A program made the position numbers and the translations under genes. A DNA stretch of 64,000 nucleotides. Source: an uncultured Candidatus Saccharibacteria bacterium. GTDB lineage: Bacteria; Patescibacteriota; Minisyncoccia; Phycocordibacterales; UBA12088. How positions within the stretch are numbered: the first letter of the stretch is position 1; every line of letters starts with the position of its first letter. The notes beneath the pieces were generated by a model. That model had not been told where the DNA came from. It did no database searches and was given only the letters and a program-made list of their open reading frames with translations. The stretch lies in contig CAYPKR010000002.1 in the NCBI GenBank assembly GCA_964411375.1, forward strand, positions 64,894 through 128,893. The letters are read 5' to 3'. Below, one piece after another: positions 1 through 64,000 of the stretch.

Positions 1-13
1 CGTTGGTGCAAAT

Positions 14-496
14 GTGGGCTCGGTATACGTTCTAGATGCAGTCGCAAGCGCATTCGGAATTGGGTTCGTCGCCCTTCTTGAATTGTATACTCCATCGGTT
101 TTTGACTTCCCGATAACGTATATCATTGGATTTTTGGTATTCAGTTATGGAGTTTGGGGATATTCGCTTTCCAAAAACTTGAAGGCAAATATATATCTTC
201 TGGAGACAACTGGGGCGAGTACTAATATTTTCTCAAAAGCCTTCTATGATCTTGCTCGTTCCACGACATCAAACAGCAATCTACGAAACCTAGCTGGAAG
301 TGCTGGGTATATTGCAACTGAATTAGCGAAAGAAATACCATACTATGTACTGGCCTTTGGCGCTGCGGCAGCAAGTCAGGACGTGACTGCTTCAATGTCT
401 ATACTTTTCCTTGCAGGGGCAAATATCGGCGCTGCCGTCTACGAATATGCTTTAGCTTTCAGTACTATGTTCATCCTTCCCTTTATAAAAAAGTAA
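14..496 (+). CDS. hypothetical membrane protein; the frame stays open upstream of base 14, so it may be 5-prime partial
   Basis: ORF track 160 aa. Hydrophobic segments are present. No motif recognised. Confidence 0.45.
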   Translation: MGSVYVLDAVASAFGIGFVALLELYTPSVFDFPITYIIGFLVFSYGVWGYSLSKNLKANIYLLETTGASTNIFSKAFYDLARSTTSNSNLRNLAGSAGYIATELAKEIPYYVLAFGAAAASQDVTASMSILFLAGANIGAAVYEYALAFSTMFILPFIKK

Positions 497-501
497 ACGC
501 T

Positions 502-1281
502 ATGGACAATTCACTAAGCTATCATTCTTACGAAGATCACTGGATTCCACGAGACTATTTGCATCATTATTACAGTCAGATTAATGCTGACGAACAACAT
601 ACGATTCAATTTTTTGTTGATGCGATGCAGAAGGCAGGTAAATCAGGAGAAGTATTATTTTTTGGATGCGGCCCTACGCTCCACCATGTTTTTCTATCGG
701 CTCCCAAGGCGAGCGCGATAGACCTTGCTGATTACCTCCAAAATAATATTGATGAGCTCAAAAAGTGGATTGATAAGGACCCTGAGTCACACAATTGGAC
801 GCAATTTGTAAGCTACACCCTTGAATGCGAGGGAAACACAAATCCTTCGGCAGAAGATGTTGCCGAGCGTGAACGATTGATGCGAGGATTAGTAAGAAAT
901 CTTATTCCAAATGCTGACGTGAAGAAGGGGGCGCCTCTTGGAGAAGCGGGGGTGGGTCGATACCAAACTATCATTAGTGCGTATTGCGCCGATGCAGTAA
1001 CCGCAGATAAAGAAGAGTGGAGAGAATATATGCGAAACATCGCGAGCATGCTTGCTCCCGGAGGTCATTTCATCGTATCAGCGCTAGGCAATACCGATTC
1101 CTATATCGTAAACGGGAAGGTGTTCCCGTGCGCGAATATTACCAAGAAAGACATGGAGGAAGCATTGGGGCAGGATTGCGAACGTGATAGCATAGAAGTA
1201 GTTGAAGTTAGCGAACTCGGTGAACAAAAAGAATTGGGTTACACAGGCATTATTTTAGCCCACGGCATTAAAAAATCATGA
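502..1281 (+). CDS. SAM-dependent methyltransferase of the NNMT/PNMT/TEMT family
   Basis: Collinear match to the nicotinamide N-methyltransferase family. PRDYLHHYY aligns with FNPRDYLEKYY, and FFGCGPT..DELKKWIDKDPESHNW..ECEGN aligns with IDIGSGPT..QELEKWLKKEPEAFDW..CDLEGN. The LAPGGHFIV block is also present. Confidence 0.65.
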   Translation: MDNSLSYHSYEDHWIPRDYLHHYYSQINADEQHTIQFFVDAMQKAGKSGEVLFFGCGPTLHHVFLSAPKASAIDLADYLQNNIDELKKWIDKDPESHNWTQFVSYTLECEGNTNPSAEDVAERERLMRGLVRNLIPNADVKKGAPLGEAGVGRYQTIISAYCADAVTADKEEWREYMRNIASMLAPGGHFIVSALGNTDSYIVNGKVFPCANITKKDMEEALGQDCERDSIEVVEVSELGEQKELGYTGIILAHGIKKS

Positions 1282-2147
1282 AAGAAAGTTATTTTAAATA
1301 TACGGGGAGTTCTCTCTTTATCGCAGGTTTTTTTGGTTGCCTGGTGATGTTATGGATTGCTGGATCGCTTGCAACTTCTCCGATCGATATTCCTGAAACT
1401 GCTCCACCATTTTTGGGTGGCGTTACCGGAGAACCATACAATTATGTATTTGCGTTTCTCTACGGACTGATCCCGCTCTACGGCGGAATAGTCGGCATGA
1501 TGAAAGCGCGAAAATGGGGTATGTTTGCAAGCAAGATGGGAAAGGCGATATTCTTTCTTTCACTCGGTCTTATCACGTGGGGATTCGGCGAACTGATCTG
1601 GTCTTACTACAATTTCTTCCTCAATCAAGAAATTCCATACCCTTCAATTGCTGATGCGAGCTTTATTTTAAGTTGGCCACTCTGGGGAGTGGGAACCTTC
1701 TACCTCTCCCATGCAACAGGAGTAAAGTATGGGCTTCGAAAGATATCGGGAAGACTTCAGATTATTATTGTTCCGATTATTGCGCTTGCCGCATCGTATT
1801 ATCTTTTGGTCACTGTTGCTCGAGGCGGTTCGTTTCCGATTGAAGGGCAATTCATGAAAATATTCTTTGATCTTGCCTACCCAATTTTTGATGTAATGAT
1901 TCTTACCATGGCACTTTTGGTATACGGTCTTTCATTTGAGTGCCTGGGGGGGAGATTTAAATGGCCAGTCCTAATATTACTTTCAGGATTCGTGGTGAAT
2001 TACCTTGCTGACTTTGGATTTTCCTTCACTACAACTACTGGGGCTTTCTATAACGGGAATTGGGTCGATTTATTGTTTGCGGGCGCGATGTTCTTGATTA
2101 GCTTCGCAACTAATAGCTTTGACGTACCTGATACTTCAGTTTCATAA
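1278..2147 (+). CDS. polytopic membrane protein of unknown function (about 7 TM)
   Basis: 289 aa with multiple long hydrophobic helices. The start overlaps the upstream stop by 4 nt, which suggests an operon. Confidence 0.55.
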   Translation: MKESYFKYTGSSLFIAGFFGCLVMLWIAGSLATSPIDIPETAPPFLGGVTGEPYNYVFAFLYGLIPLYGGIVGMMKARKWGMFASKMGKAIFFLSLGLITWGFGELIWSYYNFFLNQEIPYPSIADASFILSWPLWGVGTFYLSHATGVKYGLRKISGRLQIIIVPIIALAASYYLLVTVARGGSFPIEGQFMKIFFDLAYPIFDVMILTMALLVYGLSFECLGGRFKWPVLILLSGFVVNYLADFGFSFTTTTGAFYNGNWVDLLFAGAMFLISFATNSFDVPDTSVS

Positions 2148-2156
2148 AATTAAGGT

Positions 2157-2441
2157 ATGAGTGTTTTTGATAAAATCGCAAGTCAAATCATCAAGGAACA
2201 AGGCCTCATTATCGGTCCTATTGCATGGAGTGCTGCGCGAAAAGTTCCCGGTCTTAAAGTAATTGACGAAAAATCTGCTTCAGTAAAACTCGATGAAACT
2301 AAGAGTCCCGAAGTGGTTGACTCCCTTGTTCACGAGTACGAATCCCTTTTTGGACGTGCTGCACGGGAAGTGTGTAAGGATGCGGCGGCACCACTTCTTG
2401 CAGAACTTACACTCGATGCAGTCCCGGCAAGTCTTCGATGA
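2157..2441 (+). CDS. hypothetical small protein
   Basis: 94 aa ORF sitting tightly between the membrane protein and the histidine kinase. No motif recognised. Confidence 0.4.
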   Translation: MSVFDKIASQIIKEQGLIIGPIAWSAARKVPGLKVIDEKSASVKLDETKSPEVVDSLVHEYESLFGRAAREVCKDAAAPLLAELTLDAVPASLR

Positions 2442-2484
2442 TCGAGGAGGATGTTACTCGTTTGTCTAATCATTTGTATTTGAC

Positions 2485-3864
2485 ATGGCTGACCAACCAG
2501 AAAAAGCGGGATCCACAACCAAGGAGCTTCAAGATGTAACCGAAAGTTTGTACAAACAGAATCTTGAACTTGCCGTTAAAAATAAGACACTCTCACTCCT
2601 TGAAAAGTTATATCAGATCAGTATTCTGACACTCGAATCCCATGAGATTGCAGCTCGCATAAGCGAAACTATCCAAGAAGATTTGAATTTCGAGCATGTT
2701 GGGATATTGCGGTTCCATCACTCCACGAATACCCTTGCAACCCTGGCAACTGCAGATTCCATACATTTCGGAGAGGTTCTTGGCGGAGCGGAATATCACT
2801 GCACAAGTGAAACACCTAACTTGCACAGCAATATCTTCTTTAAACAAGTCATCGAAGAAAAGCGGATGGGGTATAGTGAACATCTCCTTGATGTATGGGG
2901 TGATAATTGTCCAAAGGAACTATTGGCAGAGCTCGAAGAAAAAGGACGTGTACATTCGGTTATCGCCTTTCCACTTTTTATTGAAAAAAATGTTATTGGT
3001 ATCTGTCTCTTAGTACTCAATCGAGACTATACCGAGCTTCCCAATTATGAAAAGGAAGCAATTGCAAGCGTCATCAACGTAATCGCTGTTGCACTCGACA
3101 AGGCAACTTTGTATGAAAAATTAAAAGAGAGTAACGCAGAACTGGAAGTGAGTAATGATCGTCTGCGAAATCTTGATCAATTGAAAACAGAATTTGTCTC
3201 AATCGCATCGCATCAACTCCGCGCACCAGTGACGGCAATAAAAGGGTACGCGTCCCTGATCCTGGAAGGTTCTTTTGGCACAGTCCCTGCGTCTCTTGAC
3301 GAAGCAGTATCGCGTATTTTTTCCTCGAGTAAATATATGGCGTCTTCGATTGACGATTTCTTGAATGTTTCTCGAATCGAACAAGGGAAAATGAAGTATG
3401 ATTTGAAATCATTCGATGTTACTTCCATGGTGAAACAAACGTACACCGAATTTTTACCCATTGCCGAAAAGAAAAAATTGCAATTGATCTTTACTGAGAC
3501 AGGAGTGATTGACGCACATGCGGATGAAGGAAAAGCGAAGCAGGTCATCACAAATATTCTCGATAATTCTCTGAAGTACACACTGAAGGGAAGTGTCATC
3601 ATCTCAATGAGTAAAGATGAATCTCGTAAAAAAGTAGTAATTGTAATTCAAGACACTGGTGTTGGTATCTCAAAAGAAGATCGAGAAAAGTTGTTTACCA
3701 AATTTGCACGAGCTTCGAATGCAAACACCGCAAATGTGCAGGGAACAGGCTTGGGTCTTTTTGTCGCCCGTGAAATGGCACGAGCTATGGGCGGTGATAT
3801 TCGTCTGGAGTCGGAAGGGGTGGGAAAAGGGACAAAATCGACGATTGAGCTTCCGGTAGCCTAA
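2485..3864 (+). CDS. cytoplasmic GAF-domain sensor histidine kinase
   Basis: HisKA H-box SHQLRAPVTAIKGYASLI. HATPase G-boxes DTGVGIS and GTGLGLFVAREMARAMGG. No TM segment is evident. Confidence 0.85.
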   Translation: MADQPEKAGSTTKELQDVTESLYKQNLELAVKNKTLSLLEKLYQISILTLESHEIAARISETIQEDLNFEHVGILRFHHSTNTLATLATADSIHFGEVLGGAEYHCTSETPNLHSNIFFKQVIEEKRMGYSEHLLDVWGDNCPKELLAELEEKGRVHSVIAFPLFIEKNVIGICLLVLNRDYTELPNYEKEAIASVINVIAVALDKATLYEKLKESNAELEVSNDRLRNLDQLKTEFVSIASHQLRAPVTAIKGYASLILEGSFGTVPASLDEAVSRIFSSSKYMASSIDDFLNVSRIEQGKMKYDLKSFDVTSMVKQTYTEFLPIAEKKKLQLIFTETGVIDAHADEGKAKQVITNILDNSLKYTLKGSVIISMSKDESRKKVVIVIQDTGVGISKEDREKLFTKFARASNANTANVQGTGLGLFVAREMARAMGGDIRLESEGVGKGTKSTIELPVA

Positions 3865-3916
3865 TCCCGTCTTTTTACTGTCCAAAATGGTCATTTTTTG
3901 CTAAAATCGCCCTATT

Positions 3917-4876
3917 ATGGCTGATGCTTCTACAAAACGTCTCCTTACGGGTTTACAGCCCTCTGGGGCGCTTCATATTGGCAACTACTTTGGGGCTTTA
4001 AAGCCATTTGTTGAGCTCTCGAATAGCGGGGAATTCGACAAGATTTTCCTCATGGTTGTCGATTATCACGCCCTTACGTCACTCAAAGATCCTGCCACAC
4101 TTCGCCAAAATATAATCGACGTCGTCAAAGATTATGTCGCCGCAGGTGTCGATCTCGACAAAGTAATTTTATTCAAACAATCAGACGTATCTGAACATAC
4201 GGAACTTGCATGGATTTTTGAATGTTTGGTAACGGTTCCATTTTTGATGCAAGCGCATTCGTACAAAGACAAAGTTGCGAAAGGACTTGAAGCGAATGCC
4301 GGTCTATTTAACTATCCGATGCTCATGGCGGCAGATATTCTTCTGTACGACATTTCCACGGTCCCCGTTGGGCAAGATCAACGCCAGCATATTGAATATG
4401 CGCGCGAAGCCGCATCGAAGTTCAATATTGCCTTTGGACAAACATTCGTTGAACCTGAAGGAAAAATCTTGGACGGAGTTGCGATTGTTCCGGGAGTAGA
4501 CGGTCAAAAGATGTCGAAGAGTTACAAAAACACGATTCCTTTGTTTGGTTCGCGTGAGGAAATTTCAAAAGCAGTAATGTCCATCGTTACTGATTCGTCC
4601 GGCGGACGCCCTGAAAACGTGTACGCTATTCATAAGCTTTTCAGGTCTGAAGCTGAACTTAAAAGCTTGTATGATTCGAATAAGGGAAATTACAAAGCTT
4701 TGAAGGAGGCATTGATCAATGACATTGATGCATATATTGGAGATATGCGCACAAAACGAGAATCGGTGACCGATGAGCAAGTACAAGAGATTCTTTCCCG
4801 TGGCGCAAAGGCAGCAAAAGAAATTGCTGGAGCAAAGATGGCGGACGTGCGAAAGAAAGTTGGCGTAACAATATAA
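3917..4876 (+). CDS. trpS: tryptophanyl-tRNA synthetase
   Basis: Class I HIGN motif (SGALHIGNYFGAL) and KMSKS. 319 aa is typical of TrpRS. Confidence 0.85.
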   Translation: MADASTKRLLTGLQPSGALHIGNYFGALKPFVELSNSGEFDKIFLMVVDYHALTSLKDPATLRQNIIDVVKDYVAAGVDLDKVILFKQSDVSEHTELAWIFECLVTVPFLMQAHSYKDKVAKGLEANAGLFNYPMLMAADILLYDISTVPVGQDQRQHIEYAREAASKFNIAFGQTFVEPEGKILDGVAIVPGVDGQKMSKSYKNTIPLFGSREEISKAVMSIVTDSSGGRPENVYAIHKLFRSEAELKSLYDSNKGNYKALKEALINDIDAYIGDMRTKRESVTDEQVQEILSRGAKAAKEIAGAKMADVRKKVGVTI

Positions 4877-4878
4877 CC

Positions 4879-6213
4879 ATGGAGCGAATACTTATTGGAG
4901 AATTGCATGACCACATTGGGGAAGAAGTCACGATCAGTGGCTGGGTAGATGTCGCACGTGATCAAGGAAAAATGGCATTCTTCGATTTTCGTGACCGAAG
5001 CGGAAAAGTGCAAGGTGTGGTGTTCGGAAAACCAGACGTGCTTGAAGTTGCGAAACGACTCAAATCAGAATGGGTGGTTTCAGTGACTGGAAAAGTAAAT
5101 GAACGTCCGGAAAAAATGGTTAACAAAGATCAACCGAACGGAAATATTGAACTTGAAATCACTGGAATTGAGATACTCGCTGAAGCTGAAGTACTTCCGT
5201 TTGAACTTGGCACGGAGCTCAACCTCGACACGCTCCTTGATTATCGTCCGCTCACCCTTCGAAGCGAACGAGAACGTGCCATCTTCAAAGTGCAACATAC
5301 TATCATTCAAGCGTATCGAGATTTTCTTGTTGCGGAAGGATTTACTGAATTTCAAGCACCAAAACTCGTAGGCGATGATGCGGAAGGCGGCGGCAACGTA
5401 TTTAAGCTTGATTATTTCAACGGTAAATACGCGTTCCTTGCGACGAGCCCACAGCTCTACAAAGAAATTATGGTTGGAGTGTTTGAACGTGTTTTTTCAA
5501 TAGGGAATGTATTCCGTGCAGAGAAACATGCGACCACGCGCCATATCAACGAATATACTTCAATTGATATCGAATGCGGATTCATCAAGGATCACACCGA
5601 TCTCATGCGTCTCGAGACAAAGTTGATGCGATATATCCTTGCTCGCCTCCATGAACAGTGCGAAACCGAATTTGAAATTGTTGGCGCAGAGTTTCCACTT
5701 ATACCAGAGGGTGACATCTTCCCATACATGAAACTTCGAGAAGCGCAGGCGCTTATTTCAAAAGAAACCGGTGTCGATTGCACGAACGAACCAGATCTCG
5801 AACCTGAACATGAACGTTGGCTCTGTACCTATGCGAAAGAAAAATTGGGAAGTGATTTCATTTTTATAACCCATTATCCGGTATCAAAACGCCCATTTTA
5901 CACAATGGAAGATTCTAATGATCCTGGATTTACCAAAAGCTTCGACTTGTTATTTCGAGGAATCGAAATCACGACTGGCGGACAGCGAGTGAATCAATAC
6001 AGCATGATGATCGAAAAGCTTAAGGCGAAAGGACTTGATCCTGAAAATTTCTCGTTCTACTTGCAAGCATTTAAATTTGGTATGCCACCGCACGGGGGAT
6101 GGGGGATGGGTCTCGAGCGTCTCACTGAAAAATTCTTAAATATTGCAAACGTCAAAGAAGCAACACTTTTCCCGCGTGATATTAATCGCATTGATAATTT
6201 GCTGTCCAAATAG
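4879..6213 (+). CDS. aspS: aspartyl-tRNA synthetase, archaeal/eukaryal type, probably non-discriminating
   Basis: Class II motif 2 FRAEKHATTRHINEYTSIDIE and motif 3 GGWGMGLERL. The SPQLYKE signature is characteristic of AspRS rather than AsnRS. 444 aa. Confidence 0.8.
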   Translation: MERILIGELHDHIGEEVTISGWVDVARDQGKMAFFDFRDRSGKVQGVVFGKPDVLEVAKRLKSEWVVSVTGKVNERPEKMVNKDQPNGNIELEITGIEILAEAEVLPFELGTELNLDTLLDYRPLTLRSERERAIFKVQHTIIQAYRDFLVAEGFTEFQAPKLVGDDAEGGGNVFKLDYFNGKYAFLATSPQLYKEIMVGVFERVFSIGNVFRAEKHATTRHINEYTSIDIECGFIKDHTDLMRLETKLMRYILARLHEQCETEFEIVGAEFPLIPEGDIFPYMKLREAQALISKETGVDCTNEPDLEPEHERWLCTYAKEKLGSDFIFITHYPVSKRPFYTMEDSNDPGFTKSFDLLFRGIEITTGGQRVNQYSMMIEKLKAKGLDPENFSFYLQAFKFGMPPHGGWGMGLERLTEKFLNIANVKEATLFPRDINRIDNLLSK

Positions 6214-6215
6214 AA

Positions 6216-6953
6216 ATGCCGCCTACTGGCTATCAACTCAAACTGCCATCATTTGAAGGTCCTCTCGACCTTCTCTTGTCATTTATTGAGCGTCGAAAGC
6301 TTTCTATAAGCGACGTTTCTCTCGCCTCTGTTTCCGACGATTTTATTTCCTACATGAATGAGCACAAGGAATTTCCAATTCCTGAGGCGGCTCATTTCGT
6401 GTTGGTTGCGTCCACTCTACTTCTCATAAAATCAAAATCGCTTCTTCCAACACTCGACCTCACCAGCGAAGAAGAGGCGTCGATCGAGGATCTTGCAAAA
6501 CGTTTATCGCTCTATAAATATTTCCGCACCGTTGGTGATACCGTTCGTGCAGTTTTTGGACGCACAGTACTTTTTTCAAAAGATTCAAATCGAAAAGTGT
6601 TGGATCCAGTGTTTTCTCCGCATGAAAGCATAACAAAAGAATCACTTCGTCTTGCGGCCGGAAGAGTACTTGATTCAGTTCCTGAACCCGAAACACTCCC
6701 GAAAGCAATGGTTAAAAAGGTGATGAGCCTCGAGGAGATGATCGACACACTCGCTACGCGCATTCAATCGAGCATGAAACTTTCATTTAATGAATTTTCA
6801 GGAATGGGCAAAAAAGAAAAAGTGGAAGTGATTGTTGGATTCCTTGCGATGCTTGAACTCGTGAAGCAGGGAGTAATTACGGTCGAGCAGAGCGGACGTT
6901 TTTCTGATATTGTGATTCAAACTGACGCAGTCGGTGTGCCAAGATACGGCTAA
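6216..6953 (+). CDS. scpA: segregation and condensation protein A (kleisin)
   Basis: N-terminal FEGPLDLLLSFIERRKL motif typical of ScpA. Confidence 0.85.
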   Translation: MPPTGYQLKLPSFEGPLDLLLSFIERRKLSISDVSLASVSDDFISYMNEHKEFPIPEAAHFVLVASTLLLIKSKSLLPTLDLTSEEEASIEDLAKRLSLYKYFRTVGDTVRAVFGRTVLFSKDSNRKVLDPVFSPHESITKESLRLAAGRVLDSVPEPETLPKAMVKKVMSLEEMIDTLATRIQSSMKLSFNEFSGMGKKEKVEVIVGFLAMLELVKQGVITVEQSGRFSDIVIQTDAVGVPRYG

Positions 6954-6957
6954 TACT

Positions 6958-7497
6958 ATGGATCTTCCTCAAAAAATAGAAGCATTTTTGTTTTACCGCG
7001 GAGAACCCGTGAAGATTGGTACGCTTTCCAAAACACTCAGCGAAGAACAGAGTGCGGTAGTGGAAGCCCTCGAACAACTCCGAACTTCTCTCACCGGTAG
7101 AGGAATTACGCTGGTCGAAGCAAATGGGGAAGTAGAACTTATGACTTCACCAGAAGCAGCTTCACTGATTGAAAATATTCGAAAAGAAGAACTCTCAAAA
7201 GATTTGGGAAAAGCCGGACTTGAAGTGTTATCGATCATAATGTACAAAGGACCAATCTCTCGCTCTCAAATTGATTACATTCGTGGAGTGAATTCATCAT
7301 TTATTCTTCGGAATATGTTGGTGCGGGGACTCATTGAGCGAGTTTCAAATCCGAATGATGAGCGGAGTTTCCTGTACCGAGGATCGATGGATCTTTTGGC
7401 ACATATGGGGGTCTCTCGAATTGAAGATCTACCGGATTATGCTGCGGTCAGAAGTGAATTAGAAGCAATCGAAGCAAAGATACATGCTGACGAATAA
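6958..7497 (+). CDS. scpB: segregation and condensation protein B
   Basis: IEAFLFYRGEPV motif. The start is set at the internal Met just after the scpA stop; the ORF track begins 8 codons earlier. Confidence 0.8.
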   Translation: MDLPQKIEAFLFYRGEPVKIGTLSKTLSEEQSAVVEALEQLRTSLTGRGITLVEANGEVELMTSPEAASLIENIRKEELSKDLGKAGLEVLSIIMYKGPISRSQIDYIRGVNSSFILRNMLVRGLIERVSNPNDERSFLYRGSMDLLAHMGVSRIEDLPDYAAVRSELEAIEAKIHADE

Positions 7498-8488
7498 TCC
7501 TGAATCTGAACCTCGCTTTCTTTCAGAAGGAGCGACTCGCGTGTTATTTCATCCTGCGAGTATTTTTGCATTTCTTGGAATTGCGCTTCTCATTACAGTC
7601 GGTAGTTTATGGTATGGAGAAAAAAATAGTGAAGCAAAAACAACGTCAATCGTACAAGCAAAGACTCCACCACCATTCACTCTCGCTATGCCGCTTTTTG
7701 CAAAAGCCGCATATGTATATGATCCCGAAACAGGCGACGTACTCTTCGCAAGAAGTGCAGAACTGCAACTTCCGCTCGCATCTCTTACCAAACTAATGAC
7801 GGCGCTTGTTGCATCAAACAAACTCGCCGACAATGATACGGTGGTCATAAATGATGCCGCGCTCCGTGAAGATGGGGCAAGCGGACTTGAAGGCGGGGAA
7901 CGCTGGTCATTTAAAAAATTGCTCGGCTTTACATTGGTCTCATCCTCAAACGATGGAGCGCACGCCCTGGCGAGTGCTGCGGGCGCAACACTGCTTCTGA
8001 CTCCGCAAGCACAAGCTTCTGACAAAGAGAGTGTCGACACGTTTGTTGCCAACATGAATGCCGAAGCAAAAAGACTCGGAATGTCGCAAACATATTTCCT
8101 CAACCCAACCGGACTTGATGAATCGGTTGGACAAAGTGGCGCGTATGGTTCCGCTGATGATATTGCGCACCTCATGGCGTATATTCTGAAGGCGAAACCA
8201 GAACTTCTTTCTGCAACTCCAGCTACAAAATTAGTTACGACCGACCAGAACGGGGAAGTGAAGACGGTAAAAAACACAAACACTGCGATTGGTGATTTTC
8301 CCGGCCTTATCGCCTCAAAAACAGGATATACGGATCTTGCCGGTGGAAACCTGGCGATTGCCTTCGACGCGGGATTGGCGCACCCAATCATTATTGTCGT
8401 TCTCGGTTCTACCGAAGAAGGACGCTTTATTGACGCCAAAACCCTACTCGACGCGACACTGGTTCAAATGGGCAAAAGAGAGGAATAA
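7484..8488 (+). CDS. D-alanyl-D-alanine carboxypeptidase (PBP5-like, S11 family)
   Basis: SxxK (SLTK), SxN (SSND) and KTG (KTGYT) motifs. N-terminal TM anchor. Confidence 0.8.
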   Translation: MLTNNPESEPRFLSEGATRVLFHPASIFAFLGIALLITVGSLWYGEKNSEAKTTSIVQAKTPPPFTLAMPLFAKAAYVYDPETGDVLFARSAELQLPLASLTKLMTALVASNKLADNDTVVINDAALREDGASGLEGGERWSFKKLLGFTLVSSSNDGAHALASAAGATLLLTPQAQASDKESVDTFVANMNAEAKRLGMSQTYFLNPTGLDESVGQSGAYGSADDIAHLMAYILKAKPELLSATPATKLVTTDQNGEVKTVKNTNTAIGDFPGLIASKTGYTDLAGGNLAIAFDAGLAHPIIIVVLGSTEEGRFIDAKTLLDATLVQMGKREE

Positions 8489-8548
8489 AGCTTTCCAGTT
8501 GGTTCGGAGCCCTACTCCGGCTATACTTTGAAGGTATAATCAATTCCA

Positions 8549-9631
8549 ATGCCCATTGATCTCATTAAAGTAATCACTCCGCTTGCCGCGGCGTTTTGGA
8601 TTGGGATAGGAATAACTCCTATTCTTACGCACTATTTATACAAATATAAAGTTTGGAAAAAGAAAGGAGGTAAAGAAGCGCTCGACGGCAATCGTGCGGA
8701 AGAATTTGGAAAATTACGGCCCGATACATTGGAAACAAAGACGCCTCGGATGGGCGGCATCGTGATTTGGACGAGTGTCTTCATAACCGTTGTCGGTATG
8801 TGGGCACTCGGAGAATTTTTTCCAGATTCAATTGCCAACAAACTCGATTTTTTGAGTCGCGATCAAACATGGATTCCTCTCCTCTCCTTAATTGCTGGAG
8901 CGATTGTTGGTTTTGTAAATGATTATATTGATGTCACCGCAGAAACAGGGGAGCGGGGAATACCGCTTCGGTATCGACTTATCATTGTCGGTCTGCTCTC
9001 ACTTTTTATCGGCTGGTGGTTTTATGAAAAATTAGATGTAATCGGCATCAGCATTCCAGGTGGAGGAATCCTCGTCTTGGGATGGTGTATCATTCCATTT
9101 TTCATGCTCGTGACACTTGCACTCTATGCGAGTGGCGTTATTGATGGAATTGATGGTCTCTCTGGCGGCGTCTTTAGCTCCATTTTTACTGCGTACGCAA
9201 TCATTGCCTTTGAACAACATCAGGTGAATCTCGCTGCATTTTGTGCCGCAATGGTCGGCGCGATTCTGGCATTTCTCTGGTTTAATATTCCGCCCGCCAG
9301 ATTCTGGATGACCGAAACCGGAACTATGGGCATTACACTTACGATTGCGGTAATCGCCTTTATGACCGATTCACTTGGAGAAGGAATCGGTGTCAGTGTT
9401 CTTCCAATTATTGGCGGTCTTCTGGTTATCACCGTGCTTTCAAATATCATTCAGATTGTTTCAAAAAAAGTATTCGGAAGAAAAGTATTTCGGATCGCAC
9501 CCCTTCACCATCATTTTGAGGCAGTCGGCTGGCCCGGATACAAAGTAACGATGCGATACTGGATTTTGGGAATCATGCTCGCGTTTATTGGCGTTATTGT
9601 CGCGCTTGTCGGCACGACACCGAGCGTATAA
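8549..9631 (+). CDS. mraY: phospho-N-acetylmuramoyl-pentapeptide transferase
   Basis: Polytopic protein with GIDGLSGG and the C-terminal PLHHHFE motif. Confidence 0.9.
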   Translation: MPIDLIKVITPLAAAFWIGIGITPILTHYLYKYKVWKKKGGKEALDGNRAEEFGKLRPDTLETKTPRMGGIVIWTSVFITVVGMWALGEFFPDSIANKLDFLSRDQTWIPLLSLIAGAIVGFVNDYIDVTAETGERGIPLRYRLIIVGLLSLFIGWWFYEKLDVIGISIPGGGILVLGWCIIPFFMLVTLALYASGVIDGIDGLSGGVFSSIFTAYAIIAFEQHQVNLAAFCAAMVGAILAFLWFNIPPARFWMTETGTMGITLTIAVIAFMTDSLGEGIGVSVLPIIGGLLVITVLSNIIQIVSKKVFGRKVFRIAPLHHHFEAVGWPGYKVTMRYWILGIMLAFIGVIVALVGTTPSV

Positions 9632-9636
9632 CTTCC

Positions 9637-10731
9637 ATGGTGCGAAAAATGGACAGGGTTTTTCTCGGAGCGGCACTTGCCTTGGTCGTTTCTGGTTTTT
9701 TTATTTTTCTTTCCGCCTCTCTTGGACTTCTCGCACGCGAAGGAGCGACATTTTCCAGTGTCGCTTTCAGCCAAATACTTCTCGGACTTCTAGGCGGTAG
9801 TGTCGCCCTCGTCGTACTTTCAAGATTTCCATACAAACACTACCGACACTATGCGCTGTATTTCGCCATTTTTGCGGCATTCATGTGTCTCTTAGTATTC
9901 GTGCCGCACCTTGGATTTAGCTATAACGGCGCCCGTAGATGGATACATCTCGGGATCTCATTCCAGCCCGCAGAACTCCTGAAAATTGGTGTGGTCATGT
10001 ATTTTGCCGCATATCTCGGTAGTCATCGCGACAAGCTCAAATACATGAAATATGGGTTCTTACCACTTCTCGCGGTTCTTGCAGTTGTTGCTGTCTTACT
10101 TCTATCTCAGCCAGATACGGGAACCTTTTTAGTTCTCGTCTTTGCAATTGTTGGAATGTATCTTGCCGCTGGAGCGCCGTGGAGAGACTTACTCCTTCTC
10201 ATGCTTCTTGCAGCAATCGGACTGGGAGTTATTGCGATGTGGCGACCGTACGTTATGGATCGATTCACCACATTTTTAAACCCAGAAAGTGACCCTTTAG
10301 GATCAGGCTATCAAATACAGCAGTCGCTAATCGCGGTTGGTTCGGGACGATTAGTTGGGCGCGGGTTTGGACAAAGTATCCAGAAATTTAACTTTTTACC
10401 GGAACCAACAGGGGACTCTATCTTTTCTGTTTTTGCTGAAGAATTTGGTCTGATTGGCGGAGCTCTCTTGATTGCACTGTACGCCATTTTCTCGCTTCGA
10501 GGGCTCCGCATAGCCGCCAGGTCACCCGACCTCTTCGGTGGACTCTTGGTTGTGGGGATTGTTATACTGATAGTGTCGCAGTCGTTCGTAAATATCGGCG
10601 CAATGGTTGGCATTTTGCCTCTGACTGGTGTGCCACTTGTGTTTGTGAGTCACGGAGGAACAGCGCTTTTCTTTGCGCTTGCTGAAGTGGGGATCATACT
10701 GAACGTCTCGACGTACTTACGCAAAGCGTAA
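9637..10731 (+). CDS. ftsW: SEDS-family peptidoglycan glycosyltransferase FtsW/RodA
   Basis: SEDS motifs. Lies between mraY and murG. Confidence 0.88.
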   Translation: MVRKMDRVFLGAALALVVSGFFIFLSASLGLLAREGATFSSVAFSQILLGLLGGSVALVVLSRFPYKHYRHYALYFAIFAAFMCLLVFVPHLGFSYNGARRWIHLGISFQPAELLKIGVVMYFAAYLGSHRDKLKYMKYGFLPLLAVLAVVAVLLLSQPDTGTFLVLVFAIVGMYLAAGAPWRDLLLLMLLAAIGLGVIAMWRPYVMDRFTTFLNPESDPLGSGYQIQQSLIAVGSGRLVGRGFGQSIQKFNFLPEPTGDSIFSVFAEEFGLIGGALLIALYAIFSLRGLRIAARSPDLFGGLLVVGIVILIVSQSFVNIGAMVGILPLTGVPLVFVSHGGTALFFALAEVGIILNVSTYLRKA

Positions 10732-10749
10732 GAAAACCATACCAATCAT

Positions 10750-11889
10750 ATGAAAATTGTTTTTACGGGCGGCGGAACCGGCGGTCATTTCTATCCAATA
10801 ATCGCAATCGTCGACGCACTTTTCGATATCACCGATAAGCAAAATCTGCTTCCACCGGAGTTGTTTTATATCGGTCCCGAACCATTCGATGAGCGGGCGC
10901 TTTTTGAACACAACATTCAATTCATTCCAGCTCCTGCAGGAAGGATGCGAAATTATGCATCGATGCATAATTATTTCGACATGATCAAAATCGCGATCGG
11001 CACAATAAAAGCGATTGGCATTCTATTTAAAATTTTTCCTGATGTGGTATTTAGCAAGGGCGGCTACGCGAGCGTACCGACCGTGATGGCAGCACGCATT
11101 TTGAAAATTCCCGTCATTATCCATGACTCCGATGCAGTTCCCGGAAGAGCAAATCTCTGGGCAGCATCCTTTGCGCGACGAATCGGTATTTCATATCCGG
11201 ATGCCGTTTCATATTTTCCCGAAAAAATTCGCACGAAAATTGCCTATACCGGCAATCCGATCAGGAAAGGAATCGTGCAACCCGCAAATGAAGGAGTGTA
11301 CGAATTCCTTGAGCTTTCTCGTGATATCCCAACCATACTAGTACTCGGTGGCTCTCAAGGCGCACAACGCATCAACGACACGATTCTTGAAGCATTGCCG
11401 ATCTTACTTGAAAAATATCAGATCATTCATCAAACCGGCGAGAAAAATTTTGCCGAAGTTAAGGGAACTGCCTCGGTTGCACTCGAAAATAATCCGTACA
11501 AAAATCGATACAAGCTCTTTCCATATCTCCAAGATCTTGCGATTCGTATGTGCGTCGGTGCTGCATCGATTATTGTTTCGCGTGCCGGCTCCGGTTCCAT
11601 CTTCGAAATAGCAGTCTGGCAGAAACCGGCAATTCTCGTGCCTATTCCAGAGGACGTATCAAGAGACCAGCGTCATAACGCATTTGCCTATATGCGTGCC
11701 GGAGGATGTGTCGTGGTTGAAGAAAAAAATCTCTCACCGCATGTCTTATCCGCCGAAATCGATCGGCTGATGGCGCATCCTGAAATTCGAGAACAAATGA
11801 AGGTCGCCGCGCAGAAATTCAAACGACTCGATGCAAGCGAAATACTGGCGAATGAAATTATCCGAATTGCGCTTAAACACGAAGCTTGA
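10750..11889 (+). CDS. murG: UDP-GlcNAc:undecaprenyl-PP-MurNAc-pentapeptide GlcNAc transferase
   Basis: FTGGGTGGHFYP and GGSQGA motifs. Confidence 0.9.
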   Translation: MKIVFTGGGTGGHFYPIIAIVDALFDITDKQNLLPPELFYIGPEPFDERALFEHNIQFIPAPAGRMRNYASMHNYFDMIKIAIGTIKAIGILFKIFPDVVFSKGGYASVPTVMAARILKIPVIIHDSDAVPGRANLWAASFARRIGISYPDAVSYFPEKIRTKIAYTGNPIRKGIVQPANEGVYEFLELSRDIPTILVLGGSQGAQRINDTILEALPILLEKYQIIHQTGEKNFAEVKGTASVALENNPYKNRYKLFPYLQDLAIRMCVGAASIIVSRAGSGSIFEIAVWQKPAILVPIPEDVSRDQRHNAFAYMRAGGCVVVEEKNLSPHVLSAEIDRLMAHPEIREQMKVAAQKFKRLDASEILANEIIRIALKHEA

Positions 11890-13226
11890 GTATGAATACT
11901 GATGTTGTCACACGCTTCCCGCCATCGCCCACCGGGTACCTGCAGGTCGGAAATATCCGAACTGCAATTTTTAACTATCTCTTCGCGAAGAAGCATGGTG
12001 GGAAATTTGTACTTCGTCTTGAAGATACCGATAAGGAACGCTCTAAAGAAGAGTATGCGGAAAGTATTATCGCTGATATGGAGTGGCTTGGATTTTCCTA
12101 CGATGCATTTGCAAAACAAAGTGACCGAGCAAATATTCACCGTGAGTATCTTGAAAAATTAATTGAGGAAGGGAAGGCGTATGTTTCGAAGGAAGATGCG
12201 GAAGAGGGGAAACGTGCTGAGGTAATTCGCTTCAAAAATCCAAACAGAGTCATCTCTTTTCTCGATGCGGTTCGTGGAGAAATCAGCATAGATACGACTG
12301 ATCTTGGTGATTTTGTCATTGCCAAAAGTCTCGATGAGCCACTCTATCATCTTGGCGTTATTGTTGATGATTTTTTGATGGGAATTACTCACGTCATTCG
12401 CGGAGAAGATCATATCTCAAATACACCAAGGCAGATTTTGCTGATCGAAGCAATCGGTGCACCAATTCCAAAATACGCACATTTGCCACTTATTCTTTCT
12501 CCTGATCGCACCAAACTTTCAAAGCGAAACGGATCGGTTTCCCTCAAAAATCTACGCGAAGAAGGATACTTGAAAGAAGCGGTGATCAATTTCCTTGCAC
12601 TCCTTGGTTGGAATCCAGGAACCGAGCAAGAACTCTTTACACTTGAAGAACTCATCGAGGCATTTGATCTTTCACACATTCAAAAAGGCGGCGGTATTTT
12701 TAATATCGATCGACTCAATTGGTTTAACCGCGAGTACATTAAACAACTCGACGACGGAAAGTTTATGGAATATACCTCAGAAAAGCTTTCAAACTATTCT
12801 GATATTGAAGAAATATTCAAAAGCAGTGTAGCTGCACGAACGGACTTGAAACAACGCATTACAACCCTCGGAGAAATTACTCGCCTCGCAGATCAAGGAG
12901 AATTTACGTATTACACTGATACACCCGCACTTGCACCTGAAAAATTACTATGGAAAGGGGAGACTGTTGAAGCGACAATCGTTCGTTTGAAAAAAATTAA
13001 TTCTCTCCTTGAATCGATTGATTCTGAGTGGACAGCGGAGATAATTAAGTCACTGATACTTCCCTATGCAGAAACGGAAGGGAAAGGGGCAGTTCTGTGG
13101 CCAACGCGGTATGCATTTTCTGGAAAAGACCGCTCGCCCGATCCCTTTACCCTTGCAGAAGCCGTTGGAAGAAATGAGTCATTACTACGTCTACAGAAAG
13201 CGATCGAAGTCCTAGAAGTAAACTGA
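11886..13226 (+). CDS. gltX: glutamyl-tRNA synthetase
   Basis: RFPPSPTGYLQVGNIRTA (HIGH region), LRLEDTD and KLSKRNG. Confidence 0.9.
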   Translation: MSMNTDVVTRFPPSPTGYLQVGNIRTAIFNYLFAKKHGGKFVLRLEDTDKERSKEEYAESIIADMEWLGFSYDAFAKQSDRANIHREYLEKLIEEGKAYVSKEDAEEGKRAEVIRFKNPNRVISFLDAVRGEISIDTTDLGDFVIAKSLDEPLYHLGVIVDDFLMGITHVIRGEDHISNTPRQILLIEAIGAPIPKYAHLPLILSPDRTKLSKRNGSVSLKNLREEGYLKEAVINFLALLGWNPGTEQELFTLEELIEAFDLSHIQKGGGIFNIDRLNWFNREYIKQLDDGKFMEYTSEKLSNYSDIEEIFKSSVAARTDLKQRITTLGEITRLADQGEFTYYTDTPALAPEKLLWKGETVEATIVRLKKINSLLESIDSEWTAEIIKSLILPYAETEGKGAVLWPTRYAFSGKDRSPDPFTLAEAVGRNESLLRLQKAIEVLEVN

Positions 13227-14557
13227 TGAATACACTGAAGCCTTCATATATCACACTGTTCATTCTATTTTGTGGCCTTGCCACTCCTATTTTTGCAATC
13301 GGAGACACCGTTGAGGATTTGCAAAACCGGATTCAGGACAGTAACTCGAAGATTCAGGCACTTGAGCAAGAAATTCAGCAATACCAAGGTCAGCTTCAAG
13401 AAGTCGGCAAACAGAAACAGACACTTCAACAGACACTTCAAACCATCGATATTTCACGTAAAAAAACAACGGCGGATATTAACGTTACCGTAAATCGAAT
13501 TAATTCGACCGAGGCTCAAATTCAAGAACTCTCGTACCAAATCGGCGACAAAGAAACCGAAATACTTCGTGACATCGCGGCAGTCCGAGAAGGACTTCGT
13601 GCAATGGACGCACAGGAATCAAATTCAGAAATTGAAACATTCTTATCACACGCAAGCCTCAGTGATTACTGGGATACGCTTCTCGACATCAACCAGTTTG
13701 AAAGCGCGCTTCGCGGAAATATTTCAGACCTTACGACGGTAAAATCGCAACTCCAAGACGCAAAGAAAAGTACTGAAGATAAAAAGCAAACGTTGAGTTC
13801 GCTTCAAAAACAGCTTACCAATCAAAAGGCAGTCCTTGACGCTAATCGCGCGGAAGAAAATAAAGTTCTTACTGAAACCAAAAACAAAGAATCAAACTAT
13901 CAAAAGATTCTTGCCGATAAAGTAAAGGCAAAGCAGCAATTTGAAGCAGAGTTGTTGGATTATGAATCAAAGCTCAAATTTGCACTCGATCCATCAAGTA
14001 TTCCACATACCGGAAATGGCGTTCTGTCGTGGCCATTTTCAAGTGATTATATGCAAAATTGTGCCAAATTAAGTAAGACGCTTGGAAATCCAAACTGCGT
14101 CACACAACCATTTGGAGACACAGCATTTGCAAAAGCTGGCGCATACAGCGGTAAAGGCCATAACGGTGTCGACTTTAGAGCACCAATCGGAACAGAGCTC
14201 CATTCAGTTCTTTCAGGAACAGTCCTCGGGACTGGTAATACCGACTCGATTAGAGGTTGTTATTCATACGGCAAATGGGTGCTTATCCGCCACGATAACG
14301 GCTTATCTTCGCTCTACGGGCATTTATCGGTTATTTCTGTATCTTCTGGCCAACATGTAGAAACGGGACAGGTAATCGGTTATAGCGGTCAAACCGGCTA
14401 TGCAACCGGTCCACACCTCCATTTGAGCCTATTTGCTTCGCAAGGTGTCCAAATCGTCAAATTGACGCAATTTACGGGCAAAGTAACGCCATGTGCAAAT
14501 GCCACAATGCCGGTAGCGCCTCTAAATGCATATCTCGATCCGCTCCAGTATCTATAG
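13226..14557 (+). CDS. M23 metallopeptidase with N-terminal coiled-coil (EnvC-like murein hydrolase activator)
   Basis: Signal/TM segment, a long Q/E/K-rich coiled-coil, and a C-terminal GHNGVDFRAPIGTEL plus GPHLHLSLF LytM domain. Confidence 0.85.
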   Translation: MNTLKPSYITLFILFCGLATPIFAIGDTVEDLQNRIQDSNSKIQALEQEIQQYQGQLQEVGKQKQTLQQTLQTIDISRKKTTADINVTVNRINSTEAQIQELSYQIGDKETEILRDIAAVREGLRAMDAQESNSEIETFLSHASLSDYWDTLLDINQFESALRGNISDLTTVKSQLQDAKKSTEDKKQTLSSLQKQLTNQKAVLDANRAEENKVLTETKNKESNYQKILADKVKAKQQFEAELLDYESKLKFALDPSSIPHTGNGVLSWPFSSDYMQNCAKLSKTLGNPNCVTQPFGDTAFAKAGAYSGKGHNGVDFRAPIGTELHSVLSGTVLGTGNTDSIRGCYSYGKWVLIRHDNGLSSLYGHLSVISVSSGQHVETGQVIGYSGQTGYATGPHLHLSLFASQGVQIVKLTQFTGKVTPCANATMPVAPLNAYLDPLQYL

Positions 14558-14629
14558 AAATAAATTTGATACAATAACCTTGTTCTCCTAATCTAATTTA
14601 TTTTTTAATAATCTAATTACATAGTATCT

Positions 14630-14854
14630 ATGCCATACAAAAGCATTCATATGGCGACGTTCATTCTTCTCGCAGTTGGCGGTTTAAACTGGCTAGCAGT
14701 CGGCCTCGGATATAACCTAGTTGAAATGATTTTAGGAAAAGAGTCCGTATTATCGCACTTCGTATATATCTTGGTTGGACTATCAGCTATTTATGAAATC
14801 GGAACCCATACATGGAATTGTCGAACATGCGTGGAAGAAAAGAAGAAAAAATAA
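14630..14854 (+). CDS. DUF378-family small membrane protein
   Basis: 74 aa with a GGLNWLAVG motif and two TM helices. Confidence 0.55.
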   Translation: MPYKSIHMATFILLAVGGLNWLAVGLGYNLVEMILGKESVLSHFVYILVGLSAIYEIGTHTWNCRTCVEEKKKK

Positions 14855-14874
14855 TCTCATTTATTTATATCGAT

Positions 14875-14906
14875 AAAAAACTTCCAGAAAATTCTGGAAG
14901 TTTTTT
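14875..14906. terminator. intrinsic terminator, bidirectional (A-run, hairpin, T-run)
   Basis: aaaaaa-cttccagaa..ttctggaag-tttttt immediately after the DUF378 gene. Confidence 0.7.
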
Positions 14907-15264
14907 ATTTGTAACGATCTAACAAGGAAATATATTCAAAAAAATATTTAAATAAAAAATAAAATATCGATGGGGTAGGAGATGGGCACTAAAAACTCTA
15001 TCTACATGTATATATTCACGGGCTTAAAGAGATACTCCCTCGGGTCTCCCTAGTATAATAGGTCGCAAAAGATATATTGTGCGACACTTAGCTTCTTTCT
15101 CCCCTAGAGCAGACGCTCTCAAAATTCCAGTAAAAAATATTTTGCGAGTATCACCTGCCCCGATAAAATCGGCTGAATTTTTTAGAAAATATTTTTTGTG
15201 TAATTTTATTAATATATTTTTTACTTCTCTTTTCGACATTTTAATTGTTCGAAAAAAATAAAAA

Positions 15265-15292
15265 ATGACCGGGGAAGTCTTCGGTCATTTTT
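15265..15292 (-). terminator. intrinsic terminator for the EVE-domain gene
   Basis: atgaccg..cggtcat hairpin with an A-run on the plus side (U-run on the minus transcript) and ttttt on the other side. Confidence 0.6.
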
Positions 15293-15324
15293 AGCCAATA
15301 TATGAGGATTGATACATCCCCTAT

Positions 15325-15789
15325 TTATAGGCGACTAGAGCTTTTTGTCATCTCAACAATTTTCTTAAAATGTTTTTCTCCAACTGGCTGAACTGATAAG
15401 CGCGAACCTGTTTGAGTCAAAACCATGTCATTAAACGTTCTGTCTAATTTAAGTGAAGCAAGTGTAATTGGATTTTTATATTCTTGAACGAATGCAATAT
15501 CGACTAAATCCCATATTGGTTTTTCTTTTGATGATTTTGGATCGAAATGTGAATCCTTAGGGTCGAATTGCGTTTTATCTGGATAAGACTCTTTCACTAC
15601 CTTTGCAACACCCACAATGGCTCGTTCATCACCGGAGTGATAGAAAAGAACCATGTCGCCTACTTTCATAGAACGCATATAATTTCGAGCTTGATAATTA
15701 CGGACTCCCGTCCATGCGGTTTTCTTCTCTTTCTTGAGATCTCGAATCGAATAGGCGCTCGGTTCGGTTTTCATGAGCCAATAGTTCAT
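15325..15789 (-). CDS. EVE (PUA-like) domain protein
   Basis: N-terminal NYWLMKTEP motif. 154 aa. Confidence 0.85.
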   Translation of the reverse strand: MNYWLMKTEPSAYSIRDLKKEKKTAWTGVRNYQARNYMRSMKVGDMVLFYHSGDERAIVGVAKVVKESYPDKTQFDPKDSHFDPKSSKEKPIWDLVDIAFVQEYKNPITLASLKLDRTFNDMVLTQTGSRLSVQPVGEKHFKKIVEMTKSSSRL

Positions 15790-15815
15790 AGGCTCAGTAT
15801 ACTATTTTAGTTTAC

Positions 15816-16466
15816 TTAGTTCTCAATCTTTCCGTACTCATACCAGTCAATATTTCTGGTGTAGAACATTACGAGACCAAGGAGAACGAAGACAATGAGC
15901 GAACCGAAAAGAAGCGCGTATTGCTCGAGCATCAAAATCACATAGAGATATCCGTATGCTGCAATCAAAAGTCCAAATAGTTTGCCAGTCTTTTCTCCAC
16001 TTCTAAGTACGGATTTGCTGTACATCGATATAAGCGCGAGTATCATCCCCGTTGCAACAATGTAGGCGTAATTGAATCCTATGTATTCGGCAAATGCCAG
16101 GAGGAGGAGATAAAAGAGTGCGAGTGCTGCGCCGACCAAAAAATATTGTATTGGATGTATCTTGATTTTTGACCCCACTTCAAAGAGAAAGAAGCAGCCG
16201 AATGTGAGCACAAAGAATAGTATCGCGTATTTGACGCTTCGGACGATTTTTCGGTAATCCGTTATTCCTCCTTCACTTCCCTCTTCGCTCTGAATTTGTT
16301 GTTGCGGAACTCCAGTCACTTCGGCAGGTACCGATTTTTGCTTAGCTTCTTCAAAAGCCGACTGACGTTCCTCTACGAGATCCAAGACCAAAAAGCTGAG
16401 GATGAGACAGACAACGCCAACAATTCCAATAAGCGCTAGTTTAAGGGTGATGTAGTCTAATTTCAC
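15816..16466 (-). CDS. membrane protein of unknown function; start uncertain
   Basis: The ORF track runs to 16637, but its first 57 codons read through the 16498-16540 terminator palindrome. A GTG at 16466 is the first start downstream of that hairpin. Multiple TM helices. Confidence 0.5.
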   Translation of the reverse strand: MKLDYITLKLALIGIVGVVCLILSFLVLDLVEERQSAFEEAKQKSVPAEVTGVPQQQIQSEEGSEGGITDYRKIVRSVKYAILFFVLTFGCFFLFEVGSKIKIHPIQYFLVGAALALFYLLLLAFAEYIGFNYAYIVATGMILALISMYSKSVLRSGEKTGKLFGLLIAAYGYLYVILMLEQYALLFGSLIVFVLLGLVMFYTRNIDWYEYGKIEN

Positions 16467-16497
16467 GCCATTATGAACTTCCGATGACTGGAGAAGG

Positions 16498-16540
16498 TTA
16501 CAACAATAAAACCGGCATAATGCCGGTTTTATTGTTGTAA
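16498..16540. terminator. perfect 21-nt-arm palindrome forming a bidirectional intrinsic terminator
   Basis: ttacaacaataaaaccggcat a atgccggttttattgttgtaa, with a GC core flanked by A/T runs. Confidence 0.65.
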
Positions 16541-16549
16541 TAAGTTTGC

Positions 16550-17152
16550 TTATTTTGAGAGTGCAAGCGTTGCAGTTGCTGCAGCACTGAGAGATGGCAT
16601 GCTCTGCTTTTTCCAGCATTTTGCGGACGCATTCCAAGGAGTTGTTCCCTGTCGCTCATAGAGATAGCGAGCGTACATGAGGTTTCCTTCAAGTGTGTGA
16701 AGATCAAGTCCAAGCTTTTTTGCCGTAGCACTGTGATAGCTTTCGTTGACCTGCATCACACCGACGTCTGCAGGGACTTGTTCGCCGCGATACACTTTAC
16801 CGTCGAGTGTAGTCTGACGATAATGTGATTCACAAGAAGCGATTAATTTCATGACCGGGATGTCGGCGAAATAGACTTCCACCTTTTCCTCGACCGTATA
16901 TTTATCCGAATTGAGAAAATCACTCATGCTTTCAGTCGGAGTCGACGTTGCCGATCCGTGCGAAAGCGATGAAGCAAACGCGATTGCAATAAGTGCGATA
17001 AGAATAAGCCTTAGTTTATATCCTAAAGGAAGTCGAAGGCGGTATGCCCTCTTCGCCGGCTCACCAAAACAGTGAGGCAACAAAAAATCCCGGGCCGACA
17101 CCCGAGATACGCTAATAAGACTACCAGAGCTCCAAATGCCGTCAATAATCAC
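16550..17152 (-). CDS. lytic transglycosylase-like (SLT/lysozyme-like) secreted protein
   Basis: CESHYRQ...DVGVMQVNE resembles the SLT catalytic-Glu and MQ motifs. An N-terminal hydrophobic signal segment is present. Start uncertain. Confidence 0.5.
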   Translation of the reverse strand: MIIDGIWSSGSLISVSRVSARDFLLPHCFGEPAKRAYRLRLPLGYKLRLILIALIAIAFASSLSHGSATSTPTESMSDFLNSDKYTVEEKVEVYFADIPVMKLIASCESHYRQTTLDGKVYRGEQVPADVGVMQVNESYHSATAKKLGLDLHTLEGNLMYARYLYERQGTTPWNASAKCWKKQSMPSLSAAATATLALSK

Positions 17153-17251
17153 TCCTTGACAGGCTCCGGAGTAAGGAAAATATGGCTTATATAAAGGATA
17201 TTCTCGGCTACGCCGAGTAAACTATTTTTAATTAAAAGGAGATGAATTTTG

Positions 17252-18001
17252 CTACGCACACAGAAGTGCCATGGCCTTTTCATACGCCTCATCAGCTGAA
17301 TCAACGACCGTAAAAAGCTCTAAATCTTCAGCATTTATGGTGTGTCGGTTATTTAAAAGCTCAGATTGCATCCAATTCACGATCGGCGTCCAATACTCTC
17401 GACCAATCAGGAATATAGGGACTGATCGACTTTTTTTCGTCTGAAGGAGGGTGAGAATTTCGAACAATTCATTCAAGGTGCCAATTCCGCCCGGCATAAA
17501 AAAATATGCTTCAGATGCAAAGGTAAGCATCACCTTCCGGACAAAGAAGTGATGGAAATGCTCAGAATCCGTAACGAAGCGATTCAAGCGCTGTTCGTGC
17601 GGAAGCTCAATATTAAGCCCGATCGAATGTCCGCCCGCCTCGAATGCGCCGCGATTGGATGCCTCCATGATCCCCTTCCCTCCCCCAGAAATAACGGCAA
17701 AGCCGCTTTCAGCCAGCCTTCTTCCGAGACGTCTGGCTTCCTCATAATCAGGATGATCTTCAGGAATGCGGGCAGAACCAAAAATCGTTGCGGCAAGACT
17801 GTACTTCCGTAGGACATCGAATCCATTTACGAATTCTGCAAGAATCTTAAAAAGCCGCCATGAATTCATGTCGGTTTTTTCGCCGCGGAGGAGTTCGCGA
17901 TCGATGCGGCACACATTTGGAATAGTGACTCCAGCGTCAGTCTTTTTGACGACGTCAGTCAACATGTCTTTCAAACTTCGATCATCTTTACGAAGTGCCA
18001 T
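17252..18001 (-). CDS. LOG-family (TIGR00730) Rossmann-fold nucleotide-binding protein
   Basis: IFGSAR, ISGGGKGIMEA and PGGIGTLNELFE motifs. Confidence 0.85.
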   Translation of the reverse strand: MALRKDDRSLKDMLTDVVKKTDAGVTIPNVCRIDRELLRGEKTDMNSWRLFKILAEFVNGFDVLRKYSLAATIFGSARIPEDHPDYEEARRLGRRLAESGFAVISGGGKGIMEASNRGAFEAGGHSIGLNIELPHEQRLNRFVTDSEHFHHFFVRKVMLTFASEAYFFMPGGIGTLNELFEILTLLQTKKSRSVPIFLIGREYWTPIVNWMQSELLNNRHTINAEDLELFTVVDSADEAYEKAMALLCA

Positions 18002-18028
18002 ACCACTACATTATCGGATACTTTGTTT

Positions 18029-18616
18029 TTAACTCCAAGGAATATCGAACTGTTCGAATTCAGGAAGTAATTTTTTTCCGTACAACAGACGCGAAATTAC
18101 TTCGGCATGCGAGAGCGCACCGGTCATGGCGTTGTGCGGTTCTGGTTCGTTTGGGATACCGACATAATTGAGGATTGCATCGAGATCAAGCGCGGAGCGG
18201 TTGTGAACCAGAGGAATTGAAAGTCCTCGCTGAATCATGTGCATGTACGCGAGCGTATGCGTATCAATCGTTCGATATGCGAGCGGCCAATTTTGGTGTA
18301 CCCGCTCCGCTGCTGCTTTCAAAAAATCACGATCAAAGGAAACATTCTGCCCGGCAAGCGTACGATCATTAATGGGTTCAATCCATGTCAAAAATTGCTT
18401 AATCAAATCCCCTTCTGATTCTTTAGAGGAGTCGGTGATTTCTGCTTCGGTAAATCCATTTACCCTGAGTGCATCTTCCATGATGTGTGCGCCGTCCCAA
18501 ATGCGGCATTCGAGATAGAGACGATGACTTGGATTATCAAAATCAAGCGCCCCGAGAGAGACGATAGAGTGTTTGTGATATTCAACGCCGGAAGCTTCGA
18601 CATCAACGACAATCAT
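18029..18616 (-). CDS. DEDDh 3-prime-5-prime exonuclease (DnaQ/oligoribonuclease-like)
   Basis: Exo I motif VDVEASG, Exo II FDRDFL and Exo III HNAMTGALSHAE. Confidence 0.7.
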   Translation of the reverse strand: MIVVDVEASGVEYHKHSIVSLGALDFDNPSHRLYLECRIWDGAHIMEDALRVNGFTEAEITDSSKESEGDLIKQFLTWIEPINDRTLAGQNVSFDRDFLKAAAERVHQNWPLAYRTIDTHTLAYMHMIQRGLSIPLVHNRSALDLDAILNYVGIPNEPEPHNAMTGALSHAEVISRLLYGKKLLPEFEQFDIPWS

Positions 18617-18900
18617 TGTGAATCAGTATACCGTGGAGTGTCCGCTCCGTCACTTTTCGGAGGTTTTTTGGTAAAGATGCCTGCGTCAAGTCGATCAAGA
18701 AGTGCATCGAGCCGATGATGTTTCCCGCGAATACGTAGAATGAGTCGTTTGAACCCCGGAGAGAATCGGTTTAAAAGATAAAAACCGATAACAAGAAATA
18801 TAAATCCCTGGAGAATGGGAAGTGCGAGACCAATGATACCGACTCCCACAAAGAGCCATCCGAAAATAATCGCGGCGATTCGTATGAGTATGGGGATCAT
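18613..18900 (-). CDS. DUF454/YbaN-like small inner-membrane protein
   Basis: 95 aa with two TM helices (GLALPILQGFIFLVIGFYLL). Overlaps its neighbours by 4 nt. Confidence 0.45.
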   Translation of the reverse strand: MIPILIRIAAIIFGWLFVGVGIIGLALPILQGFIFLVIGFYLLNRFSPGFKRLILRIRGKHHRLDALLDRLDAGIFTKKPPKSDGADTPRYTDSQ

Positions 18901-19337
18901 AAGCCTTTGCAGTTTGCCGCCTTATGGTACCCCGCTTCTTCTGCTGCAGATTTTGAATCAAACCAGATTTTATTTTCATCTTTGATACGAGAGGCGCCCG
19001 AACAGGATGGGAGATAATACGCGCTTCCATTTTTTGAGGCAACATACTTCCCTTCCCCAGTTGGGATAACACCTGCATTTTCCGAGACGATCGAGTGGAC
19101 GACGGTCTGCACTGAAGGCGAACTTTCTTCGTCCCCCGAGTAGACCGCAGAAGCCACAGAAGCTTCCTGACCATCCCCATAGATTCGCACAGTCTCCTTC
19201 CCAGTCGAGGCAGAGAGTCGTCCGAGCCCGAAAGAGGCAAAACCGACAAAGATGATTATAAGGGCAATATACAGGTCACTTACGAGGAGTTTTCGTGCTA
19301 AATGCTTGCTTTTTTGAAGCATTTCTTGTATATTCAT
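18897..19337 (-). CDS. membrane-anchored hypothetical protein with a C-terminal Cys-containing conserved module
   Basis: N-terminal TM segment, then YYLPSCSGASRI..NKIWFDSKSAAEEAGYHKAANC at the C-terminus. The start is taken at the internal Met so as not to overlap rpmA. Confidence 0.45.
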   Translation of the reverse strand: MNIQEMLQKSKHLARKLLVSDLYIALIIIFVGFASFGLGRLSASTGKETVRIYGDGQEASVASAVYSGDEESSPSVQTVVHSIVSENAGVIPTGEGKYVASKNGSAYYLPSCSGASRIKDENKIWFDSKSAAEEAGYHKAANCKGL

Positions 19338-19358
19338 ACGGCAAATTAAGTATACAAC

Positions 19359-19631
19359 ATGGCACATAGAAAGGCAGGCGGCACAGCGAAAAACCTCAGA
19401 GATTCAAATCCGAAATACCTCGGCGTTAAGCTCTATGCCGGAGAAAAAGCAAAGACTGGCGCAATTATCGTTCGCCAGCGCGGCACCAAGGTTGAACCAG
19501 GGGTCAACGTAGGACTTGGTAAAGATCACACGCTTTTTGCCCTCAAGGACGGCGTTGTTTCCTTCCGAATGAAACGAAAAACGCGATTCAACGGACACAC
19601 GGTTAGAAAGCAGGTAGTGGATGTAAAATAA
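19359..19631 (+). CDS. rpmA: 50S ribosomal protein L27
   Basis: MAHRKAGG...IIVRQRGTK...GKDHTLFA consensus. Confidence 0.95.
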
Positions 19632-19640
19632 AAAATCTTA

Positions 19641-19676
19641 AAAATCAGACCGGACAATTTGTCCGGTCTGATTTTT
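19641..19676. terminator. bidirectional intrinsic terminator between convergent rpmA and rplI
   Basis: 15-bp stem aaaaatcagaccggac/gtccggtctgatttt with a U-run on both strands. Confidence 0.75.
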
Positions 19677-19703
19677 AAGTAGAAAAAATTTCAGAAGTGA
19701 TAA

Positions 19704-20147
19704 TTATTTTGAATCAATAGAAAGCATAAACACTGCAGAGCGATGATCGTGCCACGCTTCGATTGTATGACTGCCGGAAGCTTTGATTGGCGCATTCAGA
19801 GAAATAATTCCCTTAGGAAGATTGAGATGCAGTTCGTCTTGGATCGCTTTCATAATCTGATCTTCCTTGATTGCCTGGAAGAGACTTCCCTTATCATTGG
19901 CTTTAGCGTGAATCCTAACGGTTTTTCCGTTTAAAGCATCGAATAGTTTATGTACCCTGGCATTTTCACCAGCGAGCTTTTCGGCATGCACTTTTTTCTC
20001 TTCCGTAATCGAAGTGATCTTTCCGGTCGTTGCAACTTCGGCCAACCGCTTAGGAAATAAAAAGTGTGCTGCATATCCATCGGATACTTCCTTGATATCC
20101 TGCTTCTTCCCTACCCCGCGGACATCCTGCAGTAATATGACTTTCAT
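19704..20147 (-). CDS. rplI: 50S ribosomal protein L9
   Basis: MKVILLQDVRGVGKKQDIKEVSDGYA consensus. Confidence 0.95.
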   Translation of the reverse strand: MKVILLQDVRGVGKKQDIKEVSDGYAAHFLFPKRLAEVATTGKITSITEEKKVHAEKLAGENARVHKLFDALNGKTVRIHAKANDKGSLFQAIKEDQIMKAIQDELHLNLPKGIISLNAPIKASGSHTIEAWHDHRSAVFMLSIDSK

Positions 20148-20222
20148 GTTAGGGGATTATACACAAATATCTAGACTGTAGAAACCCTTTAAAAATTCTT
20201 CAGATGCGAGGCATGGAGAAGG

Positions 20223-20262
20223 TATGAAAATTGCCGTACTTGTAGTTACGGCAATTTTCATA
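20223..20262. repeat. perfect 16-bp inverted repeat (hairpin) with no U-tract
   Basis: tatgaaaattgccgta-cttgtagt-tacggcaattttcata between the ctpA stop and the rplI start. Confidence 0.5.
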
Positions 20263-20306
20263 CAGAGGCTCCATAACGAAGCAGGTGAAAATTTTTGAAG
20301 GGTTTC

Positions 20307-21548
20307 TTATTTTCCGGTATTAAGGTATTGAATCGCGCGATTAAGCTGCGGATCCTTTCCATTTGCCAAGTCTTCGGCCGTTGTCGTTGCTTGGAAATCA
20401 GGGGTGAGGCCCGAGAGCGAGATTGATTTTCCGTTCGGCGTATACCAACGAGCAACCGTTACTTTAATTGCGGTGTCCGGAGTGACATTGATGAGTTCTT
20501 GCACCGATCCTTTTCCGAAACTGCGGTCTCCTACAAGTTTTGCAACACCGTGTTCGGAAAGTGCTCCGGCGAGAATTTCTGATGCCGATGCAGAACCTTG
20601 GTTTTGGAGAATTGCAACTTGGAATCCGCCGTTGGTGTATACATCGTATCCCTTACTTCGGTAGAGATGATCCTGTCCTCCGCCTCGCTCTTCAACGACA
20701 ACATCTCCCGTTGGCAAGAACCAACTTGCGATATCAACGGCTGCTTCAAGATATCCGCCCGGATTGCCACGAAGGTCAATAACTAGTTTTTTCTGACCAC
20801 TTGCGAGGAAATTGCGCATTTCAGTGCGGAAACTATCAACTGCAGTTGCACCAAAGCTATAGAGCGCGATTACATAGACATGATCATTGACGCGATTTTC
20901 GCTCTTAATTATCGGCACCTGAATCGCTTCACGCTTGATATCGACTTCGATCAACTTTGTTTCTCCTTTTCGGGCAATCGAGAGGTGCACCGACGTACCG
21001 ATATCACCGCGAATATTCCTGACCGCTTCATCAACTGAATAACCTTCAGTGCTAGTGTTATTTATTTTGACAACCTGATCGCCTGGACGAATACCGGCGC
21101 GTTCAGCGGGAGTATTTTTGAGCGGCGCAATGACTGTGATGATTTCGTCTCGAAGACCAATTTCCATTCCGACTCCTCCAAAGGAGCCATTGATGTCTTC
21201 GGTGAACGATTTGTTTTCAACCGGTGGGAAGAATACCGTGTATGGATCGCCAAGCGATTTTGCGAGTCCTTCGATTGCGCCGTACACACGGTCTTGATTA
21301 GAAATGGTGCTCGTTGACGATGTTGCCGGAACATAGCGCTCATTTAAAATTTCCCATGCTTTGTAGAGTGGACTAAAATCAACACCTTCAGGTGGAAGCG
21401 TGTTGGCATTTCCGATGACAATCGTATTGGCATGTGTTTCATGATAGTCACCGATTGCAAGTCCGATGAAAAACGCAATCGTAACTGGAACCAAAACGAG
21501 CGATAACGTGCTCGTCGTTTTTTGTAGATACTTTTTGAATGAATTCAT
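20307..21548 (-). CDS. ctpA: carboxy-terminal processing protease (S41)
   Basis: N-terminal TM, PDZ region, and S41 catalytic region GSASASEILAGAL. Confidence 0.88.
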   Translation of the reverse strand: MNSFKKYLQKTTSTLSLVLVPVTIAFFIGLAIGDYHETHANTIVIGNANTLPPEGVDFSPLYKAWEILNERYVPATSSTSTISNQDRVYGAIEGLAKSLGDPYTVFFPPVENKSFTEDINGSFGGVGMEIGLRDEIITVIAPLKNTPAERAGIRPGDQVVKINNTSTEGYSVDEAVRNIRGDIGTSVHLSIARKGETKLIEVDIKREAIQVPIIKSENRVNDHVYVIALYSFGATAVDSFRTEMRNFLASGQKKLVIDLRGNPGGYLEAAVDIASWFLPTGDVVVEERGGGQDHLYRSKGYDVYTNGGFQVAILQNQGSASASEILAGALSEHGVAKLVGDRSFGKGSVQELINVTPDTAIKVTVARWYTPNGKSISLSGLTPDFQATTTAEDLANGKDPQLNRAIQYLNTGK

Positions 21549-21640
21549 TACATCTAGTATCGCAAAGTGCTACCCTGCATGTCAATTTGAATGCTCTCGC
21601 ACAGTTACTAGACTCGCGATATAATTCATTTCTACTTCAT

Positions 21641-23107
21641 ATGTTTTTCCTCGCCCTCGACAGACAACCGATTCCTCCGAAGCCCCCTCTGCGATTTCGG
21701 AATACTCTTTCGGGAGAAATAGAAGAATTCAAACCAATTCGCGAAGGAAAGGTACTGATGTATAACTGCGGTCCGACGGTCTATGACCATCAGCACATCG
21801 GCAACCTACGCGCCTATGTATTTGCAGATATTCTTCGTCGTACACTCGAATACAATGGCTACGATGTGAAGCAAATCATTAACATTACCGATGTCGGACA
21901 TTTGGTTTCGGATGCAGACGAAGGCGCAGACAAACTTGAAGTTGGTGCAGAAAAATATGGACTTTCTGCACAAGAGCTTGCGAAGAAAATTACCGCCGAG
22001 TGGAAGGATGATTTGGACAAGCTCGACATTGATACTAAGAAAATTACGTTTACCAAAGCGACTGATTATATTCCAGAACAAATTGCACTTGTTTCTGCAC
22101 TTCAGGAAAAGGGCTACACCTATCAAATTTCTGATGGCGTGTATTACGACACGTCGCGGTTCCCCAAATACGGTGCTCTGGGAAATATTGATACGGAACA
22201 TTTGAAGGCGGGTGCGCGAGTCGATCTTGGTGAAAAACTCCATGCGACTGACTTTGCACTTTGGAAACTCTCCCCTTCTGGAGAAAAGCGCCAGCAGGAA
22301 TGGAAATCGCCGTGGGGTATTGGGTTTCCAGGATGGCATTTAGAATGCACCGCGATGATTTTTGCGGAGCTTGGCAAACAGATTGATATTCATACTGGCG
22401 GTATCGATCATATTCCCGTTCATCACAATAATGAAATCGCACAGGCGGAAGCGGCAAGCGGTAAAAAATATGTGAATTATTGGATCCACGGCGAATTCAT
22501 TACAATTGAAGGCAAGAAGATTTCAAAGTCACTGGGAAATACTATTCTTCTTCGAAATATTACTGACAAGAATCTTTCGGCTCTTGCACTCCGCATGTGG
22601 TTCCTCTCCGGTCATTACCGTTCGCCGATGAATTTCACGTGGGAGGCAATCGAAGGCGCAAATACTGCTCTTCTTAAATTGCACCGATTCTTTGTGGACG
22701 AACTCCCTGAAGGAGAGAGCGGAAAAGTTGATGAAACATATCAGCGCCGATTCCAAGAGGCGATTAATGAAGATCTTGATACGCCAAAAGCGTTGGCACT
22801 TCTCTTTGAACTCGCAAAAGATGAAACTGTCTCCCCTGCCGATACTCGCGCAACCATTCTCGATTTTGATCGTGTCTTAGGACTTGGATTTATAGCTGGA
22901 AAAAAGAAGCAGAAAGAAATGCTCAAACTAAAAGTTTTGGATAAAAAAGCAATTCCAAAAGCGGTACAAAAACTCATTGATGAACGCGAAGCGGCACGTA
23001 CTGAAAAAAATTGGGTTGAGGCAGACCGAATCCGCGACCTTTTGGAGAGGAAAGGCTATACAGTAAAAGATACTCCTGAGGGATCAGAAATAGAGAAACT
23101 CGGATAG
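21641..23107 (+). CDS. cysS: cysteinyl-tRNA synthetase
   Basis: MYNCGPTVYDHQHIGN (HIGH region) and KISKS. The start is placed at the internal Met, because the 21539 start would overlap divergent ctpA and add a non-conserved extension. Confidence 0.8.
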   Translation: MFFLALDRQPIPPKPPLRFRNTLSGEIEEFKPIREGKVLMYNCGPTVYDHQHIGNLRAYVFADILRRTLEYNGYDVKQIINITDVGHLVSDADEGADKLEVGAEKYGLSAQELAKKITAEWKDDLDKLDIDTKKITFTKATDYIPEQIALVSALQEKGYTYQISDGVYYDTSRFPKYGALGNIDTEHLKAGARVDLGEKLHATDFALWKLSPSGEKRQQEWKSPWGIGFPGWHLECTAMIFAELGKQIDIHTGGIDHIPVHHNNEIAQAEAASGKKYVNYWIHGEFITIEGKKISKSLGNTILLRNITDKNLSALALRMWFLSGHYRSPMNFTWEAIEGANTALLKLHRFFVDELPEGESGKVDETYQRRFQEAINEDLDTPKALALLFELAKDETVSPADTRATILDFDRVLGLGFIAGKKKQKEMLKLKVLDKKAIPKAVQKLIDEREAARTEKNWVEADRIRDLLERKGYTVKDTPEGSEIEKLG

Positions 23108-23194
23108 GCGTATTTTATACACATCTTACGCACAGAAATCATCAATTTTCCTCTTCGGGCAGGGACTTCCTCGCTGTGCTAAAATGGCGGAATT

Positions 23195-24598
23195 ATGGCA
23201 TCGAATCCTGTCTCAAAACTCCGTATTCCTCCGCATAACATTGATTCGGAAAAGGCACTTCTCGGTGCGTTGATACTGAAACCCGATTCGATACACGACA
23301 TCATTGATCTCGTCTCTCCTGAATCATTTTATGTCGAAAAACATCGCCTGATTATAGCGGCGATTTTAGAGCTTTTCGGAAAAAGCGATGGCATCGATCT
23401 TTTGACTTTGACCTCGAAGCTCCGCGACCAAAAACGACTAGAGCAAATTGGCGGTGCGAGTTATCTGACTGAACTCGTGAATACCACTCCCGCTGCAGCA
23501 AATGCAAAATTTTATGCAGAACTCGTTCACAAAACGGCAACGCTTCGCGGAATAATCGGTGCGGCGGAAGATATTGGCGAACTCGGATATGAACAAAATA
23601 TGCCGATTGACGAAGTGCTCGATCGCGCAGAAAAACGTATCTACCAAATTGCACACGCAAGCAACTCAAGAAAGTTCATTGGCATGAACGAAATGGTCGG
23701 AGATGCGTGGGAGCGCATCGAAGCGCTTCACAACGCGGATGCAGCTACCGTGCGCGGTGTTCCTTCCGGTTTCAAGGAACTCGACAATTTGCTCGCAGGA
23801 TTCCAACCATCTGACCTCATCATTCTTGCGGCACGACCTTCGATGGGAAAATCAACGCTCGCCTTGGATATCGCCCGCCAAGCAGCAACGCTCTACAACG
23901 TACCGGTTGGATTTTTCTCACTTGAAATGAGCACCAAATCGCTCGTGGATCGTATTCTTGCGGCCGAAGCGAGAGTGGATGCGTGGCGACTTCGAACCGG
24001 AAAACTATCGACTGATGAAGAATTTGAACAGATTAAGGGCGCACTTGATCGACTCTCCGGTGCACCAATTTATTTTGATGATCAGCCAGCGGCGAGCATT
24101 TTGACGATGCGTTCTGCCGCACGTCGATTGATGCGTGAACAGGGACTCGGACTCATCATCGTTGATTACCTCCAGCTTATGGTTCCAACATACAGCAGAG
24201 CGTCCGACAACGTTGTTCAGCAAGTAACGGAAATTTCGAGATCATTAAAAGGCATGGCTCGTGAGCTCAATGTGCCGGTAATTGCCCTCTCACAGCTTTC
24301 ACGAGCCGTTGAACAACGTCGTGGTCGTCCTCGCCTTTCTGACCTTCGCGACTCAGGTTCGATCGAACAAGACGCCGACGTTGTCATGTTCATTCATCGC
24401 GAAGATAAAATGAGCGAAACAGGAACATCTGATCGGCCAAACGTAGCGGAAATTCTGATCGAAAAGCACCGCAACGGACCAACTGGAAAAATTGACCTCT
24501 TCTTTGACGAAAAGAAAACGACCTTCATTCCGATTGAAAAGAGCGATTTTAGTTCGTTTGAATCGGCAAGCGCAAGCGGTATTGATGACGTATTTTAA
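23195..24598 (+). CDS. dnaB: replicative DNA helicase
   Basis: N-terminal DnaB domain (IPPHNIDSEKALLGALIL) and Walker A PSMGKST. Confidence 0.95.
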   Translation: MASNPVSKLRIPPHNIDSEKALLGALILKPDSIHDIIDLVSPESFYVEKHRLIIAAILELFGKSDGIDLLTLTSKLRDQKRLEQIGGASYLTELVNTTPAAANAKFYAELVHKTATLRGIIGAAEDIGELGYEQNMPIDEVLDRAEKRIYQIAHASNSRKFIGMNEMVGDAWERIEALHNADAATVRGVPSGFKELDNLLAGFQPSDLIILAARPSMGKSTLALDIARQAATLYNVPVGFFSLEMSTKSLVDRILAAEARVDAWRLRTGKLSTDEEFEQIKGALDRLSGAPIYFDDQPAASILTMRSAARRLMREQGLGLIIVDYLQLMVPTYSRASDNVVQQVTEISRSLKGMARELNVPVIALSQLSRAVEQRRGRPRLSDLRDSGSIEQDADVVMFIHREDKMSETGTSDRPNVAEILIEKHRNGPTGKIDLFFDEKKTTFIPIEKSDFSSFESASASGIDDVF

Positions 24599-24600
24599 GC

Positions 24601-25215
24601 ATGAACACGATTTCCAAACTTGCCGAACTCTTCAATGAATTCCCCGGAATTGGTCCGAGACAAGCGAAACGCTTAGTGTATTTTCTCTTAACCAAAAACC
24701 CTCGATTCCACCTCGAACTTTCTGAAGCACTCACTGCCCTTTCCAAAAGCGTTTCAATTTGTCCATCCTGTTTTCGCTATTTCACCAAAAATGGCGAAGC
24801 GCTATGTAATATCTGCGCTGATTCAAATCGAAATGATGGAGCTTTAATGATTGTCGAGAAAGATGTTGATTTTGAAAATATCGAACGAAGTCGTGTCTAT
24901 GACGGTAAATATTTTATTTTGGGCGGCACCGTTGGAGCACTTGATAAAAAACCCGAAGAAAAAGTGCGGCTCCGTGAACTTTCGCGCGTTGTTGAAGAGC
25001 GCGGCAAATCTGGCGCGCTCAAAGAAATTGTCTTAGCGCTTTCTGCGAATGCTGATGGTGAAGAAACGGGAGAATTTGTAAGTGGAATTATTGCGCCGTC
25101 AGTCGAGTCATTTGGCATCAAAGTATCTGTATTCGGACGCGGTCTCTCAACTGGAAGCGAACTCGAATACGCTGATTCAGAAACAATCAAGAACGCATTT
25201 AAGAATAGAAAATGA
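24601..25215 (+). CDS. recR: recombination protein RecR
   Basis: HhH motif FPGIGPRQAKRL, a C4 zinc finger and a Toprim region. Confidence 0.95.
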   Translation: MNTISKLAELFNEFPGIGPRQAKRLVYFLLTKNPRFHLELSEALTALSKSVSICPSCFRYFTKNGEALCNICADSNRNDGALMIVEKDVDFENIERSRVYDGKYFILGGTVGALDKKPEEKVRLRELSRVVEERGKSGALKEIVLALSANADGEETGEFVSGIIAPSVESFGIKVSVFGRGLSTGSELEYADSETIKNAFKNRK

Positions 25216-25218
25216 GAA

Positions 25219-25247
25219 AAGCGGCGTCCCTCGTCGGGACGCCGCTT
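25219..25247. terminator. GC-rich hairpin terminator after recR and after the convergent minus-strand ORF
   Basis: agcggcgtccc-tcgtc-gggacgccgct, with a U-tract on the minus-strand side. Confidence 0.6.
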
Positions 25248-25633
25248 CATTGAATGCGCATCGTCATACTGCGCTGCTTGATTCCCACAACTACTTGTGC
25301 GAAATGCTCGCGGAGATCTGCTTCTTGTTGACGATCTCGCCAGCTGATTTTGCAAGCCTCTCCAATACACATTCGTATATAGATCGATTCCTTGTACCGA
25401 TATATTTGAATGCCAGACGGAATTGTAATTGCTTGGCCACTCGCAAGAGTGGAAGAGAGCCCCACATGATCTGGATAACATTCAGTTTTAAGCAACCATT
25501 CCAAGTCATCTTCAGTGATTGTCGTGTACGCAATTCGGTTCCCAGTGTCAGGATCAAAATGGATCTTAACCGTTGCTGTAGTCTCAATCACCGATAAGGT
25601 GAACTCTTCGAGATTTGAAAGGGTCATAGACAT
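25247..25633 (-). CDS. hypothetical protein
   Basis: 128 aa with balanced composition. Its stop abuts the 25219-25247 terminator. Confidence 0.4.
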   Translation of the reverse strand: MSMTLSNLEEFTLSVIETTATVKIHFDPDTGNRIAYTTITEDDLEWLLKTECYPDHVGLSSTLASGQAITIPSGIQIYRYKESIYIRMCIGEACKISWRDRQQEADLREHFAQVVVGIKQRSMTMRIQ

Positions 25634-25698
25634 GGAGCGCTCCTGTCTCGACTGACCATCATTCTATTGGTAGAAAAGCAAACTATTAGCTAATACGC

Positions 25699-25727
25699 AA
25701 CAAGTCCCGCGACGCGGGACTTGTTTT
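25699..25727. terminator. hairpin terminator downstream of rplU
   Basis: 13-bp stem aacaagtcccgcg/cgcgggacttgtt followed by tta. Confidence 0.55.
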
Positions 25728-26034
25728 AGTCGATAGTAACTTTGAGGAACGGCTGACGGTGACCGCGGTTCTTGAAGTAGCGAACCTTTGGTTTATATTT
25801 GATGACAGAGATTTTCTTGGCGCGTCCAACTTCGACGACCTTGCCAGTAACTTTTGCACCCGAAACTGCTGGAGTTCCTACCTTGGTAGCCGTGCCGTCT
25901 TCAATGAGGAGGACTTCATCAAAAGTGACTTTGTCGCCGACCTTGAAATCACCTACAAGTTTTTCAATGGAAATAGTGTCGCCTGATGCTGCGACATACT
26001 GCTTTCCGCCGGTTTTGATTACTGAAAATGCCAT
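25726..26034 (-). CDS. rplU: 50S ribosomal protein L21
   Basis: MAFSVIKTGGKQY consensus. 102 aa. Confidence 0.95.
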   Translation of the reverse strand: MAFSVIKTGGKQYVAASGDTISIEKLVGDFKVGDKVTFDEVLLIEDGTATKVGTPAVSGAKVTGKVVEVGRAKKISVIKYKPKVRYFKNRGHRQPFLKVTID

Positions 26035-26309
26035 GTGTGTATTTGCCTAAGTGCGCCTAATATAGCCTATATTTGGGAAAAAACAAGGGTTATCAAAAAT
26101 AAAAGATCGCCGTCCAGGAAGCATTTCTGGGCGGCGATCACGGGGTCTACGGGATCCGGTGGCGATCATTACGCCAGAAATCGGAGAGGGCTCCGAACCC
26201 TCGAAGGGTCATAAGAACGAGCCAGAGAACGGCTGGCGCAAGGAACTCAGTGGCCGCCGAAAGCTCCCTGAGGAGATTTGTTATACCATCAAAGTAGACT
26301 TTGTCAAAA

Positions 26310-27365
26310 CTAGTCGTCGAGATCCGGTTTTTCAAGAACCAGCTGTTCGATCTGCGGCGATTCCTTGGTGATTCGAAGCACGTCCTTGTCGATCTTCAAA
26401 AGTTCTTTATTTGCGGCGTTGAAATGTGACACGGATGTACCGAGCGAGTTACCAAGCTTCAACATGAATTGATCATACTTCGAGAGATGTGTGCCGAGTT
26501 CCGCCACACGCTTGATGATATCCTTTGCGGTTTCTTCAATCTGCATCGCTTTCAAACCCTGAAGAACAGTTTGGAGATACGCGAGAAAGGAAGTCGGCGA
26601 AACAATGATTACTTTATACTTCCCTGCCGCACGCTGAATGAGGTTTTCGGTATCATCGGTGAGGGCGCCGATTTTGTTGATCAAAAGATCGTAATAAATC
26701 GCTTCATGCGGAATAAACATGAACGCAAATTCCATTGTTCCTTCTTCAGGACGAATATATTTTGATGTTTCTTGGATGCGGAGCTTCAGGTCATTTAGAA
26801 ACAATTTTTCGAGACGATCCTTTTCAGACTGGTCTCGTGCTTCTATGAGTCGATTGTAGTTTTCGAGCGAGAACTTTGAATCGATCGGAATAATCTTGTC
26901 TTTTACAAACACTACTGCATCGACAATCTCGCCATTTTCAAATCCGTACTGCATCTGGAAATTCCCCGGCGGCAAAATATTTTGGAGCAGTGTTTCAAGA
27001 TAATATTCACCGAGGATCCCGCGTTGTTTCGGGTTTTTCAAAATGTCACCAAGCGACTGGAGCTGTTCGGCAAAGCCTTGTGTCTGACGACCAATTTCTT
27101 TGACCGAAGTAATTTCTTCAGTTATTTCCTTGATAAGGCGTTGCGATTCAGAATATTGTGAGCGAATTGTGTCACGCATCTGTACGTTTGATTCTCCAAT
27201 TCGCTGATCAAGTGTTTGGGAGAGATTTTGGAGTTGATTTTGAAGGAGCATCAAACCTTCGGTGTTATTCTCCGGCTGTTTGATTCGACGAAACATCATC
27301 CAGATAAAAACAGCGTTTGCCGAGAATGCGAGTATCAAAATAACTGCCAGAGTGAGGCTGTTCAT
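26310..27365 (-). CDS. rmuC: DNA recombination protein RmuC
   Basis: N-terminal TM, coiled-coil, and the conserved FAFMFIPHEAIYYDLL core. The start is placed at Met24, just before the TM segment. Confidence 0.8.
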   Translation of the reverse strand: MNSLTLAVILILAFSANAVFIWMMFRRIKQPENNTEGLMLLQNQLQNLSQTLDQRIGESNVQMRDTIRSQYSESQRLIKEITEEITSVKEIGRQTQGFAEQLQSLGDILKNPKQRGILGEYYLETLLQNILPPGNFQMQYGFENGEIVDAVVFVKDKIIPIDSKFSLENYNRLIEARDQSEKDRLEKLFLNDLKLRIQETSKYIRPEEGTMEFAFMFIPHEAIYYDLLINKIGALTDDTENLIQRAAGKYKVIIVSPTSFLAYLQTVLQGLKAMQIEETAKDIIKRVAELGTHLSKYDQFMLKLGNSLGTSVSHFNAANKELLKIDKDVLRITKESPQIEQLVLEKPDLDD

Positions 27366-27435
27366 CCGACCATTGTACCTTTTCAAACGAGACCCTTCAA
27401 AATACTTTACTTTTAGGGAATATGAGGGCATCATG

Positions 27436-27597
27436 GTATCGGTTCGAAGGAGATGGTGCTAGTAGCTTAGAGGTCTGTGAGGGTGGGTCCAAACCTTCCT
27501 TAGAGGATTCAATTTCCTCCTAGTAACCGGGATTTAAATGCATCCCAGCAGTCTCCTTCGAACTCTCCGCCCTCGTTTGTACGAGGGCTTTCGTTTT
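27436..27597 (+). ncRNA. candidate small structured RNA or 5-prime leader ending in an intrinsic terminator
   Basis: ttcgaaggaga at 27447 pairs perfectly with tctccttcgaa at 27555. The terminator is gccctcg-tttgta-cgagggc-tttcgtttt at 27569-27597. No ORF. Confidence 0.3.
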
Positions 27598-27629
27598 ATA
27601 TAGACACTTTTTTCTGGTATTCTTTTTAT

Positions 27630-28088
27630 ATGACATCCATACAACGCCACATCCGGGAAGAATTGACGAAGACAATGAAGTCCAAAGAGGAACCAAAGTT
27701 GACGGTACTTCGTGGGCTCATCACCGCATTTACCAATGAACTTGTTGCGCTTCGCCGCACTCCGCAATCTGAGCTTTCTGATGAAGAAGCGCTTGCAGTC
27801 ATTCGTCGTGCGGTTAAACAACGTAAAGATTCGGTTGAACAATTTGAACGCGGCAAGCGACATGATTTGGCACAAGCAGAAAAAGCAGAACTCGCCGTTC
27901 TCCAAGTTTTTGTTCCTCAAATGATGGGCAAAGAAGACATTATGAAAATCGCGATTCAGAAAAAGGGCGAACTTGGACTCACCGAAAAAGCACAGAGTGG
28001 ACTCCTTATGGCGACTCTCATGAAAGAACTCCGCGGCAAAGCCGACGGCACTGATGTAAAAGATGTCGTCTCTACCCTTCTTGGATAA
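27630..28088 (+). CDS. GatB/YqeY-domain protein
   Basis: 152 aa, YqeY-like along its whole length. Confidence 0.85.
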   Translation: MTSIQRHIREELTKTMKSKEEPKLTVLRGLITAFTNELVALRRTPQSELSDEEALAVIRRAVKQRKDSVEQFERGKRHDLAQAEKAELAVLQVFVPQMMGKEDIMKIAIQKKGELGLTEKAQSGLLMATLMKELRGKADGTDVKDVVSTLLG

Positions 28089-28090
28089 TC

Positions 28091-28588
28091 ATGGAAGGAC
28101 CAGCCTTACAGCCAGAAAGAAATCCGCTCGACCTTCCGCCGCTGCACCAAGTCCATCACCTTGATTCTAGTTCTGCGGAATTCACCATGCCTTCGAGAGA
28201 AGGAGATGTTCGATTTTCATTCACACGAAAAAACGGGAAGGTTACCTATCTTGGCGCAGAGCATGGCGGAAGCGAGCAGTTACGGCCACGTACACTACAA
28301 GAAGGAGCTGCGTTTGCGAGAGCGTTATTTACGCGATACGACAATGGGCAAGATGCTGAAACTTTGGAAAACGGAGATTCGTCTGAGAATGAAATAGTTG
28401 TTGGAAAAATAATAATGGAGTGCCGCAAACGACTTGGGGATTCTGAAGAAGATTGGCACCTTAGCGATATCCGACAAATCACTACCGCACTATTTCCGGA
28501 ATTATCTCATGGTGAAGTAGAAGAGATGTGCGTTGCGGTTCTGCGAAGTGTCGAAGATACTCGCCGGTTTACGTGGGGCGAGAAATAA
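28091..28588 (+). CDS. hypothetical protein
   Basis: 165 aa ORF starting 3 nt after the yqeY-like gene. No motif recognised. Confidence 0.45.
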   Translation: MEGPALQPERNPLDLPPLHQVHHLDSSSAEFTMPSREGDVRFSFTRKNGKVTYLGAEHGGSEQLRPRTLQEGAAFARALFTRYDNGQDAETLENGDSSENEIVVGKIIMECRKRLGDSEEDWHLSDIRQITTALFPELSHGEVEEMCVAVLRSVEDTRRFTWGEK

Positions 28589-29093
28589 TAAACCGATATG
28601 GTTTTTCTATCCATTCTTCTGCATAGTTGATTCCAATACGCGGTGTGCGAAGAATATCTTTTTTTGGAATAGTGATTCCCCGGTCTTCAATCCATAATCC
28701 ACTCTGACGTTTTACGGGGAGTGTATTTTCTTTTTTTGATATTTGAAGCGCACGAGTAAGACGTCCAGGGCCTGAAATCTCCTCAACACCGCGAATTAAT
28801 ACCGCTGCCGGAAAATCTTTGGGACCAGTCACGATATTAAGCATGTGGTACATCCCATAGCAGAGATACACGTACCAATTCCCCGCTTCATCAAACATAA
28901 TCGCGTTTCGCGGTGTCTTTCCTCTGTGGGCATGAGATGCTTTGTCCTTAAATCCATCGTACGCCTCAACTTCCGTGATCATATGAGCAACTTCCCTGTT
29001 CTCAATTTTTCGTACCAAAAATTTTCCGATGAGTTCTTCGGCAACAATCAAAGTGGGGCGATTAAAAAAATCTTGCGTAAGTATTCGCTTCAT
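28569..29093 (-). CDS. mpg: DNA-3-methyladenine glycosylase (Mpg/AAG family)
   Basis: ITEVEAYDG..DKASHA..GKTPRN..MF..GNWYVYLCYGMYHMLNIV..AVLIRG. The start is taken at Met12. Confidence 0.85.
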   Translation of the reverse strand: MKRILTQDFFNRPTLIVAEELIGKFLVRKIENREVAHMITEVEAYDGFKDKASHAHRGKTPRNAIMFDEAGNWYVYLCYGMYHMLNIVTGPKDFPAAVLIRGVEEISGPGRLTRALQISKKENTLPVKRQSGLWIEDRGITIPKKDILRTPRIGINYAEEWIEKPYRFIISRPT

Positions 29094-29117
29094 AGTTGGT
29101 TGTGCCGATTGTACATC

Positions 29118-29165
29118 AAAATACACCGACGCGGATCGTTATCCTCGTCGGTGTATTTTTCTATG
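29118..29165. terminator. intrinsic terminator after the 729-aa repeat protein gene
   Basis: aaaatacaccgacg...cgtcggtgtatttt 14-bp stem with U-runs on both strands. Confidence 0.7.
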
Positions 29166-29169
29166 TCGA

Positions 29170-31359
29170 TTAGGGATTTGAAACCGCGCGAAGCATGAAT
29201 TCTATACGATCAGCAAGAATGGAGTGTCCGGTTGCGTTTGGATGGAGAAGATCGCTGGAGAGAAATGGATTTCCGAGTATTCCTTCGAGCGCGTTTGGTA
29301 CATATGCGGACTGTGTATTTCTCGCGGCGTCTTTGTAATGATCATTAAGCGAAGGATCGAGGATTCCACCACCGAGTCCAACCATCAGAACAACCGCGCC
29401 TCTTGCTTGAATGCGAGTAGCGATTGTTTGGAGATTAGCGAATGTCTGCTCACTGGTGAGCGCTGGAGTGGTGACGTTTGCACCAGCACGCACAAGCGCC
29501 GCGCGGATTTGATTGGCAAACGCATTATCGCGAATCGCAATCGCTCGATCATACATTCGACGGAGTTCGTCATTGCCACCGAGGAATACGATGACGACTT
29601 TTGGATTTTTTGAGAGCACATCTGTATCGAGCCGCGCGAGCGCTTGCGCAGTGTTATTTCCCGATACGCCAGCGTTGATGATCGGTTTGCCCAGGCGATT
29701 CGAAAGCAGGGTTACATAATTTTGAGATTGCGGCACGCCGACCCCTGATGTCAGACTGTCGCCGAACGCAATAATATTTTGTCCGCTTGATGGGTAATTT
29801 TTGACTGGCCACTGATTGCCGCCCGGCGGAGTTCCTCCGCCAGTACCTCCGGTAGTGCCACCCGTTGTCCCACCAGTAGTGGTTCCTCCGGTCGTCGTGC
29901 CGCCAGTAGTAGTACCGCCTGTCGTTCCTCCCGAACCACCGATAGAAATTGCGCCTGAAATCGCTGACCTTGTGTAGCCATTATTTTTGAAATAACGGAC
30001 ATCGTATGTGCCAGGCGCCATTCCAGTGAACGTAATTGTTCCGCTTTGCGCAGCACCCGTGTACTGCCAGGTAATAAACGAATGATCGTCCGCTCCTTGT
30101 GTATAGATTCCGATCCAATCTTGCGAGAGGTTAGCGCCGCTCGGTGCGCTCCATGTCGCGGTGACAACGTTGCCGCTTGCAGTTGCAGAAATTGTATACC
30201 CGCCCGTTCCGCCTCCGGTTGTGCCACCAGTAGTAGTTCCTCCCGTTGTGTTTCCGCCAGTTGTCGACCCTGTTGTTCCACCTGTGTTTCCTCCGGTGGT
30301 TGTGCCGCCCGTGGTGCTGCCGCCAGTTCCAGGAGTGAATGTATTGCTTGCCGTTGCAGCGCGAACGTATCCATTATCTTTGAACATCCGAGCTTCATAG
30401 GTACCAGCCGGAAGATTCATATCAGAGAAACTCACCGTCCCCGATGTACCGGAAGCAGGAATATATTTCCATTCAACAAAAGAATGGTCATCAGACATTC
30501 CCTGATTGTAGATGCCGATCCAATCTTGGCTTCCCCGTCCTGACGGCGCAGTCCACGAAACAAGTGGCGTTGCTGATTGTCCTGAATTGGTAAAACTCAA
30601 AGAATATCCTCCTGTTCCTCCACCGGAGGTACCACCTGTAGTCGTACCACCAGTTGTTGTTCCGCCGCTGGTGCCACCGCTCGAAATGGTAATTGGGTTG
30701 GAGACAGCAACACGCGTGTAGCCATTATTCTTAAAGTAACGAAGATCGTAGGTGCCAGGCGCCATTCCCGTGAATGATACGGATCCGCTTGGTACTCCAC
30801 CGGTGTATTGCCATGAAATAAATGAATGATCATCACCTTGATTGTTGGTATATATACCAACCCAATCTTGCGAAAGATTACCGCTTGTCGGAGCATTCCA
30901 CGACGCGGTCACAACTCCTCCATTCGCACTTCCAGAAACGGTATATGCCCCCCCGCCAGTGGTCGTGCCACCTGTGGTGGTACCGGTCGTTGTTCCGCCG
31001 GTTGTGCCGCCAGAAGCTCCGACCGTAAATGAGGTTGAAACTCGGATCGTGTGAAAACCGCTAGTCAGATGCCGTATTTCGTATGTCCCTGGTGGAATAT
31101 TAGAAAATGTAAGCGTGCCACTCGTGTTTGTTGGATACTGGAATGCAACGTATCCGTAATTGCTTGCATTCACCGGATAAATGCCGATCCACTCGCTATT
31201 GATCCCTGCTGCCGCCTGCCCCGAATAGGTGACAGTGACGGTAGAGCCTTGCACTGACGCAGAAAGACCCGCGGTTTGCGCGAAAAGATGGGATACAGCA
31301 AACAATGAGCCGACAAAGGTGACGCCAAGCAGGAAGACAACCGTATGGATATGTTTCAT
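29170..31359 (-). CDS. secreted protein with four tandem ~90-aa beta-domain repeats, Gly/Thr linkers and a C-terminal SGNH/GDSL hydrolase domain
   Basis: Signal peptide MKHIHTVVFLLGVTFVGSLFAVSHLFA. Each of the four repeats carries DW(I/V)GIY..SF..W(Q/K)Y..G..(T/S)F..M.PGTY..R(Y/M)FKNNGY.R. The GDSL block is IIAFGDSLTSG, with GGND and DLLHPN blocks. Confidence 0.8.
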   Translation of the reverse strand: MKHIHTVVFLLGVTFVGSLFAVSHLFAQTAGLSASVQGSTVTVTYSGQAAAGINSEWIGIYPVNASNYGYVAFQYPTNTSGTLTFSNIPPGTYEIRHLTSGFHTIRVSTSFTVGASGGTTGGTTTGTTTGGTTTGGGAYTVSGSANGGVVTASWNAPTSGNLSQDWVGIYTNNQGDDHSFISWQYTGGVPSGSVSFTGMAPGTYDLRYFKNNGYTRVAVSNPITISSGGTSGGTTTGGTTTGGTSGGGTGGYSLSFTNSGQSATPLVSWTAPSGRGSQDWIGIYNQGMSDDHSFVEWKYIPASGTSGTVSFSDMNLPAGTYEARMFKDNGYVRAATASNTFTPGTGGSTTGGTTTGGNTGGTTGSTTGGNTTGGTTTGGTTGGGTGGYTISATASGNVVTATWSAPSGANLSQDWIGIYTQGADDHSFITWQYTGAAQSGTITFTGMAPGTYDVRYFKNNGYTRSAISGAISIGGSGGTTGGTTTGGTTTGGTTTGGTTGGTTGGTGGGTPPGGNQWPVKNYPSSGQNIIAFGDSLTSGVGVPQSQNYVTLLSNRLGKPIINAGVSGNNTAQALARLDTDVLSKNPKVVIVFLGGNDELRRMYDRAIAIRDNAFANQIRAALVRAGANVTTPALTSEQTFANLQTIATRIQARGAVVLMVGLGGGILDPSLNDHYKDAARNTQSAYVPNALEGILGNPFLSSDLLHPNATGHSILADRIEFMLRAVSNP
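29950..31272 (-). repeat. intragenic tandem repeat region (four ~300-nt domain repeats plus GGT/ACC-rich linker repeats)
   Basis: The repetition is visible at the DNA level. Several spurious out-of-frame ORFs translate to the same PPVVPPVV strings. Confidence 0.7.
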
Positions 31360-31420
31360 CCCGGTAGTCTACGCGAATCAAAATTAAAAACAAATGAAGG
31401 AGAATTTGGGCTGATTTTTT

Positions 31421-31461
31421 GGGTCACAGATAATTTTATGCAATAAAATTATCTGTGACCC
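31421..31461. repeat. perfect 17-bp-stem palindrome sharing the GGGTCACAG core with the tRNA 3-prime flank
   Basis: gggtcacagataatttt-atgcaat-aaaattatctgtgaccc. Confidence 0.6.
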
Positions 31462-31581
31462 CGCCTAGGGAAGTTCGATCCTTACAACATCAGTTCAGGT
31501 TGTATGATCTTTTCTTCTTTCAGTCGAAAAGCTCGACAACCTTTCGATTCCCGGACGAAAAGTCCCCCGGACTTTTCTTAG

Positions 31582-31617
31582 GGTCACAGTTTTTCACTGC
31601 GTTCAAATCTGTGACCC
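31582..31617. repeat. second GGGTCACAG/CTGTGACCC inverted repeat, overlapping the 3-prime end of tRNA-Glu
   Basis: gggtcacag-N19-ctgtgaccc. The right arm contains tRNA positions 67-72 plus the trailer. Confidence 0.55.
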
Positions 31618-31683
31618 TACCGGGAATCGAACCCGGCTTTAAAGCTTGAGAAGCTTTCGTCCTAACCGATAGACGATAGGGCC
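31612..31683 (-). tRNA. tRNA-Glu (anticodon CUC)
   Basis: The reverse complement folds as a cloverleaf: acceptor GGCCCTA/TAGGGTC with one G-U pair, a D-arm with GG, anticodon stem AAAGC/GCTTT, loop TTCTCAA, and T-arm CCGGG-TTCGATT-CCCGG. 72 nt. CCA is not encoded. Confidence 0.8.
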
Positions 31684-31762
31684 AAATGTAGGCTGAAAAT
31701 ACCACAGATATTCCCTTTTAAAAAGCTGCGCCCGCGAGAGGCGGGCATTCAGCATCTCTAGG

Positions 31763-33055
31763 TTAGCGTCTCTGCCACTCCGCTTCTTGTCGCACTAAGA
31801 GTTCTTCTTTTCGTTCGGGCTCGTTCATTATTTGTTCAACACAACGCTCCATACGAACTGATTGCGAACCTTTTATAAAAATGACATCTCCTTCTTCCAT
31901 GAGTTGCTCGATAAACACGCCCGCATCTTCTGCCGTGCGGCATTCAAAAATCGATTTCTTTTTCATTTTTGCTGCCGCGGCACCAAGTGCAGTGAAATGT
32001 GCGCGTACGCCAACAGTCACCAAAATGTCGGCAATTTCCGCAAGCTCCTTCCCTGCTTGTTTGTGCGCTTCGATTGAATAATTACCAAGCTCAAGCATGT
32101 CACCAAACGCAACGATAGTGCGGCGATGAGTGGAAAGATTTTTGAATGCGGAAACTGCTTCTTCTACCGCAACCGGCGAAGAATTGTACGTGTCATCAAT
32201 AATGATTGTTCCCTTTTCTCCTTTCAAAAGACGCATGCGACCTTTCGGTGGAGTATGCGTGAGAAACGCTTCTCGTGAATCCGAAAGTGATACGCCGTGT
32301 TCAAACGCGACTGCAGCACCGGCAATCAAAGGATATGCATGCGTTTTTCCAATTACCTTGGGGAGCGTGATGTGTTCAGATTCTCCGTGGGAAGATATCG
32401 CAAATGAAATGCCAGATGTTTCAGGGTCATCGGTCAGCATATTTTCAAATCCAGAACCTTGCACATCGGCGCCATCATCAAATCCATATCGCACCACCTT
32501 GCCATGCCATGCGCTCGCGCGCTTCGTGATTTCTGGATCATCACTGTTTATAAATAGTGTGCCGTCCATCGAAAGTGCACTCACGATCGAATAATCTTCG
32601 TCATTCACGTCTTCGGGGGAATCAAAAAATTCGACATGCACGGGAAGATCAGGAAAACGCGTCAACAAAACCGCATCGAGCGAAAGCCATTTTGAAAACC
32701 ATTTGATATCACCCGGATGATCACTACCTACTTCAAGCACCAACCATTCCGGATATTTTTCGTGGATGAAAATAAGTAGAAGTCCACCGACAATATTTTT
32801 TACCCAGAGAAATGGATTGCTCCATGCATTTGGTCTACCAATAATCGTAAGCGGTACGCCAAATTCGGTGTTCAAACTTTTCTCACTTTTTCGGACGAAA
32901 TATTTTTTGGAAAGCGCGGTATAGATTGCGTCCTTTGTAGAGGTCTTCCCCACACTGCCAGATACTGCAATAATCTTCGGCTTATATCGCCGAAGAATAT
33001 ATTTCGCTTCTGTCATCAAAATCCAAATGAGAACTGCTTTGAACAACGCTTTCAT
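31763..33055 (-). CDS. murF: UDP-N-acetylmuramoyl-tripeptide--D-alanyl-D-alanine ligase
   Basis: Mur ligase P-loop IIAVSGSVGKTSTK and the DDTYNSSP motif. Confidence 0.88.
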   Translation of the reverse strand: MKALFKAVLIWILMTEAKYILRRYKPKIIAVSGSVGKTSTKDAIYTALSKKYFVRKSEKSLNTEFGVPLTIIGRPNAWSNPFLWVKNIVGGLLLIFIHEKYPEWLVLEVGSDHPGDIKWFSKWLSLDAVLLTRFPDLPVHVEFFDSPEDVNDEDYSIVSALSMDGTLFINSDDPEITKRASAWHGKVVRYGFDDGADVQGSGFENMLTDDPETSGISFAISSHGESEHITLPKVIGKTHAYPLIAGAAVAFEHGVSLSDSREAFLTHTPPKGRMRLLKGEKGTIIIDDTYNSSPVAVEEAVSAFKNLSTHRRTIVAFGDMLELGNYSIEAHKQAGKELAEIADILVTVGVRAHFTALGAAAAKMKKKSIFECRTAEDAGVFIEQLMEEGDVIFIKGSQSVRMERCVEQIMNEPERKEELLVRQEAEWQRR

Positions 33056-33182
33056 TTACAAATTATTCTAGCATTACTTCACTCGCGATCACCCATTACT
33101 ATAGACAAAAGATGTGTACATATAGAAAAAATGATGGTATGGTTTTCGGCGGACTGTATCACAGTCAAAGAGGAGAAAGACG

Positions 33183-34409
33183 TTGAGAAGACATCTTTGG
33201 TCCATTCGGTATCACGTGCTTGCCGCGATCGCGTTGATTGCAGCTTCGCTACTACCCAGTATCTCGATAGCGGCAACGCCGCCAGATATCATCGTTTTTC
33301 TGGTCGACGACCTCGGGAGGAGTTCATTCAACAAACTACCCGATTCGGCGACAAGAAATGTCGATGAGATCGCGAGGCAAGGTGTCAGCTTCAAGTGGGC
33401 GTATGCAGAACAAGAATGCGTGCCCGCCCGCACCGATCTCATGAGCGGCCTATATCACGCTCGCTTCGGCATACAAGGAAACGGTCCGCAACCTCCGGGT
33501 TCGATGGTCACGATTGCGGAGAAGTTGAAGCTTCTCGGCTATCACACTGCGATGGTCGGAAAATGGCATCTCGGATTTTCTGCTTCTCAACAACCGGGAG
33601 CGCAGGGCTTCGACGAAGCGTTAGTCTACATAGGCGCAACGCCCGGCTACACAATCACCACGCAGGTTAAAAATGCGGCAGGTTATGACGTTCGACTCTA
33701 TCGCCAGATCGGAAATACGTCTCCCAAAGTCGTAAACGTCACTCCGCTTTTGGGGCAATTGACTACTACCGTACTTGGCGATGAAGCCGTACGGATCGTG
33801 TCCGATAGAACCCGTACTACACCTCTGTTTCTCTACATGCCATGGACAGGAGTGCATGATCCGCTTCAGGGGACGTTGACTGCTCGATTCACAGAGGTCG
33901 ACCAACAGATCGGACGAATTATCGCGGCTGCACGACCTGGAACATTGTTTATCGTTCTCGGCGACAACGGACGCGGAAACGAAAGTCCACTTCGTGGCAA
34001 GAAATACCAAATCTATGAGGGCGGCGTCGGCACCTTTGCATTCGCTCGCTTCGATGGACACGTGGTTCCCGGCAGCATCGTCACTACGCCAGTTTCAATC
34101 GTCGACATTCCCGCCACAATCTACGCGGCGGCAACTGGTGGGGCGGTACTTCCCGGAACCGACGGATTTAATTGGTTCGGCCTTCCTGCCGACCGTGCAA
34201 TCCTCTTCGACGCGCCGAAACCGAGTCCGGGTCTCGGCGTTCGCCAAGGCGACTACAAGTACTATGCCGACCTCGATGGGAAGGCACAGCAACTCTATAA
34301 CCTTTCAATCGATCCGAACGAGACCACCAACATTGCAGGCGCCAATCCAGGCATCGTGGCAAAGATGGAAGCGCTTCTGGAGACCTACCGCAGGAATGTG
34401 CTTCCTTGA
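33183..34409 (+). CDS. sulfatase (formylglycine-dependent arylsulfatase family)
   Basis: Signal peptide. Sulfatase signature I CVPARTDLMSGLY (C-x-P-x-R) and signature II GKWHLG. Its GC content is visibly higher than that of the neighbouring genes. Confidence 0.85.
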   Translation: MRRHLWSIRYHVLAAIALIAASLLPSISIAATPPDIIVFLVDDLGRSSFNKLPDSATRNVDEIARQGVSFKWAYAEQECVPARTDLMSGLYHARFGIQGNGPQPPGSMVTIAEKLKLLGYHTAMVGKWHLGFSASQQPGAQGFDEALVYIGATPGYTITTQVKNAAGYDVRLYRQIGNTSPKVVNVTPLLGQLTTTVLGDEAVRIVSDRTRTTPLFLYMPWTGVHDPLQGTLTARFTEVDQQIGRIIAAARPGTLFIVLGDNGRGNESPLRGKKYQIYEGGVGTFAFARFDGHVVPGSIVTTPVSIVDIPATIYAAATGGAVLPGTDGFNWFGLPADRAILFDAPKPSPGLGVRQGDYKYYADLDGKAQQLYNLSIDPNETTNIAGANPGIVAKMEALLETYRRNVLP

Positions 34410-34461
34410 AGTAACGTTTCAAAGTTTGCTCGCCGATTAATTTCGGCAACACAAGTAATTT

Positions 34462-34496
34462 GCCCGGTCGACGCAGTCGACCGGGCTTTATTTTTT
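34462..34496 (+). terminator. intrinsic terminator for the sulfatase gene
   Basis: gcccggtcgac-gca-gtcgaccgggc-tttatttttt. Confidence 0.75.
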
Positions 34497-34519
34497 AAAT
34501 TGATAATTAAGAAAATATT

Positions 34520-36235
34520 TTATCTATCCGGTGGGACGTTGTAGTAATTGATGAGGAAATCGGTCATGTCCATAAATGGTTCGGTCAAAGTGTGAGATGC
34601 ATATTCGACGCCTTTCGGATAGACGATGTAGAGGAAAATAATAAATTTTGGATCGTACGCCGGGAAGTAGCCAAAGAATGAATGGAGATACCGGTCGTCG
34701 TAGTAGCCGCCTGGGCGCGCGATCTGCGCGGTTCCTGTTTTTGCTGCAATTGAATAATGCTCGTGTTTGTACTGACCATTCAAAAGCGATTTGTCGACGA
34801 CTTGCACAAGCATTCGAGTAATCGTCTCCGATGTTTTTTTACTGATCGCTGGACCGTCTGCTGGATACGCTAGCGTCTTGGAGAGTCCAGTCGTGTAATC
34901 GATTTCTTTTACCAAATGCGGAATCGGTAGTGTTCCTCCGTTTCCAAGCGAAGAAAGTGCACGAACGGTCTGCACGGGAGTGAGCGCAATTCCTTGACCG
35001 AATGATGCAGTCGCATATTCAACGGCACGCGGACTTTCGAGATTGGTAACCTGTCCCGATGCTTCGCCCGGAAGATCAATGCCGGTATCTTTGCCAAGCC
35101 CATATCCTTGCATATAATTGGCAAATTTTTGTCGTCCCATTTTATTTACGACGAATGCAACGCCGGTATTGAGCGACTGGTTCAATACTTCCTGCATTGG
35201 AATCGTGCCGCGTCCTTTTTTGTCGAAGTTTGAGATGGTATATCCGTCGAGTTCAATATGACCGGCGTCAAAGTAGGTGGTTTCTGGCGTAACGGCACCT
35301 GCATCGATTCCTGCTGCCATCGTGAGCGGTTTTATAATCGAGCCCATTTCATAGGAATACTCAACAAGCGGTTCAGTGTAGAGATGCGGGTCTTTGACTT
35401 CGTTGAATTTATTGAGATCAAATGACGGATAGACGCCGAGCGCATAAATCGATCCGTCCTTTGGATTCATGATGATCCCGCCCGTCAGCGTTGGATGATA
35501 TTTCTCATCAAGCGCTTTTAATTGTGATTGCAGATATTGCTCAACCGACGGCTCAATCGTCGTCACCACATCCCCTTCTTCGCGCTTGCCGCTATCAAAC
35601 ACTGCGCTGCCGATGGTTGAAAATACCTGCGCAAAGAAATTTACATCGACTGATGCACTGTCACGAGTTAAGACGTCGTTATAATAGCGCTCGAGTCCAG
35701 TAACACCAGTCTGTGTTTTGCTGTCTCCTTTGAATCCGACAAAGCCGATTTCTTGCGCCGCAAGCGATGCACCTGGATAGAAACGCCAGCGTTCCCGATA
35801 GATATTGATTCCCGGAATTTTTAGTCCGTCGATTTTTAGTGCAGTGTCTTCTGGGACACGATTCGCAATTTCTTCATACGGATCATCTTTTTTGGAGGCG
35901 TGCTGAATAAATTCATCGTGAGAAATTGCCGGATAGATTGCAGCAATTTTTTTATAAATACCTTCTTCGTCTTCGATGAGTTTTGGATCGATCGCGATAG
36001 TGAAGCCAGTCGCGAGTGTGGCGGCAGAAACATGTTCACCGTCTTTAGTCGTAAAGAAAATACTACCGCGATCATAGAGGTCTTGATTCGGGCGCACGTA
36101 CTGGCGATTACCCCGTTCGCTATACACGCTCCCATGGACAACCTGTACGAAATACAGCCGCGCCACCAACACACACGCAAAAAGCACGATGACGATCGCG
36201 ATTAACCTTATGCGGACTGTGAAGGTTGCCCGCAT
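34520..36235 (-). CDS. ftsI: class B penicillin-binding protein (FtsI-like transpeptidase)
   Basis: N-terminal TM, SxxK (SIIK), SxN (SLN) and KTG (KTGTAQ). Sits in the mraZ-rsmH-ftsL-ftsI context. Confidence 0.88.
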   Translation of the reverse strand: MRATFTVRIRLIAIVIVLFACVLVARLYFVQVVHGSVYSERGNRQYVRPNQDLYDRGSIFFTTKDGEHVSAATLATGFTIAIDPKLIEDEEGIYKKIAAIYPAISHDEFIQHASKKDDPYEEIANRVPEDTALKIDGLKIPGINIYRERWRFYPGASLAAQEIGFVGFKGDSKTQTGVTGLERYYNDVLTRDSASVDVNFFAQVFSTIGSAVFDSGKREEGDVVTTIEPSVEQYLQSQLKALDEKYHPTLTGGIIMNPKDGSIYALGVYPSFDLNKFNEVKDPHLYTEPLVEYSYEMGSIIKPLTMAAGIDAGAVTPETTYFDAGHIELDGYTISNFDKKGRGTIPMQEVLNQSLNTGVAFVVNKMGRQKFANYMQGYGLGKDTGIDLPGEASGQVTNLESPRAVEYATASFGQGIALTPVQTVRALSSLGNGGTLPIPHLVKEIDYTTGLSKTLAYPADGPAISKKTSETITRMLVQVVDKSLLNGQYKHEHYSIAAKTGTAQIARPGGYYDDRYLHSFFGYFPAYDPKFIIFLYIVYPKGVEYASHTLTEPFMDMTDFLINYYNVPPDR

Positions 36236-36241
36236 ATTTTG

Positions 36242-36559
36242 TTAGTGGGCGTTTCCGTTATATGAGAGCGATCCTCTCGTGACGTATTCCTTTTTTGAAA
36301 CAGGCGTAAAACCTGCCCCGACTGCGTTTGCAAGGTCAAGCGATTCCTTTGCTTTCAAATATTCTGATTCGAGTGTTGCGACTCGACTGTGTGTGAGTGC
36401 CGCTTGGTGCTCAAGCTCTTCACGAAGCACTACATTCATTATTGAAACGCTAATTCCATATATATAGACAATCACAGAGAGGACAAGCACGAAGACGAGC
36501 GACCAGAATATACGGCGCTCAAACCCAAAAAGTCGTATGCGGTATGCGAGTGGTTTCAT
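36242..36559 (-). CDS. ftsL: FtsL-like cell-division membrane protein
   Basis: 105 aa, single TM plus a coiled-coil, lying between rsmH and ftsI. Confidence 0.6.
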   Translation of the reverse strand: MKPLAYRIRLFGFERRIFWSLVFVLVLSVIVYIYGISVSIMNVVLREELEHQAALTHSRVATLESEYLKAKESLDLANAVGAGFTPVSKKEYVTRGSLSYNGNAH

Positions 36560-36609
36560 GGACCTAAGGAACTTAAAAGAACTAAAAATGGGTACTCTGA
36601 TCTACTTCG

Positions 36610-37503
36610 TCAATTTTTTTGAAAGACTCGAAGTTTTGCGCTTCTTGATGCAGGATTTTCAGAAATCTCGCGTTCACTTGGAGTAATCGGCTTCTTGGTG
36701 ATTACTTTTCCGTGACCTTCCTGCTCTGCCTGGCGAAAATTAGTCTTTACGATCCGATCCTCGATTGAGTGGAAACTAATGATTGCGATTCGGCCTTGGG
36801 GAGCAAGAAGTTCAATCGCTTTCGATATGGTCTCTTGAAGCGCACCGAGTTCGTCATTTACCGCGATACGAAGCGCTTGAAAGGACTTCGTAGCAGGGTT
36901 GGTGCGTTTTTTCTGATACCACAGTGGAACTGATTCTTCGATAATCCGAACCAAATCTCCTGTCGTCTTAAGCGGGTGAACTTCCCTAGTCTGTACAATT
37001 GCGCGTGCGATTCTTCGTGAGAATTGCTCCTCACCGTATCCGAAAAGAATGTTTGCGATCGTTTCTTCGCTCCAGTCATTGAGGATGATCGAGGCAGTCA
37101 CATCTCCTTCAGTAGGATTTGGATCATAGGTCATCTGGAGCGGTTCGTCTCTTTGAAAAGAGAATCCGCGTCCACCTTCATCAATCTGATTTCTACTCCA
37201 TCCAAGGTCGAGGAGTATTTTGTTCGGAGCGCTGATGCGGAGTCTCTGGATCACCGCATCAAAGTTCCGAAAATTGTCATGAATCAGATTGACGGTCGCT
37301 TTTGCACTTGCTAATCGCTGTTTCGCTTTTTCAAGAGCATCTGAATCGAGATCAAATCCGATCAAGGTTCCCTTTTTTCCAAGCGCAGTAGCGATTGCTT
37401 CGCTGTGTCCCCCGCCGTTTACGGTGCCGTCTATGACGACATCGCCCGAGTCGATATGCAAGCTATCAATTGTTTCCTGTAAAAGAACCGTGTAATGGGA
37501 CAT
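36610..37503 (-). CDS. rsmH: 16S rRNA m4C1402 methyltransferase
   Basis: MSHYTVLLQETIDSL..DGTVNGGGHS consensus. Confidence 0.95.
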   Translation of the reverse strand: MSHYTVLLQETIDSLHIDSGDVVIDGTVNGGGHSEAIATALGKKGTLIGFDLDSDALEKAKQRLASAKATVNLIHDNFRNFDAVIQRLRISAPNKILLDLGWSRNQIDEGGRGFSFQRDEPLQMTYDPNPTEGDVTASIILNDWSEETIANILFGYGEEQFSRRIARAIVQTREVHPLKTTGDLVRIIEESVPLWYQKKRTNPATKSFQALRIAVNDELGALQETISKAIELLAPQGRIAIISFHSIEDRIVKTNFRQAEQEGHGKVITKKPITPSEREISENPASRSAKLRVFQKN

Positions 37504-37506
37504 AGG

Positions 37507-37941
37507 CTATATGACCCCAATTTCGCCAAGCTTCTCTGCCATCGAGTCTGCTTGTTTCTCAATCCGCTTTTTGTAATCCTCCCAGTTGTTTGCATCCCAC
37601 ACTTCAACCCGACTTTCGACGCCCGCTAGGACGACTTTGTCGACGAGGGATGCAAACTCCTTGAGGAAATCCGGAATGAGCATTCGACCGACTGAATCGA
37701 TTTCAACTTCAACGGCTCCGGAGAACAGGAACCGGCTGAAGCCTCGAGTATCGGCTTGGCCCATGGGAAGGTTTCTGATTTTATCGGCAACAATTTTCCA
37801 TTCCTTGGTCGAATATACAAAGAGACAAGTGTCGAGTCCGCGAGTGATGACCACACTCCGTCCAAGTTCCTTCCGGAATTTAACCGGAAGCGACAAACGT
37901 TTCTTTGGATCCAAGGTGTGGACGTATTCGCCGATTAGCAT
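37507..37941 (-). CDS. mraZ: division/cell-wall cluster transcriptional regulator MraZ
   Basis: MLIGEYVHTLDPKKRLSLPVKFR, a duplicated MraZ fold. Confidence 0.95.
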   Translation of the reverse strand: MLIGEYVHTLDPKKRLSLPVKFRKELGRSVVITRGLDTCLFVYSTKEWKIVADKIRNLPMGQADTRGFSRFLFSGAVEVEIDSVGRMLIPDFLKEFASLVDKVVLAGVESRVEVWDANNWEDYKKRIEKQADSMAEKLGEIGVI

Positions 37942-38043
37942 CAGAACAATTTACCACTCCTTCCCACCTGAATACAAGTGTATAACACTTCATCCCACTA
38001 CCCTACACTGTTATCCACAGAAACTGTCTGGGGAAAATGGCGA

Positions 38044-38072
38044 TTGACGCACGTTGTGGGGCGTGTTATCTT
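38044..38072 (+). promoter_or_regulatory. sigma70-like promoter TTGACG-N17-TATCTT
   Basis: Consensus-like -35 with 17-nt spacing, upstream of an ORF-free structured region that ends in terminators. Confidence 0.35.
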
Positions 38073-38079
38073 CTCTAAG

Positions 38080-38381
38080 TTCTTTTTGCGGAGGGTCGAT
38101 ATGACCTGGCACTAGCTAGGAATCAGAGGATCAACCCAAACCAAGCCTCGAAGGAGGGCTATATATGGTTCTGCTCTGGCGGTAAGTGCGTAGCCGCAGT
38201 AGCGCACAAACAAAATCGCCTGCCCTGCAGGTAAAACACCGCTTTCCAAGAAAGATCCATAATTGCTCGCTGCAATGTCAGTGCGTGCAGGAACGCACAA
38301 ACAGATACACCTGCATCCTCATCGGCAGTAGAAACTTCACCAGGGGGGTCCGTCAGCTAACAGCTGACGGACTTTTAATTT
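38080..38381 (+). ncRNA. candidate ~300-nt structured sRNA (class unassigned)
   Basis: Bounded by the promoter and the 38348-38381 terminator. Two hairpins share identical gtgcg/cgcac stems, each followed by CAAACA. No credible ORF. Confidence 0.3.
38348..38381 (+). terminator. intrinsic terminator
   Basis: gtccgtcagct-aac-agctgacggac-ttttaattt. 11-bp stem. Confidence 0.7.
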
Positions 38382-38569
38382 GAGGTATTTTTGACGAGAT
38401 TTGACAGATTTGGAGATATGATTTATGGTTCAAAACTTGTCTCAAGTGAGTTGAGACACACTGCCGATTTTGGCACGTTGATCTTTCTCTTGCTAAGGAG
38501 ATACGATCAGATGCGCTAGTTCACGCGTTCGCTGTGCATAGGCCTCTTCTCGGATGCACAGCGAAGTTT

Positions 38570-38615
38570 CCCCTGCCAAAGTAGCGATATGCGCTCGGCA
38601 GGGGTTTCTTTTTTA
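38570..38615 (+). terminator. intrinsic terminator, plus-oriented, abutting the lysK stop
   Basis: cccctgcc-N20-ggcagggg-tttcttttttat. Confidence 0.65.
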
Positions 38616-40202
38616 TACAGATACTTCTTTGAGTCTCTCAATTAAAAATTTTCGATCCAGAACTGAAAGAAACCATCCTGCTTTTGGACCCGAATCTTTG
38701 CCGAGAAACGATTGGTAGATTGCGCTAAAAAATTGTTTGGCATCAAGTCCACTTTCCTTTCGAATTTCATGGAGCTCCGTGTGCAAATCTTCACCGATCA
38801 GTGGATCAGTTGCTTCGATATACGCACACACTTTTTGAAGTGCCATTTTTTGTTCTGGAGAAAAATGATTTGTCCCTTCTGGAGCAGAATCTTTTGCGAG
38901 CGTAAATTTGAACTGCTCGTCTGCGTACATATCAAGCCAAAACCTTGCAGTATCTGCACGAAGATCTGCCTCCGCTTTGTCCGAATCGGTGAGTGGACTT
39001 CCTTTTATTCGCTCCACTTCAGCAAGCAGCTCAAGATGTGGCATCTGAATAATAAACGCGACTTCAGAAAAGCGCGGCAAGAATCGTTTTTCTATATTTC
39101 TGCGCTCTTCCAGAAAATGAATGAAAGTAAAGAGCCTGGTATCATCGTCCTCGACTCCATTCCATGTTTTTTCGGCGAGTTTGTCGAAGGTGTCGAAAAG
39201 AACGGGCACGGTGTCTCCAGTCGGACTGAAATTAAACTGCTGCATCGGCTCTTTGCCGATCAAAAACAAGCGGAAGAGGTGCGGCGGCAACAGATCAGCA
39301 ACTTCTCTTGCAGACGCTCCCTTCCCTTTTGAGGAAGACATTTTCTTGCCGTCGATCAAGAAAAATTCGTACGGAATATCGAATGGCGGTTCGATTCCGA
39401 ATACTTCTTTTGCAATATGATTTGCCACGTCCCTCGAGCCGCCCTTGGTGGAATGATCTTTCCCCGCGCCTTCAATGTCGACACCAATCACTTTCCATTT
39501 TGCTGCCCACTCCACTTTCCAAGGAAGCTTTGCATTTCCATCAAACGGAGAAATCGATCCGTTATGTCCGCAGCCTTCTGCCCACTCAACCATTTTTGGT
39601 GGACACACATACGAAACTTTTTCGCCATCGAATCCAGTTACTTTGGTCGTGCCAATTTTGCCGCAGTTTTCACAAATGACTTGCAAAGGATACCAATCGT
39701 CTGCTTTTTTTGATCCCGACACTTCAAGATAAATACGACGAATAGCGTCGGCATTTTCAAGTGCCGCACGAATAGTGTCATTAAATTCTCCTGCTTTGTA
39801 TTTTTCACTAAGGCGATAATAGGTTGGTTTGAATCCTGCGTGTTCAATAACGCCTTCAAATTCTTTGCCATAGTATTCGGCAAAGTTTTTTTCTTTTCCA
39901 TCAGGAGAAGGAATCGTGTACAGCGGTTGTCCCATGTACTGCTTGTATTTTTCTTGATCGAGATACACAGGAAGCCCGTCCATCGGATCCATGTCATTTA
40001 TTTCCCACAAAAATTGATTGTCGATTCCCGCTTCAGCCAAAATTTCGGAAACGGTGCCATGAATCGCTGCGCCGCGCATTGAGCCAATATGGACGCGACC
40101 AGAGGCGGTTTTTTCGTCGCGAATCACGAGCGGCTTGCCGCTTTTGATGCGATCTTGGAGTGCCTTTTCAATATTTTCTTTTACAATATCCGCCCAGAAC
40201 AT
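38613..40202 (-). CDS. lysK: lysyl-tRNA synthetase, class I
   Basis: HIGH-region variant HIGSMRGAAIHG and KMSSSKG (the class I LysRS KMSKS variant). 530 aa from the MFWADIV Met. The 76-codon upstream extension in the ORF track was rejected. Confidence 0.85.
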   Translation of the reverse strand: MFWADIVKENIEKALQDRIKSGKPLVIRDEKTASGRVHIGSMRGAAIHGTVSEILAEAGIDNQFLWEINDMDPMDGLPVYLDQEKYKQYMGQPLYTIPSPDGKEKNFAEYYGKEFEGVIEHAGFKPTYYRLSEKYKAGEFNDTIRAALENADAIRRIYLEVSGSKKADDWYPLQVICENCGKIGTTKVTGFDGEKVSYVCPPKMVEWAEGCGHNGSISPFDGNAKLPWKVEWAAKWKVIGVDIEGAGKDHSTKGGSRDVANHIAKEVFGIEPPFDIPYEFFLIDGKKMSSSKGKGASAREVADLLPPHLFRLFLIGKEPMQQFNFSPTGDTVPVLFDTFDKLAEKTWNGVEDDDTRLFTFIHFLEERRNIEKRFLPRFSEVAFIIQMPHLELLAEVERIKGSPLTDSDKAEADLRADTARFWLDMYADEQFKFTLAKDSAPEGTNHFSPEQKMALQKVCAYIEATDPLIGEDLHTELHEIRKESGLDAKQFFSAIYQSFLGKDSGPKAGWFLSVLDRKFLIERLKEVSV

Positions 40203-40479
40203 AGACGTATCATACGGATAATTGACACCTTGCTCAACATGTGGCAAGGTATCACCCAGACAAGTGGAGTCAGGGAAATGGATTTCTGCGCCGGAGTATC
40301 GGAGTGTGCGCCAGCGATCGTGAACTTTCTTGGACCAAAGGAGTCGTCTGTGATGATACTTCTCACAATTGTCGCCTTTCTGGTCATGATGTTCTGTCGA
40401 CAACCACGCGCCAGAAGGAGGTAGCAGCAAGCGCCGCGAGATTTTGTCTCGCGGCGCTCTTCAATTTCAATATCGAGAT

Positions 40480-40950
40480 TTAGGCAACTTCTACGATTTT
40501 GTATGCCTGCTTGCCGTTTGGCGTTTCGAATGAAAACTTTTCATTCTTTTTCTTTCCCATCATTGCTTCACCGAGTGGAGAAAGGTGAGAAATTTTTCGT
40601 TCAAGCATGTTTGCTTCTTCGGACCCTACAATTTCGTACTGATGTGGTTCCTTGTCCCCTTCTTTCTGGATGGTGACTTTTGAACCGAGCGTTACTGCTT
40701 CACTTTTCTTTGGAGAAACGATGCGTGCAGTCTGGAGAATAGTTTCGAGCTTCTTGATACGTTCTTCGGTTGCAGCCTGCAGATCACGTGCTTCCTGGTA
40801 TTCTGCGTTTTCAGAAAGATCTCCGAGTGAGCGAGCATATTCAAGACTCTCGGCGATCTCCTTTCGGCGGACCGTTTTTAAATAATCGAGCTCTTTGGTG
40901 AGCTCTTCGAATTTCTCCTGAGACAAATATTCGGTATTGGTGTCAGTCAT
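40480..40950 (-). CDS. greA: transcription elongation factor GreA
   Basis: N-terminal coiled-coil LGDLSENAEYQEARD and a C-terminal FKBP-like domain. Confidence 0.95.
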   Translation of the reverse strand: MTDTNTEYLSQEKFEELTKELDYLKTVRRKEIAESLEYARSLGDLSENAEYQEARDLQAATEERIKKLETILQTARIVSPKKSEAVTLGSKVTIQKEGDKEPHQYEIVGSEEANMLERKISHLSPLGEAMMGKKKNEKFSFETPNGKQAYKIVEVA

Positions 40951-41450
40951 AAGTTATGTGATTTTTGAATGGGCATATTTTACATGAAATCGAGAGCTTG
41001 TAAAGCGCTGTGCATACATTTCGTCATTATTGCGTCAAATAATGGTGACTGATAGGCTACCGTCTAGAAAACTGTTTGGCGAGTTCTGACCAGTAACGAG
41101 GTATCCCATGGCACGCGATGATCCACTATCCAAAGAAGATCTCGGCACGGGCGTATCCTCGATACCTACAAAGATACGAAAGCGGGAATCGGCGGAAATG
41201 ATCGGAATGGAACCACCCCCTTCACTGAAATATTAACTGCCGTAGAGCAGTGGCCGCATCTGAAACTGGACGCAGTCCTTGCAGCTCTTTTTGTACTGCT
41301 GCCCAATCCGGAAAGGTGCGGGATAATTGTGACCATTCTTGATGAGCTGTACGGAGAGGGTCTCGAGGTTGATCAAGACCCCAAAAAACGAAAATTCGTT
41401 ACACTCAGAGTCGCTCTGAATGAAAAGTAATATCTTCCCCTCCTCCGGAA

Positions 41451-41756
41451 TTGCGGTACCTTATTCTCCATATCCAGACCTATTTCGGTAAGGATTGGAA
41501 GAGGTACGTGCAAGGAGAGCTTTCTAAAGATGGAGATATGTGGAAAGCGATTCCCATTCAAGCTGCTCTTCTGCATGCAGAACTCGATCTGTGGGGCGAA
41601 GCAGTAGATATCATTGAGATTGCGCGTCAGGGGCGAAAGATTAGCGACGAGGCACTTCAGCAAGTCTTTATAGATCTGAAGACCTTAGGATGTCCCAGAG
41701 GACTGGCGGATGTGTTGCGACGAGGATGGAAATTGCCCGCGAGCAAAAGTACGTAA
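41451..41756 (+). CDS. hypothetical protein
   Basis: 101 aa ORF followed directly by a plus-strand terminator. Confidence 0.4.
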   Translation: MRYLILHIQTYFGKDWKRYVQGELSKDGDMWKAIPIQAALLHAELDLWGEAVDIIEIARQGRKISDEALQQVFIDLKTLGCPRGLADVLRRGWKLPASKST

Positions 41757-41773
41757 GAAGCAAACTGGAGTTG

Positions 41774-41809
41774 TGCAGGAAGCGTAGTTGCTTCCTGCAT
41801 TTTTTATTT
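41774..41809 (+). terminator. intrinsic terminator
   Basis: tgcaggaagc-gtagtt-gcttcctgca-ttttttattt. Confidence 0.7.
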
Positions 41810-43501
41810 ATCTTCCAAATATTCTGGTGTATGGGCGGTCATATAATCAAGTGTTTGGCGCATGACGTACGTTGCACCGATCGTGTTGGTGATTGGTCCC
41901 TTCTCCATAATGACGACAAAGGCATAGCGTGGATGTTCATATGGGAAGAAACCCATCACCCAGGAATTATCAAATCGTTTGTCGACACCAAGTTGGGCGG
42001 TTCCCGTTTTTCCTGCGACGGTGACGGCATTAGTATTTAATCCTTTTGCAGTACCGATCAAAACACCTTGTCGCATTCCTTCGCGGACGATTTTGAATTC
42101 AGATTCTGGAATATCGAGTTTGGTTGTTCCAAGTGTTGTTGATGCTTCAAGCGTTGGGGTGATAAGTGTACCGCCATTTGCGATCGACGATACAGCGCGA
42201 AGCATCTGGATCGGCGTCACTTGAAATCCATACTGACCAATGACGGTATTGTAGGTATCTCCAACGCGCCACGGCTCGCCATTAAACATTTTTGCCTTCC
42301 ATTCGGGGCTTGGAATTGTTCCCCCTGCTTCTCCGGCAAGTGAAATGCCTGTTGATGTGGCGAGTCCGAAGAGTGTGGCGTATTTTTCGATATTTTGAAT
42401 TCCCATTCCCTTCTGATCCTGGAATCCGCCACCAATTTCATAAAAATAGACGTCGGATGAATATGCAATTGCGAGGCGCATATCGACGAGTCCATGCGCG
42501 CGCCAGTCGTTGAAACGCGATGGACGCGAAGGATCGTACGGATTTGGAACCAAAATGTAGCCAATTGAGAGAATTTGTTTATTTGGATCAATAACACCCT
42601 CTTCGAGTGCACCGATCGCCATAAACGGCTTCACAATGGATCCTGGAGTGTACAACCCAGAAATAAAACGATCGAGAAACGGTTTTCTTGAATCAGTGTT
42701 GTATCCTGAAATAACTTTTGCATCATCGCCTTGAGTCAAAATATTTGGTTCGTATTCTGGGTAACTCGTAAGCGCAAGGATTTCTCCCGTGTGGACGTCC
42801 ATGATGGCGCCGGCTCCTCCCGTAAACGGCACTTGGTCTGCCAAATTTTTGATGTATCCATACATCGCGCTTTGGACGCGAGAATCGATTGAAAGCGTGA
42901 CACTCCCGCCATCTTTTGGTGGTGCAAAAATACTTTCCGACGTTGTCTTCCCGAGCGCATCAACTTCAACCATTCGACTTCCGTTTTCTCCGGAGAGTTT
43001 TTCATTTTCAGCACGCTCGATTCCTGCGATGCCGATCGTATCGGTTTGATAAAACTTCCCCGCTTTGTCTTGCTTTGGCAGCGCAACGTAGCCGAGGAGA
43101 TGTCCAAATCCTGGTGTATCAATATATGCGCGTCCTAAAAAAGTACTCGAAGCTTCTTCGGTATTCCATGCAAGCTCGTGACCGCGTCGATCATAAATGA
43201 CGCCGCGCCGCGCAAAGACTGCCGTTGTTTCAAGACGGTTCTGTTCACTCCGTTTTTTATACTCTTCTCCATGTGCAATTTGGAGCGAGTAGAGTCGTGT
43301 CACGAGAAGTATTCCGATTAAAAATACGGAAGCGCCGAATATGCGAATGGCGCGTTTTCCGATCGGTCGTTCAAGTCTGCCTTCCATTTGATTTCGGTCA
43401 AAGTCAGGAAGATTTCTTGAATCAAGAAAAATTTCGTCCGGATCTATTTCGGCGCTTCGGCGCTTGCTTCTTTTTTTAATTTTGCCGAAGGGAGTCTGCA
43501 T
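41804..43501 (-). CDS. mrdA: class B penicillin-binding protein 2 (elongasome transpeptidase)
   Basis: SxxK (SIVK), SSD and KTGTAQ motifs. Immediately downstream of mreBCD. Confidence 0.88.
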   Translation of the reverse strand: MQTPFGKIKKRSKRRSAEIDPDEIFLDSRNLPDFDRNQMEGRLERPIGKRAIRIFGASVFLIGILLVTRLYSLQIAHGEEYKKRSEQNRLETTAVFARRGVIYDRRGHELAWNTEEASSTFLGRAYIDTPGFGHLLGYVALPKQDKAGKFYQTDTIGIAGIERAENEKLSGENGSRMVEVDALGKTTSESIFAPPKDGGSVTLSIDSRVQSAMYGYIKNLADQVPFTGGAGAIMDVHTGEILALTSYPEYEPNILTQGDDAKVISGYNTDSRKPFLDRFISGLYTPGSIVKPFMAIGALEEGVIDPNKQILSIGYILVPNPYDPSRPSRFNDWRAHGLVDMRLAIAYSSDVYFYEIGGGFQDQKGMGIQNIEKYATLFGLATSTGISLAGEAGGTIPSPEWKAKMFNGEPWRVGDTYNTVIGQYGFQVTPIQMLRAVSSIANGGTLITPTLEASTTLGTTKLDIPESEFKIVREGMRQGVLIGTAKGLNTNAVTVAGKTGTAQLGVDKRFDNSWVMGFFPYEHPRYAFVVIMEKGPITNTIGATYVMRQTLDYMTAHTPEYLEDK

Positions 43502-43521
43502 AGATGAACCATATCAAATTT

Positions 43522-43794
43522 TTACATTCCGGGGAAAAAATACGCTCGGAGCCCTGGACGAGCGAGGATTACAAGCATAAAAATTGCCGTATAGAAAAAT
43601 CCAAAATGGAATCCAAACAACAATGTGTTTCCATAGAGTGAATCAAGAATGACGCCGATTGCAATTACCTCAACAAAGCCAAATTGGAAGAGTACCGCGA
43701 GTGCTAGGATGACCGAAATCCACCACGGCAGAGTATACGAGACAACCAGAAGTGCAAAAAACAGAGAAACGCGGATCCAGGAATCCTTATTCAT
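43522..43794 (-). CDS. mreD: rod shape-determining protein MreD
   Basis: 90-aa polytopic membrane protein between mreC and mrdA. Confidence 0.6.
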   Translation of the reverse strand: MNKDSWIRVSLFFALLVVSYTLPWWISVILALAVLFQFGFVEVIAIGVILDSLYGNTLLFGFHFGFFYTAIFMLVILARPGLRAYFFPGM

Positions 43795-44596
43795 GGACTT
43801 TAGGAATTACTTCTACAAAACGTAGCCCTTGGAGAGTAAAAGGTGAAGCGGCAAGAACAGTTTCAAATGCGTCAGCAGGTTTTTCAAACACTGCGCCAAC
43901 CGATGCGATCAGGATGGTTTCTGCTCCAGGAAGTACGACAGGCGAATCGGTTGCGACCGAAACGCCACGCGGAAGTTTTATCAAAAAATTTCCACCGCCC
44001 TGCCCTGCGAGCGTCACGGCGATTGAGCTTGTCGCTGCAAGCAGAATTGCGGGCGTTTCGACGCTCGGAGATGAATACAGCACCACTTCGGAAGTTCCCT
44101 TTCCGGTATGCGAAATAGTTCCAACTGCAATGTCTCCCCACGCAACAACTGGGTCGTGTAGAGAAACACCGTCTTCGGTACCTGCATCAATCAGTATCGT
44201 GTCATAGGGAGTGTGTGGTGGACCACTCAAAACGCCCGCAAAAATACCTTTTGTCTCTCCTTTTTTTCGAAGCAAATCCATGAAAGTTTGATTGCTTGCA
44301 CGAAGTGCCGCAGTTGTTTTTTCCTTTGCTTCAAGTTCACTGATCGTATTTTTGAGACGAGCATTTTCTTCTGTGAGTGAACGATTTGATCTAAGTAGCA
44401 CTTGTATTCCCGAAAAACCACCGGTAATCCGATTTGATACAAACCAAATTGGTCTGCCGGCAGTAAAAATCGCCGAGCGAAGAAACGCCGGCGGTGCAAT
44501 AAAAAATAAAAGGATACATGCTCCAATACCCCCCGCAAGATAGAGCGTAAGTCGTTTTGATCTTTTGTTATGTTCCCGGCGAGAGCGCATCTTCAC
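43787..44596 (-). CDS. mreC: rod shape-determining protein MreC
   Basis: N-terminal TM, a coiled-coil (ENARLKNTISELEAKEK) and a C-terminal beta domain. Confidence 0.85.
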   Translation of the reverse strand: MKMRSRREHNKRSKRLTLYLAGGIGACILLFFIAPPAFLRSAIFTAGRPIWFVSNRITGGFSGIQVLLRSNRSLTEENARLKNTISELEAKEKTTAALRASNQTFMDLLRKKGETKGIFAGVLSGPPHTPYDTILIDAGTEDGVSLHDPVVAWGDIAVGTISHTGKGTSEVVLYSSPSVETPAILLAATSSIAVTLAGQGGGNFLIKLPRGVSVATDSPVVLPGAETILIASVGAVFEKPADAFETVLAASPFTLQGLRFVEVIPKVHE

Positions 44597-45653
44597 TTTC
44601 GATCAATACTTCCACATATTGCGGAAGATTCTCAATAATAACACCGGTTCCTCGAACGACCGAAGAGAGCGGATCTTGCGCGCGATAGACCGGAATCTGC
44701 AAAACCGAGCTTAAAAATTCTGGCATGCCACGAATCAAAGCGCCGCCGCCGGTTAGATGAATTCCTTTTTGCATCACGTCAGCAAGAACTTCAGGGGGCG
44801 TTGTTTCAAGAACTTCACGTACCGTTTCGACAAGTGTATCGATTGAGTGAGTGATTGCTTCTCGAATATCGGCATCAGTTATGACGATTTCGCGCGGGAG
44901 TCCAGTGACCAAATCTCGTCCGCGAACAGTCGCTTCAATCGGGTCTCCGGTTGCCGCGACTGAACATGCTGCAATTTTGAGTTCTTCTGCGGTTTTTTCA
45001 CCAATCAATATTTTGAATTCGCTGCGGATATATCCGGCGATATCGGCATTCAATTTATCACCTGCGATACGAAGATTTCGTGCACGAACAATTCCAGAGA
45101 GAGAAATGACCGCAATATCGGTAGTACCACCGCCAATATCGATAACCATGCTTCCCATTGGGGCATGTACCGGCAGTTTGATTCCGATTGCAGCTGCCAT
45201 TGGTTCTTCCACAATAAATACTTCGCGTGCACCAGCATTTTTTGCTGCATCCCTCACGGCACGTGTTTCTACGTTCGTGATTCCAGACGGAACACCAATC
45301 ACCACCCGTGGACCAAAAATAGTTCGTCGTCCTTCTTGCGCTTTATTAATGAGGTACGCAAGCATTTCCTCAGTAACTTCGAAATCTGAAATAACGCCAT
45401 CAACAAGTGGTCGGATGGCAACAATATGTCCAGGCGTGCGACCAAGCATGTCTTTCGCTTGCGTTCCAACGGCAACAACCTGTCCGGTTTTTTGATTCAC
45501 CGCAACAACGGAGGGCTCGGAAACGATGATTCCCTTTCCGCGAAGATACACAAGCGTATTCGCGGTTCCAAGATCGATACCAATATCGTTCGAAAGCAAA
45601 TGCGAAAATCGCCCAAACAGTTTATTTGAAATTTTATGAAGGAAATTTGGCAT
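44568..45653 (-). CDS. mreB: rod shape-determining protein MreB (copy 1)
   Basis: DIGIDLGTANTLVY, DIGGGTTD and actin-fold motifs. The start is taken at the MPNFLHK Met. Confidence 0.93.
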   Translation of the reverse strand: MPNFLHKISNKLFGRFSHLLSNDIGIDLGTANTLVYLRGKGIIVSEPSVVAVNQKTGQVVAVGTQAKDMLGRTPGHIVAIRPLVDGVISDFEVTEEMLAYLINKAQEGRRTIFGPRVVIGVPSGITNVETRAVRDAAKNAGAREVFIVEEPMAAAIGIKLPVHAPMGSMVIDIGGGTTDIAVISLSGIVRARNLRIAGDKLNADIAGYIRSEFKILIGEKTAEELKIAACSVAATGDPIEATVRGRDLVTGLPREIVITDADIREAITHSIDTLVETVREVLETTPPEVLADVMQKGIHLTGGGALIRGMPEFLSSVLQIPVYRAQDPLSSVVRGTGVIIENLPQYVEVLIESEDALSPGT

Positions 45654-45739
45654 ATATATCAAGACGCAAGTTTCCGCTTCCCGATTGGGGCGCATGAACC
45701 GCTACTCTTTCAAAGAAAATTGTTCGTCGTTTCGATTCG

Positions 45740-46999
45740 TTATTTTGTAACGAATCCGATTAGTTCTTGTTCGTCTACGTGTGACACTTCTCCACTCTTC
45801 CGCTCAACTACTTCGATTTTTCCTTCCGCAATTGTTTTTGCGGATACGACTGCGCGGTATGGAAGTCCGAGAAGATCGCTGTCGGCAAATTTTTCTCCTG
45901 CGCGCAAGTCGCGATCATCAAAGAGTACCTGAACTCCTTGTGCGGTCAAATCGGTGTATAGCTTCTCTGCGGCCGTACTGACTTCCGAATCATTTCCAAG
46001 CTGAACAAGATGAATCTGAAATGGCGCCACTTCAAGCGGCCAAACAATTCCAGATTCGTCAGAAAGAGCTTCAACGATTGTACCCACGAGGCGTGCAGGA
46101 CCGATACCGTAACAACCCATGATTACTGGCTGATCTTCACCGGCCTCATTTTTATACGAAAGATTGAGCGCTTTTGAAAAACGGGTGCCGAGAGAAAAAA
46201 TATTTCCTACTTCGATTGACTTTGCTTCACGAAGTTCGTCTCGCTTCACGCCAAGATCAGCGAGGACTTCGTCAGTTAGTACTTCTTTGTTGATCGCAAT
46301 TTTCTTTCCGTCGTGAATGTATGAAAGATCCTCGCCTGCCTCTGATTCTGTCTGAAATTCGTGACTGTATTTACTGAATGCGCCTCCCGAAGCAAATGTT
46401 TGATATGTAATTGCTCCGATACCCGCTCGTTCAAAAATTCTTTTGTATGCACCGGCTATCGATTCATAAATCTTTGCATGATCTTCTTCGTTTGCCGCAA
46501 ATGAATACAAATCTTTCATGATGAATTCTCGCGTGCGCATTATGCCCGACTTTGCGCGTGTTTCATTTCGAAACTTTGTTTGGAATTGATACGCCAAGGT
46601 CGGCAAATCTTTGTACGACTGCACAAATTGCTTCATCAGATTGGTGATGTCTTCTTCGTGTGTCCAACCAAAACCAACATCGCCTCCTGTTTTCAAAGTT
46701 GATTTAAACCAGACATCAACTTCGTCATCACTCCACCGATTTGTTTTCTTCCATAATTCAGGATCTTGAAGAGAAGACATTACCAACTCTTGCCCGCCAA
46801 CCGCATTCATTTCTTCACGGATTATGTTCATGATCCGCTCCAAAACAATGAGCCCAAGCGGCAGAAATGTATACACACCTGCCATTTCTTTGTGAATATA
46901 GCCGCCTCTGATGAGGAGTTCGGCATTTTTGGCAACCTCGTCTTTGGGCGCTTCTTTGCGGGTCTTGGTGAAGAGCTTCGACTGTCTCATGTATGGCAC
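45740..46999 (-). CDS. proS: prolyl-tRNA synthetase (short form without a large editing insertion)
   Basis: The N-terminus matches ProRS (LLIRGGYI..GVYTFLPLGL). Class II motifs are present and the C-terminal anticodon-binding domain is recognisable. 419 aa. Confidence 0.85.
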   Translation of the reverse strand: MPYMRQSKLFTKTRKEAPKDEVAKNAELLIRGGYIHKEMAGVYTFLPLGLIVLERIMNIIREEMNAVGGQELVMSSLQDPELWKKTNRWSDDEVDVWFKSTLKTGGDVGFGWTHEEDITNLMKQFVQSYKDLPTLAYQFQTKFRNETRAKSGIMRTREFIMKDLYSFAANEEDHAKIYESIAGAYKRIFERAGIGAITYQTFASGGAFSKYSHEFQTESEAGEDLSYIHDGKKIAINKEVLTDEVLADLGVKRDELREAKSIEVGNIFSLGTRFSKALNLSYKNEAGEDQPVIMGCYGIGPARLVGTIVEALSDESGIVWPLEVAPFQIHLVQLGNDSEVSTAAEKLYTDLTAQGVQVLFDDRDLRAGEKFADSDLLGLPYRAVVSAKTIAEGKIEVVERKSGEVSHVDEQELIGFVTK

Positions 47000-47026
47000 A
47001 TTGTACCGTAAAAAAAGGTGCGGTCA

Positions 47027-47065
47027 AAAAGAATCCGCGCTGCCAAAGGCAGCGCGGATTCTTTT
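47027..47065. terminator. strong bidirectional intrinsic terminator
   Basis: aaaagaatccgcgctgcc-aaa-ggcagcgcggattctttt. 18-bp stem. Confidence 0.8.
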
Positions 47066-47066
47066 C

Positions 47067-47381
47067 CTAATGCACGGTTTTTTCCTCAATTTCACACGCT
47101 GCGACTTCCTCCATAATTTCGCCCAAATCATCAGAATCGAATGTGTGCGAATCGGGAAGCCAGTGTTTATCAGCCCAAACGCCAAATTTATTTCCAAACC
47201 CTTCTGCTATCCATTTTCCCCAAGCTTCAGGAGTTGGATGTGGATTATCACCCAGAGGAACCTCCTCCCCGGCAAACCACGCTACCAAGGTTGCTTGCAG
47301 CAATCCTTTTTGTACCAAGTCCTCATTCACCCATGCACCCTCGTGACCCTTGGGTTCATTTGTATTTCCTTCAAACTTCAT
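47067..47381 (-). CDS. hypothetical acidic Trp-rich protein
   Basis: 104 aa bounded by a terminator. No motif recognised. Confidence 0.45.
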   Translation of the reverse strand: MKFEGNTNEPKGHEGAWVNEDLVQKGLLQATLVAWFAGEEVPLGDNPHPTPEAWGKWIAEGFGNKFGVWADKHWLPDSHTFDSDDLGEIMEEVAACEIEEKTVH

Positions 47382-47393
47382 AGCAGAAATAAA

Positions 47394-48500
47394 TTACAAC
47401 AATTTTAGCACGTCATGTACGGTCACCAGTGCCATAAGTACGAGGAGCAAAATAATACCGACAGTGTTTGCCATATTTGCAACTTTTGGTGAGATCGGCT
47501 TTCGGCGAATTGTTTCAATCAAGACAAATAGCAATCGTCCCCCGTCAAGTGCTGGAAATGGAAGGACATTGATGACCGCAAGATTGAGTGAAATAAATGC
47601 AGTAAACGTAAGGAGATAAATAAATCCGAGATTTGATGCATCGCCAACCAAATTAGCAATCCCAATAGGTCCCGTTATCTCGCCGAGATTTGCATTTAGA
47701 GTAAATGCGCTTCCAAAAAATGTAAGGAGCCCAGTCGCAACATCAGTTGTTTTTTGGACAGTCATTAAGAATCCCTGACCGATTGCAGGAAGGAATCCGA
47801 GCTGAACGGTTCCTGCGAGCGCCATCACGATTCCTGCAGCCGGACGATTTGGATCATCGGGGACGAGTCCGGTTACGGGATTTAGCGATACTTTGGACAT
47901 TGAATCTCCGCGAAGATACGTGATTGTCACTGTACTGCCGCCGCTTTGGCTTATGATACTTGCCGCTGACTCTGGCGTGAGCGCATTTCCCATTACGATT
48001 GCGCCGTTGGCATCGATTTCAGTGAGCTGATCTCCCGGCTTAAGACCTGCCTTCTCTCCCGGTGCATCCGGCATAACGCTAATGAGTTCCACATGCGCAT
48101 TTTGAACCGACTCTCGATCAGCGGGAGCAACGGCGGTTGGCATGCCGATCATGAATCCGATCGAAAAGAGCACCCATGCAAAAATAATGTTTCCAAAAAT
48201 ACCGGCAAGCAAAATAAGTGATTTTGCCCACCACGGCTTGTGCACAAAACTCCTCTTTGAATCGGTGCCATTGGTCGATTCTTCGTCCGGGTCTTCGCCA
48301 AATATCTTTACGTAGCCGCCAATAGGAAGAAGGTTGAGAACATACCGCGTCTCGCCGTACTTCTTTCCATAAATCTTAGGCGGAAATCCTAGCGCAAATT
48401 CATCAACCCGAACTCCAAGTTTTTTTGCGGCAAGAAAATGCCCGAGCTCATGCACAAACACGAGCGCACCAAGAACTAAAATGAAAATAATGACCGTCAT
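47394..48500 (-). CDS. rseP: site-2 protease RseP (M50 zinc metalloprotease with PDZ)
   Basis: HELGH zinc motif in TM1, a PDZ domain and a C-terminal LDGG motif. Confidence 0.9.
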   Translation of the reverse strand: MTVIIFILVLGALVFVHELGHFLAAKKLGVRVDEFALGFPPKIYGKKYGETRYVLNLLPIGGYVKIFGEDPDEESTNGTDSKRSFVHKPWWAKSLILLAGIFGNIIFAWVLFSIGFMIGMPTAVAPADRESVQNAHVELISVMPDAPGEKAGLKPGDQLTEIDANGAIVMGNALTPESAASIISQSGGSTVTITYLRGDSMSKVSLNPVTGLVPDDPNRPAAGIVMALAGTVQLGFLPAIGQGFLMTVQKTTDVATGLLTFFGSAFTLNANLGEITGPIGIANLVGDASNLGFIYLLTFTAFISLNLAVINVLPFPALDGGRLLFVLIETIRRKPISPKVANMANTVGIILLLVLMALVTVHDVLKLL

Positions 48501-48502
48501 GG

Positions 48503-49054
48503 TTATTCAGCTATTTCTGTTTCTTTTTTCTTCAGAAGCTCTTCAAGATTTTTATTTCCCTGATCAATGAATTTCTGCATTTCCTCCTTACCACGAAACT
48601 TATCATCCTCGCTCATCTCTCCATCTTTCTGTTTTTTCTGAATGTCATTCCATACTTCGTCACGCGCACCGCGGATAGTAATGCGCGCATCTTCAAGTTT
48701 TGCTTTTGCAAGCTTCATAAGTGAAGCTCTGCGCTCACTAGTGAGATCAGGAAACGAGACGCGGACACCTTTGTCATCAACCGATACCGAGACACCAAGA
48801 TTTGCGGCGGTAATCGCTTTTTCAACTTCTTTTATCTGTGACTGATCCCAGGGAGATACGCGGATCGTGCGTGCGTCTTCGATACCGACCGTACCAACCT
48901 GATTTATTGGAAGGCGTGAGCCGTAGGATTCAACTTTAATATTGTCGAGAATTGCGGGGGTTGCGCGACCAGTTCTGATGGAGGCGAATTCCCGCTTCAA
49001 CCATTCTTCAGTTTCCGCGATATTTTTCTTAAGCGATCCAAAATCGTATACCAT
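48503..49054 (-). CDS. frr: ribosome recycling factor
   Basis: IRTGRA..LDNIKVE..VSPWD consensus. Confidence 0.95.
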   Translation of the reverse strand: MVYDFGSLKKNIAETEEWLKREFASIRTGRATPAILDNIKVESYGSRLPINQVGTVGIEDARTIRVSPWDQSQIKEVEKAITAANLGVSVSVDDKGVRVSFPDLTSERRASLMKLAKAKLEDARITIRGARDEVWNDIQKKQKDGEMSEDDKFRGKEEMQKFIDQGNKNLEELLKKKETEIAE

Positions 49055-49090
49055 GTTATCGCTTATAGTAGCGTATAAGTTGTTTTATAC

Positions 49091-49117
49091 AAAAAAACGG
49101 CGCCTGTGAGGGCGCCA
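49091..49117 (-). terminator. intrinsic terminator on the minus strand
   Basis: ggcgcc-tgtgag-ggcgcc hairpin followed on the minus strand by gttttttt. Confidence 0.7.
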
Positions 49118-49645
49118 AATCGAATGGGAGGAAACGCTGCTCAACCACAAAGACGGGCTGATGGTCTTGTAGTCAAGCAATACAAAGGGAGGTAGAGGAA
49201 CGAACTGCTTACGTCACGATTACTCCTACAAATGGAGTTGATCCTGAACCGCTTCCAGGACCTTCGAAAGCGACTATACCCTACGGAAATAATTTGTCAA
49301 AGAAATTAAAAACGCCTCGCCATTCAAATGAATGTCGAGGACGTTGGTGGGAGGGGTTACCGTTGGCAACCACCTTCCTCCCTGATCACCGTTCTTTAAA
49401 ACCGGGCCGGAGGTGGATTCAGCACCTACGGAAATCCGGTGAACTGCAGAGGGCTTGATGCGCCCTCAATCTTGAGCGAAGTGGGGCTTATAGCCCCGAG
49501 CGGCCGTAAGGGTCTATTCGGCGGTACTAATCGGACGTCTCCCTGAGGAACTTCCCCGCTTGGCCGATCATTGGAGCCGCGTCGTGCCGGCATCCAACTG
49601 GCTGATGGAAAATTAACATGATATCAAAAATTTGTCAATAGCACT
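49095..49645 (-). ncRNA. candidate large structured ncRNA (class unassigned; no RNase P or tmRNA hallmark found)
   Basis: About 550 nt of GC-rich sequence with no ORF of 60 aa or more in any of six frames, in a gene-dense AT-richer genome. It ends at a minus-strand intrinsic terminator. Many local helices, e.g. GGGGCUAUAAGCCCC. Confidence 0.35.
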
Positions 49646-49691
49646 CTTTTATTTACATTTGATTGGACAGATGTCCCATATTTGAGTCGGA

Positions 49692-50348
49692 TTACGGGAG
49701 TGCAAGAGCAACATATTCCAAAAGTTGTTTGACCGACGATCCTGGATCACGAATATATCGCTCGGCAAGCAACACGGCTTCGAGTGATTGCTTTTTTGCT
49801 TCGCTACTTCCCTTCCCTTGATGAATAGTGGCCTCCAAACTTGATAGAAACGCGACTGCCTTTGCTTTATCTTTTTCATCCGCGAGTTTCTTACCCATTT
49901 CCAACCGCGCATCAATTTTTGCTGAAAGGAATGAAGAAACGTCAAGGGTTTCTTGACTCTTCATGGTGATCACTTCGACTCGTGAGCGGACGGTCGGGAG
50001 GAATACTTCGGGAGAATACGCGAGAAGGAAAAAATGCACATCTTTCGGCGGTTCTTCAAGAAGTTTGAGAAGTGCGTTTTGAGCTTCTCTTGTTATCGAG
50101 GGGATTCCAAGAATAAAAATTCTTCTCGAACCAAATGGCGCAAGATACGCAAGCTCTTTTATCTCGCGCGCTTCATCAACGCCGAAGGTGTCGAAGATTT
50201 TCTGGTAGTAATCAGGGTGATTTAATCCGATCTCAAGAGTCTCGACTGAAAATGTGGCAACTTCACTCGCCAGAGATTCGATATCACCGACAATTACATA
50301 GGCGTGGTGGAGCGTATTGTTTTCAAATCGGCTTCGGAGGATTTCCAT
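49692..50348 (-). CDS. holB: DNA polymerase III delta-prime-like clamp-loader subunit (AAA+, degenerate P-loop)
   Basis: NALLKLLEEPP..HFFLL and LPTVRSRVEVI (sensor 2/SRC-like) motifs. No intact GxxGxGKT. Confidence 0.6.
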   Translation of the reverse strand: MEILRSRFENNTLHHAYVIVGDIESLASEVATFSVETLEIGLNHPDYYQKIFDTFGVDEAREIKELAYLAPFGSRRIFILGIPSITREAQNALLKLLEEPPKDVHFFLLAYSPEVFLPTVRSRVEVITMKSQETLDVSSFLSAKIDARLEMGKKLADEKDKAKAVAFLSSLEATIHQGKGSSEAKKQSLEAVLLAERYIRDPGSSVKQLLEYVALALP

Positions 50349-50433
50349 ATGGTAAGAATACTAAAGATATACACGTCAGAGAAATTGACATCCTTGTTCA
50401 AAGTAGTATTGTCGAAATTGAAAGGAGATGACT

Positions 50434-50550
50434 ATGTCGGGCTACGATACTCTGCCTACCGAGGAGGTTCGGTTGCTGTCTACGGGACAGGCACGAGGAG
50501 TGATCGCCCTGCTGATCATCGGAGTATTGCTCCTCTACCACTTCGCCTAG
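50434..50550 (+). CDS. tiny hydrophobic protein (38 aa), Shine-Dalgarno-preceded
   Basis: AGGAG sits 6 nt upstream of the ATG. MSGYDTLPTEEVRLLSTGQARGVIALLIIGVLLLYHFA has one TM helix. GC-rich patch. Confidence 0.3.
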   Translation: MSGYDTLPTEEVRLLSTGQARGVIALLIIGVLLLYHFA

Positions 50551-50560
50551 GAGGAGTTCC

Positions 50561-50668
50561 ATGGCACGGGCGATAGTAGTTCTTAAAGAACCCCTGACTG
50601 TATATGTCTCGGGATTCCTCATCTTGGCAGGATGCCTGATTCGGACGTTCTATGCGCTTCCGATCTGA
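50561..50668 (+). CDS. tiny hydrophobic protein (35 aa), Shine-Dalgarno-preceded
   Basis: GGAGG upstream. MARAIVVLKEPLTVYVSGFLILAGCLIRTFYALPI. Immediately followed by a terminator. Confidence 0.3.
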   Translation: MARAIVVLKEPLTVYVSGFLILAGCLIRTFYALPI

Positions 50669-50677
50669 CAGCCGAAT

Positions 50678-50715
50678 GGCGCGGTTCCTCTTGGGGCCGC
50701 GCCTTTCCTTTTCTT
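50678..50715 (+). terminator. intrinsic terminator
   Basis: ggcgcgg-N12-ccgcgcc-tttccttttctt. Confidence 0.7.
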
Positions 50716-50732
50716 CATGCTATTTTCAGAAA

Positions 50733-53513
50733 TTATTTAGCGGGAATAGTTGGCGGAGGTTCAGGCTTACGAAATCGCTCCATAACTTCTGCTTCCACCT
50801 CGGCACGTGGTCGTCCAAAACGTTGATATGATCCTTGGCGGAGCATTTCTACCTGCCCCATATCGGTTGGAGCTGGCGCATTTGTCTGAATATTAAACGG
50901 CGAAGTTGGTTTACCATTTGCAAGAATACGGATGTACGCATTTCGATTGTCGACATTCATAAGATCATGCGCGGTAAATGTCGGTTCAAATTGTTTTTCC
51001 AAAAATGTTGCGTCATCTGGACCGACACGAAAGACTGCCATCGATCCGACGTTGCCGAAGACCGCATTTCGAATATCTTCGTCAATCTGCGCGATGAATT
51101 GGTGCGCGACGGTGAGCCCGAGTTTGTATTTGCGCGCTTCCGAGAGAATAGTCGCGATCGAATCAGTGGTGATATTTTGAAATTCGTCGATATAGAGATA
51201 AAACGGTGGGAGCGTTTGACCGTTTCCAACTGCGTCGACACGAGAAAGTGCTGCCATCAAAATCTTGCCGACCAAAATGAGTCCGATCAAATTGGCGTTG
51301 ATGTCGCCGAGCCTCCCCTTTGAGAGATTCACGAGGAGAATTTTCCGTTCATCCATCACTTCGCGGAAGCGGAACGCAGACTTTTCCTGCGCAATTATTG
51401 GACGCATGTAATCGTTTGCCGTGAATACATCGAATTTGTTGGTGATATACGGCACGATATTTGCGAGTGATGCTTCGCCCTGTGCCTTACTTGCAATTTC
51501 TTGCCAGAATTGATTGATAACTGGATTTTTTGAACGAGAAAGTTTGAGCATTCGAAATCTCGAATCAGCAAGAACACGCGAGACGTCGAGAAGTGTCGCA
51601 CCACTTGCCGGATCTTCAAGAACTAACGTCGTCGCATTTCGGAAATACTGCTCAAACGCAGGTCCCATCGATTCAGGAACCGCGCCATAGAGTTTGCGGA
51701 AAATAGAAAAGAGTTCGTTCACGACAAATGTTTTCTGCTCAGGAAAGCGCTGATCAAACTCGAGCATGTTGAGACCCATGACGCGATCAAGGTATGCGGG
51801 ATCAAAATAGATCACATCTTTATGACGCTCACGAGGCACTGACGCCAAAATATCTTGCACGTCGCTTCCGTGCGGATCGATAAAGCAAACGCCATTCCCC
51901 TCTTTGATATCCTGCACGATCATATTTTTGAGGAGCGTCGTTTTTCCGGTTCCGGTTTGTCCGATTACATACAGATGTCTGAGGCGATCTTCTGCGGTCA
52001 AATACGCTTTAGTATCGACTCCACGGAAGTTATTGGTACCAAGCAGTGTTCCGTCAGTTGCGAGACTCAGCGGTGCTGCAACCGAACCCGATTTTGCTTG
52101 TTTGAATTCTGGTGAGAGAAATGTTTCCTTCGCCGGAAAATGAATGAGCGATGCGATTTCACGGTATGAAAGAACCGATGCTTCGCTCGGTGAAAATTCA
52201 CGAAAGGTAAATTGATTGAGAAGTGTGCGATATGCACCTCCACGCTCCACTCGACTCCATTCGATGTGATTGCTTCCCGTTTCTGCAAATTGACCGAAGC
52301 TTGATTCGATATCGCGAAGCATCTCTTCACTACGCGCTTTTGAATCAGAAGACGCAAGGAGGCGAATATTGGCGAGCGCGAGCGGTGTTTCGATCTTCTT
52401 TTTGATGAGTTCGATCTTTTCGGTATCGATTGTTTTTTCCTTCTTTTCTTCCTCTTCTTTTTTCTTAGAATCCGCACCGAATAGTGAGCCGGCAAATGAA
52501 TGAATCATATCGGTTACGGGAGATTCGACTGCGCGATACGCATCCTTAAATTTCTCCCCTTTTTCCAAATGGCGGATTATTTCTGCGTAGCGCTTCGAGG
52601 TCATGAGATCTAAGGGCTTCAGTACAAATTGGATTGCGGCGCCTTCGTTGTGCTTCTTTATTTTTGAAAATGCAGAAAGAAGGACATTGAGGGGATCGGT
52701 CTCAAAGGTGTCGTACGTTTTGAGCGGCAATACTGGTTGTTCGGCAAGAGACGCGTGTGAGCCGATTGTAATCCCATTTTGGACAAAAATATTGTAATCA
52801 TTTTTTTCTTCGCGAATATGTCCATGCGGAAAGAGAGAGAGCGCCTGCTTTTCAAAAAGTCCGGCACGGCTCTGCGGGACCGAAACATAAAAAATGATCT
52901 CCTGCGTTCCGTCAGCAACAGCGATTTCAATGGTAAAAATTTCTTGCGCATGGTCGTGCTTGCCTGCGCCACCGAGCATTCCGGCATAAAATTGCTCCAT
53001 CGCGCTAATGAGTTCTTTGAAATTCTTTTCCGCACCATCGTCAGACTTGGTCGGAAATGTAATTTCATAGAGTGTCATCCGAAGATCTTCCGCGAGAGGC
53101 GTTTTTTCCGCAAGACCAGGAACCACATTTCCTTCTTTCAGAAATTCTATGAGCAGTCGGTGAAAATCGTCAGTTAAATGGGGATTATTTAAATTTTGAA
53201 CAACCGAGAGCGCATTTTTTACTCCCTTTTCAAACATGATTCCCATGAGCTCGCCCATGAATGCATCATCGCTTTCTGGCGGAAGATCAAGTGTCACCGC
53301 TCGTTGGTCAGCTTCAGTAAATTGATATTCAGGAGTGAGTACAGCGCTTGGAGTGACAGCGTGGTATTCCGAAATAACTTCTTGTGCAGCGGTATTCTCC
53401 GATTCAAAATGATTACTCTCGCCGAGTGCGCGTTCTCGTTCTGCGATTTCTTTTCGCAAATACTGAATTTCCTCCTCCGGTGAGGAAAATTTCGACTGCG
53501 CCTCGTATTCCAT
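50733..53513 (-). CDS. TraG/TraD/VirD4-family (type IV coupling-protein-like) P-loop ATPase with a ~470-aa N-terminal region of unknown function and no TM anchor
   Basis: Walker A GQTGTGKTT. Walker B LYIDEFQN. The C-terminal block KYKLGLTVAHQFIAQIDEDIRNAVFGNVGSMAVFRVGPDDATFLEKQF matches the TraG-D C-terminal domain consensus. Confidence 0.7.
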   Translation of the reverse strand: MEYEAQSKFSSPEEEIQYLRKEIAERERALGESNHFESENTAAQEVISEYHAVTPSAVLTPEYQFTEADQRAVTLDLPPESDDAFMGELMGIMFEKGVKNALSVVQNLNNPHLTDDFHRLLIEFLKEGNVVPGLAEKTPLAEDLRMTLYEITFPTKSDDGAEKNFKELISAMEQFYAGMLGGAGKHDHAQEIFTIEIAVADGTQEIIFYVSVPQSRAGLFEKQALSLFPHGHIREEKNDYNIFVQNGITIGSHASLAEQPVLPLKTYDTFETDPLNVLLSAFSKIKKHNEGAAIQFVLKPLDLMTSKRYAEIIRHLEKGEKFKDAYRAVESPVTDMIHSFAGSLFGADSKKKEEEEKKEKTIDTEKIELIKKKIETPLALANIRLLASSDSKARSEEMLRDIESSFGQFAETGSNHIEWSRVERGGAYRTLLNQFTFREFSPSEASVLSYREIASLIHFPAKETFLSPEFKQAKSGSVAAPLSLATDGTLLGTNNFRGVDTKAYLTAEDRLRHLYVIGQTGTGKTTLLKNMIVQDIKEGNGVCFIDPHGSDVQDILASVPRERHKDVIYFDPAYLDRVMGLNMLEFDQRFPEQKTFVVNELFSIFRKLYGAVPESMGPAFEQYFRNATTLVLEDPASGATLLDVSRVLADSRFRMLKLSRSKNPVINQFWQEIASKAQGEASLANIVPYITNKFDVFTANDYMRPIIAQEKSAFRFREVMDERKILLVNLSKGRLGDINANLIGLILVGKILMAALSRVDAVGNGQTLPPFYLYIDEFQNITTDSIATILSEARKYKLGLTVAHQFIAQIDEDIRNAVFGNVGSMAVFRVGPDDATFLEKQFEPTFTAHDLMNVDNRNAYIRILANGKPTSPFNIQTNAPAPTDMGQVEMLRQGSYQRFGRPRAEVEAEVMERFRKPEPPPTIPAK

Positions 53514-53660
53514 GCTCTGTATTATAGCTTGTGCAAGTGGAAATATTATTAATGAATGAATTGCTTTGTGAATAGCACAATAAACTACTTGTCAGCGCCA
53601 TTCATGCGATGTAATAGTAATAAAAGATCGGCGATGGGCGCCGACAGTACGGAGGTTGCT

Positions 53661-54278
53661 ATGTGCAGATACTCTCTTGAGCACGTGAGTTCTCGTGATG
53701 CCCGCCTCGGAGAAACAGTAACCATCGGTCACTCTTCGGCGTACCATGTTCCGGCAATGGTTGGCGACGACAATTGCGTCGTCTGCATCAGGGACGAAAC
53801 ACCCGTCCAGATTAACGGAGCGGTTCCTCCAGGGATTGGGATTACCAGTGGAGATCTTCTCATCTTCACTGAATATGGACTGGAGCACAGTCGCGGGTAT
53901 TACTACGATGGCTTCCGTACAGTGGAAGGGTTGGAGTTCCCCTTCAACGCACTGGCGGAACAACTCAAAGGAAGGGATGTTCACTTCATCGTGGCGCCTG
54001 ATCACGTAACAAAGATCAGCGAAGATCTCGGTGATCCTGTGATAGATCTTGCAATCATTGCCTATGACGCAGCCACAGATGCCATAGGCGAAGGAGTTCG
54101 TGTCGCACGCGAACATGCCGGCACAACCCTCACTGCCCTACTCGTGATTGCAGCATCGATTGGTGGGTTTTCATTCCTACTTCTAGTCGGCCGGTCGCGG
54201 CTTGAGGCGCACGCCGCGGGGACAGGTTCTCCGCGGCGACTTCTTTTTTATCGCTTTGCGATAATGCTCTTCTTGTAG
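53661..54278 (+). CDS. hypothetical GC-rich protein with a C-terminal TM anchor
   Basis: A strong GGAGG Shine-Dalgarno sits 5 nt before the ATG at 53661. 205 aa, with one TM helix in the C-terminal LTALLVIAASIGGFSFLLLV segment. Followed by a terminator hairpin. Confidence 0.45.
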   Translation: MCRYSLEHVSSRDARLGETVTIGHSSAYHVPAMVGDDNCVVCIRDETPVQINGAVPPGIGITSGDLLIFTEYGLEHSRGYYYDGFRTVEGLEFPFNALAEQLKGRDVHFIVAPDHVTKISEDLGDPVIDLAIIAYDAATDAIGEGVRVAREHAGTTLTALLVIAASIGGFSFLLLVGRSRLEAHAAGTGSPRRLLFYRFAIMLFL

Positions 54279-55261
54279 ACATCGAGGTGATCGAGTGCGA
54301 TCCCCGTTCCTTTCACTACGCAGTACGGTGCTTCTTTGGCGAGTACTGCTTTTACTCCCGTGCGGCGCAAAACCAATTCAGGAAAATTACGAAGCTGTGA
54401 CGTGCCACCGGTCATAATGATTCCTCTGTCAATAATATCTGATGCGAGTTCTGGCGGCGTTTCTTGGAGTACGTCTTTAATTGCTTTGATCATTTCACGA
54501 AGATCGCGTGCGATCGCTTTTGCAATTTCGTTGGTATGAACGTCTGCAGTCCGTGGAAGTCCGGAGAGAAGATCACGACCTTTAACGGTCATCACGATCT
54601 CTTCTTCAAGAGGTACCGCACTTCCGACTTCGATCTTTATTCGCTCTGCGGTTTTATCACCGATTGCGAGATTGAATGTTTTCTTTACATAATCCGCAAT
54701 CGCGTGATCGAGCCGATTGCCCGCGCATTTCACTGAAGTCGAGGCGACGATTCCGCCGAGCGAAATCACTGCGACGTCAATCGTGCCCCCTCCAACATCC
54801 GCGATCATGTGTCCGCGCGGTTCGTGAATTGGAATCCCCGCGCCAATCGCGGCCAGGATTGGCTCTTTCACCACGTACGCATTTTTTGCGCCAGCATTCA
54901 CCGCCGCTTCAACAACTGCGCGTCGCTCCGTTGAGGTAACTCCGGCAGGAACCGAAACTAACACGTCGGGACGGAACAGCGTCCACGATCCCATCGCTTT
55001 TCTGATGTAATAGCGAAGCATTGCTTCGGTGACGCGATAATCGGCGATAACGCCATCCTTCATCGGGCGATACGCAATGATTGATTCTGGAGTTCGGCCA
55101 ATCATTTCCTTCGCTTCGTTTCCCACTGCGAGAATTTTGTTGTCGATTTCAGAAACGGCAACGACTGACGGTTCATTGAGCACGATTCCTTTTCCGGGAA
55201 CAAAGACGAGCGTCGTCGTGGTGCCGAGATCAATTCCAAGTTTTTTCGTAAAAAAGGCCAT
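54248..55261 (-). CDS. mreB: MreB paralog (copy 2, actin-like)
   Basis: Full-length canonical MreB (LGIDLGTTTTLVF, DVGGGTID), 337 aa, not linked to mreCD. Confidence 0.88.
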   Translation of the reverse strand: MAFFTKKLGIDLGTTTTLVFVPGKGIVLNEPSVVAVSEIDNKILAVGNEAKEMIGRTPESIIAYRPMKDGVIADYRVTEAMLRYYIRKAMGSWTLFRPDVLVSVPAGVTSTERRAVVEAAVNAGAKNAYVVKEPILAAIGAGIPIHEPRGHMIADVGGGTIDVAVISLGGIVASTSVKCAGNRLDHAIADYVKKTFNLAIGDKTAERIKIEVGSAVPLEEEIVMTVKGRDLLSGLPRTADVHTNEIAKAIARDLREMIKAIKDVLQETPPELASDIIDRGIIMTGGTSQLRNFPELVLRRTGVKAVLAKEAPYCVVKGTGIALDHLDVYKKSIIAKR

Positions 55262-55361
55262 ATAACTTAGGCAGTATACCTGTTTAGCAACAAGTTTGTC
55301 GGTCTTGACAATACATCCAGCAAAGAGTTTGATTATTTACGAAACAAGCGGAGTATACACA

Positions 55362-55475
55362 ATGCCATGCACATGCGAAGCGGATGTGAATGCGATTACT
55401 GGACCCGATGGTCGGCGCACCTGCGGAGGGTGCGGATCGCCGCTTCCTCCGGCAACAGCGCGACCGAAGCAATAA
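55362..55475 (+). CDS. Cys-rich micro-protein (37 aa, CxC...CGGC)
   Basis: GGAG Shine-Dalgarno. MPCTCEADVNAITGPDGRRTCGGCGSPLPPATARPKQ. A terminator follows 8 nt later. GC-rich. Confidence 0.3.
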   Translation: MPCTCEADVNAITGPDGRRTCGGCGSPLPPATARPKQ

Positions 55476-55482
55476 GACGAGA

Positions 55483-55520
55483 GCCGCCCCGAGAATACGG
55501 GGCGGCGATTGTTTTTATTT
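55483..55520. terminator. intrinsic terminator
   Basis: gccgccccg-agaata-cggggcggc-gattgtttttattt. Confidence 0.7.
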
Positions 55521-55784
55521 CGAAAGTAAATCAGCAAGTTCTTGCTCCGACTCCAAAATCTTTGCAAGCGCTTCCCCATCTTTGTTTTGGATTGCCGCCA
55601 TTTTAGAAACGAGATTGACGTGGAGAATCGGCACAATCCACGGATCTTTCTTCAAAAGCGTGGCGAGTGCAGTGAGCTCTTCAGTAGCAACCCCATCAGT
55701 AAGCGCATGAAAAAGCGTTTCTTTTTCACTTGGAAAAATATCCGAATCATCAATAATGCTTTTGATTTCCTGTTTTGAATCCAT
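55515..55784 (-). CDS. hypothetical protein
   Basis: 89 aa, co-directional with the upstream putative lipoprotein gene and murA. Confidence 0.45.
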   Translation of the reverse strand: MDSKQEIKSIIDDSDIFPSEKETLFHALTDGVATEELTALATLLKKDPWIVPILHVNLVSKMAAIQNKDGEALAKILESEQELADLLSK

Positions 55785-55790
55785 AGTTCC

Positions 55791-56327
55791 TTATGCCGCC
55801 GCTCCTTCTCCCGGAACAAACGGTACTTCGAACGTGTGCGTGACCCCGTCTATTTCTACTTGTGCGCCAAGCGTTGCGCCTTCGAATTGCGCAAGCTGTA
55901 CATTTGAAACTCCCGCTTCAGTATTTTCAGAATGAATTTGTCCGTTTTGAATAATAGTGACATTCGAATGACCGAATGGACTACCGCGAACTCCCATCCT
56001 AAATGGCTGTGAAGATAGAGTTCCCGTTGCTCCAACTGATACACCCCGACCCGATCGATTCATCGGTCCCGGATAATTCTGTTCAGAGTACGGAAGACTG
56101 CTTGTTCCATATCCTTGCGAATGCACATGTGCAGAAAATTCAACGTGCGCTCCAGCGCATGCAGAGAGCGTACTGATTGCACCGAGCGCGGCAATCACTC
56201 GAGCATTTCGTCCGAGGCGCTCGCGAAGCCCGTTTTCTTCCCCAACAAAATTATTCCATCGATCACCGAACGCTTCCGATCCTTCCTCATTCGATTCAAC
56301 AATCATCGGCTGGTTTTCTATACTCAT
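55791..56327 (-). CDS. putative lipoprotein of unknown function
   Basis: Lipobox-like signal ...ALGAISTLSAC. Start uncertain; the ORF track extends to 56405, where it would overlap murA. Confidence 0.45.
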   Translation of the reverse strand: MSIENQPMIVESNEEGSEAFGDRWNNFVGEENGLRERLGRNARVIAALGAISTLSACAGAHVEFSAHVHSQGYGTSSLPYSEQNYPGPMNRSGRGVSVGATGTLSSQPFRMGVRGSPFGHSNVTIIQNGQIHSENTEAGVSNVQLAQFEGATLGAQVEIDGVTHTFEVPFVPGEGAAA

Positions 56328-56337
56328 GTGAATATGG

Positions 56338-57642
56338 TTACGGACAAATTTGGGTGCGTTCGATCTTGACGCCAATTTTTTGGAGCCGATTTTCAATGTC
56401 GGCATATCCGCGATCTATATGATATGCATTATTGATCGTTGAGCTTCCTTTTGCAACAATCGCGGCAAGCAGAAACGCGAGACCGGCACGAATATCGGGA
56501 CCATCCACTTCCCTTCCTTCAAGTATCGTCGGACCTTTGACGGTTACGCGATGCGCATCCCATTGATGAATATCTGCACCCATGTGGATTAATTGTTCTA
56601 CATAATTAAGGCGGCTTTCATAAATAGTTTCAAAGACAAGCCCTTCTCCGGTTGATTGTGTCAAAAAGACGAGGGTCGGCGCTTGCACATCGGTCGGGAA
56701 GCCTGGGTATTCGTGCGTCTTAATATTGAATGATTTGAATTGGCTATTTGGAATTTTTCCGTTGCCACTAATTTTCACAAAATTCTTCCCTACTTCGATT
56801 GGCACACCGGCTCCTCGAAGCATCGCAATCGTGATTTCTGCGTGCGAAGGATTGCAATTCGTAATCATAAGTTCGTCTGCAGCAAGTGCACCGAGTACCA
56901 AGAAACTCCCGAGCTCAATGCGATCAGGAATAATCGCATACGACTTCCCTTCTGCACGAAGTAGATTGTCACCGACAATAGTGATTGTTGGCGTTCCAAG
57001 TCCGGTAATTTTTGCGCCACACGTATTTAAAAATTCTCCAAGATCAGAAATCTCCGGTTCCATCGCGGCGTTTCGTAGTGTAGTGACTCCCTCTGCAAGA
57101 ACGGCAGCGAGCATCAGAGATTCGGTCGCGGTAACGCTCGGCACCATGAAAAAAATATCAGCGCCGCGGAGTTTTCCACCTTTTGCTTCAATCACGTACT
57201 GCTGATTCACTTCATGAACCGACGCTCCCATTTGTTCGTACGCGCTGGTGAAAAAATCAATTGGTCGTTTGCCGATAAGATCACCGCCCGGATGCGGAAA
57301 TGACACTTTGCCGAAGCGTGCGAGTAGCGGTCCCGTGAGCACGATTGATGCGCGCATTCGCTTCGCCGATTCTTCTGCGATCGTTGTGTCAGATACAGTG
57401 GATGTATTGATCTCCACTGTACCTTCTGCTCGTTTTGTAATCGCGCCGAGCTTTTCAAGTATTTCTTCCATTCGAATAACATCTTCAATCGATGGAACAT
57501 TCGTGAGCGTGAGCGTGTCTTCAAAAATGAGCGAAGCCGCAATCGCAGGGAGCACTGAATTTTTTGCGCCGCCGATCTCAATCGTGCCCGAAAGCGTTTT
57601 TTCTCCTGCCAGTCCCATTATATGGAATGATTCTTTATCCAT
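56338..57642 (-). CDS. murA: UDP-N-acetylglucosamine 1-carboxyvinyltransferase
   Basis: GGAKNSVLPAIAASL N-terminus and the catalytic Cys region. 434 aa. Confidence 0.95.
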   Translation of the reverse strand: MDKESFHIMGLAGEKTLSGTIEIGGAKNSVLPAIAASLIFEDTLTLTNVPSIEDVIRMEEILEKLGAITKRAEGTVEINTSTVSDTTIAEESAKRMRASIVLTGPLLARFGKVSFPHPGGDLIGKRPIDFFTSAYEQMGASVHEVNQQYVIEAKGGKLRGADIFFMVPSVTATESLMLAAVLAEGVTTLRNAAMEPEISDLGEFLNTCGAKITGLGTPTITIVGDNLLRAEGKSYAIIPDRIELGSFLVLGALAADELMITNCNPSHAEITIAMLRGAGVPIEVGKNFVKISGNGKIPNSQFKSFNIKTHEYPGFPTDVQAPTLVFLTQSTGEGLVFETIYESRLNYVEQLIHMGADIHQWDAHRVTVKGPTILEGREVDGPDIRAGLAFLLAAIVAKGSSTINNAYHIDRGYADIENRLQKIGVKIERTQICP

Positions 57643-57694
57643 AGATAGGAGCTATTGTACGTTTTTCGAGATTGACTGCCTAATCCCCAACAAA

Positions 57695-57723
57695 TTGTTC
57701 AGCTCAAAAAAACCTGGTATGGT
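57695..57723 (+). promoter_or_regulatory. candidate promoter TTGTTC-N17-TATGGT with an extended TG
   Basis: Upstream of the ORF-free structured region. Confidence 0.3.
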
Positions 57724-57730
57724 GATTAGG

Positions 57731-58020
57731 TAGATGGCATCCCCAGCCCGGGGATGCGGAAATCGGAGGGCGTCCACAAATGCGTGGACATGAGTCGTAT
57801 CACAGCGAGACCCACCTCCTTTCGCAGACCATGAGGGATATCGGACTGCGCGTGCGCGACCCCGCTTTGCCGACAGAACTTTTCGACCGAATGCTCTTGC
57901 GACCCAGTTGATGTTTCGGTGGGCTACGTCTAGCTCACTGAAATATCAAATACACCAGTAGGCCTACGGCCTCACCCCTGCAGAGCTCATTGAGATCTGC
58001 AGGGGTTCTTACTTTTTTAA
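57731..58020 (+). ncRNA. candidate ~290-nt structured ncRNA ending in an intrinsic terminator (class unassigned)
   Basis: GC-rich, ORF-free and rich in helices (gcatcccc/ggggatgc, gtccac/gtggac, cgcgtgcgcg). The terminator is cccctgcaga...tctgcagggg-ttcttactttttt at 57975-58020. Confidence 0.35.
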
Positions 58021-58065
58021 AAAGGTAATGCCGGACGAGACATTTGGTCTCGTCCGGCGTTTAGG

Positions 58066-58632
58066 TCAGGTTGCCAAGTGCGCGACCGAACTCGACTCAA
58101 GCAATCTGCGGATTCGATCAATCAGGGTCGGCTTCCCCGAACGTGGCGGAATCCCGCAGGTCACCAGGTATCCATAGAATGGCACACACACAAGAGCAAG
58201 TCCCGTAGATAGCACAAATAAAAATTGCGAACCTAGCCCGCGGGAGAACAGAATACAAATGCTCAAGCTGAAAAAACTAACAACACAAAAGAGCATCAGC
58301 CAAAAACAAACAACTCGCATTTCCAAAGATTCCCTATATGTTCTTATTGTTGTGCTAGGCGAATATCTTGCGAGGTATGATTCCTGTTCGTATTTGAATG
58401 TCCGGAAATATGAAACGACGGCGCAAAGAATCGGACAAAATAGAAACGCTGTTCCGCCCGCATTGATTTTCAGCCATACAATAAGGCCTCCGAGGAATAG
58501 AAGCGCTGCAAGTGACACCATGCAGAGACCTCGCGTAATTTGGTATGAATTGATACCAAAATGGCGGAAAGCCCAGTCACTCACATTTTGATGCCATTGC
58601 TGAAGCAGATTGTCGCATCTCACGAAAGTCAT
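58066..58632 (-). CDS. membrane protein of unknown function (about 4 TM)
   Basis: 188 aa with hydrophobic helices. No motif recognised. Confidence 0.5.
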   Translation of the reverse strand: MTFVRCDNLLQQWHQNVSDWAFRHFGINSYQITRGLCMVSLAALLFLGGLIVWLKINAGGTAFLFCPILCAVVSYFRTFKYEQESYLARYSPSTTIRTYRESLEMRVVCFWLMLFCVVSFFSLSICILFSRGLGSQFLFVLSTGLALVCVPFYGYLVTCGIPPRSGKPTLIDRIRRLLESSSVAHLAT

Positions 58633-58719
58633 GGATCGTTTCCTTTCTCGCAGAATAGGACATTCTAAAAATGTTGTAGCACGAAAAATGAATTTGTCCA
58701 GAATGGTATACTGCCTCCT

Positions 58720-60621
58720 ATGCGATTACTGAAAGTCTATCCAATTCAGCGTGGGATTCCGAAGGATGCACTTTCGTATTTCACGGGAGAAAAAATTGAA
58801 GCAGGTGCGGTTATTTCAGTACCACTTCGAAACAAGACAACGGCTGCGGTCGTCACGAGTGTCGAAGAAGTTGCGGAAGCAAAGACAGAAATTCGAAAGT
58901 CAGATTTTACACTTAGAAAAATTGCACCGAAAGCACCGAAGTATCTTCTCTATAGCTCGTACATTCGTGCAATTGTTCGTGCGAGTGAATATTATGCCGC
59001 AACTCCGGGAGCACTTCTTGCACAAACAATTCCACGAACACTTTTTATTGATCCCACAAAGCTCGCAACTCCTAAACCAATTCGCACTACTCCGGGAGTA
59101 CAAGAAACAACCTCAGAAAAATTGGTATTCCAAGGAGACAACATTGAGCGACTTGAGCATCACAAAAATTTGGTACGTGAAGAATTCGCGAGTCGAAAGT
59201 CAGTATTTATTTTGGTTCCGACGATTCAAGACGGCGAGCGACTGTATGCATTTTTATCGCGCGGCATTCCGCAATTTACCTATTTACTCCATTCTGGTCT
59301 TTCGGAACGAGAAGCAAGGACGCGGTGGAACAAAGCGGTGACTGATCCACATCCGATTGTGATAATCGGCACTGGCTCGTTTCTTTCGCTCCCGCGATAT
59401 GACCTCGGCACTATCATTGTCGAGCGAGAAAATAGTTCAGCATATAAATCAATCTATCGCCCGTTTGCCGATATGCGTGTGATTGCAGAGCGACTTGCGG
59501 AAGAAATGCATGTGCGCCTGATTTTCGCTGATTCACCGCTTTCAGTTTCCAGCATGTATCGCGTGGGAGAAAATGATCTCGATCTTCGAAGCGCATCGAG
59601 ATCGAGAAGTATTTCAGTGGCAGATACATTTCTGATCGATATGCGTGAAGAAAAACCAAAGCATAAATCAGAAAAATTTGTCGTACTCGGAAAACAGTTG
59701 TTACAAGAAATGGCAAAATCCCTCGCCGCGCATGAAAATATTTTTCTCTTCACTGCGCGTCGCGGACTCTCTCCCATCACCGTATGCGAAGATTGTGGTA
59801 ATGCCGTTCTCTGCGATATCACCAAAACTCCCGTCATTCTCCATAAAGGTCCGAAAGGAAATGTGTTTGTCTGTCATTCCTGTGGCGCGATGCGTCCTGC
59901 AGATGAGCGGTGTCGCACCTGTGGATCGTGGAAACTTCAAACACTTGGTATCGGTAGTGAGCTTGTTGAAGAAATTGTGCGAGAAATATTTCCAGATGCG
60001 CCGATCTTTGTAATCGACAAAGATAAAACCAAGACACATCGAGAGGCGGTGAAAGTCGCGGAAAAGTTTGCAAACTCGCGTGGAGCAATTCTCCTTGGAA
60101 CCGAAATGGCGCTTTCCTATCTTCCTGAATCAGTTCCAACAATTGGGATTGTATCGATCGATTCCCTGCTCTCGCTTCCCGAGTGGAATGCGTACGAGCG
60201 AGTTTTCGGCATTCTTATACGACTGCGCAGTACCGCTGGAAACAAACTGATCGTACAGTCGAGAAAAACTGAATCAGAAGTTCTCGATCATGCACTGAAA
60301 GGCGCTCTCAATGATTTCTATCGAAGTGAAATTGATATGCGAAAACAATTTGGCTATCCTCCATTTTCAACGTTCATAAAAATTACCGTCTCGGGAAGCG
60401 CAGCCGTTGTCGAAGAAGAAATGAAAGAAATCGAGCGCGTATTTGCGCCATTTGGACTCTCGGGTCGCTCTCACTTAATGCACACCGGAAAAAACATATA
60501 TATGATGCACGCATTTTTGCGAATCGACCGATCCGAATGGCCAAAAAATGATATCGTGGCGCTCTTAAAAACCTTGCCACCAGACATTACCGTTACGGTT
60601 GACCCAGAAAGCATTTTGTAA
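58720..60621 (+). CDS. priA: primosomal protein N-prime (PriA)-like with degenerate Walker A and B
   Basis: N-terminal 3-prime-DNA-binding domain. Cys-rich zinc region CEDCGN..C..CHSCG..CRTCGS and C-terminal domains are present. The positions of GxGKT and DEEH read QGDNIERLE and ERENS. Confidence 0.75.
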   Translation: MRLLKVYPIQRGIPKDALSYFTGEKIEAGAVISVPLRNKTTAAVVTSVEEVAEAKTEIRKSDFTLRKIAPKAPKYLLYSSYIRAIVRASEYYAATPGALLAQTIPRTLFIDPTKLATPKPIRTTPGVQETTSEKLVFQGDNIERLEHHKNLVREEFASRKSVFILVPTIQDGERLYAFLSRGIPQFTYLLHSGLSEREARTRWNKAVTDPHPIVIIGTGSFLSLPRYDLGTIIVERENSSAYKSIYRPFADMRVIAERLAEEMHVRLIFADSPLSVSSMYRVGENDLDLRSASRSRSISVADTFLIDMREEKPKHKSEKFVVLGKQLLQEMAKSLAAHENIFLFTARRGLSPITVCEDCGNAVLCDITKTPVILHKGPKGNVFVCHSCGAMRPADERCRTCGSWKLQTLGIGSELVEEIVREIFPDAPIFVIDKDKTKTHREAVKVAEKFANSRGAILLGTEMALSYLPESVPTIGIVSIDSLLSLPEWNAYERVFGILIRLRSTAGNKLIVQSRKTESEVLDHALKGALNDFYRSEIDMRKQFGYPPFSTFIKITVSGSAAVVEEEMKEIERVFAPFGLSGRSHLMHTGKNIYMMHAFLRIDRSEWPKNDIVALLKTLPPDITVTVDPESIL

Positions 60622-60675
60622 AATTGATTTTCTTACTCATTTTCCAAAAGCACAAAATCGGCTAGAATCACCTCT

Positions 60676-61215
60676 ATGGCTACAACTATTGTGCAAAAAG
60701 GTAATCCGGTACTCGACAAGCCTGCAGAAGTAGTACCTGTTTCCGAAATCACTTCCCCGAAAATCAAAAAGATTATTGCGGATATGAAAAAAGCGCTTGC
60801 TGGCGAGGCAGATGGTGCTGCGATCGCCGCGCCGCAGATTGGCGTGCCACTTCGAATATTTGTCGTGTCTGGGCGAATTCTTAGGAAAACCGATGACGAA
60901 AATGAAGAAACGCCTCCGGACGTAACATTCATCAATCCAATCATCACCAAACTTTCAAAAACAAAAAAAGCAATGGACGAAGGTTGCTTATCGGTACGCG
61001 GACAATACGGAATGATCGAACGCGCCACCAAAGCAACAGTCAAAGCGTACGACGAATGGGGCAAATCATTTATGCGTGGGGGATCGGGACTGTTAGCGCA
61101 AGTATTTCAACACGAGTGCGATCATCTTGAAGGAATTTTGTTTGTCTCAAAAGCAACCGAAATATGGAAAGTGTCACCACCAGCAAAAGAGCAGTCAGAA
61201 AATTCTTCAAAATAA
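60676..61215 (+). CDS. def: peptide deformylase
   Basis: Motifs GIAAPQIG-like, EGCLS and QHECDHLEG. Confidence 0.95.
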   Translation: MATTIVQKGNPVLDKPAEVVPVSEITSPKIKKIIADMKKALAGEADGAAIAAPQIGVPLRIFVVSGRILRKTDDENEETPPDVTFINPIITKLSKTKKAMDEGCLSVRGQYGMIERATKATVKAYDEWGKSFMRGGSGLLAQVFQHECDHLEGILFVSKATEIWKVSPPAKEQSENSSK

Positions 61216-61219
61216 CACT

Positions 61220-62080
61220 ATGCAACTTCGAATTGTTTTTTTTGGATCTCCCCCACTTGCGCTTGAAACATTAAACGCGCTAAAAGAAGCGAGTCTTTTG
61301 CCGACCTTGATTGTCACTATGCCGGACGCCCCTGAAGGACGACGCGGTGCGAACGTAACCGCACCAGTAAAAGAATGGGCAGAAAAAGAAGAGATTGATG
61401 TTCTTCAACCAACATCAATTGACGACGAAGAATTACAAGAGGCGCTCCAAAACAACGACTGGGATTTGTTTGTTGTTGCCGCGTACGGGATGATTCTTCC
61501 CCAAAGCGTACTCGATATTCCCAAGCATGGTGCGCTGAATGTGCATCCGTCTCTCCTTCCTAAAGATCGCGGCGTGTCGCCATTCATTTCCCAAATTCTT
61601 GCCGATGATCCAACCTGCGGCGTTTCAGTGATTTTGCTTGATGAAAAAATGGATCACGGCCCAATACTCGCGCAAAGTCGCATCGTAATTGATCCGGAAG
61701 ATTGGCCACCGACCGGCGAAGTTCTTGGTAAACTTCTTGCCGAAGCCGGAGGCGAATTACTCTCCGAAACAATTCGTCCGTGGGTCAAGGGTGAAATAAC
61801 ACCGGAAGATCAAGATCATTCAAAAGCGACGTTCACCAAGAAATTTACAAAATCCGATGGCGAGCTAAATCTTTCTGACGATGCCAGGCAAAATTATCTA
61901 AAAATTGCAGCATTCACTCCGTGGCCAGGTACGTATTTTTTTGCAAAACGGAAAAATGGTGACGAGGTACGGGTCAAAATTGCTGATGCAGAATTCAACA
62001 ATGACACGCTCACCATTACGCGTGTCATTCCGGAAGGAAAAAAAGAAATGGCGTACGAAGATTTTCTTCGAGGACTCTAG
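61220..62080 (+). CDS. fmt: methionyl-tRNA formyltransferase
   Basis: IVFFGSP and HPSLLP motifs. The start is at the internal Met just after the def stop. Confidence 0.9.
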   Translation: MQLRIVFFGSPPLALETLNALKEASLLPTLIVTMPDAPEGRRGANVTAPVKEWAEKEEIDVLQPTSIDDEELQEALQNNDWDLFVVAAYGMILPQSVLDIPKHGALNVHPSLLPKDRGVSPFISQILADDPTCGVSVILLDEKMDHGPILAQSRIVIDPEDWPPTGEVLGKLLAEAGGELLSETIRPWVKGEITPEDQDHSKATFTKKFTKSDGELNLSDDARQNYLKIAAFTPWPGTYFFAKRKNGDEVRVKIADAEFNNDTLTITRVIPEGKKEMAYEDFLRGL

Positions 62081-62455
62081 TTACTTCCCTCTGCCAAAGC
62101 CACGAAGGAATTCCTTTACTTTCGCACCGCCCGAGCGGACAAAGCGAAGATTTTTCTTTTTGTCGCGACGTACTTCGCGAATAAGCGCCGCCTGCATTGT
62201 ATCGATTGCGGCTTCGATTGTTTCTGCTTCGGCAGTCGATCGATACATCGCTCCGTCAATCGAGAGATTTACTTCGGCATAATACACTTCTCCTTTCACA
62301 TGGTGGTCGGTGGTTTTGGCAAGTTCTGCCTCACACACTACTTTACTTCCGTCTTTCAGTAATCGTCCGATCGGTTCAAGTCGCTTCTCAAGGTATGTAG
62401 CGGAAGAGCGGTCGTGACTTAGGTTTTTGCTTTTTATCTGTACTGGTAGTTGCAT
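62081..62455 (-). CDS. hpf: ribosome hibernation promoting factor (HPF/RaiA)
   Basis: 124 aa with a typical HPF N-terminus (MQLPVQIKSKNL) and the AIDTM motif. Confidence 0.8.
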   Translation of the reverse strand: MQLPVQIKSKNLSHDRSSATYLEKRLEPIGRLLKDGSKVVCEAELAKTTDHHVKGEVYYAEVNLSIDGAMYRSTAEAETIEAAIDTMQAALIREVRRDKKKNLRFVRSGGAKVKEFLRGFGRGK

Positions 62456-62705
62456 CTACTTTTTTATTAGGCTTAGTAAGGTACTCGTCATTTACAACTA
62501 ACAATTTGTGATCTTCGTTCTTTCCTCCCCAAATTTTGACGGCATGCTTTGGCACAGCGAGATGCTTCGCCATAAGTTCAGTGGTTCGGAGATTTGGATT
62601 GTTGTACGCGATTCTCGGTCGGATAAATAGTTCAAAGTGTGTCTTGCCGACTTGTTTTATCCGCGTGCGCGGGGCATTTTCGGTGACATGTACTCGAATA
62701 TACAT
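62388..62705 (-). CDS. DUF167 (YggU-like) protein
   Basis: DUF167-like core. The 3-prime end overlaps hpf by 68 nt. Confidence 0.55.
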   Translation of the reverse strand: MYIRVHVTENAPRTRIKQVGKTHFELFIRPRIAYNNPNLRTTELMAKHLAVPKHAVKIWGGKNEDHKLLVVNDEYLTKPNKKVDATTSTDKKQKPKSRPLFRYIP

Positions 62706-62731
62706 TGGTACTTCTATTGTAGTACAAAGTC

Positions 62732-63331
62732 CTAGCGCTTCCTATCGTATCTGCCAATAAGTTCAGCGGTTTCAAGGGTTGTACTACCCATTGACGCAAC
62801 TACCTCATCTAGAGTTGGATCTTTTTTGAATTCAAGCATTTGGCTCAGTGCGTAGAGACGGAAGAAATAGCGGTGTTCACGGTCAGGCGGACATGGACCA
62901 GCGTATGCGGCTTTGCCCGCGCCGTTTAGTCCTTGCATTCCCGACGGAGTTGCGTCCTCCCCGATCATCGTCGTTGTTGCCGGCATATTGAACACGACCC
63001 AATGATCAAACTTTTCAATATTTCTACTTTGCTTTACTGAATCAGGAATGTCGGGATCGCTCATGAGAAGCACGAGCGACTTGGTGCCCTCTGGTACATT
63101 ACTAATCTGGAGCGGCGGATTAATTCCTGCGCCGTCACACGTATATTGTTCTGGAATCAATCCATTTGCAGTAAACGCAGAACTGGTTAGTGCAAGCATA
63201 TTGGTTGATGTTGGAGAATTAGTAATAGGATCTTCGGTCATATCTTTTGGCGTTGCTTTTTGCATGAGAAGCACCAATCCACCGATCAGGAGGATAAAAA
63301 TACTGATCAAGAGCGCCTGTCCGAATCGCAT
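62732..63331 (-). CDS. YbhB/YbcL-family PEBP (Raf-kinase-inhibitor-like) protein
   Basis: DPDIP, HWVVFNMP and GPCPP..HRYFFRLYAL motifs. Signal/TM N-terminus. Confidence 0.85.
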   Translation of the reverse strand: MRFGQALLISIFILLIGGLVLLMQKATPKDMTEDPITNSPTSTNMLALTSSAFTANGLIPEQYTCDGAGINPPLQISNVPEGTKSLVLLMSDPDIPDSVKQSRNIEKFDHWVVFNMPATTTMIGEDATPSGMQGLNGAGKAAYAGPCPPDREHRYFFRLYALSQMLEFKKDPTLDEVVASMGSTTLETAELIGRYDRKR

Positions 63332-63446
63332 ATGCGTCAGTATATCATCCGAAAATAAAAATAAGATGAACTTATATCTCTATCTCCCTCAGATACACGA
63401 ACGCGCTCCTCATAAGAGCGCGCTCTTCGTATCAGGTCGGATCATT

Positions 63447-63600
63447 TTAAGGAATGTGGTGTTTGTGTCGATTGAACTGACGCGATCGTGGTCGTCGCAT
63501 CCTGGGCGGCAGCGAGTCCGGCATATCCGGCAATTGCGCCACCGATTAGTATTGCGCCTGCAATGACAGGAAGTGCAGCGAATGTCGGGAGTTTATTCAT
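63447..63600 (-). CDS. possible small secreted or membrane peptide (about 51 aa)
   Basis: MNKLPTFAALPVIAGAILIGGAIAGYAGLAAAQDATTT... Absent from the ORF track because it is under 60 aa. Confidence 0.2.
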
Positions 63601-63740
63601 TCATTTTTCAATTATCCGTTAGTAGTAATGCCTAGCTAGGGTGGAGCAGATTATTATCTTCTCGACTCCATGTATTGGTACAGCGGCAGAGCACTATTAT
63701 TTCATCTGATATACTGGAGTCATCAGATAATTTCCTCGAA

Positions 63741-64000
63741 TGGAACAGCATCCAGGCATCATTACGATCGGCATCACGGTTCTCACAATATTTTTGACGT
63801 TTATAACGGCACTCAAATACGCGATACCGAATGTGTTCGTCCGTACGCGCCTCATCATGTCCTCATTTTTTATCTTTATCGTAATTACCCTTACGATTTC
63901 ATTTTGGCGCTACACCTTCCCCTCACTTCCCTTCACCATTCCTGCATTTACCATGGGAGCATTGATCGGCTGGTCTATCGGCGTGCGCACTGAAAAAGAA
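63741..64000 (+). CDS. membrane protein, 3-prime partial at the window end
   Basis: MEQHPGIITIGITVLTIFLTFITALKY... has TM helices and runs off the window. Preferred over the His/Tyr-rich overlapping frame 63670..63993. Confidence 0.35.

Follow-up and report, generated by a model that had tools for sequence, protein, structure and literature searches.

A bacterial branch of the NNMT/PNMT/INMT methyltransferase family with a membrane partner and a recurrent link to amine-forming decarboxylases

The methyltransferases NNMT, PNMT and INMT (PF01234), a family of medical importance, are well studied in humans, while their bacterial relatives are almost uncharacterised. To our knowledge, every characterised member of PF01234 acts on soluble small molecules, and we know of none that methylates a protein. 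Among bacterial profiles, the closest to the methyltransferase analysed here (MT) is that of cyanobacterial GntF, the pre-guanitoxin-forming N-methyltransferase, which in the guanitoxin pathway N,N-dimethylates an aliphatic primary amine beside a guanidine. Another bacterial PF01234 relative is SCO2525 of Streptomyces, described as a putative methyltransferase that plays a part in morphogenesis (PMC6344877). The bacterial lipid N-methyltransferases PmtA and OlsG are SAM-dependent and act at the membrane, and OlsG is described as related to phospholipid N-methyltransferases, i.e. to a family apart from that of MT (PMC12971839). A literature search returned nothing on the bacterial subfamily to which MT belongs, SCO2525 being mentioned only in passing and GntF in one review; judged by the libraries and papers that were searched, the partnership of MT with a membrane protein (mem183), its link to decarboxylases and its embedding in a widespread, unannotated signalling module of candidate-phyla-radiation (CPR) bacteria are new.

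The window, i.e. the whole 64,000-nt stretch of CPR DNA that was analysed, encodes MT within the set of genes listed in Table 1. The 259-residue product, read from an ATG start, truly belongs to the PF01234 methyltransferases, and its cofactor site is intact. It gives 142.7 bits with NNMT_PNMT_TEMT (E=1.6e-41; Pfam cutoff 25), its residues 4–224 covering positions 6–229 of the 261 in the profile, and a phmmer search of PDB sequences yields single, collinear alignments to human INMT (2a14; 1.5e-29, residues 9–222 with 10–225), to many entries for NNMT (about 1e-26 to 1e-24) and to PNMT (about 1e-18). The initial annotation, made from the sequence alone, had assigned the ORF to this family as a small-molecule-type N-methyltransferase on the strength of four collinear motifs and had proposed the PF01234 search as a check; the assignment is borne out, and the motifs are all present in order (PRDYLHHYY at residues 16–24, FGCGPTLHH, DELKKW and APGGHF). 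The competing assignment that it had itself named, to one of the class I methyltransferase families common in bacteria, fails because the generic families score below their cutoffs: the Pfam runner-up, Methyltransf_23, reaches 22.7 bits, and Methyltransf_12 and Methyltransf_25 are likewise under threshold.

Table 1. Genes of the MT locus; positions refer to the window unless stated otherwise
Feature	Position	Strand	Remarks
AdoMet_dc-family (PF02675) protein, 134 aa	L001 3308–3712, just outside the window		Lies before mem183
Four-helix membrane partner (mem183), C-terminal 164 of 183 residues	2–496	+	Gene cut by the window start
NNMT/PNMT/INMT-family SAM-dependent N-methyltransferase (MT)	502–1281	+	PF01234 E=1.6e-41; collinear PDB alignments
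7-TM membrane protein (tm289)	1278–2147	+	Start overlaps the MT stop (ATGA)
Soluble 94-aa protein (p94)	2157–2441	+	Constant companion of tm289
Cytoplasmic histidine kinase	2485–3864	+	Weak GAF, then HisKA and HATPase_c

In keeping with this assignment, the SAM-site residues Y20, Y24, Y25, G63, G65, T67, D85, Y86, N90, D142, V143, C165 and D167 of human NNMT (hNNMT) are all kept in MT, and the numbering of the hNNMT reference sequence agrees with the residues expected from the literature (Y20, D85, D142, D197, S201, Y204 and S213). Judging by these residues, MT should bind SAM and transfer a methyl group. With human NNMT, INMT and PNMT (PDB 2iip, 2a14 and 1hnn) MT shares Pfam family, fold, a collinear alignment and identical SAM-binding residues; it differs from them in its nicotinamide pocket, in its low identity to them (24–30%), in having a membrane partner or fusion, which the eukaryotic enzymes lack, and in its bacterial operon context, which includes a decarboxylase and the genes of a sensor module. 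The fold itself (class I, with an N-terminal Tyr-rich cap) is assigned from a model of a fused homologue, P0006, 54% identical to MT: the AF2 model of P0006 (pLDDT 86.9, pTM 0.64) has a disordered linker at residues 186–194, and its catalytic half superposes on NNMT chains with E about 1e-18 and a target-normalised TM of 0.81–0.88.

The most widespread partner of MT is mem183. Its full gene is carried by a Logan contig with the same sequence (L001 3726–4277, 183 aa), and in the window only 5 nt (496 to 502) separate it from MT. The initial annotation had treated this upstream membrane protein as a mere flank, and wrongly so: most MT homologues have about 445 residues and not about 260, the extra N-terminal ~185 residues of these fused proteins align with the mem183 ORF, and by tblastn mem183 is directly upstream of, or fused to, MT in 77 of 80 genome loci. 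With mem183 adjacent and the motifs GPTLHHVFL and SAYCAD present, the window MT belongs to this two-part or fused subfamily. Downstream of the one apparently orphan mem183 that was examined (P0170) lies a frameshifted, decayed remnant of MT. The AF2 model of mem183 (pLDDT 95, pTM 0.85) consists of four long helices and a short amphipathic one. Sequence-profile searches of Pfam, NCBIfam and PDB gave no match to it, nor did Foldseek against PDB (best E=1.2), and when 1.84 billion representatives were searched exhaustively with a profile, only 396 clusters were recovered. Within the family K98, E126, K129, E130 and P132 are invariant, and D31, W71, N82, T89-G90, S92-T93, D102, Y122 and Y133-Y134 nearly so. 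As to other fusions, a word-indexed search returned stand-alone copies only, and the exhaustive profile search returned MT fusions, N-terminally extended copies and a single fusion to Aminotran_5 (P0310); lying on a 2.2-kb contig, the last is too isolated for Aminotran_5 to be counted as a partner.

In addition, MT is recurrently linked, across phyla, to amine-forming decarboxylases. The one at this locus lies just beyond the window and was therefore out of view for the initial annotation. The order found here, AdoMet_dc followed by mem183/MT, is repeated in three further loci (L002, L003 and L086), and AdoMet_dc adjoins divergent CPR MTs in L118, L133, L146 and L168. In other CPR lineages the same slot is filled by a PLP gene of the OrnDC/DAPDC type (PF02784/PF00278), which overlaps the start of MT (often by 4–8 nt) or abuts MT in L087, L088, L090, L091, L093, L094, L096 and L098; in L170 such a gene begins 10 nt after an N-terminally extended mem183 homologue. 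The link extends beyond CPR, where two of the three loci without mem183 have a divergently adjacent OrnDC-type gene (Polyangia L032 and Fibrobacterota L036), and on a planctomycete-like contig an OrnDC-type gene lies 5 kb upstream. Since two unrelated decarboxylase folds alternate in one position, we suggest non-orthologous displacement, with a single amine-forming reaction from a basic amino acid served by either enzyme. With the model for true SAM decarboxylases the AdoMet_dc homologue scores right at the cutoff (75.1 against 75.65), and a precedent for such a protein is the crenarchaeal arginine decarboxylase, a pyruvoyl enzyme of the AdoMet_dc fold (PF02675) that derives from AdoMet decarboxylase and acts on a basic amino acid. 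For the OrnDC-type enzyme the nearest model is LysA, whose cutoff of 298 bits it misses by far (178).

Counts over the tm289 loci that have 3 kb or more of sequence on their upstream side also favour the link: a decarboxylase is found in 8 of 12 that have MT as against 6 of 21 that do not. There are bounds to how far the link can be pressed. AdoMet_dc also stands near tm289 in loci devoid of MT (L103, L124, L128 and L142), so that its adjacency may in part be plain synteny, and because CPR genomes are compact and co-directional, adjacency counts for less in them as evidence. It may also be that the AdoMet_dc homologue simply makes decarboxylated SAM for ordinary polyamine synthesis. Nor is the decarboxylase universal, since 78 of 80 non-CPR loci have none nearby. 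Clustering of GC3-chosen ORFs around the 80 non-CPR homologues revealed no conserved neighbour beyond the fused gene; the neighbours there are lineage-specific, with an acyl-CoA ligase in 12 loci, an SDR in 11 and an MFS protein in nine.

Considering these associations together, we tentatively favour, with a confidence somewhat short of even, the explanation that MT is a membrane-associated SAM-dependent N-methyltransferase of a decarboxylation-derived aliphatic amine. MT would act at the membrane with mem183, the two forming one polypeptide in most other bacteria, and its putative substrate would be a diamine, a polyamine or a guanidino-amine arising by decarboxylation of a basic amino acid. 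The source of this amine would be the decarboxylase encoded next to MT, an enzyme of the AdoMet_dc-family pyruvoyl type here and of the OrnDC/DAPDC type elsewhere. The substrate class and the role of mem183 as a membrane partner are proposed from context.

A membrane partner would suit a lipid substrate equally well. It is conceivable, though in our view unlikely, that MT is a lipid head-group N-methyltransferase and that mem183 binds an amino-lipid (phosphatidylethanolamine (PE), a lyso-lipid, an ornithine or lysine lipid, or some other amine of the membrane), whose amino group it would offer to the cytoplasmic catalytic domain. The presence of an integral-membrane domain, fused or partnered, in the 77 of 80 loci is in agreement with such a role, as is the clustering of the invariant polar residues of mem183 (K98, E126, K129, E130 and Y133/134) in two conserved polar motifs; moreover, no pathway genes adjoin the fused genes, which is what one would expect of a lipid-modifying enzyme. 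However, many CPR MTs, and those of Polyangia, Fibrobacterota and the planctomycete-like L172, occur without mem183, the characterised PF01234 members, as far as is generally known, take soluble small molecules, and the link to decarboxylases of soluble amino acids would be left unexplained. PmtA and OlsG, which would be functional analogues of MT if the substrate were a lipid, have no mem183-type domain and belong to a different family, unrelated to that of MT (PMC12971839).

The membrane protein, small protein and kinase that the initial annotation had placed around MT and the 7-TM gene are all present, and the translational coupling that it had proposed between MT and the 7-TM gene downstream holds: the two overlap by 4 nt (ATGA at 1278–1281), and overlaps of 4–8 nt recur in L002, L087 and L088. 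Relatives of tm289 form more than 331 protein clusters at 45–78% identity, a metagenome scan confirmed 372 loci, and all the organism-named relatives are from CPR/Patescibacteria (Roizmanbacteria, WWE3, Saccharimonadales and Parcubacteria), a distribution that also points to such a bacterium as the host of the window. In 80 fetched loci, p94 lies directly 3' of tm289 in 64 of the 67 that have enough sequence, and a kinase core within 3.5 kb downstream in 19 of 26; in 12 of 50, across divergent MT clades, the gene immediately upstream, in the same orientation, is an NNMT-like MT. In the window, too, tm289, p94 and the kinase follow one another on the same strand. Since the genes occur without MT in about three quarters of the loci (~76%), tm289/p94/kinase is a separate, CPR-wide module to which MT is accessory; none of its genes was found near the 80 non-CPR MT homologues. 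The annotation's view of the whole as one methylation, transport or sensing module therefore stands in so far as the layout of MT, 7-TM protein, small protein and kinase recurs in CPR, but the module is often without MT and is CPR-specific.

Neither tm289 nor p94 matched anything in Pfam or in a PDB sequence-profile search. A PAS-HisKA-HATPase kinase (L088 7163–9181) carries the tm289 domain at its N-terminus, an NB-ARC protein (in L087) has it C-terminally, and it occurs in additional paralogues, five of them in tandem in L152; because of these fusions and paralogues we infer that it is a sensor-type membrane domain and not a transporter. MASE3 was considered and not adopted as its identity: the sole pointer to it is a partial alignment of the L088 kinase with the NCBIfam model MASE3_PAS_HK, and Pfam returns no MASE3 match for tm289 or for that N-terminus. 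For the GAF histidine kinase of the annotation, the kinase part is clear (HisKA 3e-14 and HATPase_c 2e-25 in Pfam) and the GAF part weak, with GAF_2 at 21 bits (4.2e-4) against a cutoff of 28.6 and GAF at 17.6 against 22.4; homologues of the kinase give weak GAF matches too. The sole hydrophobic stretch of the kinase (residues 159–177) falls inside the weak GAF span (51–205) and, for that reason, would be part of a GAF-like domain and not a transmembrane helix. Promoters and terminators in positions 1–5000 of the window were not above shuffled expectation.

Given that MT/mem183 lies directly upstream of this module in CPR and is coupled to it, the methylated amine of the explanation that we favour is probably tied to what tm289/p94/kinase senses or controls. 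Of the gene sets in CPR that lack annotation, the module is one of the more conserved, and the tie of MT to it and to a decarboxylase gives a way into the physiology of CPR, for which an N-methylated amine metabolite and a ligand of the tm289 module would both be new biology. A further step, which we regard as improbable, would make the decarboxylase and MT an autoinducer-type signal synthase, releasing a secreted N-methylated (possibly quaternary) amine that is sensed by tm289/p94/kinase, with mem183 and the small membrane proteins found upstream helping to make or release it. Such a synthase would adjoin its sensor and be translationally coupled to it, as is seen here, tm289 is sensor-type in its fusions to PAS-HK and NB-ARC proteins, and small unannotated membrane proteins, possible exporters, lie upstream in many loci. 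These arguments are set against the ~76% of tm289 loci that have no MT, the fused MTs outside CPR that have no sensor nearby, and the failure of the small membrane proteins to match any recognised transporter family. The small proteins fall into three families unrelated by BLAST, and a designation as SMR/EamA exporters was dropped in the absence of Pfam support. If true, this would amount to a previously unknown system of small-molecule signalling or of communication between cells in host-dependent CPR/Patescibacteria, centred on a family of enzymes that is familiar elsewhere from the metabolism of hormones and vitamins in animals.

A PF01234 protein in bacteria is no surprise by itself. In 5.8 billion clustered proteins we found 141 MT relatives, all with PF01234, all from metagenomes or bacterial genomes and 41–78% identical to MT, and a motif-seeded scan in which each GTDB species was represented by one genome places the subfamily in at least 125 GTDB species. 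The hosts include Solirubrobacteraceae, Ilumatobacteraceae, Mesorhizobium, Hyphomicrobiales, Polyangia and Fibrobacterota, and within Micromonosporaceae the genera Dactylosporangium, Actinoplanes, Micromonospora and Asanoa; Mesorhizobium, Actinoplanes, Dactylosporangium and Micromonospora are culturable, so that the chemistry is directly testable. Identity of MT to its bacterial relatives is 31–78%, compared with 30% to human INMT and 24% to human NNMT. In a neighbour-joining (NJ) tree rooted on two human enzymes, its only eukaryotic sequences, the bacterial PF01234 proteins fall into several well-supported clades, the window lineage having 100% bootstrap, and the window MT forms one clade with the fused non-CPR proteins, i.e. 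the mem183-linked MTs (90%). The bacterial spread, the higher bacterial identities and the separate clades point to an old bacterial radiation and not to a recent eukaryotic capture. With 125 GTDB relatives, 141 clusters and two bacterial NCBIfam models, the description of MT as 'eukaryote-type', from an overwhelmingly eukaryotic family, is misleading.

This bears on the substrate as well. That MT methylates nicotinamide or another pyridine, or an aromatic amine such as tryptamine or phenylethanolamine, as an enzyme of eukaryotic type that was possibly acquired from a eukaryote, we consider quite improbable. The nearest solved structures are indeed INMT, NNMT and PNMT, and MT retains Y20, Y204 and Y242 of the aromatic pocket. 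The residues that bind nicotinamide or act in catalysis in NNMT are, however, replaced (D197A, S201T and S213C), as is Y69-Q70 by H-H, and MT accordingly lacks the residues of an NNMT proper. The replacements are shared by both aligned CPR homologues (L087 and L088), which together with MT have A for D197, T or C for S201, C for S213 and H-H for Y69-Q70, and in an alignment of 16 family sequences A194 (the equivalent of hNNMT D197) and H-H are invariant. Because these pocket residues are replaced, nicotinamide is unlikely to be a substrate, and the pyridine substrate that had been proposed is not supported; an aliphatic amine supplied by the decarboxylase next door would be the better fit. The identity of 24–30% to the human enzymes, as against 31–78% to hundreds of bacterial proteins, and the well-supported clades of the bacterial sequences speak in the same direction. 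Finally, a CheR-like role in sensor adaptation, in which MT would methylate tm289 or p94, appears very improbable, for although translational coupling joins MT to tm289 and the two are often neighbours, no characterised PF01234 member is generally known to methylate a protein, most family members occur without tm289, and the decarboxylase link would have no explanation.

With respect to named bacterial families, GntF (NF041360) is the best NCBIfam match of MT, at 99.8 bits against a cutoff of 60, and SCO2525 (NF040568) gives 74.8 bits against 240, so that MT is a relative of the latter and not a member. The standing of GntF as the closest bacterial profile was counted in favour of an aliphatic amine. 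No genes of a guanitoxin (gnt) cluster were found among the neighbours of MT, which encode DnaK, DnaJ, AdoMet_dc, membrane proteins, a histidine kinase and tRNA synthetases, and the hosts differ, a cyanobacterium for GntF and a CPR bacterium for MT. The cutoff of NF041360 appears to be too permissive and to take in the whole bacterial branch, since divergent CPR and actinobacterial homologues exceed 60 bits as well and an Ilumatobacteraceae homologue (P0082) is already annotated as GntF; the low cutoff thereby puts the name of a cyanotoxin-biosynthesis enzyme on unrelated bacteria, which is a problem of annotation.

Further genes lie 5' of the window. Directly upstream of the gene for mem183, the 183-aa four-helix membrane partner of the methyltransferase, L001 (a contig that matches the window) encodes a pyruvoyl decarboxylase of the AdoMet_dc family. 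This protein contains an ES-H motif, VVIEESHISIHTFP, similar to the site at which AdoMet decarboxylases of the SpeH type cleave themselves, and it scores 75.1 bits with the SAM decarboxylase model, against a cutoff of 75.65. It is itself preceded by a gene for a 167-aa six-TM protein without a family match.

Elsewhere in the candidate phyla radiation (CPR), many loci carry small membrane proteins of 110–120 aa just 5' of the decarboxylase or the methyltransferase. These belong to two families unrelated by BLAST, none has a Pfam match, and the suggestion that they could be SMR-like exporters is unsupported. Lineage-specific additions also adjoin the methyltransferase, namely an archaeal-type SAM synthetase (PF01941) in locus L133 (4009–5235), and an EamA transporter together with an aldehyde dehydrogenase in L121 (4799–7056).

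Neighbours encoded 5' of the decarboxylase, mem183 or methyltransferase gene (positions are those of the fetched contigs)
Feature	Contig	Position	Size	Location
AdoMet_dc-family (PF02675) pyruvoyl decarboxylase	L001	3308–3712	134 aa	directly 5' of the mem183 gene, about 470–70 nt upstream of window position 1
Small membrane protein	L090	4215–4577		
Small membrane protein	L093	5668–6018		
Small membrane protein	L118	1815–2147		
Small membrane protein	L133	6279–6614		
Small membrane protein	L143	1955–2296		
Small membrane protein	L146	6096–6440		

The partner mem183 varies in its architecture. In a single case (P0310, 692 aa, L171 130–2208) the mem183 domain is joined to a PLP enzyme of the class-V aminotransferase fold (PF00266, 6e-43), which stands where the methyltransferase would be; because the source contig is only 2.2 kb long, the fusion could be either genuine or an assembly or run-on artefact. 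Additionally, one mem183 sub-group (P0349, P0355, P0388, P0375, P0387 and L170 823–1917) has an N-terminal extension of ~170 aa that matches no Pfam family and lacks hydrophobic stretches of the transmembrane type, and in L170 an OrnDC-type decarboxylase starts 10 nt after the extended protein. In L084, a stand-alone mem183 homologue is followed only by a frameshifted methyltransferase fragment (6565–6803, residues about 7–86), apparently a copy in decay, and a reverse-transcriptase (RVT_1) gene is located ~2 kb 5' of the mem183 gene.

The 7-TM family (window 1278–2147), for which Pfam has no model, is CPR-wide and is marked by the invariant motifs PYPSxAD, FFDxxYP and NYxxDFxFSYTTT. It occurs as five tandem copies in L152 (800–6228). 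In L087 (2875–5157) an NB-ARC (STAND NTPase) protein carries the 7-TM domain at its C-terminus, and in L088 (7163–9181) a PAS histidine kinase carries it at its N-terminus. The 94-aa soluble protein (window 2157–2441; conserved motif IIGPxA...KVPGL) is encoded 3' of the 7-TM gene in 64 of 67 loci, and has no relative in Pfam or PDB.

With regard to naming, both the window methyltransferase (502–1281; 99.8 bits) and its WWE3 homologue (L088 5193–6008; 108.9 bits) exceed the 60-bit cutoff of the NCBIfam 'equivalog' model NF041360 (GntF, guanitoxin N-methyltransferase), and an actinobacterial homologue (P0082, Ilumatobacteraceae) already bears the NCBI name GntF. This cyanotoxin name is probably spreading too widely, to the whole bacterial branch.

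Housekeeping genes, co-directional and tightly packed, follow the kinase gene (window 3917–13226). They encode TrpRS, AspRS, ScpA, ScpB, an S11 D-Ala-D-Ala carboxypeptidase and a Glycos_transf_4 (MraY-type) protein, as judged from the Pfam families assigned on the corresponding contig, L001, and three further ORFs appear, by eye only, FtsW/RodA-like, MurG-like and GluRS-like. Their order is kept in both L002 and L086, which shows to what extent neighbouring genes in these genomes stay together through plain synteny. The lowest G+C in the window (0.386, versus about 0.46) is found at 14001–16000, a stretch with no Rfam match, which includes a gap (~14557–15325) without any ORF of at least 80 aa. 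The sole RNA gene in the window is that for tRNA-Glu(CTC), on the reverse strand at 31611–31683.

Follow-up and report, generated by a model that had tools for sequence, protein, structure and literature searches.

The closest described relatives of the catalytic domain considered here are the SGNH/GDSL hydrolases of the TesA/TAP type (E. coli 1IVN, P. aeruginosa 4JGG, 9OTV and the marine enzymes 7C2A and 7C23), which are exported, single-domain proteins of about 180-210 aa. Sequence similarity is not a reliable guide to the substrate specificity of SGNH enzymes, and TAP itself is promiscuous (PMC9487903). CPR bacteria lack lipid synthesis; lysolipids are enriched in them, and other bacteria have been proposed as the source of their lipids (PMC7242380; PMC12455944). 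A further point of reference is the SKICH domain, which is present in NDP52/CALCOCO2, TAX1BP1 and INPP5K/SKIP as a single copy of about 100-110 aa. To our knowledge, discussion of the SKICH fold has to date been confined to cytosolic proteins of eukaryotes.

We analyzed a 64,000-nucleotide stretch of DNA from an uncultured Candidatus Saccharibacteria bacterium (the window), in which the open reading frame listing returned the gene of the original prediction exactly: an intact reading frame at 29170..31359 on the minus strand, encoding 729 aa from an ATG start to a TAA stop. Our analysis confirmed, at the level of sequence, the predicted layout of an exported modular SGNH esterase with a signal peptide, four beta-domain repeats, Gly/Thr linkers and a C-terminal catalytic domain (Table 1). 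By inspection, the N-terminus consists of MKHIH, a 17-residue hydrophobic stretch and LFA↓QT, and the leader ends in an AxA↓Q-type site in all orthologues, in line with the earlier assignment as a secreted protein. A sequence scan of the window protein revealed neither Cys nor LPXTG nor a C-terminal anchor, and as Cys is missing there is no lipobox. In nine of the 16 family members, Cys residues are present at both ends of the esterase domain, which is consistent with an extracellular disulfide and with export.

Table 1 Features of the esterase gene and its surroundings (positions are those of the window)
Feature	Position	Strand	Remarks
tRNA-Glu(CTC)	31611-31683	-	upstream side of the esterase gene
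Palindrome	31579-31619
Palindrome	31421..31461	.	perfect, 19-nt arms, ~60 nt upstream of the start codon
Signal peptide (aa 1-27)	31279..31359	-	MKHIHTVVFLLGVTFVGSLFAVSHLFA↓Q; read from sequence and hydropathy
Repeat 1 (aa 28-114)	31018..31278	-	divergent SKICH-like module; repeat-profile E = 8e-27
Gly/Thr linker 1 (aa 115-138)	30946..31017	-	24 aa
Repeat 2 (aa 139-226)	30682..30945	-	missing from the congeneric orthologue with three repeats
Gly/Thr linker 2 (aa 227-251)	30607..30681	-	25 aa
Repeat 3 (aa 252-343)	30331..30606	-	repeat-profile E = 1.6e-29
Gly/Thr linker 3 (aa 344-387)	30199..30330	-	44 aa, longest
Repeat 4 (aa 388-474)	29938..30198	-	modelled copy
Gly/Thr linker 4 (aa 475-510)	29830..29937	-	36 aa
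SGNH/GDSL hydrolase domain (aa 511-729)	29173..29829	-	PF13472 E = 1.9e-21, PF00657 E = 2.5e-11
Ser535 codon	29755-29757	-	Block I
Gly567 codon	29659-29661	-	Block II
Asn596 codon	29572-29574	-	Block III
Asp703 codon	29251-29253	-	Block V
His706 codon	29242-29244	-	Block V
Terminator-like hairpin	29118..29159	-	19-nt arms, 4-nt loop, then UAUUUUGAU; directly 3' of the stop codon

The gene is followed by a terminator of its own, as had been proposed. The hairpin after the stop codon has a folding energy of -29.1 kcal/mol (z = -6.8). It was absent from a simple terminator scan, for which a mismatch at 4 bp from the loop is the probable reason, and a hairpin with a different 8-bp stem and a U-tract occupies the same position at the congeneric locus L001. 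The upstream side is indeed the palindrome-rich tRNA-Glu neighbourhood that had been described. The palindrome nearer to the gene (-27.1 kcal/mol, z = -6.9), which is conserved only partly in L001, may be a putative regulatory or processing element, possibly of a gene other than the esterase. An Rfam search of the whole window returned tRNA only and no known riboswitch or leader upstream of the gene. Beyond the tRNA gene and the hairpins, cell-wall genes (MurF-like, PBP, MraW) are located just upstream. The repeat, the esterase and linkers of this type are confined to this one open reading frame of the window. A search of the homologue loci gave no operon partner that is conserved: the neighbours differ except in the congeneric L001, and those of the other homologues are unrelated at the loci whose neighbours were read. 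The gene would be a stand-alone unit with its own terminator.

The C-terminal domain scored 77.8 bits against Lipase_GDSL_2 (PF13472), above the cut-off of 32.9, and 44.6 bits against PF00657 (cut-off 23.6), and all of the GDSL, GGND and DxxH blocks recognized earlier are present. Ser535 in Block I (IIAFGDSLTSG), a block that aligns to Block I of TesA, and Asp703 and His706 in Block V (SSDLLHPN) are invariant in 16 of 16 family members; a loss of the catalytic Ser or His was looked for, and both are present on the alignment in every member. Using the SGNH criteria for the Gly and Asn blocks (PMC9487903), we found that the Gly of NAGVSGNNT (Gly567) is kept in 14 and the Asn of FLGGNDE (Asn596) in 15 of the 16 members. 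Judged by these residues, the SGNH domain is catalytically intact and competent: Ser535 would act as the nucleophile and His706 with Asp703 as the acid/base pair, and Gly567 and Asn596 would form the oxyanion hole. Two further features of the domain are ~35 additional residues inserted behind Block III (aa ~600-636) and an 'xNYP' extension at its N-terminus, which is conserved. A single-sequence AlphaFold model of the full-length protein was set aside for the esterase domain, for which a three-layer alpha/beta/alpha flavodoxin-like fold is expected in SGNH hydrolases, because its pLDDT was too low (mean 45.8; below 50 over most of residues 530-729).

Searches with the single sequence matched 9otv, a 'lysophospholipase L1-like esterase' (1.2e-20), P. 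aeruginosa TesA (3.6e-14), E. coli TAP (~1e-8) and the acetyl-xylan esterase Axe2 (~1e-6), and the family profile matched the same four proteins at 2e-30, 4e-19, 4e-17 and 1e-12, respectively. The top NCBIfam match was TesA (NF007819), with 47 bits over residues 529-620 only, compared to an equivalog cut-off of 270 bits. By sequence, the window protein resembles the TesA branch and falls short of a TesA equivalog. Family members bear the JGI names 'lysophospholipase L1-like esterase' and 'acyl-CoA thioesterase I'.

The N-terminal part is built from four homologous repeats of 87-92 aa, as the original prediction held. Even R1 and R4, the most divergent pair tested, share 34% identity with E = 6e-18 (BLASTP), far beyond chance, and R2 and R4 are 68% identical. 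The description of the repeat motif as invariant was overstated: DW(V/I)GIY, WQY, PGTY and FKNNGY are found in R2 and R4, whereas R3 has WKY, AGTY and FKDNGY, and R1 has EWIGIY, FQY and PGTY with HLTSGFH replacing FKNNGY. The linkers are of the claimed Gly/Thr type, with some Ser and Asn. In their DNA, Tandem Repeats Finder detected only 12 nt x 1.9 copies, and slipped-strand copy-number switching was rejected since the linkers contain no real DNA tandem array. As the DNA identity of R2 and R4 is, moreover, only 71-80%, a rapid slippage-type change of repeat number between strains is not indicated.

The AlphaFold2 model of R4, calculated from an alignment of 21 repeats, is an 8-strand beta-sandwich (pLDDT 96.8, pTM 0.86), and its best match in a Foldseek search against the PDB was the SKICH domain of TAX1BP1 (4nlh; E = 1.4e-3, TM 0.67 relative to the query). 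The Pfam family SKICH (PF17751) matched the whole window protein with 40.3 bits, above the cut-off of 23.4, because weak single-repeat matches add up; single repeats scored 13-21 bits, all below the cut-off, with R3 being the best of the window protein (21 bits, E = 4.8e-4). At E < 0.01, SKICH was detected in 12 of 28 repeats (best 1.6e-6). It also matched 34 of 70 family proteins, and hhalign aligned the repeat to SKICH with a probability of 77% over 41 columns only. Weak matches of repeats were obtained for fn3_3 (polysaccharide lyase family 4, domain II) and for fn3_PAP, the latter in 11 of the 70 family proteins. No CBM family in Pfam matched the whole protein or single repeats at E <= 1. 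Of the two suggestions for the repeat family, CBM-like or Ig-like, only the second found a counterpart: according to the structure model, the repeats are a SKICH-like Ig/Fn3-type beta-sandwich, with marginal SKICH signals in Pfam and HH-suite. Their designation as substrate-binding is an assumption, because no CBM matched and the known SKICH-like relatives are protein-binding or localisation modules.

Low-complexity linker sequence dominated a word-indexed search for homologues, which gave only 6 matches, or only short fragments when the repeat profile was used, so that an exhaustive profile search was needed. This search returned 8,373 cluster representatives; in most of them the repeat is present 4-6 times, and it is found both with and without the esterase. 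The signature DWIG.Y, W.Y, G.YE.R.F, NNG and an invariant Arg are strongly conserved across thousands of proteins. Our search of the literature gave neither a description of SKICH-like repeats in bacteria nor anything relevant on GDSL enzymes of Patescibacteria. With more than 8,000 clusters and a SKICH-like fold, this uncharacterised repeat family could merit a family definition of its own.

The arrangement signal peptide-(repeat)3-6-SGNH is present in at least 15 other proteins. These include proteins of Candidatus Kaiserbacteria, which also provides the best representative-genome match of the window protein (37% identity); the exact protein is absent from a collection of 15 billion proteins. 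The congeneric orthologue P0001 has three repeats instead of four. R1 corresponds to its first repeat (r1, 56.5% identity) and R3 to its second (r2, 68%), and a counterpart of R2 is absent from both P0001 and P0169. The identity of R2 and R4 (67.8%) is about equal to that of R4 and r3 of the P0001 lineage (67.4%), and R2 was either gained in the window lineage or lost in the P0001 lineage. In a strain variant with 97.8% identity, two linkers differ by +17 and -5 aa and the repeat number is the same. The expected variation in repeat number was hence observed between congeners (3 vs 4) and within the family (3-6) but not in this strain pair. Linker composition varies as well, from Gly/Thr in the window protein to Pro/Thr/Asp/Glu-rich in P0002 and L002. 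Compared to the L001 orthologue, the esterase protein is 60% identical, whereas most of the conserved neighbours reach 84-92% (Mpg 70%), indicating that the esterase evolves faster than its housekeeping neighbours. Overall, the protein is fairly ordinary and a member of a recurrent, as yet uncharacterised family.

These data point to a secreted, tethered acyl esterase that is more likely to act on lipids than on peptidoglycan acetyl groups, a reading to which we give about even chances. The protein would be exported via Sec and its signal peptide cleaved, and the four SKICH-like modules, together with flexible linkers of 24-44 residues, would hold the enzyme on a surface, which might be its own envelope, a neighbour or a host cell. 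Such an array could let the catalytic domain extend over tens of nanometres, and relatives differ in both repeat number and linker length. Since the domain falls into the TesA/lysophospholipase-L1-like branch, lipid-type acyl esters are the most likely substrates, which outside the cell might be lysophospholipids or other fatty-acyl or short-acyl esters. In a Patescibacteria-like organism, the fatty acids or lysolipids released would be available for uptake. In a Candidatus Kaiserbacteria MAG, the same-strand genes directly preceding the orthologue encode a patatin-like phospholipase and a further GDSL hydrolase; lipolytic neighbours were seen at this one locus only among the loci whose neighbours were read.

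Extended further, and in our view improbably so, the family could be an extracellular lipid-harvesting device of CPR bacteria without fatty-acid synthesis, in which the array docks on the envelope of a host or neighbouring cell and the esterase cleaves (lyso)phospholipids of the host to yield the fatty acids or lysolipids that are enriched in CPR membranes. More modestly, the repeats would represent a very large undescribed prokaryotic branch of the SKICH fold. The lipid-harvesting idea bears on the supply of membrane lipids to ultra-small CPR/Patescibacteria cells that have no fatty-acid synthesis (PMC7242380, PMC12455944), for which a secreted TesA-like esterase recurring in CPR genomes is a concrete, cloneable candidate. 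If the enzyme is a generic esterase, the finding is an ordinary one, a modular GDSL hydrolase.

A different function, as a cell-surface carbohydrate or peptidoglycan O-acetylesterase whose repeats bind glycan and whose SGNH domain deacetylates polymers of the host or its own, is rather unlikely but has several observations in its favour. Modular carbohydrate esterases typically have this layout of a secreted SGNH domain with tandem beta-sandwiches and linkers rich in Thr and Gly, and many SGNH families act on carbohydrates (PMC9487903). The significant match to Axe2 with the family profile and the weak fn3_3 and fn3_PAP matches of some repeats point in the same direction, as do the cell-wall genes of the window on the far side of the tRNA gene. 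The repeat profile also weakly matched PDB 4qnl ('Tail fiber protein', E = 0.03), which we take to be gp63.1 of phage G7C, an SGNH O-antigen deacetylase. However, TesA/lysophospholipase-type enzymes surpass Axe2 by 5 to 18 orders of magnitude, the lack of CBM matches extends to E <= 1, and the adjacency of cell-wall genes in the window did not recur at any other homologue locus for which neighbours were read. Ape, PatB and OatA did not appear at E <= 0.01 with the single sequence; with the family profile, they were also missing from the 60 best of the 77 matches at E <= 1. The earlier proposal of a peptidoglycan or polysaccharide deacetylase is therefore less supported, as the TesA/lysophospholipase type is closer and no peptidoglycan O-acetyl enzyme is among the listed matches.

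It is also unlikely, somewhat more so, that the repeats are mainly passive spacers of a soluble broad-specificity esterase, with the array setting only hydrodynamic size or protease resistance. This would agree with the lack of an anchor motif in the window protein, with the free change of linker length and repeat number (3-6 copies) between relatives and with a linker composition that is not conserved, but the repeat signature and the invariant Arg across thousands of proteins exceed what a pure spacer needs, and the closest known relatives of the repeats are binding modules. Finally, it is very improbable that the SGNH domain is an OatA/PatB- or GCAT-type acyltransferase on the cell's own surface polymers or lipids: SGNH transferases have the same catalytic blocks (PMC9487903) and the insertion that follows Block III might keep water away from the active site, but no OatA-, PatB- or AlgX-type sequence is among the listed matches, no MBOAT or AT3 partner gene adjoins at any locus whose neighbours were read, and family member L003 lacks the insertion with everything else kept.

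Compared to known systems, the tethered acyl esterase that we favour would be closest in its catalytic domain to the TesA/TAP-type enzymes, which align with it in blocks I, II, III and V and, of the solved structures, match it best by sequence and by profile. Unlike these enzymes, the window protein has four N-terminal beta-sandwich modules, ~130 linker residues, the ~35-aa insertion and the 'xNYP' extension. It shares a signal peptide, beta-sandwich modules, low-complexity linkers and an SGNH domain with modular carbohydrate esterases (Axe2-type, cellulosomal SGNH), but differs from them in that no CBM was detected, in a catalytic domain nearer to the lipid/thioester branch and in accessory modules that are N-terminal and of a single family, with 3-6 copies across its family. 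The highest TM score to the repeat model (0.74-0.76) was obtained for the N-terminal Fn3-like domain of purple acid phosphatase (PDB 3zk4; fn3_PAP), although its identity to the repeats is 14-15%, the Foldseek E only ~1e-2, and it occurs as one accessory domain in a metallophosphatase. The SKICH domains, in contrast to the repeats eukaryotic, cytosolic and single-copy and with 13-16% identity to them, have in common with them a 'DWIGI(Y/F)' strand and a following aromatic strand, and INPP5K, a lipid-modifying enzyme, carries its SKICH domain as a localisation module.

The esterase locus encodes a modular secreted GDSL/SGNH hydrolase, which belongs to a recurrent, uncharacterised family built from parts of known kinds. 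This confirms what the original prediction had observed and supports its interpretation in part. The predicted reading frame was matched exactly by the ORF listing, and the product contains 17% Gly, 15.5% Thr and no Cys. By inspection, its N-terminus starts with MKHIH and runs through a hydrophobic stretch of 17 residues to ...LFA↓QT, which reads as a Sec signal peptide. An AxA↓Q-type leader end is found in every orthologue (VGA↓QS, ALA↓QA, ASA↓QT), a conserved pattern that speaks for processing by signal peptidase I. The full sequence contains no lipobox, LPXTG motif or C-terminal anchor, and only 23 residues follow the catalytic His.

Features of the esterase locus and of related loci (L001, congeneric genome; L002, Candidatus Kaiserbacteria MAG; other positions refer to the window or, where marked aa, to the 729-aa protein)
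Feature	Position	Strand	Details
Repeat-esterase ORF	29170-31359	-	729 aa, ATG start, TAA stop
Repeat R1	aa 28-114	-	
Repeat R2	aa 139-226	-	
Repeat R3	aa 252-343	-	
Repeat R4	aa 388-474	-	
SGNH blocks	Ser535; Gly567; Asn596; Asp703 + His706		GDSL; SGNNT; GGND; DLLH
Insertion after Block III	~29452-29562 (aa ~600-636)		~35 residues
Hairpin	31421-31461		perfect 19-nt-arm palindrome, ~60 nt upstream of esterase start; -27.1 kcal/mol, z = -6.9
Hairpin	31579-31619		contains 3' end of tRNA-Glu
165-aa ORF	28091-28588	+	between YqeY and Mpg
Mpg ORF	28569-29126	-	listed GTG start
Sulfatase-family protein	33183-34409	+	408 aa; PF00884, 2.9e-30; hydrophobic N-terminus; between MurF-like ligase and PBP gene
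Three-repeat orthologue	L001 271-2094		
GDSL hydrolase and patatin-like phospholipase	L002 4134-5818		PF13472, 1.8e-20; PF01734, 1.1e-11; 4-nt overlap
Alpha/beta serine hydrolase	L002 9936-10562	-	

The GDSL, GGND and DxxH blocks expected in the C-terminal domain were all found with the catalytic Ser and His in place, and Pfam matched Lipase_GDSL_2 at 77.8 bits (cut-off 32.9). Blocks with Ser, Gly, Asn, Asp and His are the defining features of SGNH enzymes (PMC9487903). In our alignment of 16 repeat-esterases, Ser, Asp and His are invariant, while Asn and Gly are kept in 15 and 14 members, respectively. Judged by its sequence, the domain of the window protein is catalytically complete. The catalytic site of the homologue P0035 (JGI, 763 aa, five repeats), with GNS for GDS in Block I and GGVD for GGND in Block III, may be altered or weakened. 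Nine aligned members (P0002, L002, P0025, P0055, P0071, P0075, P0100, P0107 and P0159) carry a pair of Cys residues, one immediately preceding the esterase domain and the other near its C-terminus (CPV... and ...C(T/L)x), which suggests an extracellular disulfide clamping the ends of the domain in these nine; the window protein and its congener are both Cys-free.

Searches of solved structures with the single sequence and with the family profile matched the 'lysophospholipase L1-like esterase' 9otv (1.2e-20 and 2e-30, respectively), P. aeruginosa TesA (3.6e-14 and 4e-19), E. coli TAP (~1e-8 and 4e-17) and, as the nearest carbohydrate esterase, Axe2 (~1e-6 and 1e-12). Among the matches listed in either search, none was an Ape-, PatB- or OatA-type enzyme, and we regard the peptidoglycan or polysaccharide deacetylase of the original prediction as the less likely reading. 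The top NCBIfam match was the TesA equivalog at 47 bits (cut-off 270), and the domain resembles the TesA branch but is not TesA itself. It differs from TesA by a ~35-residue insertion after Block III, which is present in most family members and absent from TesA-type structures, the family locus L003 and the homologue P0049. The insertion is helical in a low-confidence model and could form a lid influencing substrate choice.

Directly 3' of the esterase stop, we found a hairpin with 19-nt arms (-29.1 kcal/mol, z = -6.8) followed by UAUUUUGAU, and L001 has a different 8-bp stem with a U-tract at the same position. Together, these features support the predicted terminator as genuine and the gene as monocistronic. 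The start listed for Mpg (methylpurine-DNA glycosylase) overlaps this hairpin; translation probably begins instead at an ATG 11 codons downstream (MKRILTQ...), in agreement with the 175-aa length of the L001 orthologue. Upstream of the esterase gene, the anticipated palindrome-rich patch was located as tRNA-Glu(CTC) and two hairpins with the common core GGGTCACAG, all four sites of which within 64 kb lie in these hairpins (0.24 expected). Since no T-run follows either hairpin on the gene strand, neither is a canonical terminator; candidate roles are an operator, a signal for processing and an att-like copy of the tRNA 3' end. The hairpin that contains the 3' end of tRNA-Glu is 100% conserved in L001, and the other has diverged. 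Housekeeping genes make up the wider neighbourhood, with DnaB, RecR, RmuC, YqeY and Mpg to one side and MurF-like, sulfatase, PBP and MraW to the other; the sulfatase is a probable further exported hydrolase. The 165-aa ORF has no Pfam match, and L001 carries a 96-aa unannotated gene at its position.

The arrangement of signal peptide, three to six repeats and C-terminal SGNH domain recurs in P0001 (the L001 orthologue), P0002, two representative-genome loci (L002, PWVU01000049, four repeats; a second MAG, three repeats) and twelve further 50%-identity cluster representatives, including P0081 with a partial esterase match only. JGI names two family members 'lysophospholipase L1-like esterase' and 'acyl-CoA thioesterase I'. 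Apart from L001, the loci whose neighbours were read have no neighbour in common. In L002, the genes for another GDSL hydrolase and for a patatin-like phospholipase immediately precede the orthologue on its strand and form a small cluster of lipolytic genes. L001 keeps the order of Mpg, YqeY, RmuC, L21, RecR, DnaB and CysS (most 84-92% identical, Mpg 70%), as well as the tRNA-Glu upstream of the orthologue. The latter is only 60% identical to the window protein (78% in the esterase domain, 56-68% in the repeats), far below the neighbours, a divergence compatible with rapid evolution of a protein exposed at the surface. It lacks a counterpart to R2, and its near-identical variant P0169 (97.8%) differs in two linkers by +17 and -5 residues. 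The repeat number, expected to vary between strains, thus varies between species (four versus three), whereas strains differ in linker length.

The pairwise identities of the repeats (68% for R2 and R4, about 51-52% for R3 with either, 28-39% for R1 with the other three), together with the lowest BLASTP comparison tested (R1 and R4, E = 6e-18), place the homology of all four far past chance. The motif DW(I/V)GIY...W(Q/K)Y...PGTY...FKNNGY, previously called invariant, holds in R2 and R4 only; R3 has WKY, AGTY and FKDNGY, and R1, with EWIGIY and FQY, has no FKNNGY. The predicted Gly/Thr linkers are present (24, 25, 44 and 36 residues, with some Ser and Asn). We read R2 and R4 as an old duplication and not a slippage-prone array, because their DNA identity is just 71-80%, linker codons are mixed, and Tandem Repeats Finder detected at most 12 nt x 1.9 copies in the linkers.

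No Pfam family takes any single repeat above its cut-off, and weaker matches spread across Ig-like and prealbumin-like beta-sandwich families (SKICH, fn3_3, SpaA, PPC and others). No CBM was among them, which does not support the CBM-like option of the original prediction; its Ig-like option agrees with these matches and with the R4 model, which point to an Ig/Fn3-type beta-sandwich. Across 28 repeats from seven proteins, SKICH was the commonest match (12/28, best E = 1.6e-6). The repeat profile marginally matched the NDP52 and TAX1BP1 SKICH structures via a common DWIGI(Y/F) strand, and hhalign against the NDP52 SKICH sequence (checked against PDB 5z7a) gave 76.6% probability over 41 columns. 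An AlphaFold2 model of R4 (21-repeat alignment, pLDDT 96.8, pTM 0.86) has eight strands. Among solved structures it best matches the SKICH domain of TAX1BP1 (E = 1.4e-3, TMq 0.67), followed by the Fn3-like N-terminal domain of purple acid phosphatase (TMq 0.74-0.76) and ordinary Fn3 domains; a viral structure library returned generic Fn3 matches only. An exhaustive HMMER search with the profile retrieved 8,373 cluster representatives at E <= 1e-3, of which 1,176 reach E <= 1e-30, the top-scoring proteins usually carrying 4-6 copies. Literature searches on a bacterial SKICH-like repeat family found nothing, and the module apparently constitutes a large, undescribed prokaryotic family. The profile also matched residues 771-818 of PDB 4qnl ('Tail fiber protein') over a TDWV...WEY...G..TFTV stretch, at an E value (0.03) too weak to lean on. 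If 4qnl is the SGNH-esterase tailspike gp63.1 of phage G7C, as we take it to be, such a module would occur beside an SGNH esterase a second time.

Overall, the gene carries at the sequence level an export signal, four homologous linker-borne beta-sandwich modules, a complete TesA-like SGNH domain and its own terminator. The leader would be cleaved off, and the modules may tether or target the esterase, by analogy with SKICH domains, which serve in localisation and protein binding (10.1101/264085). Because four ~4-nm domains are joined to about 130 linker residues, the linkers could give the catalytic domain a reach of tens of nanometres, and the enzyme would hydrolyse acyl esters outside the cell. 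Since the specificity of SGNH enzymes cannot be predicted from sequence, we only weakly favour a lipid-type substrate, e.g. lysophospholipids or other acyl esters, to which the TesA-like branch, the L002 lipolytic cluster and the documented reliance of CPR bacteria on lipids from outside, together with their lysolipid enrichment (PMC7242380; PMC12455944), all point; CPR affiliation is taken here from the protein's best representative-genome match. The points of note are the very large repeat family and a testable connection to how small-genome bacteria may scavenge lipids. Single repeats score below the Pfam cut-off for SKICH (PF17751), the repeat profile marginally shares its DWIGI(Y/F) strand, and the R4 model finds in it its best solved match; the module is labelled SKICH-like here, which leaves formal PF17751 membership aside.

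Follow-up and report, generated by a model that had tools for sequence, protein, structure and literature searches.

The gap between holB and frr in the window, by which we mean the whole 64-kb stretch of DNA analyzed here, is best explained by the insertion of two genes, u1 and u2, in a narrow Kaiserbacteria-like clade of Patescibacteria. Judged from sequence, u1 and u2 would be new, clade-restricted small RNA genes that most likely act in trans, and we put at roughly 0.55 the probability that the gap holds two non-coding RNA genes that are independent of each other and work in trans, with much less weight on any particular partner.

Two tandem transcription units between holB and frr

The closest public relatives of the frr protein come from MAGs that place the window genome in the Patescibacteria (Paceibacterota, Kaiserbacteria-like). 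The holB-frr gap spans 49055-49691 (637 bases), and rseP, proS, and mreB, also minus-strand genes, come after frr. An identical locus is carried by the Logan assembly of run SRR12487045. The preliminary description contrasted this region with short spacers elsewhere; it is indeed the longest gap in the window, but others of 340-615 nt exist, among them 38044-38615, which contains a further pair of RNA-like units (see below). Likewise, the GC richness ascribed to the whole region holds for one part of it: the gap as a unit has 48.8% GC versus 46.0% for the window, and high GC is confined to 49345-49606, which at 59% ranks in the top 0.2% among 262-nt windows. The reported lack of any open reading frame (ORF) of at least 60 amino acids (aa) in six frames is confirmed, the longest being 55 aa. 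Taken alone, however, this says little, since 30% of the shuffled versions of 49055-49691 are likewise without such an ORF.

On the minus strand, the gap reads as two tandem transcription units, each with its own predicted promoter and terminator. The GGCGCC hairpin plus U7 noted earlier just upstream of frr is present at 49117-49091, and a second minus-strand terminator lies mid-gap (49343-49308), with a strong promoter (49300-49273) immediately after it. In place of the single RNA of about 600 nt that had been proposed, we therefore describe two promoter-to-terminator units of about 255-295 and about 175 nt. The features of the locus, all on the minus strand, are as follows.

49692-50348, minus strand: holB-like DNA polymerase III delta' gene
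49610-49638, minus strand: u1 promoter (sequence read and pattern match), with the -35 element TTGACA at 49638-49633 and an extended -10 element made up of TG (49618-49617) and TAATTT (49615-49610)
49345-49603, minus strand: u1 RNA body, about 259 nt to ...CCCUCCC-ACCA, 59% GC
49603-49498, minus strand: u1 5' domain, variable; the conserved helices come after it
49483-49497, minus strand: u1 hairpin D, GGGGC-UAUAA-GCCCC
49449-49467, minus strand: u1 hairpin C, GAGGGC-GCAUCAA-GCCCUC
49391-49444, minus strand: u1 composite hairpin (Pout, Pin, internal loop, and Hb)
49349-49382, minus strand: u1 terminal helix T, composed of GGGAGG, a 5-nt bulge, GGUUGCC-AAC-GGUAACC, and CCUCCC
49340-49348, minus strand: u1 3' tail ACCAACGUC, conserved
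49308-49343, minus strand: u1 intrinsic terminator (sequence read; paired in the MFE fold)
49273-49300, minus strand: u2 promoter, TTGACA, 16-nt spacer, TATAGT (11 of 12 consensus positions)
49118-49266, minus strand: u2 RNA body, about 150 nt
49091-49117, minus strand: u2 intrinsic terminator, GGCGCC hairpin of 7 pairs, then U7
49052-49070, minus strand: -10 box belonging to frr itself, TACTAT/TATAAG, 7-10 nt ahead of its ATG (49054-49052)
48503-49054, minus strand: frr (Pfam RRF, 6e-54)

The -35 and -10 elements of u1 are separated by 17 nt, and transcription probably starts near 49603, which would give an RNA of about 259 nt to the ACCA and about 295 nt to the terminator. Within the composite hairpin, a 4-bp outer helix Pout (GUUC/GAAC) and a 4-bp inner helix Pin (CCGG/CCGG) are followed by an asymmetric internal loop (AUUU/C) and the 9-bp helix Hb with its 7-nt loop. 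In the tail ACCAACGUC, ACCA corresponds to 49348-49345 and CGUC opens the terminator stem, which pairs as CG(U)CCUCG...CGAGGCG with an inner CAUUC/GAAUG stem before a run of U5. Compared with shuffled sequences, the u1 fold has a z score of -2.05 in the window, and the copies in the two related genomes described below reach -2.9 (L029) and -4.7 (L028).

The u2 unit begins eight bases past the u1 terminator and measures about 175 nt in all, with a putative start near 49266. Its fold (z = -3.3) is matched in stability by 1 of 200 shuffles, and the MFE structure is multi-branched with a 70-nt one-sided bulge. A long predicted hairpin carries the apical loop CAUCAGCCC, and two C/U-rich stretches are found, UUCCUCUACCUCCCUUU in a predicted 19-nt loop and GUUUCCUCCC toward the 3' end. 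Neither the u1 nor the u2 transcript opens with AUG.

Turnover at the holB-frr junction

Scans of genome and metagenome contigs anchored on frr recovered relatives of up to 67% frr identity. Among those with 55-67% identity, the holB-frr spacer measures 25-50 nt and is always devoid of an insert, so the gap in the window is a lineage-specific insertion. In four Kaiserbacteria loci (L032-L035), different genes lie upstream of frr. Only seven frr variants at least 70% identical to that of the window were found in a set of 5.8 billion proteins. Contig look-ups supplied L026-L031, and the close relatives compared here have the following spacers.

L026: frr 83% identical to the window, holB-frr spacer of 254 nt, unrelated cassette
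L027: frr 80% identical to the window, holB-frr spacer of 384 nt, unrelated cassette
L028: frr 78% identical to the window, holB-frr spacer of 592 nt, u1 alone
L029: frr 70% identical to the window, holB-frr spacer of 441 nt, u1 alone
L030: frr 72% identical to the window, holB-frr spacer of 30 nt, no insert

In the window, this junction carries both u1 and u2. The spacers of L026 and L027 hold other RNA-like cassettes with promoters and terminators of a similar type; similarity between u1 and the L027 spacer RNA is not significant, and the likeness of u2 to the L026 spacer RNA is limited to promoter, terminator, and trailer (body z = 1.2). Half of the six close relatives (L026, L027, and L030) have no u1 at the junction, so u1 is either not essential at this site or mobile. 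The L027 cassette also shares two strings, TCGCCTRCCCTGCAGG and AAACTTCACC, with unit A of a second locus in the window (38044-38615, see below), where they follow one another in the order seen in L027, which suggests that RNA cassettes may be gained, lost, or moved among a few intergenic sites.

Conservation and covariation of u1

We recovered u1 at the holB-frr site in two of the six close relatives, L028 and L029, and its seven helices, promoter, and terminator are all retained in the three genomes. Smith-Waterman z scores are 18 for window-L029, 4.1 for window-L028, and 6.1 for L028-L029. The promoter elements TTGACA and TGnTAnnTT are kept in these two loci and in L027. Compared by hand, the three copies display an identical series of elements in identical order and at similar spacing, namely D, C, the composite hairpin, a linker ending in AUCA or ACCA, helix T, the tail A(A)CCAACGUC, and the terminator. 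Hairpin D of L029 has the loop UAUAC and two pairs altered on both sides, and L028 has a hairpin at the corresponding position; hairpin C is present in both relatives, with compensatory changes at 2-4 positions. Compensatory changes also occur in Pout, Pin, and Hb of the composite hairpin, the consensus of which is a YCGG/CCGR inner helix with AYUU facing a single C. The resulting motif, YCGG-AYUU-CC...GG-C-CCGR, was found in the three u1 copies only when 300 kb of related loci were searched. Helix T comprises 13-15 bp in the three copies on an invariant GGGA/UCCC base, and its loop is AAC, CCAUGC, or, in L028, a 62-nt insert. The tail CCCA(A)CCAACG is the same in the window and L028, has one extra A in L029, and is seen at no other place in the 300 kb of loci. 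The terminators of L028 and L029 occupy the equivalent position with a stem sequence that differs in each genome.

As a less subjective test, a covariance model was built from the window u1 alone with the hand-drawn helices, after MAFFT and RNAalifold on raw alignments had misaligned the helices and were replaced by covariance models and re-alignment. This single-sequence model finds L029 with 46.6 bits (E = 6e-11), and in the resulting window-L029 alignment 96.3% of cells pair, with 9 of 41 pairs changed on both sides. When the 3' partners are slid by 1-3 columns, 0-1 double-change pairs and 30-51% pairing remain, and only 1 of 500 shuffles reaches nine double-change pairs. A two-sequence model finds L028 weakly, at 360-487 (14.8 bits, E = 0.007). 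In its alignment, D, C, Pout, Pin, and Hb match the hand drawing, and the terminal helix with its 62-nt insert is skipped. A possible pseudoknot between the B loop and the D-C linker (4 bp in the window, 5 bp in L029) is impossible in L028 and was dropped. The predicted secondary structure is thus conserved with compensatory changes, at the limited power of three sequences that provide two informative comparisons and alignments fitted to the proposed structure.

No further copies of u1 were found by an nhmmer profile and motif regular expressions over the 300 kb of loci, nor was there a second copy within the 64-kb window, and its motifs gave zero or chance-level matches in viral contigs. We interpret u1 as a new structured RNA family common to the window and two related genomes. 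The earlier proposal of a structured RNA accordingly stands as regards a non-coding, structured, minus-strand product, with comparative support for u1 only, and falls as regards size and unity. For u2, no significant homologue was detected in the loci of the relatives, and it is best described as a putative orphan sRNA.

Promoters and probable leaderless starts in the window

Strong promoters of the u1 and u2 type are rare: even the relaxed pattern TTGAC[AGT]-N15-19-TAnnnT has only eight matches when the two strands of the 64 kb are counted together. Two of these lie in the holB-frr gap, and another two precede a comparable pair of units at 38044-38615. This second pair of RNA-like units, which again have promoters and terminators, shares its promoter and body with four related loci and lends support to u1 and u2 as objects of this kind. 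A Shine-Dalgarno (SD)-like motif is found in 3 of the 51 likely genes of the window, and most of these genes have a TAnnnT box 6-12 nt ahead of the ATG, which implies leaderless mRNAs. The few SD sites fit the loss of the anti-SD in about half of Parcubacteria, only 48% of them having the motif at the 3' end of 16S rRNA (PMC9297842). The position of the frr -10 box, 7-10 nt before the ATG, similarly implies a leaderless or near-leaderless frr mRNA, and this box is kept as TAGAAT (ACGnTAGAAT, at the matching position) in L026, L028, and L029. The sole tRNA gene in the window is a tRNA-Glu, in which CCA is not encoded.

Comparison with known RNA families

At gathering thresholds, Rfam 15 detects only the tRNA-Glu in the whole window, with no RNase P, tmRNA, SRP, or 6S RNA; rnpB, ssrA, ffs, and ssrS are thus all undetected in the 64 kb. 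With permissive filters (E <= 10), 48900-49850 yields no match to RNase P, tmRNA, SRP, 6S, intron, or riboswitch models, and across 15 related loci Rfam returns only a tRNA and chance-level matches. ARAGORN finds no tmRNA in the window or in L026-L029, and for RNase P RNA (RF00010/RF00011) there is no covariance match in the window and none at E <= 5 in L026-L029. These searches agree with the preliminary description, in which a look by hand had revealed no RNase P, tmRNA, or SRP features, and the Infernal check that it suggested also returned no 6S or intron match.

A search by hand for RNase P P4/CR-II/CR-III, the tmRNA acceptor and T-arm, SRP helix 8, T-loops, and K-turns gave partial resemblances only, which were rejected because they are partial, wrongly ordered, or contradicted by covariation-supported helices. 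An RNase P P4 formed by CR-I (GGAAAGUCC) and CR-V (ACAGAA...GGCUUA) was discarded for want of a P4 pseudoknot, and the P4-like CGGAYUUCC, which recalls the complement of CR-I, is used in a local u1 helix backed by covariation. As a tmRNA acceptor end, the ACCA helix of u1 proves to be a local hairpin without 5'-3' pairing or a T-loop, and the search for a tag frame gave no ORF common to the window and L029, no codon periodicity, and no ARAGORN tag peptide. SRP RNA (RF00169/RF01854) has no cmscan match, and the composite hairpin, with its 4x1 asymmetric loop and 7-15-nt apical loop, lacks a symmetric AGCA loop. 6S RNA (RF00013) has no cmscan match either, u1 being a row of local hairpins whose 3' end lies in T. 

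The best permissive match is to mmgR/suhB (RF00519), an alphaproteobacterial family, at 49084-49149 on the minus strand (25 bits versus a gathering threshold of 41, E = 0.009). This sub-threshold match is driven by CGUUUCCUCCC and the u2 terminator, and involves the UUUCCUCCC motif plus that terminator. 

Several known systems nevertheless offer likenesses. Both u1 and u2 fit the generic description of sRNA genes (own promoter, intrinsic terminator, no coding signal), and they resemble stand-alone trans-acting sRNA genes such as RsaE/RoxS and mmgR in these signals and in their length of 175-300 nt. The C/U-rich stretches of u2 in predicted loops further recall these C-rich sRNAs; their usual mode, however, is anti-SD pairing, and the host of the window hardly uses SD sites, leaving few targets. 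From trans-acting sRNAs, u1 differs in that its conserved parts are helices and not a single-stranded seed. It resembles a tRNA or tmRNA 3' end in its 13-15-bp helix, invariant ACCA, short trailer, and terminator, yet this helix folds locally as a hairpin and does not pair the 5' and 3' ends, and T-loop, G3-U70, tag frame, and pseudoknots are all lacking. Polymerase-binding RNAs of the 6S/Ms1 type, which are poorly conserved in sequence and often missed by Rfam, are comparable in their strong promoter, structured and stable-looking nature, length of a few hundred nucleotides, and lack of an obvious seed; u1 has no central-bubble rod and no 5'-3' end pairing, and occurs in three genomes only. 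Finally, L028 and L029 have the layout of riboswitches and leader attenuators located upstream of translation-factor genes, with a promoter followed by structured RNA, a terminator, and the gene; frr, however, has a leaderless-type promoter of its own, u2 lies in between in the window, and no known aptamer matches. From these comparisons, u1 and u2 match no Rfam family, and u1 would be filed under no housekeeping family.

Coding potential and mobile elements

Pfam searches with the longest ORFs of the gap and six-frame tblastn against all related loci returned nothing. Substitutions between the window and L029 fall evenly across codon positions (62/54/52, no 3-periodicity), and no ORF is conserved between the two. 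We observe no element-like terminal inverted or direct repeats at the gap, and BLAST against phages and plasmids gave no similarity. By these measures the gap shows no sign of a decayed gene or known mobile element. The preliminary description named an absence of conservation, together with evidence of a pseudogene, as what would speak against a structured RNA; instead, u1 is conserved and covarying, and the gap has no protein similarity or periodicity.

Proposed function and alternative explanations

The sequence comparisons establish the two-unit layout, the lack of coding signal, and, for u1, conservation with covariation; expression, trans action, 3' trimming, and any target are inferences. 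In the model that we favor, u1 would be expressed from its strong extended -10 sigma-70 promoter, released at its own terminator, and act in trans as a stable structured RNA. Because helices and junction loops are what is conserved, we consider it more likely that u1 binds a protein or serves as a scaffold than that it works through a simple base-pairing seed, and the conserved helices, the lack of a long seed, and the invariant tail suggest that it is recognized either by a protein or by machinery for translation or RNA processing. Its 3' trailer may be cut back as far as the helix-ACCA end. In turn, u2 may be a base-pairing regulator that works through an exposed C/U-rich loop or the CAUCAGCCC apical loop. 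With next to no SD sites available as targets, its C/U-rich loops (UUCCUCUACCUCCCUUU and GUUUCCUCCC) are unlikely to mimic an anti-SD in any general way. RNAduplex target predictions against the starts of the 51 genes scored no better than internal coding controls.

Among the alternatives, the gap could be a non-functional insert, such as a mobile-element remnant or decayed gene, with fortuitous or vestigial signals. The junction is indeed variable, with different inserts or none in each clade member, u2 is an orphan, and the absence of ORFs is statistically ordinary. We regard this as unlikely, though deserving of some weight, given the helix-preserving double substitutions of u1 and the conservation of its promoter and terminator among genomes in which the frr proteins are only 70-78% identical, along with the missing phage, plasmid, or protein similarity, element-type terminal repeats, and second copy in the window. 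It is also unlikely that u1 is a cis leader, either a riboswitch or a protein-binding attenuator, acting on frr through its terminator. The order of promoter, structured RNA, terminator, and gene in L028 and L029 is the classical attenuator layout, and CAGGGAG, of which u1 has two copies both in the window and in L028, could pair alternatively with CCUCCC. An frr mRNA with such a leader, 300-450 nt long, would nevertheless have no obvious route of initiation, because 48 of the 51 genes in this genome are without an SD and seem to be leaderless; moreover, in the window the complete u2 unit sits between u1 and frr, which has no SD and a conserved -10 box of its own close to the ATG. In most relatives frr is expressed without such a leader, and no Rfam riboswitch or leader matches.

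A highly divergent housekeeping RNA (tmRNA, RNase P, SRP, or 6S) missed by standard models would agree with a size of 255-440 nt, the strong promoter, the raised GC, the acceptor-like helix and ACCA, and the absence of all four such genes from the window as searched. We consider it very unlikely in view of the lack of any match even at E <= 10 in the window or three homologous loci, the negative ARAGORN result, the local nature of the ACCA helix with neither T-loop nor conserved tag frame, the absence of a P4 pseudoknot, the placement of CGGAYUUCC in a covariation-supported local helix, and a shape that is not rod-like; in addition, the gene is missing here in half of the close relatives and in all the more distant ones examined. 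That one large structured RNA of about 600 nt fills the gap, with the internal hairpin and U5 merely structural, is harder still to accept. All signals do lie on one strand, the units are adjacent, and a bulge kept the internal terminator from being called by a simple terminator scan, yet a promoter matching 11 of 12 consensus positions directly follows the internal hairpin and U-run, u1 of L028 and L029 ends at its terminator and is followed by frr without u2, and the relatives all either lack the u2 part or have unrelated sequence in its place. Least credible to us is the proposal that the units encode small proteins of at most 55 aa. ORFs of 55 aa (49426-49593, minus strand) and 30-31 aa exist, and GGGAGG is followed by GUG in helix T of u1; against this stand the lack of a conserved ORF, codon periodicity, or Pfam match, the Arg/Pro-rich composition of the 55-aa ORF, as GC-rich non-coding sequence would give, and transcripts without an initial AUG in a genome that apparently initiates on leaderless mRNAs.

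A more specific version of the trans-acting RNA model would make u1 a new class of tRNA-acceptor mimic, with the terminal helix and ACCA matured like a tRNA 3' end and the trailer trimmed to CCA. We hold this to be a long shot. If true, the helix-ACCA would engage the CCA-adding enzyme, a synthetase, EF-Tu, or the peptidyl-transferase center, in a leaderless-translating lineage and beside the gene for RRF, which is itself a tRNA mimic.

Implications for Patescibacteria

The u1 and u2 families are new in having no Rfam match, and the kind of object is ordinary, namely bacterial sRNA genes. Patescibacteria have tiny genomes and few regulators. We know of no experimentally described regulatory RNAs in Patescibacteria (CPR), and targeted full-text literature searching found none in this group. 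With three known members of the u1 family, practical significance is limited for now. The two genes do provide a concrete catalogue entry for metatranscriptomics and co-culture systems, and for automated scans it matters that a GC-rich, ORF-free gap may hold several small genes instead of one large RNA. Strongly promoted, terminator-ended RNA genes, with covariation support in the case of u1, would occur at two loci of a single, almost wholly leaderless-looking 64-kb window. More broadly, if the cassette interpretation is true, ultra-small CPR genomes would have interchangeable sites for "sRNA cassettes" in their holB-frr and lysK-mraZ spacers.

A second pair of RNA-like units

Besides the pair in the holB-frr gap, the window harbors another two RNA-like units in tandem, referred to here as unit A and unit B, which lie between the following features:

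37507-37941, minus strand, mraZ (one flank)
38044-38615, plus strand, units A and B
38613-40430, minus strand, class I lysyl-tRNA synthetase (other flank)

Unit A is preceded by the promoter TTGACG-17-TATCTT with a TG upstream, measures approximately 265 nt, and contains a helix closing its 5' and 3' parts, with a 15-bp terminator hairpin forming its 3' end (fold z = -4.3). Unit B follows the promoter TTGACA-17-TATGGT and comprises approximately 175 nt, in which five hairpins precede the terminator (fold z = -5.2). Neither unit was matched by Rfam. We observe that unit A is conserved in the related loci L038, L039, and L040, and that unit B is retained, promoter included, in four (L036 to L039), as is its loop AGGCYUCUUYUCGG.

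Comparison of unit A (window 38078-38340) with the RNA cassette occupying the holB-frr spacer of the related locus L027 (L027:2703-2980) gave a local-alignment z of 5.9. The two have in common TCGCCTRCCCTGCAGG (16 nt, one mismatch) as well as AAACTTCACC, in identical order. These shared strings, together with the alignment score, hint that RNA cassettes may move between intergenic sites.

Surroundings of holB and other sites

The window's own holB-frr gap holds two tandem predicted minus-strand RNA units, u1 and u2, and short repeats recur between them. The exact 11-mer AUUUCCGUAGG (RNA strand) is found within the composite hairpin of u1 (49425-49435) and in the promoter spacer of u2 (49280-49290). 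A 12-mer, CCAUCAGCC(A/C)GU, is shared by the 5' end of u1 (49597-49608) and u2's apical loop (49153-49164). On the other side, a conserved protein is located upstream of holB throughout the clade:

50733-53513, minus strand, conserved protein of ~926 aa

It combines DUF8128 with a HerA/TraG-like ATPase domain and weakly matches type IV secretion coupling proteins.

The window contains a single tRNA gene:

31611-31683, minus strand, tRNA-Glu (anticodon CUC)

Its 3' CCA is not encoded, the sequence instead running on as ...GGGUCA-CAG. The minus strand at 17087-17145 carries a strong promoter-like site (TTGACG...TAGTCT), and no more than ~10 nt separate it from a 9-bp terminator hairpin with T5. 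Any transcript would consist of scarcely more than this hairpin.

Translation starts

Across the window, a Shine-Dalgarno-like motif precedes only 3 of the 51 likely genes, and most of the 51 display a TAnnnT (-10) box 6 to 12 nt upstream of ATG, as in these examples:

19704-20147, minus strand
50733-53513, minus strand
58720-60621, plus strand

Judged from sequence, such box placement implies that the window's mRNAs would be predominantly leaderless. Loss of the anti-Shine-Dalgarno motif has been described in about half of Parcubacteria (PMC9297842), and the pattern seen here, rare Shine-Dalgarno motifs combined with TAnnnT boxes, is consistent with that report.
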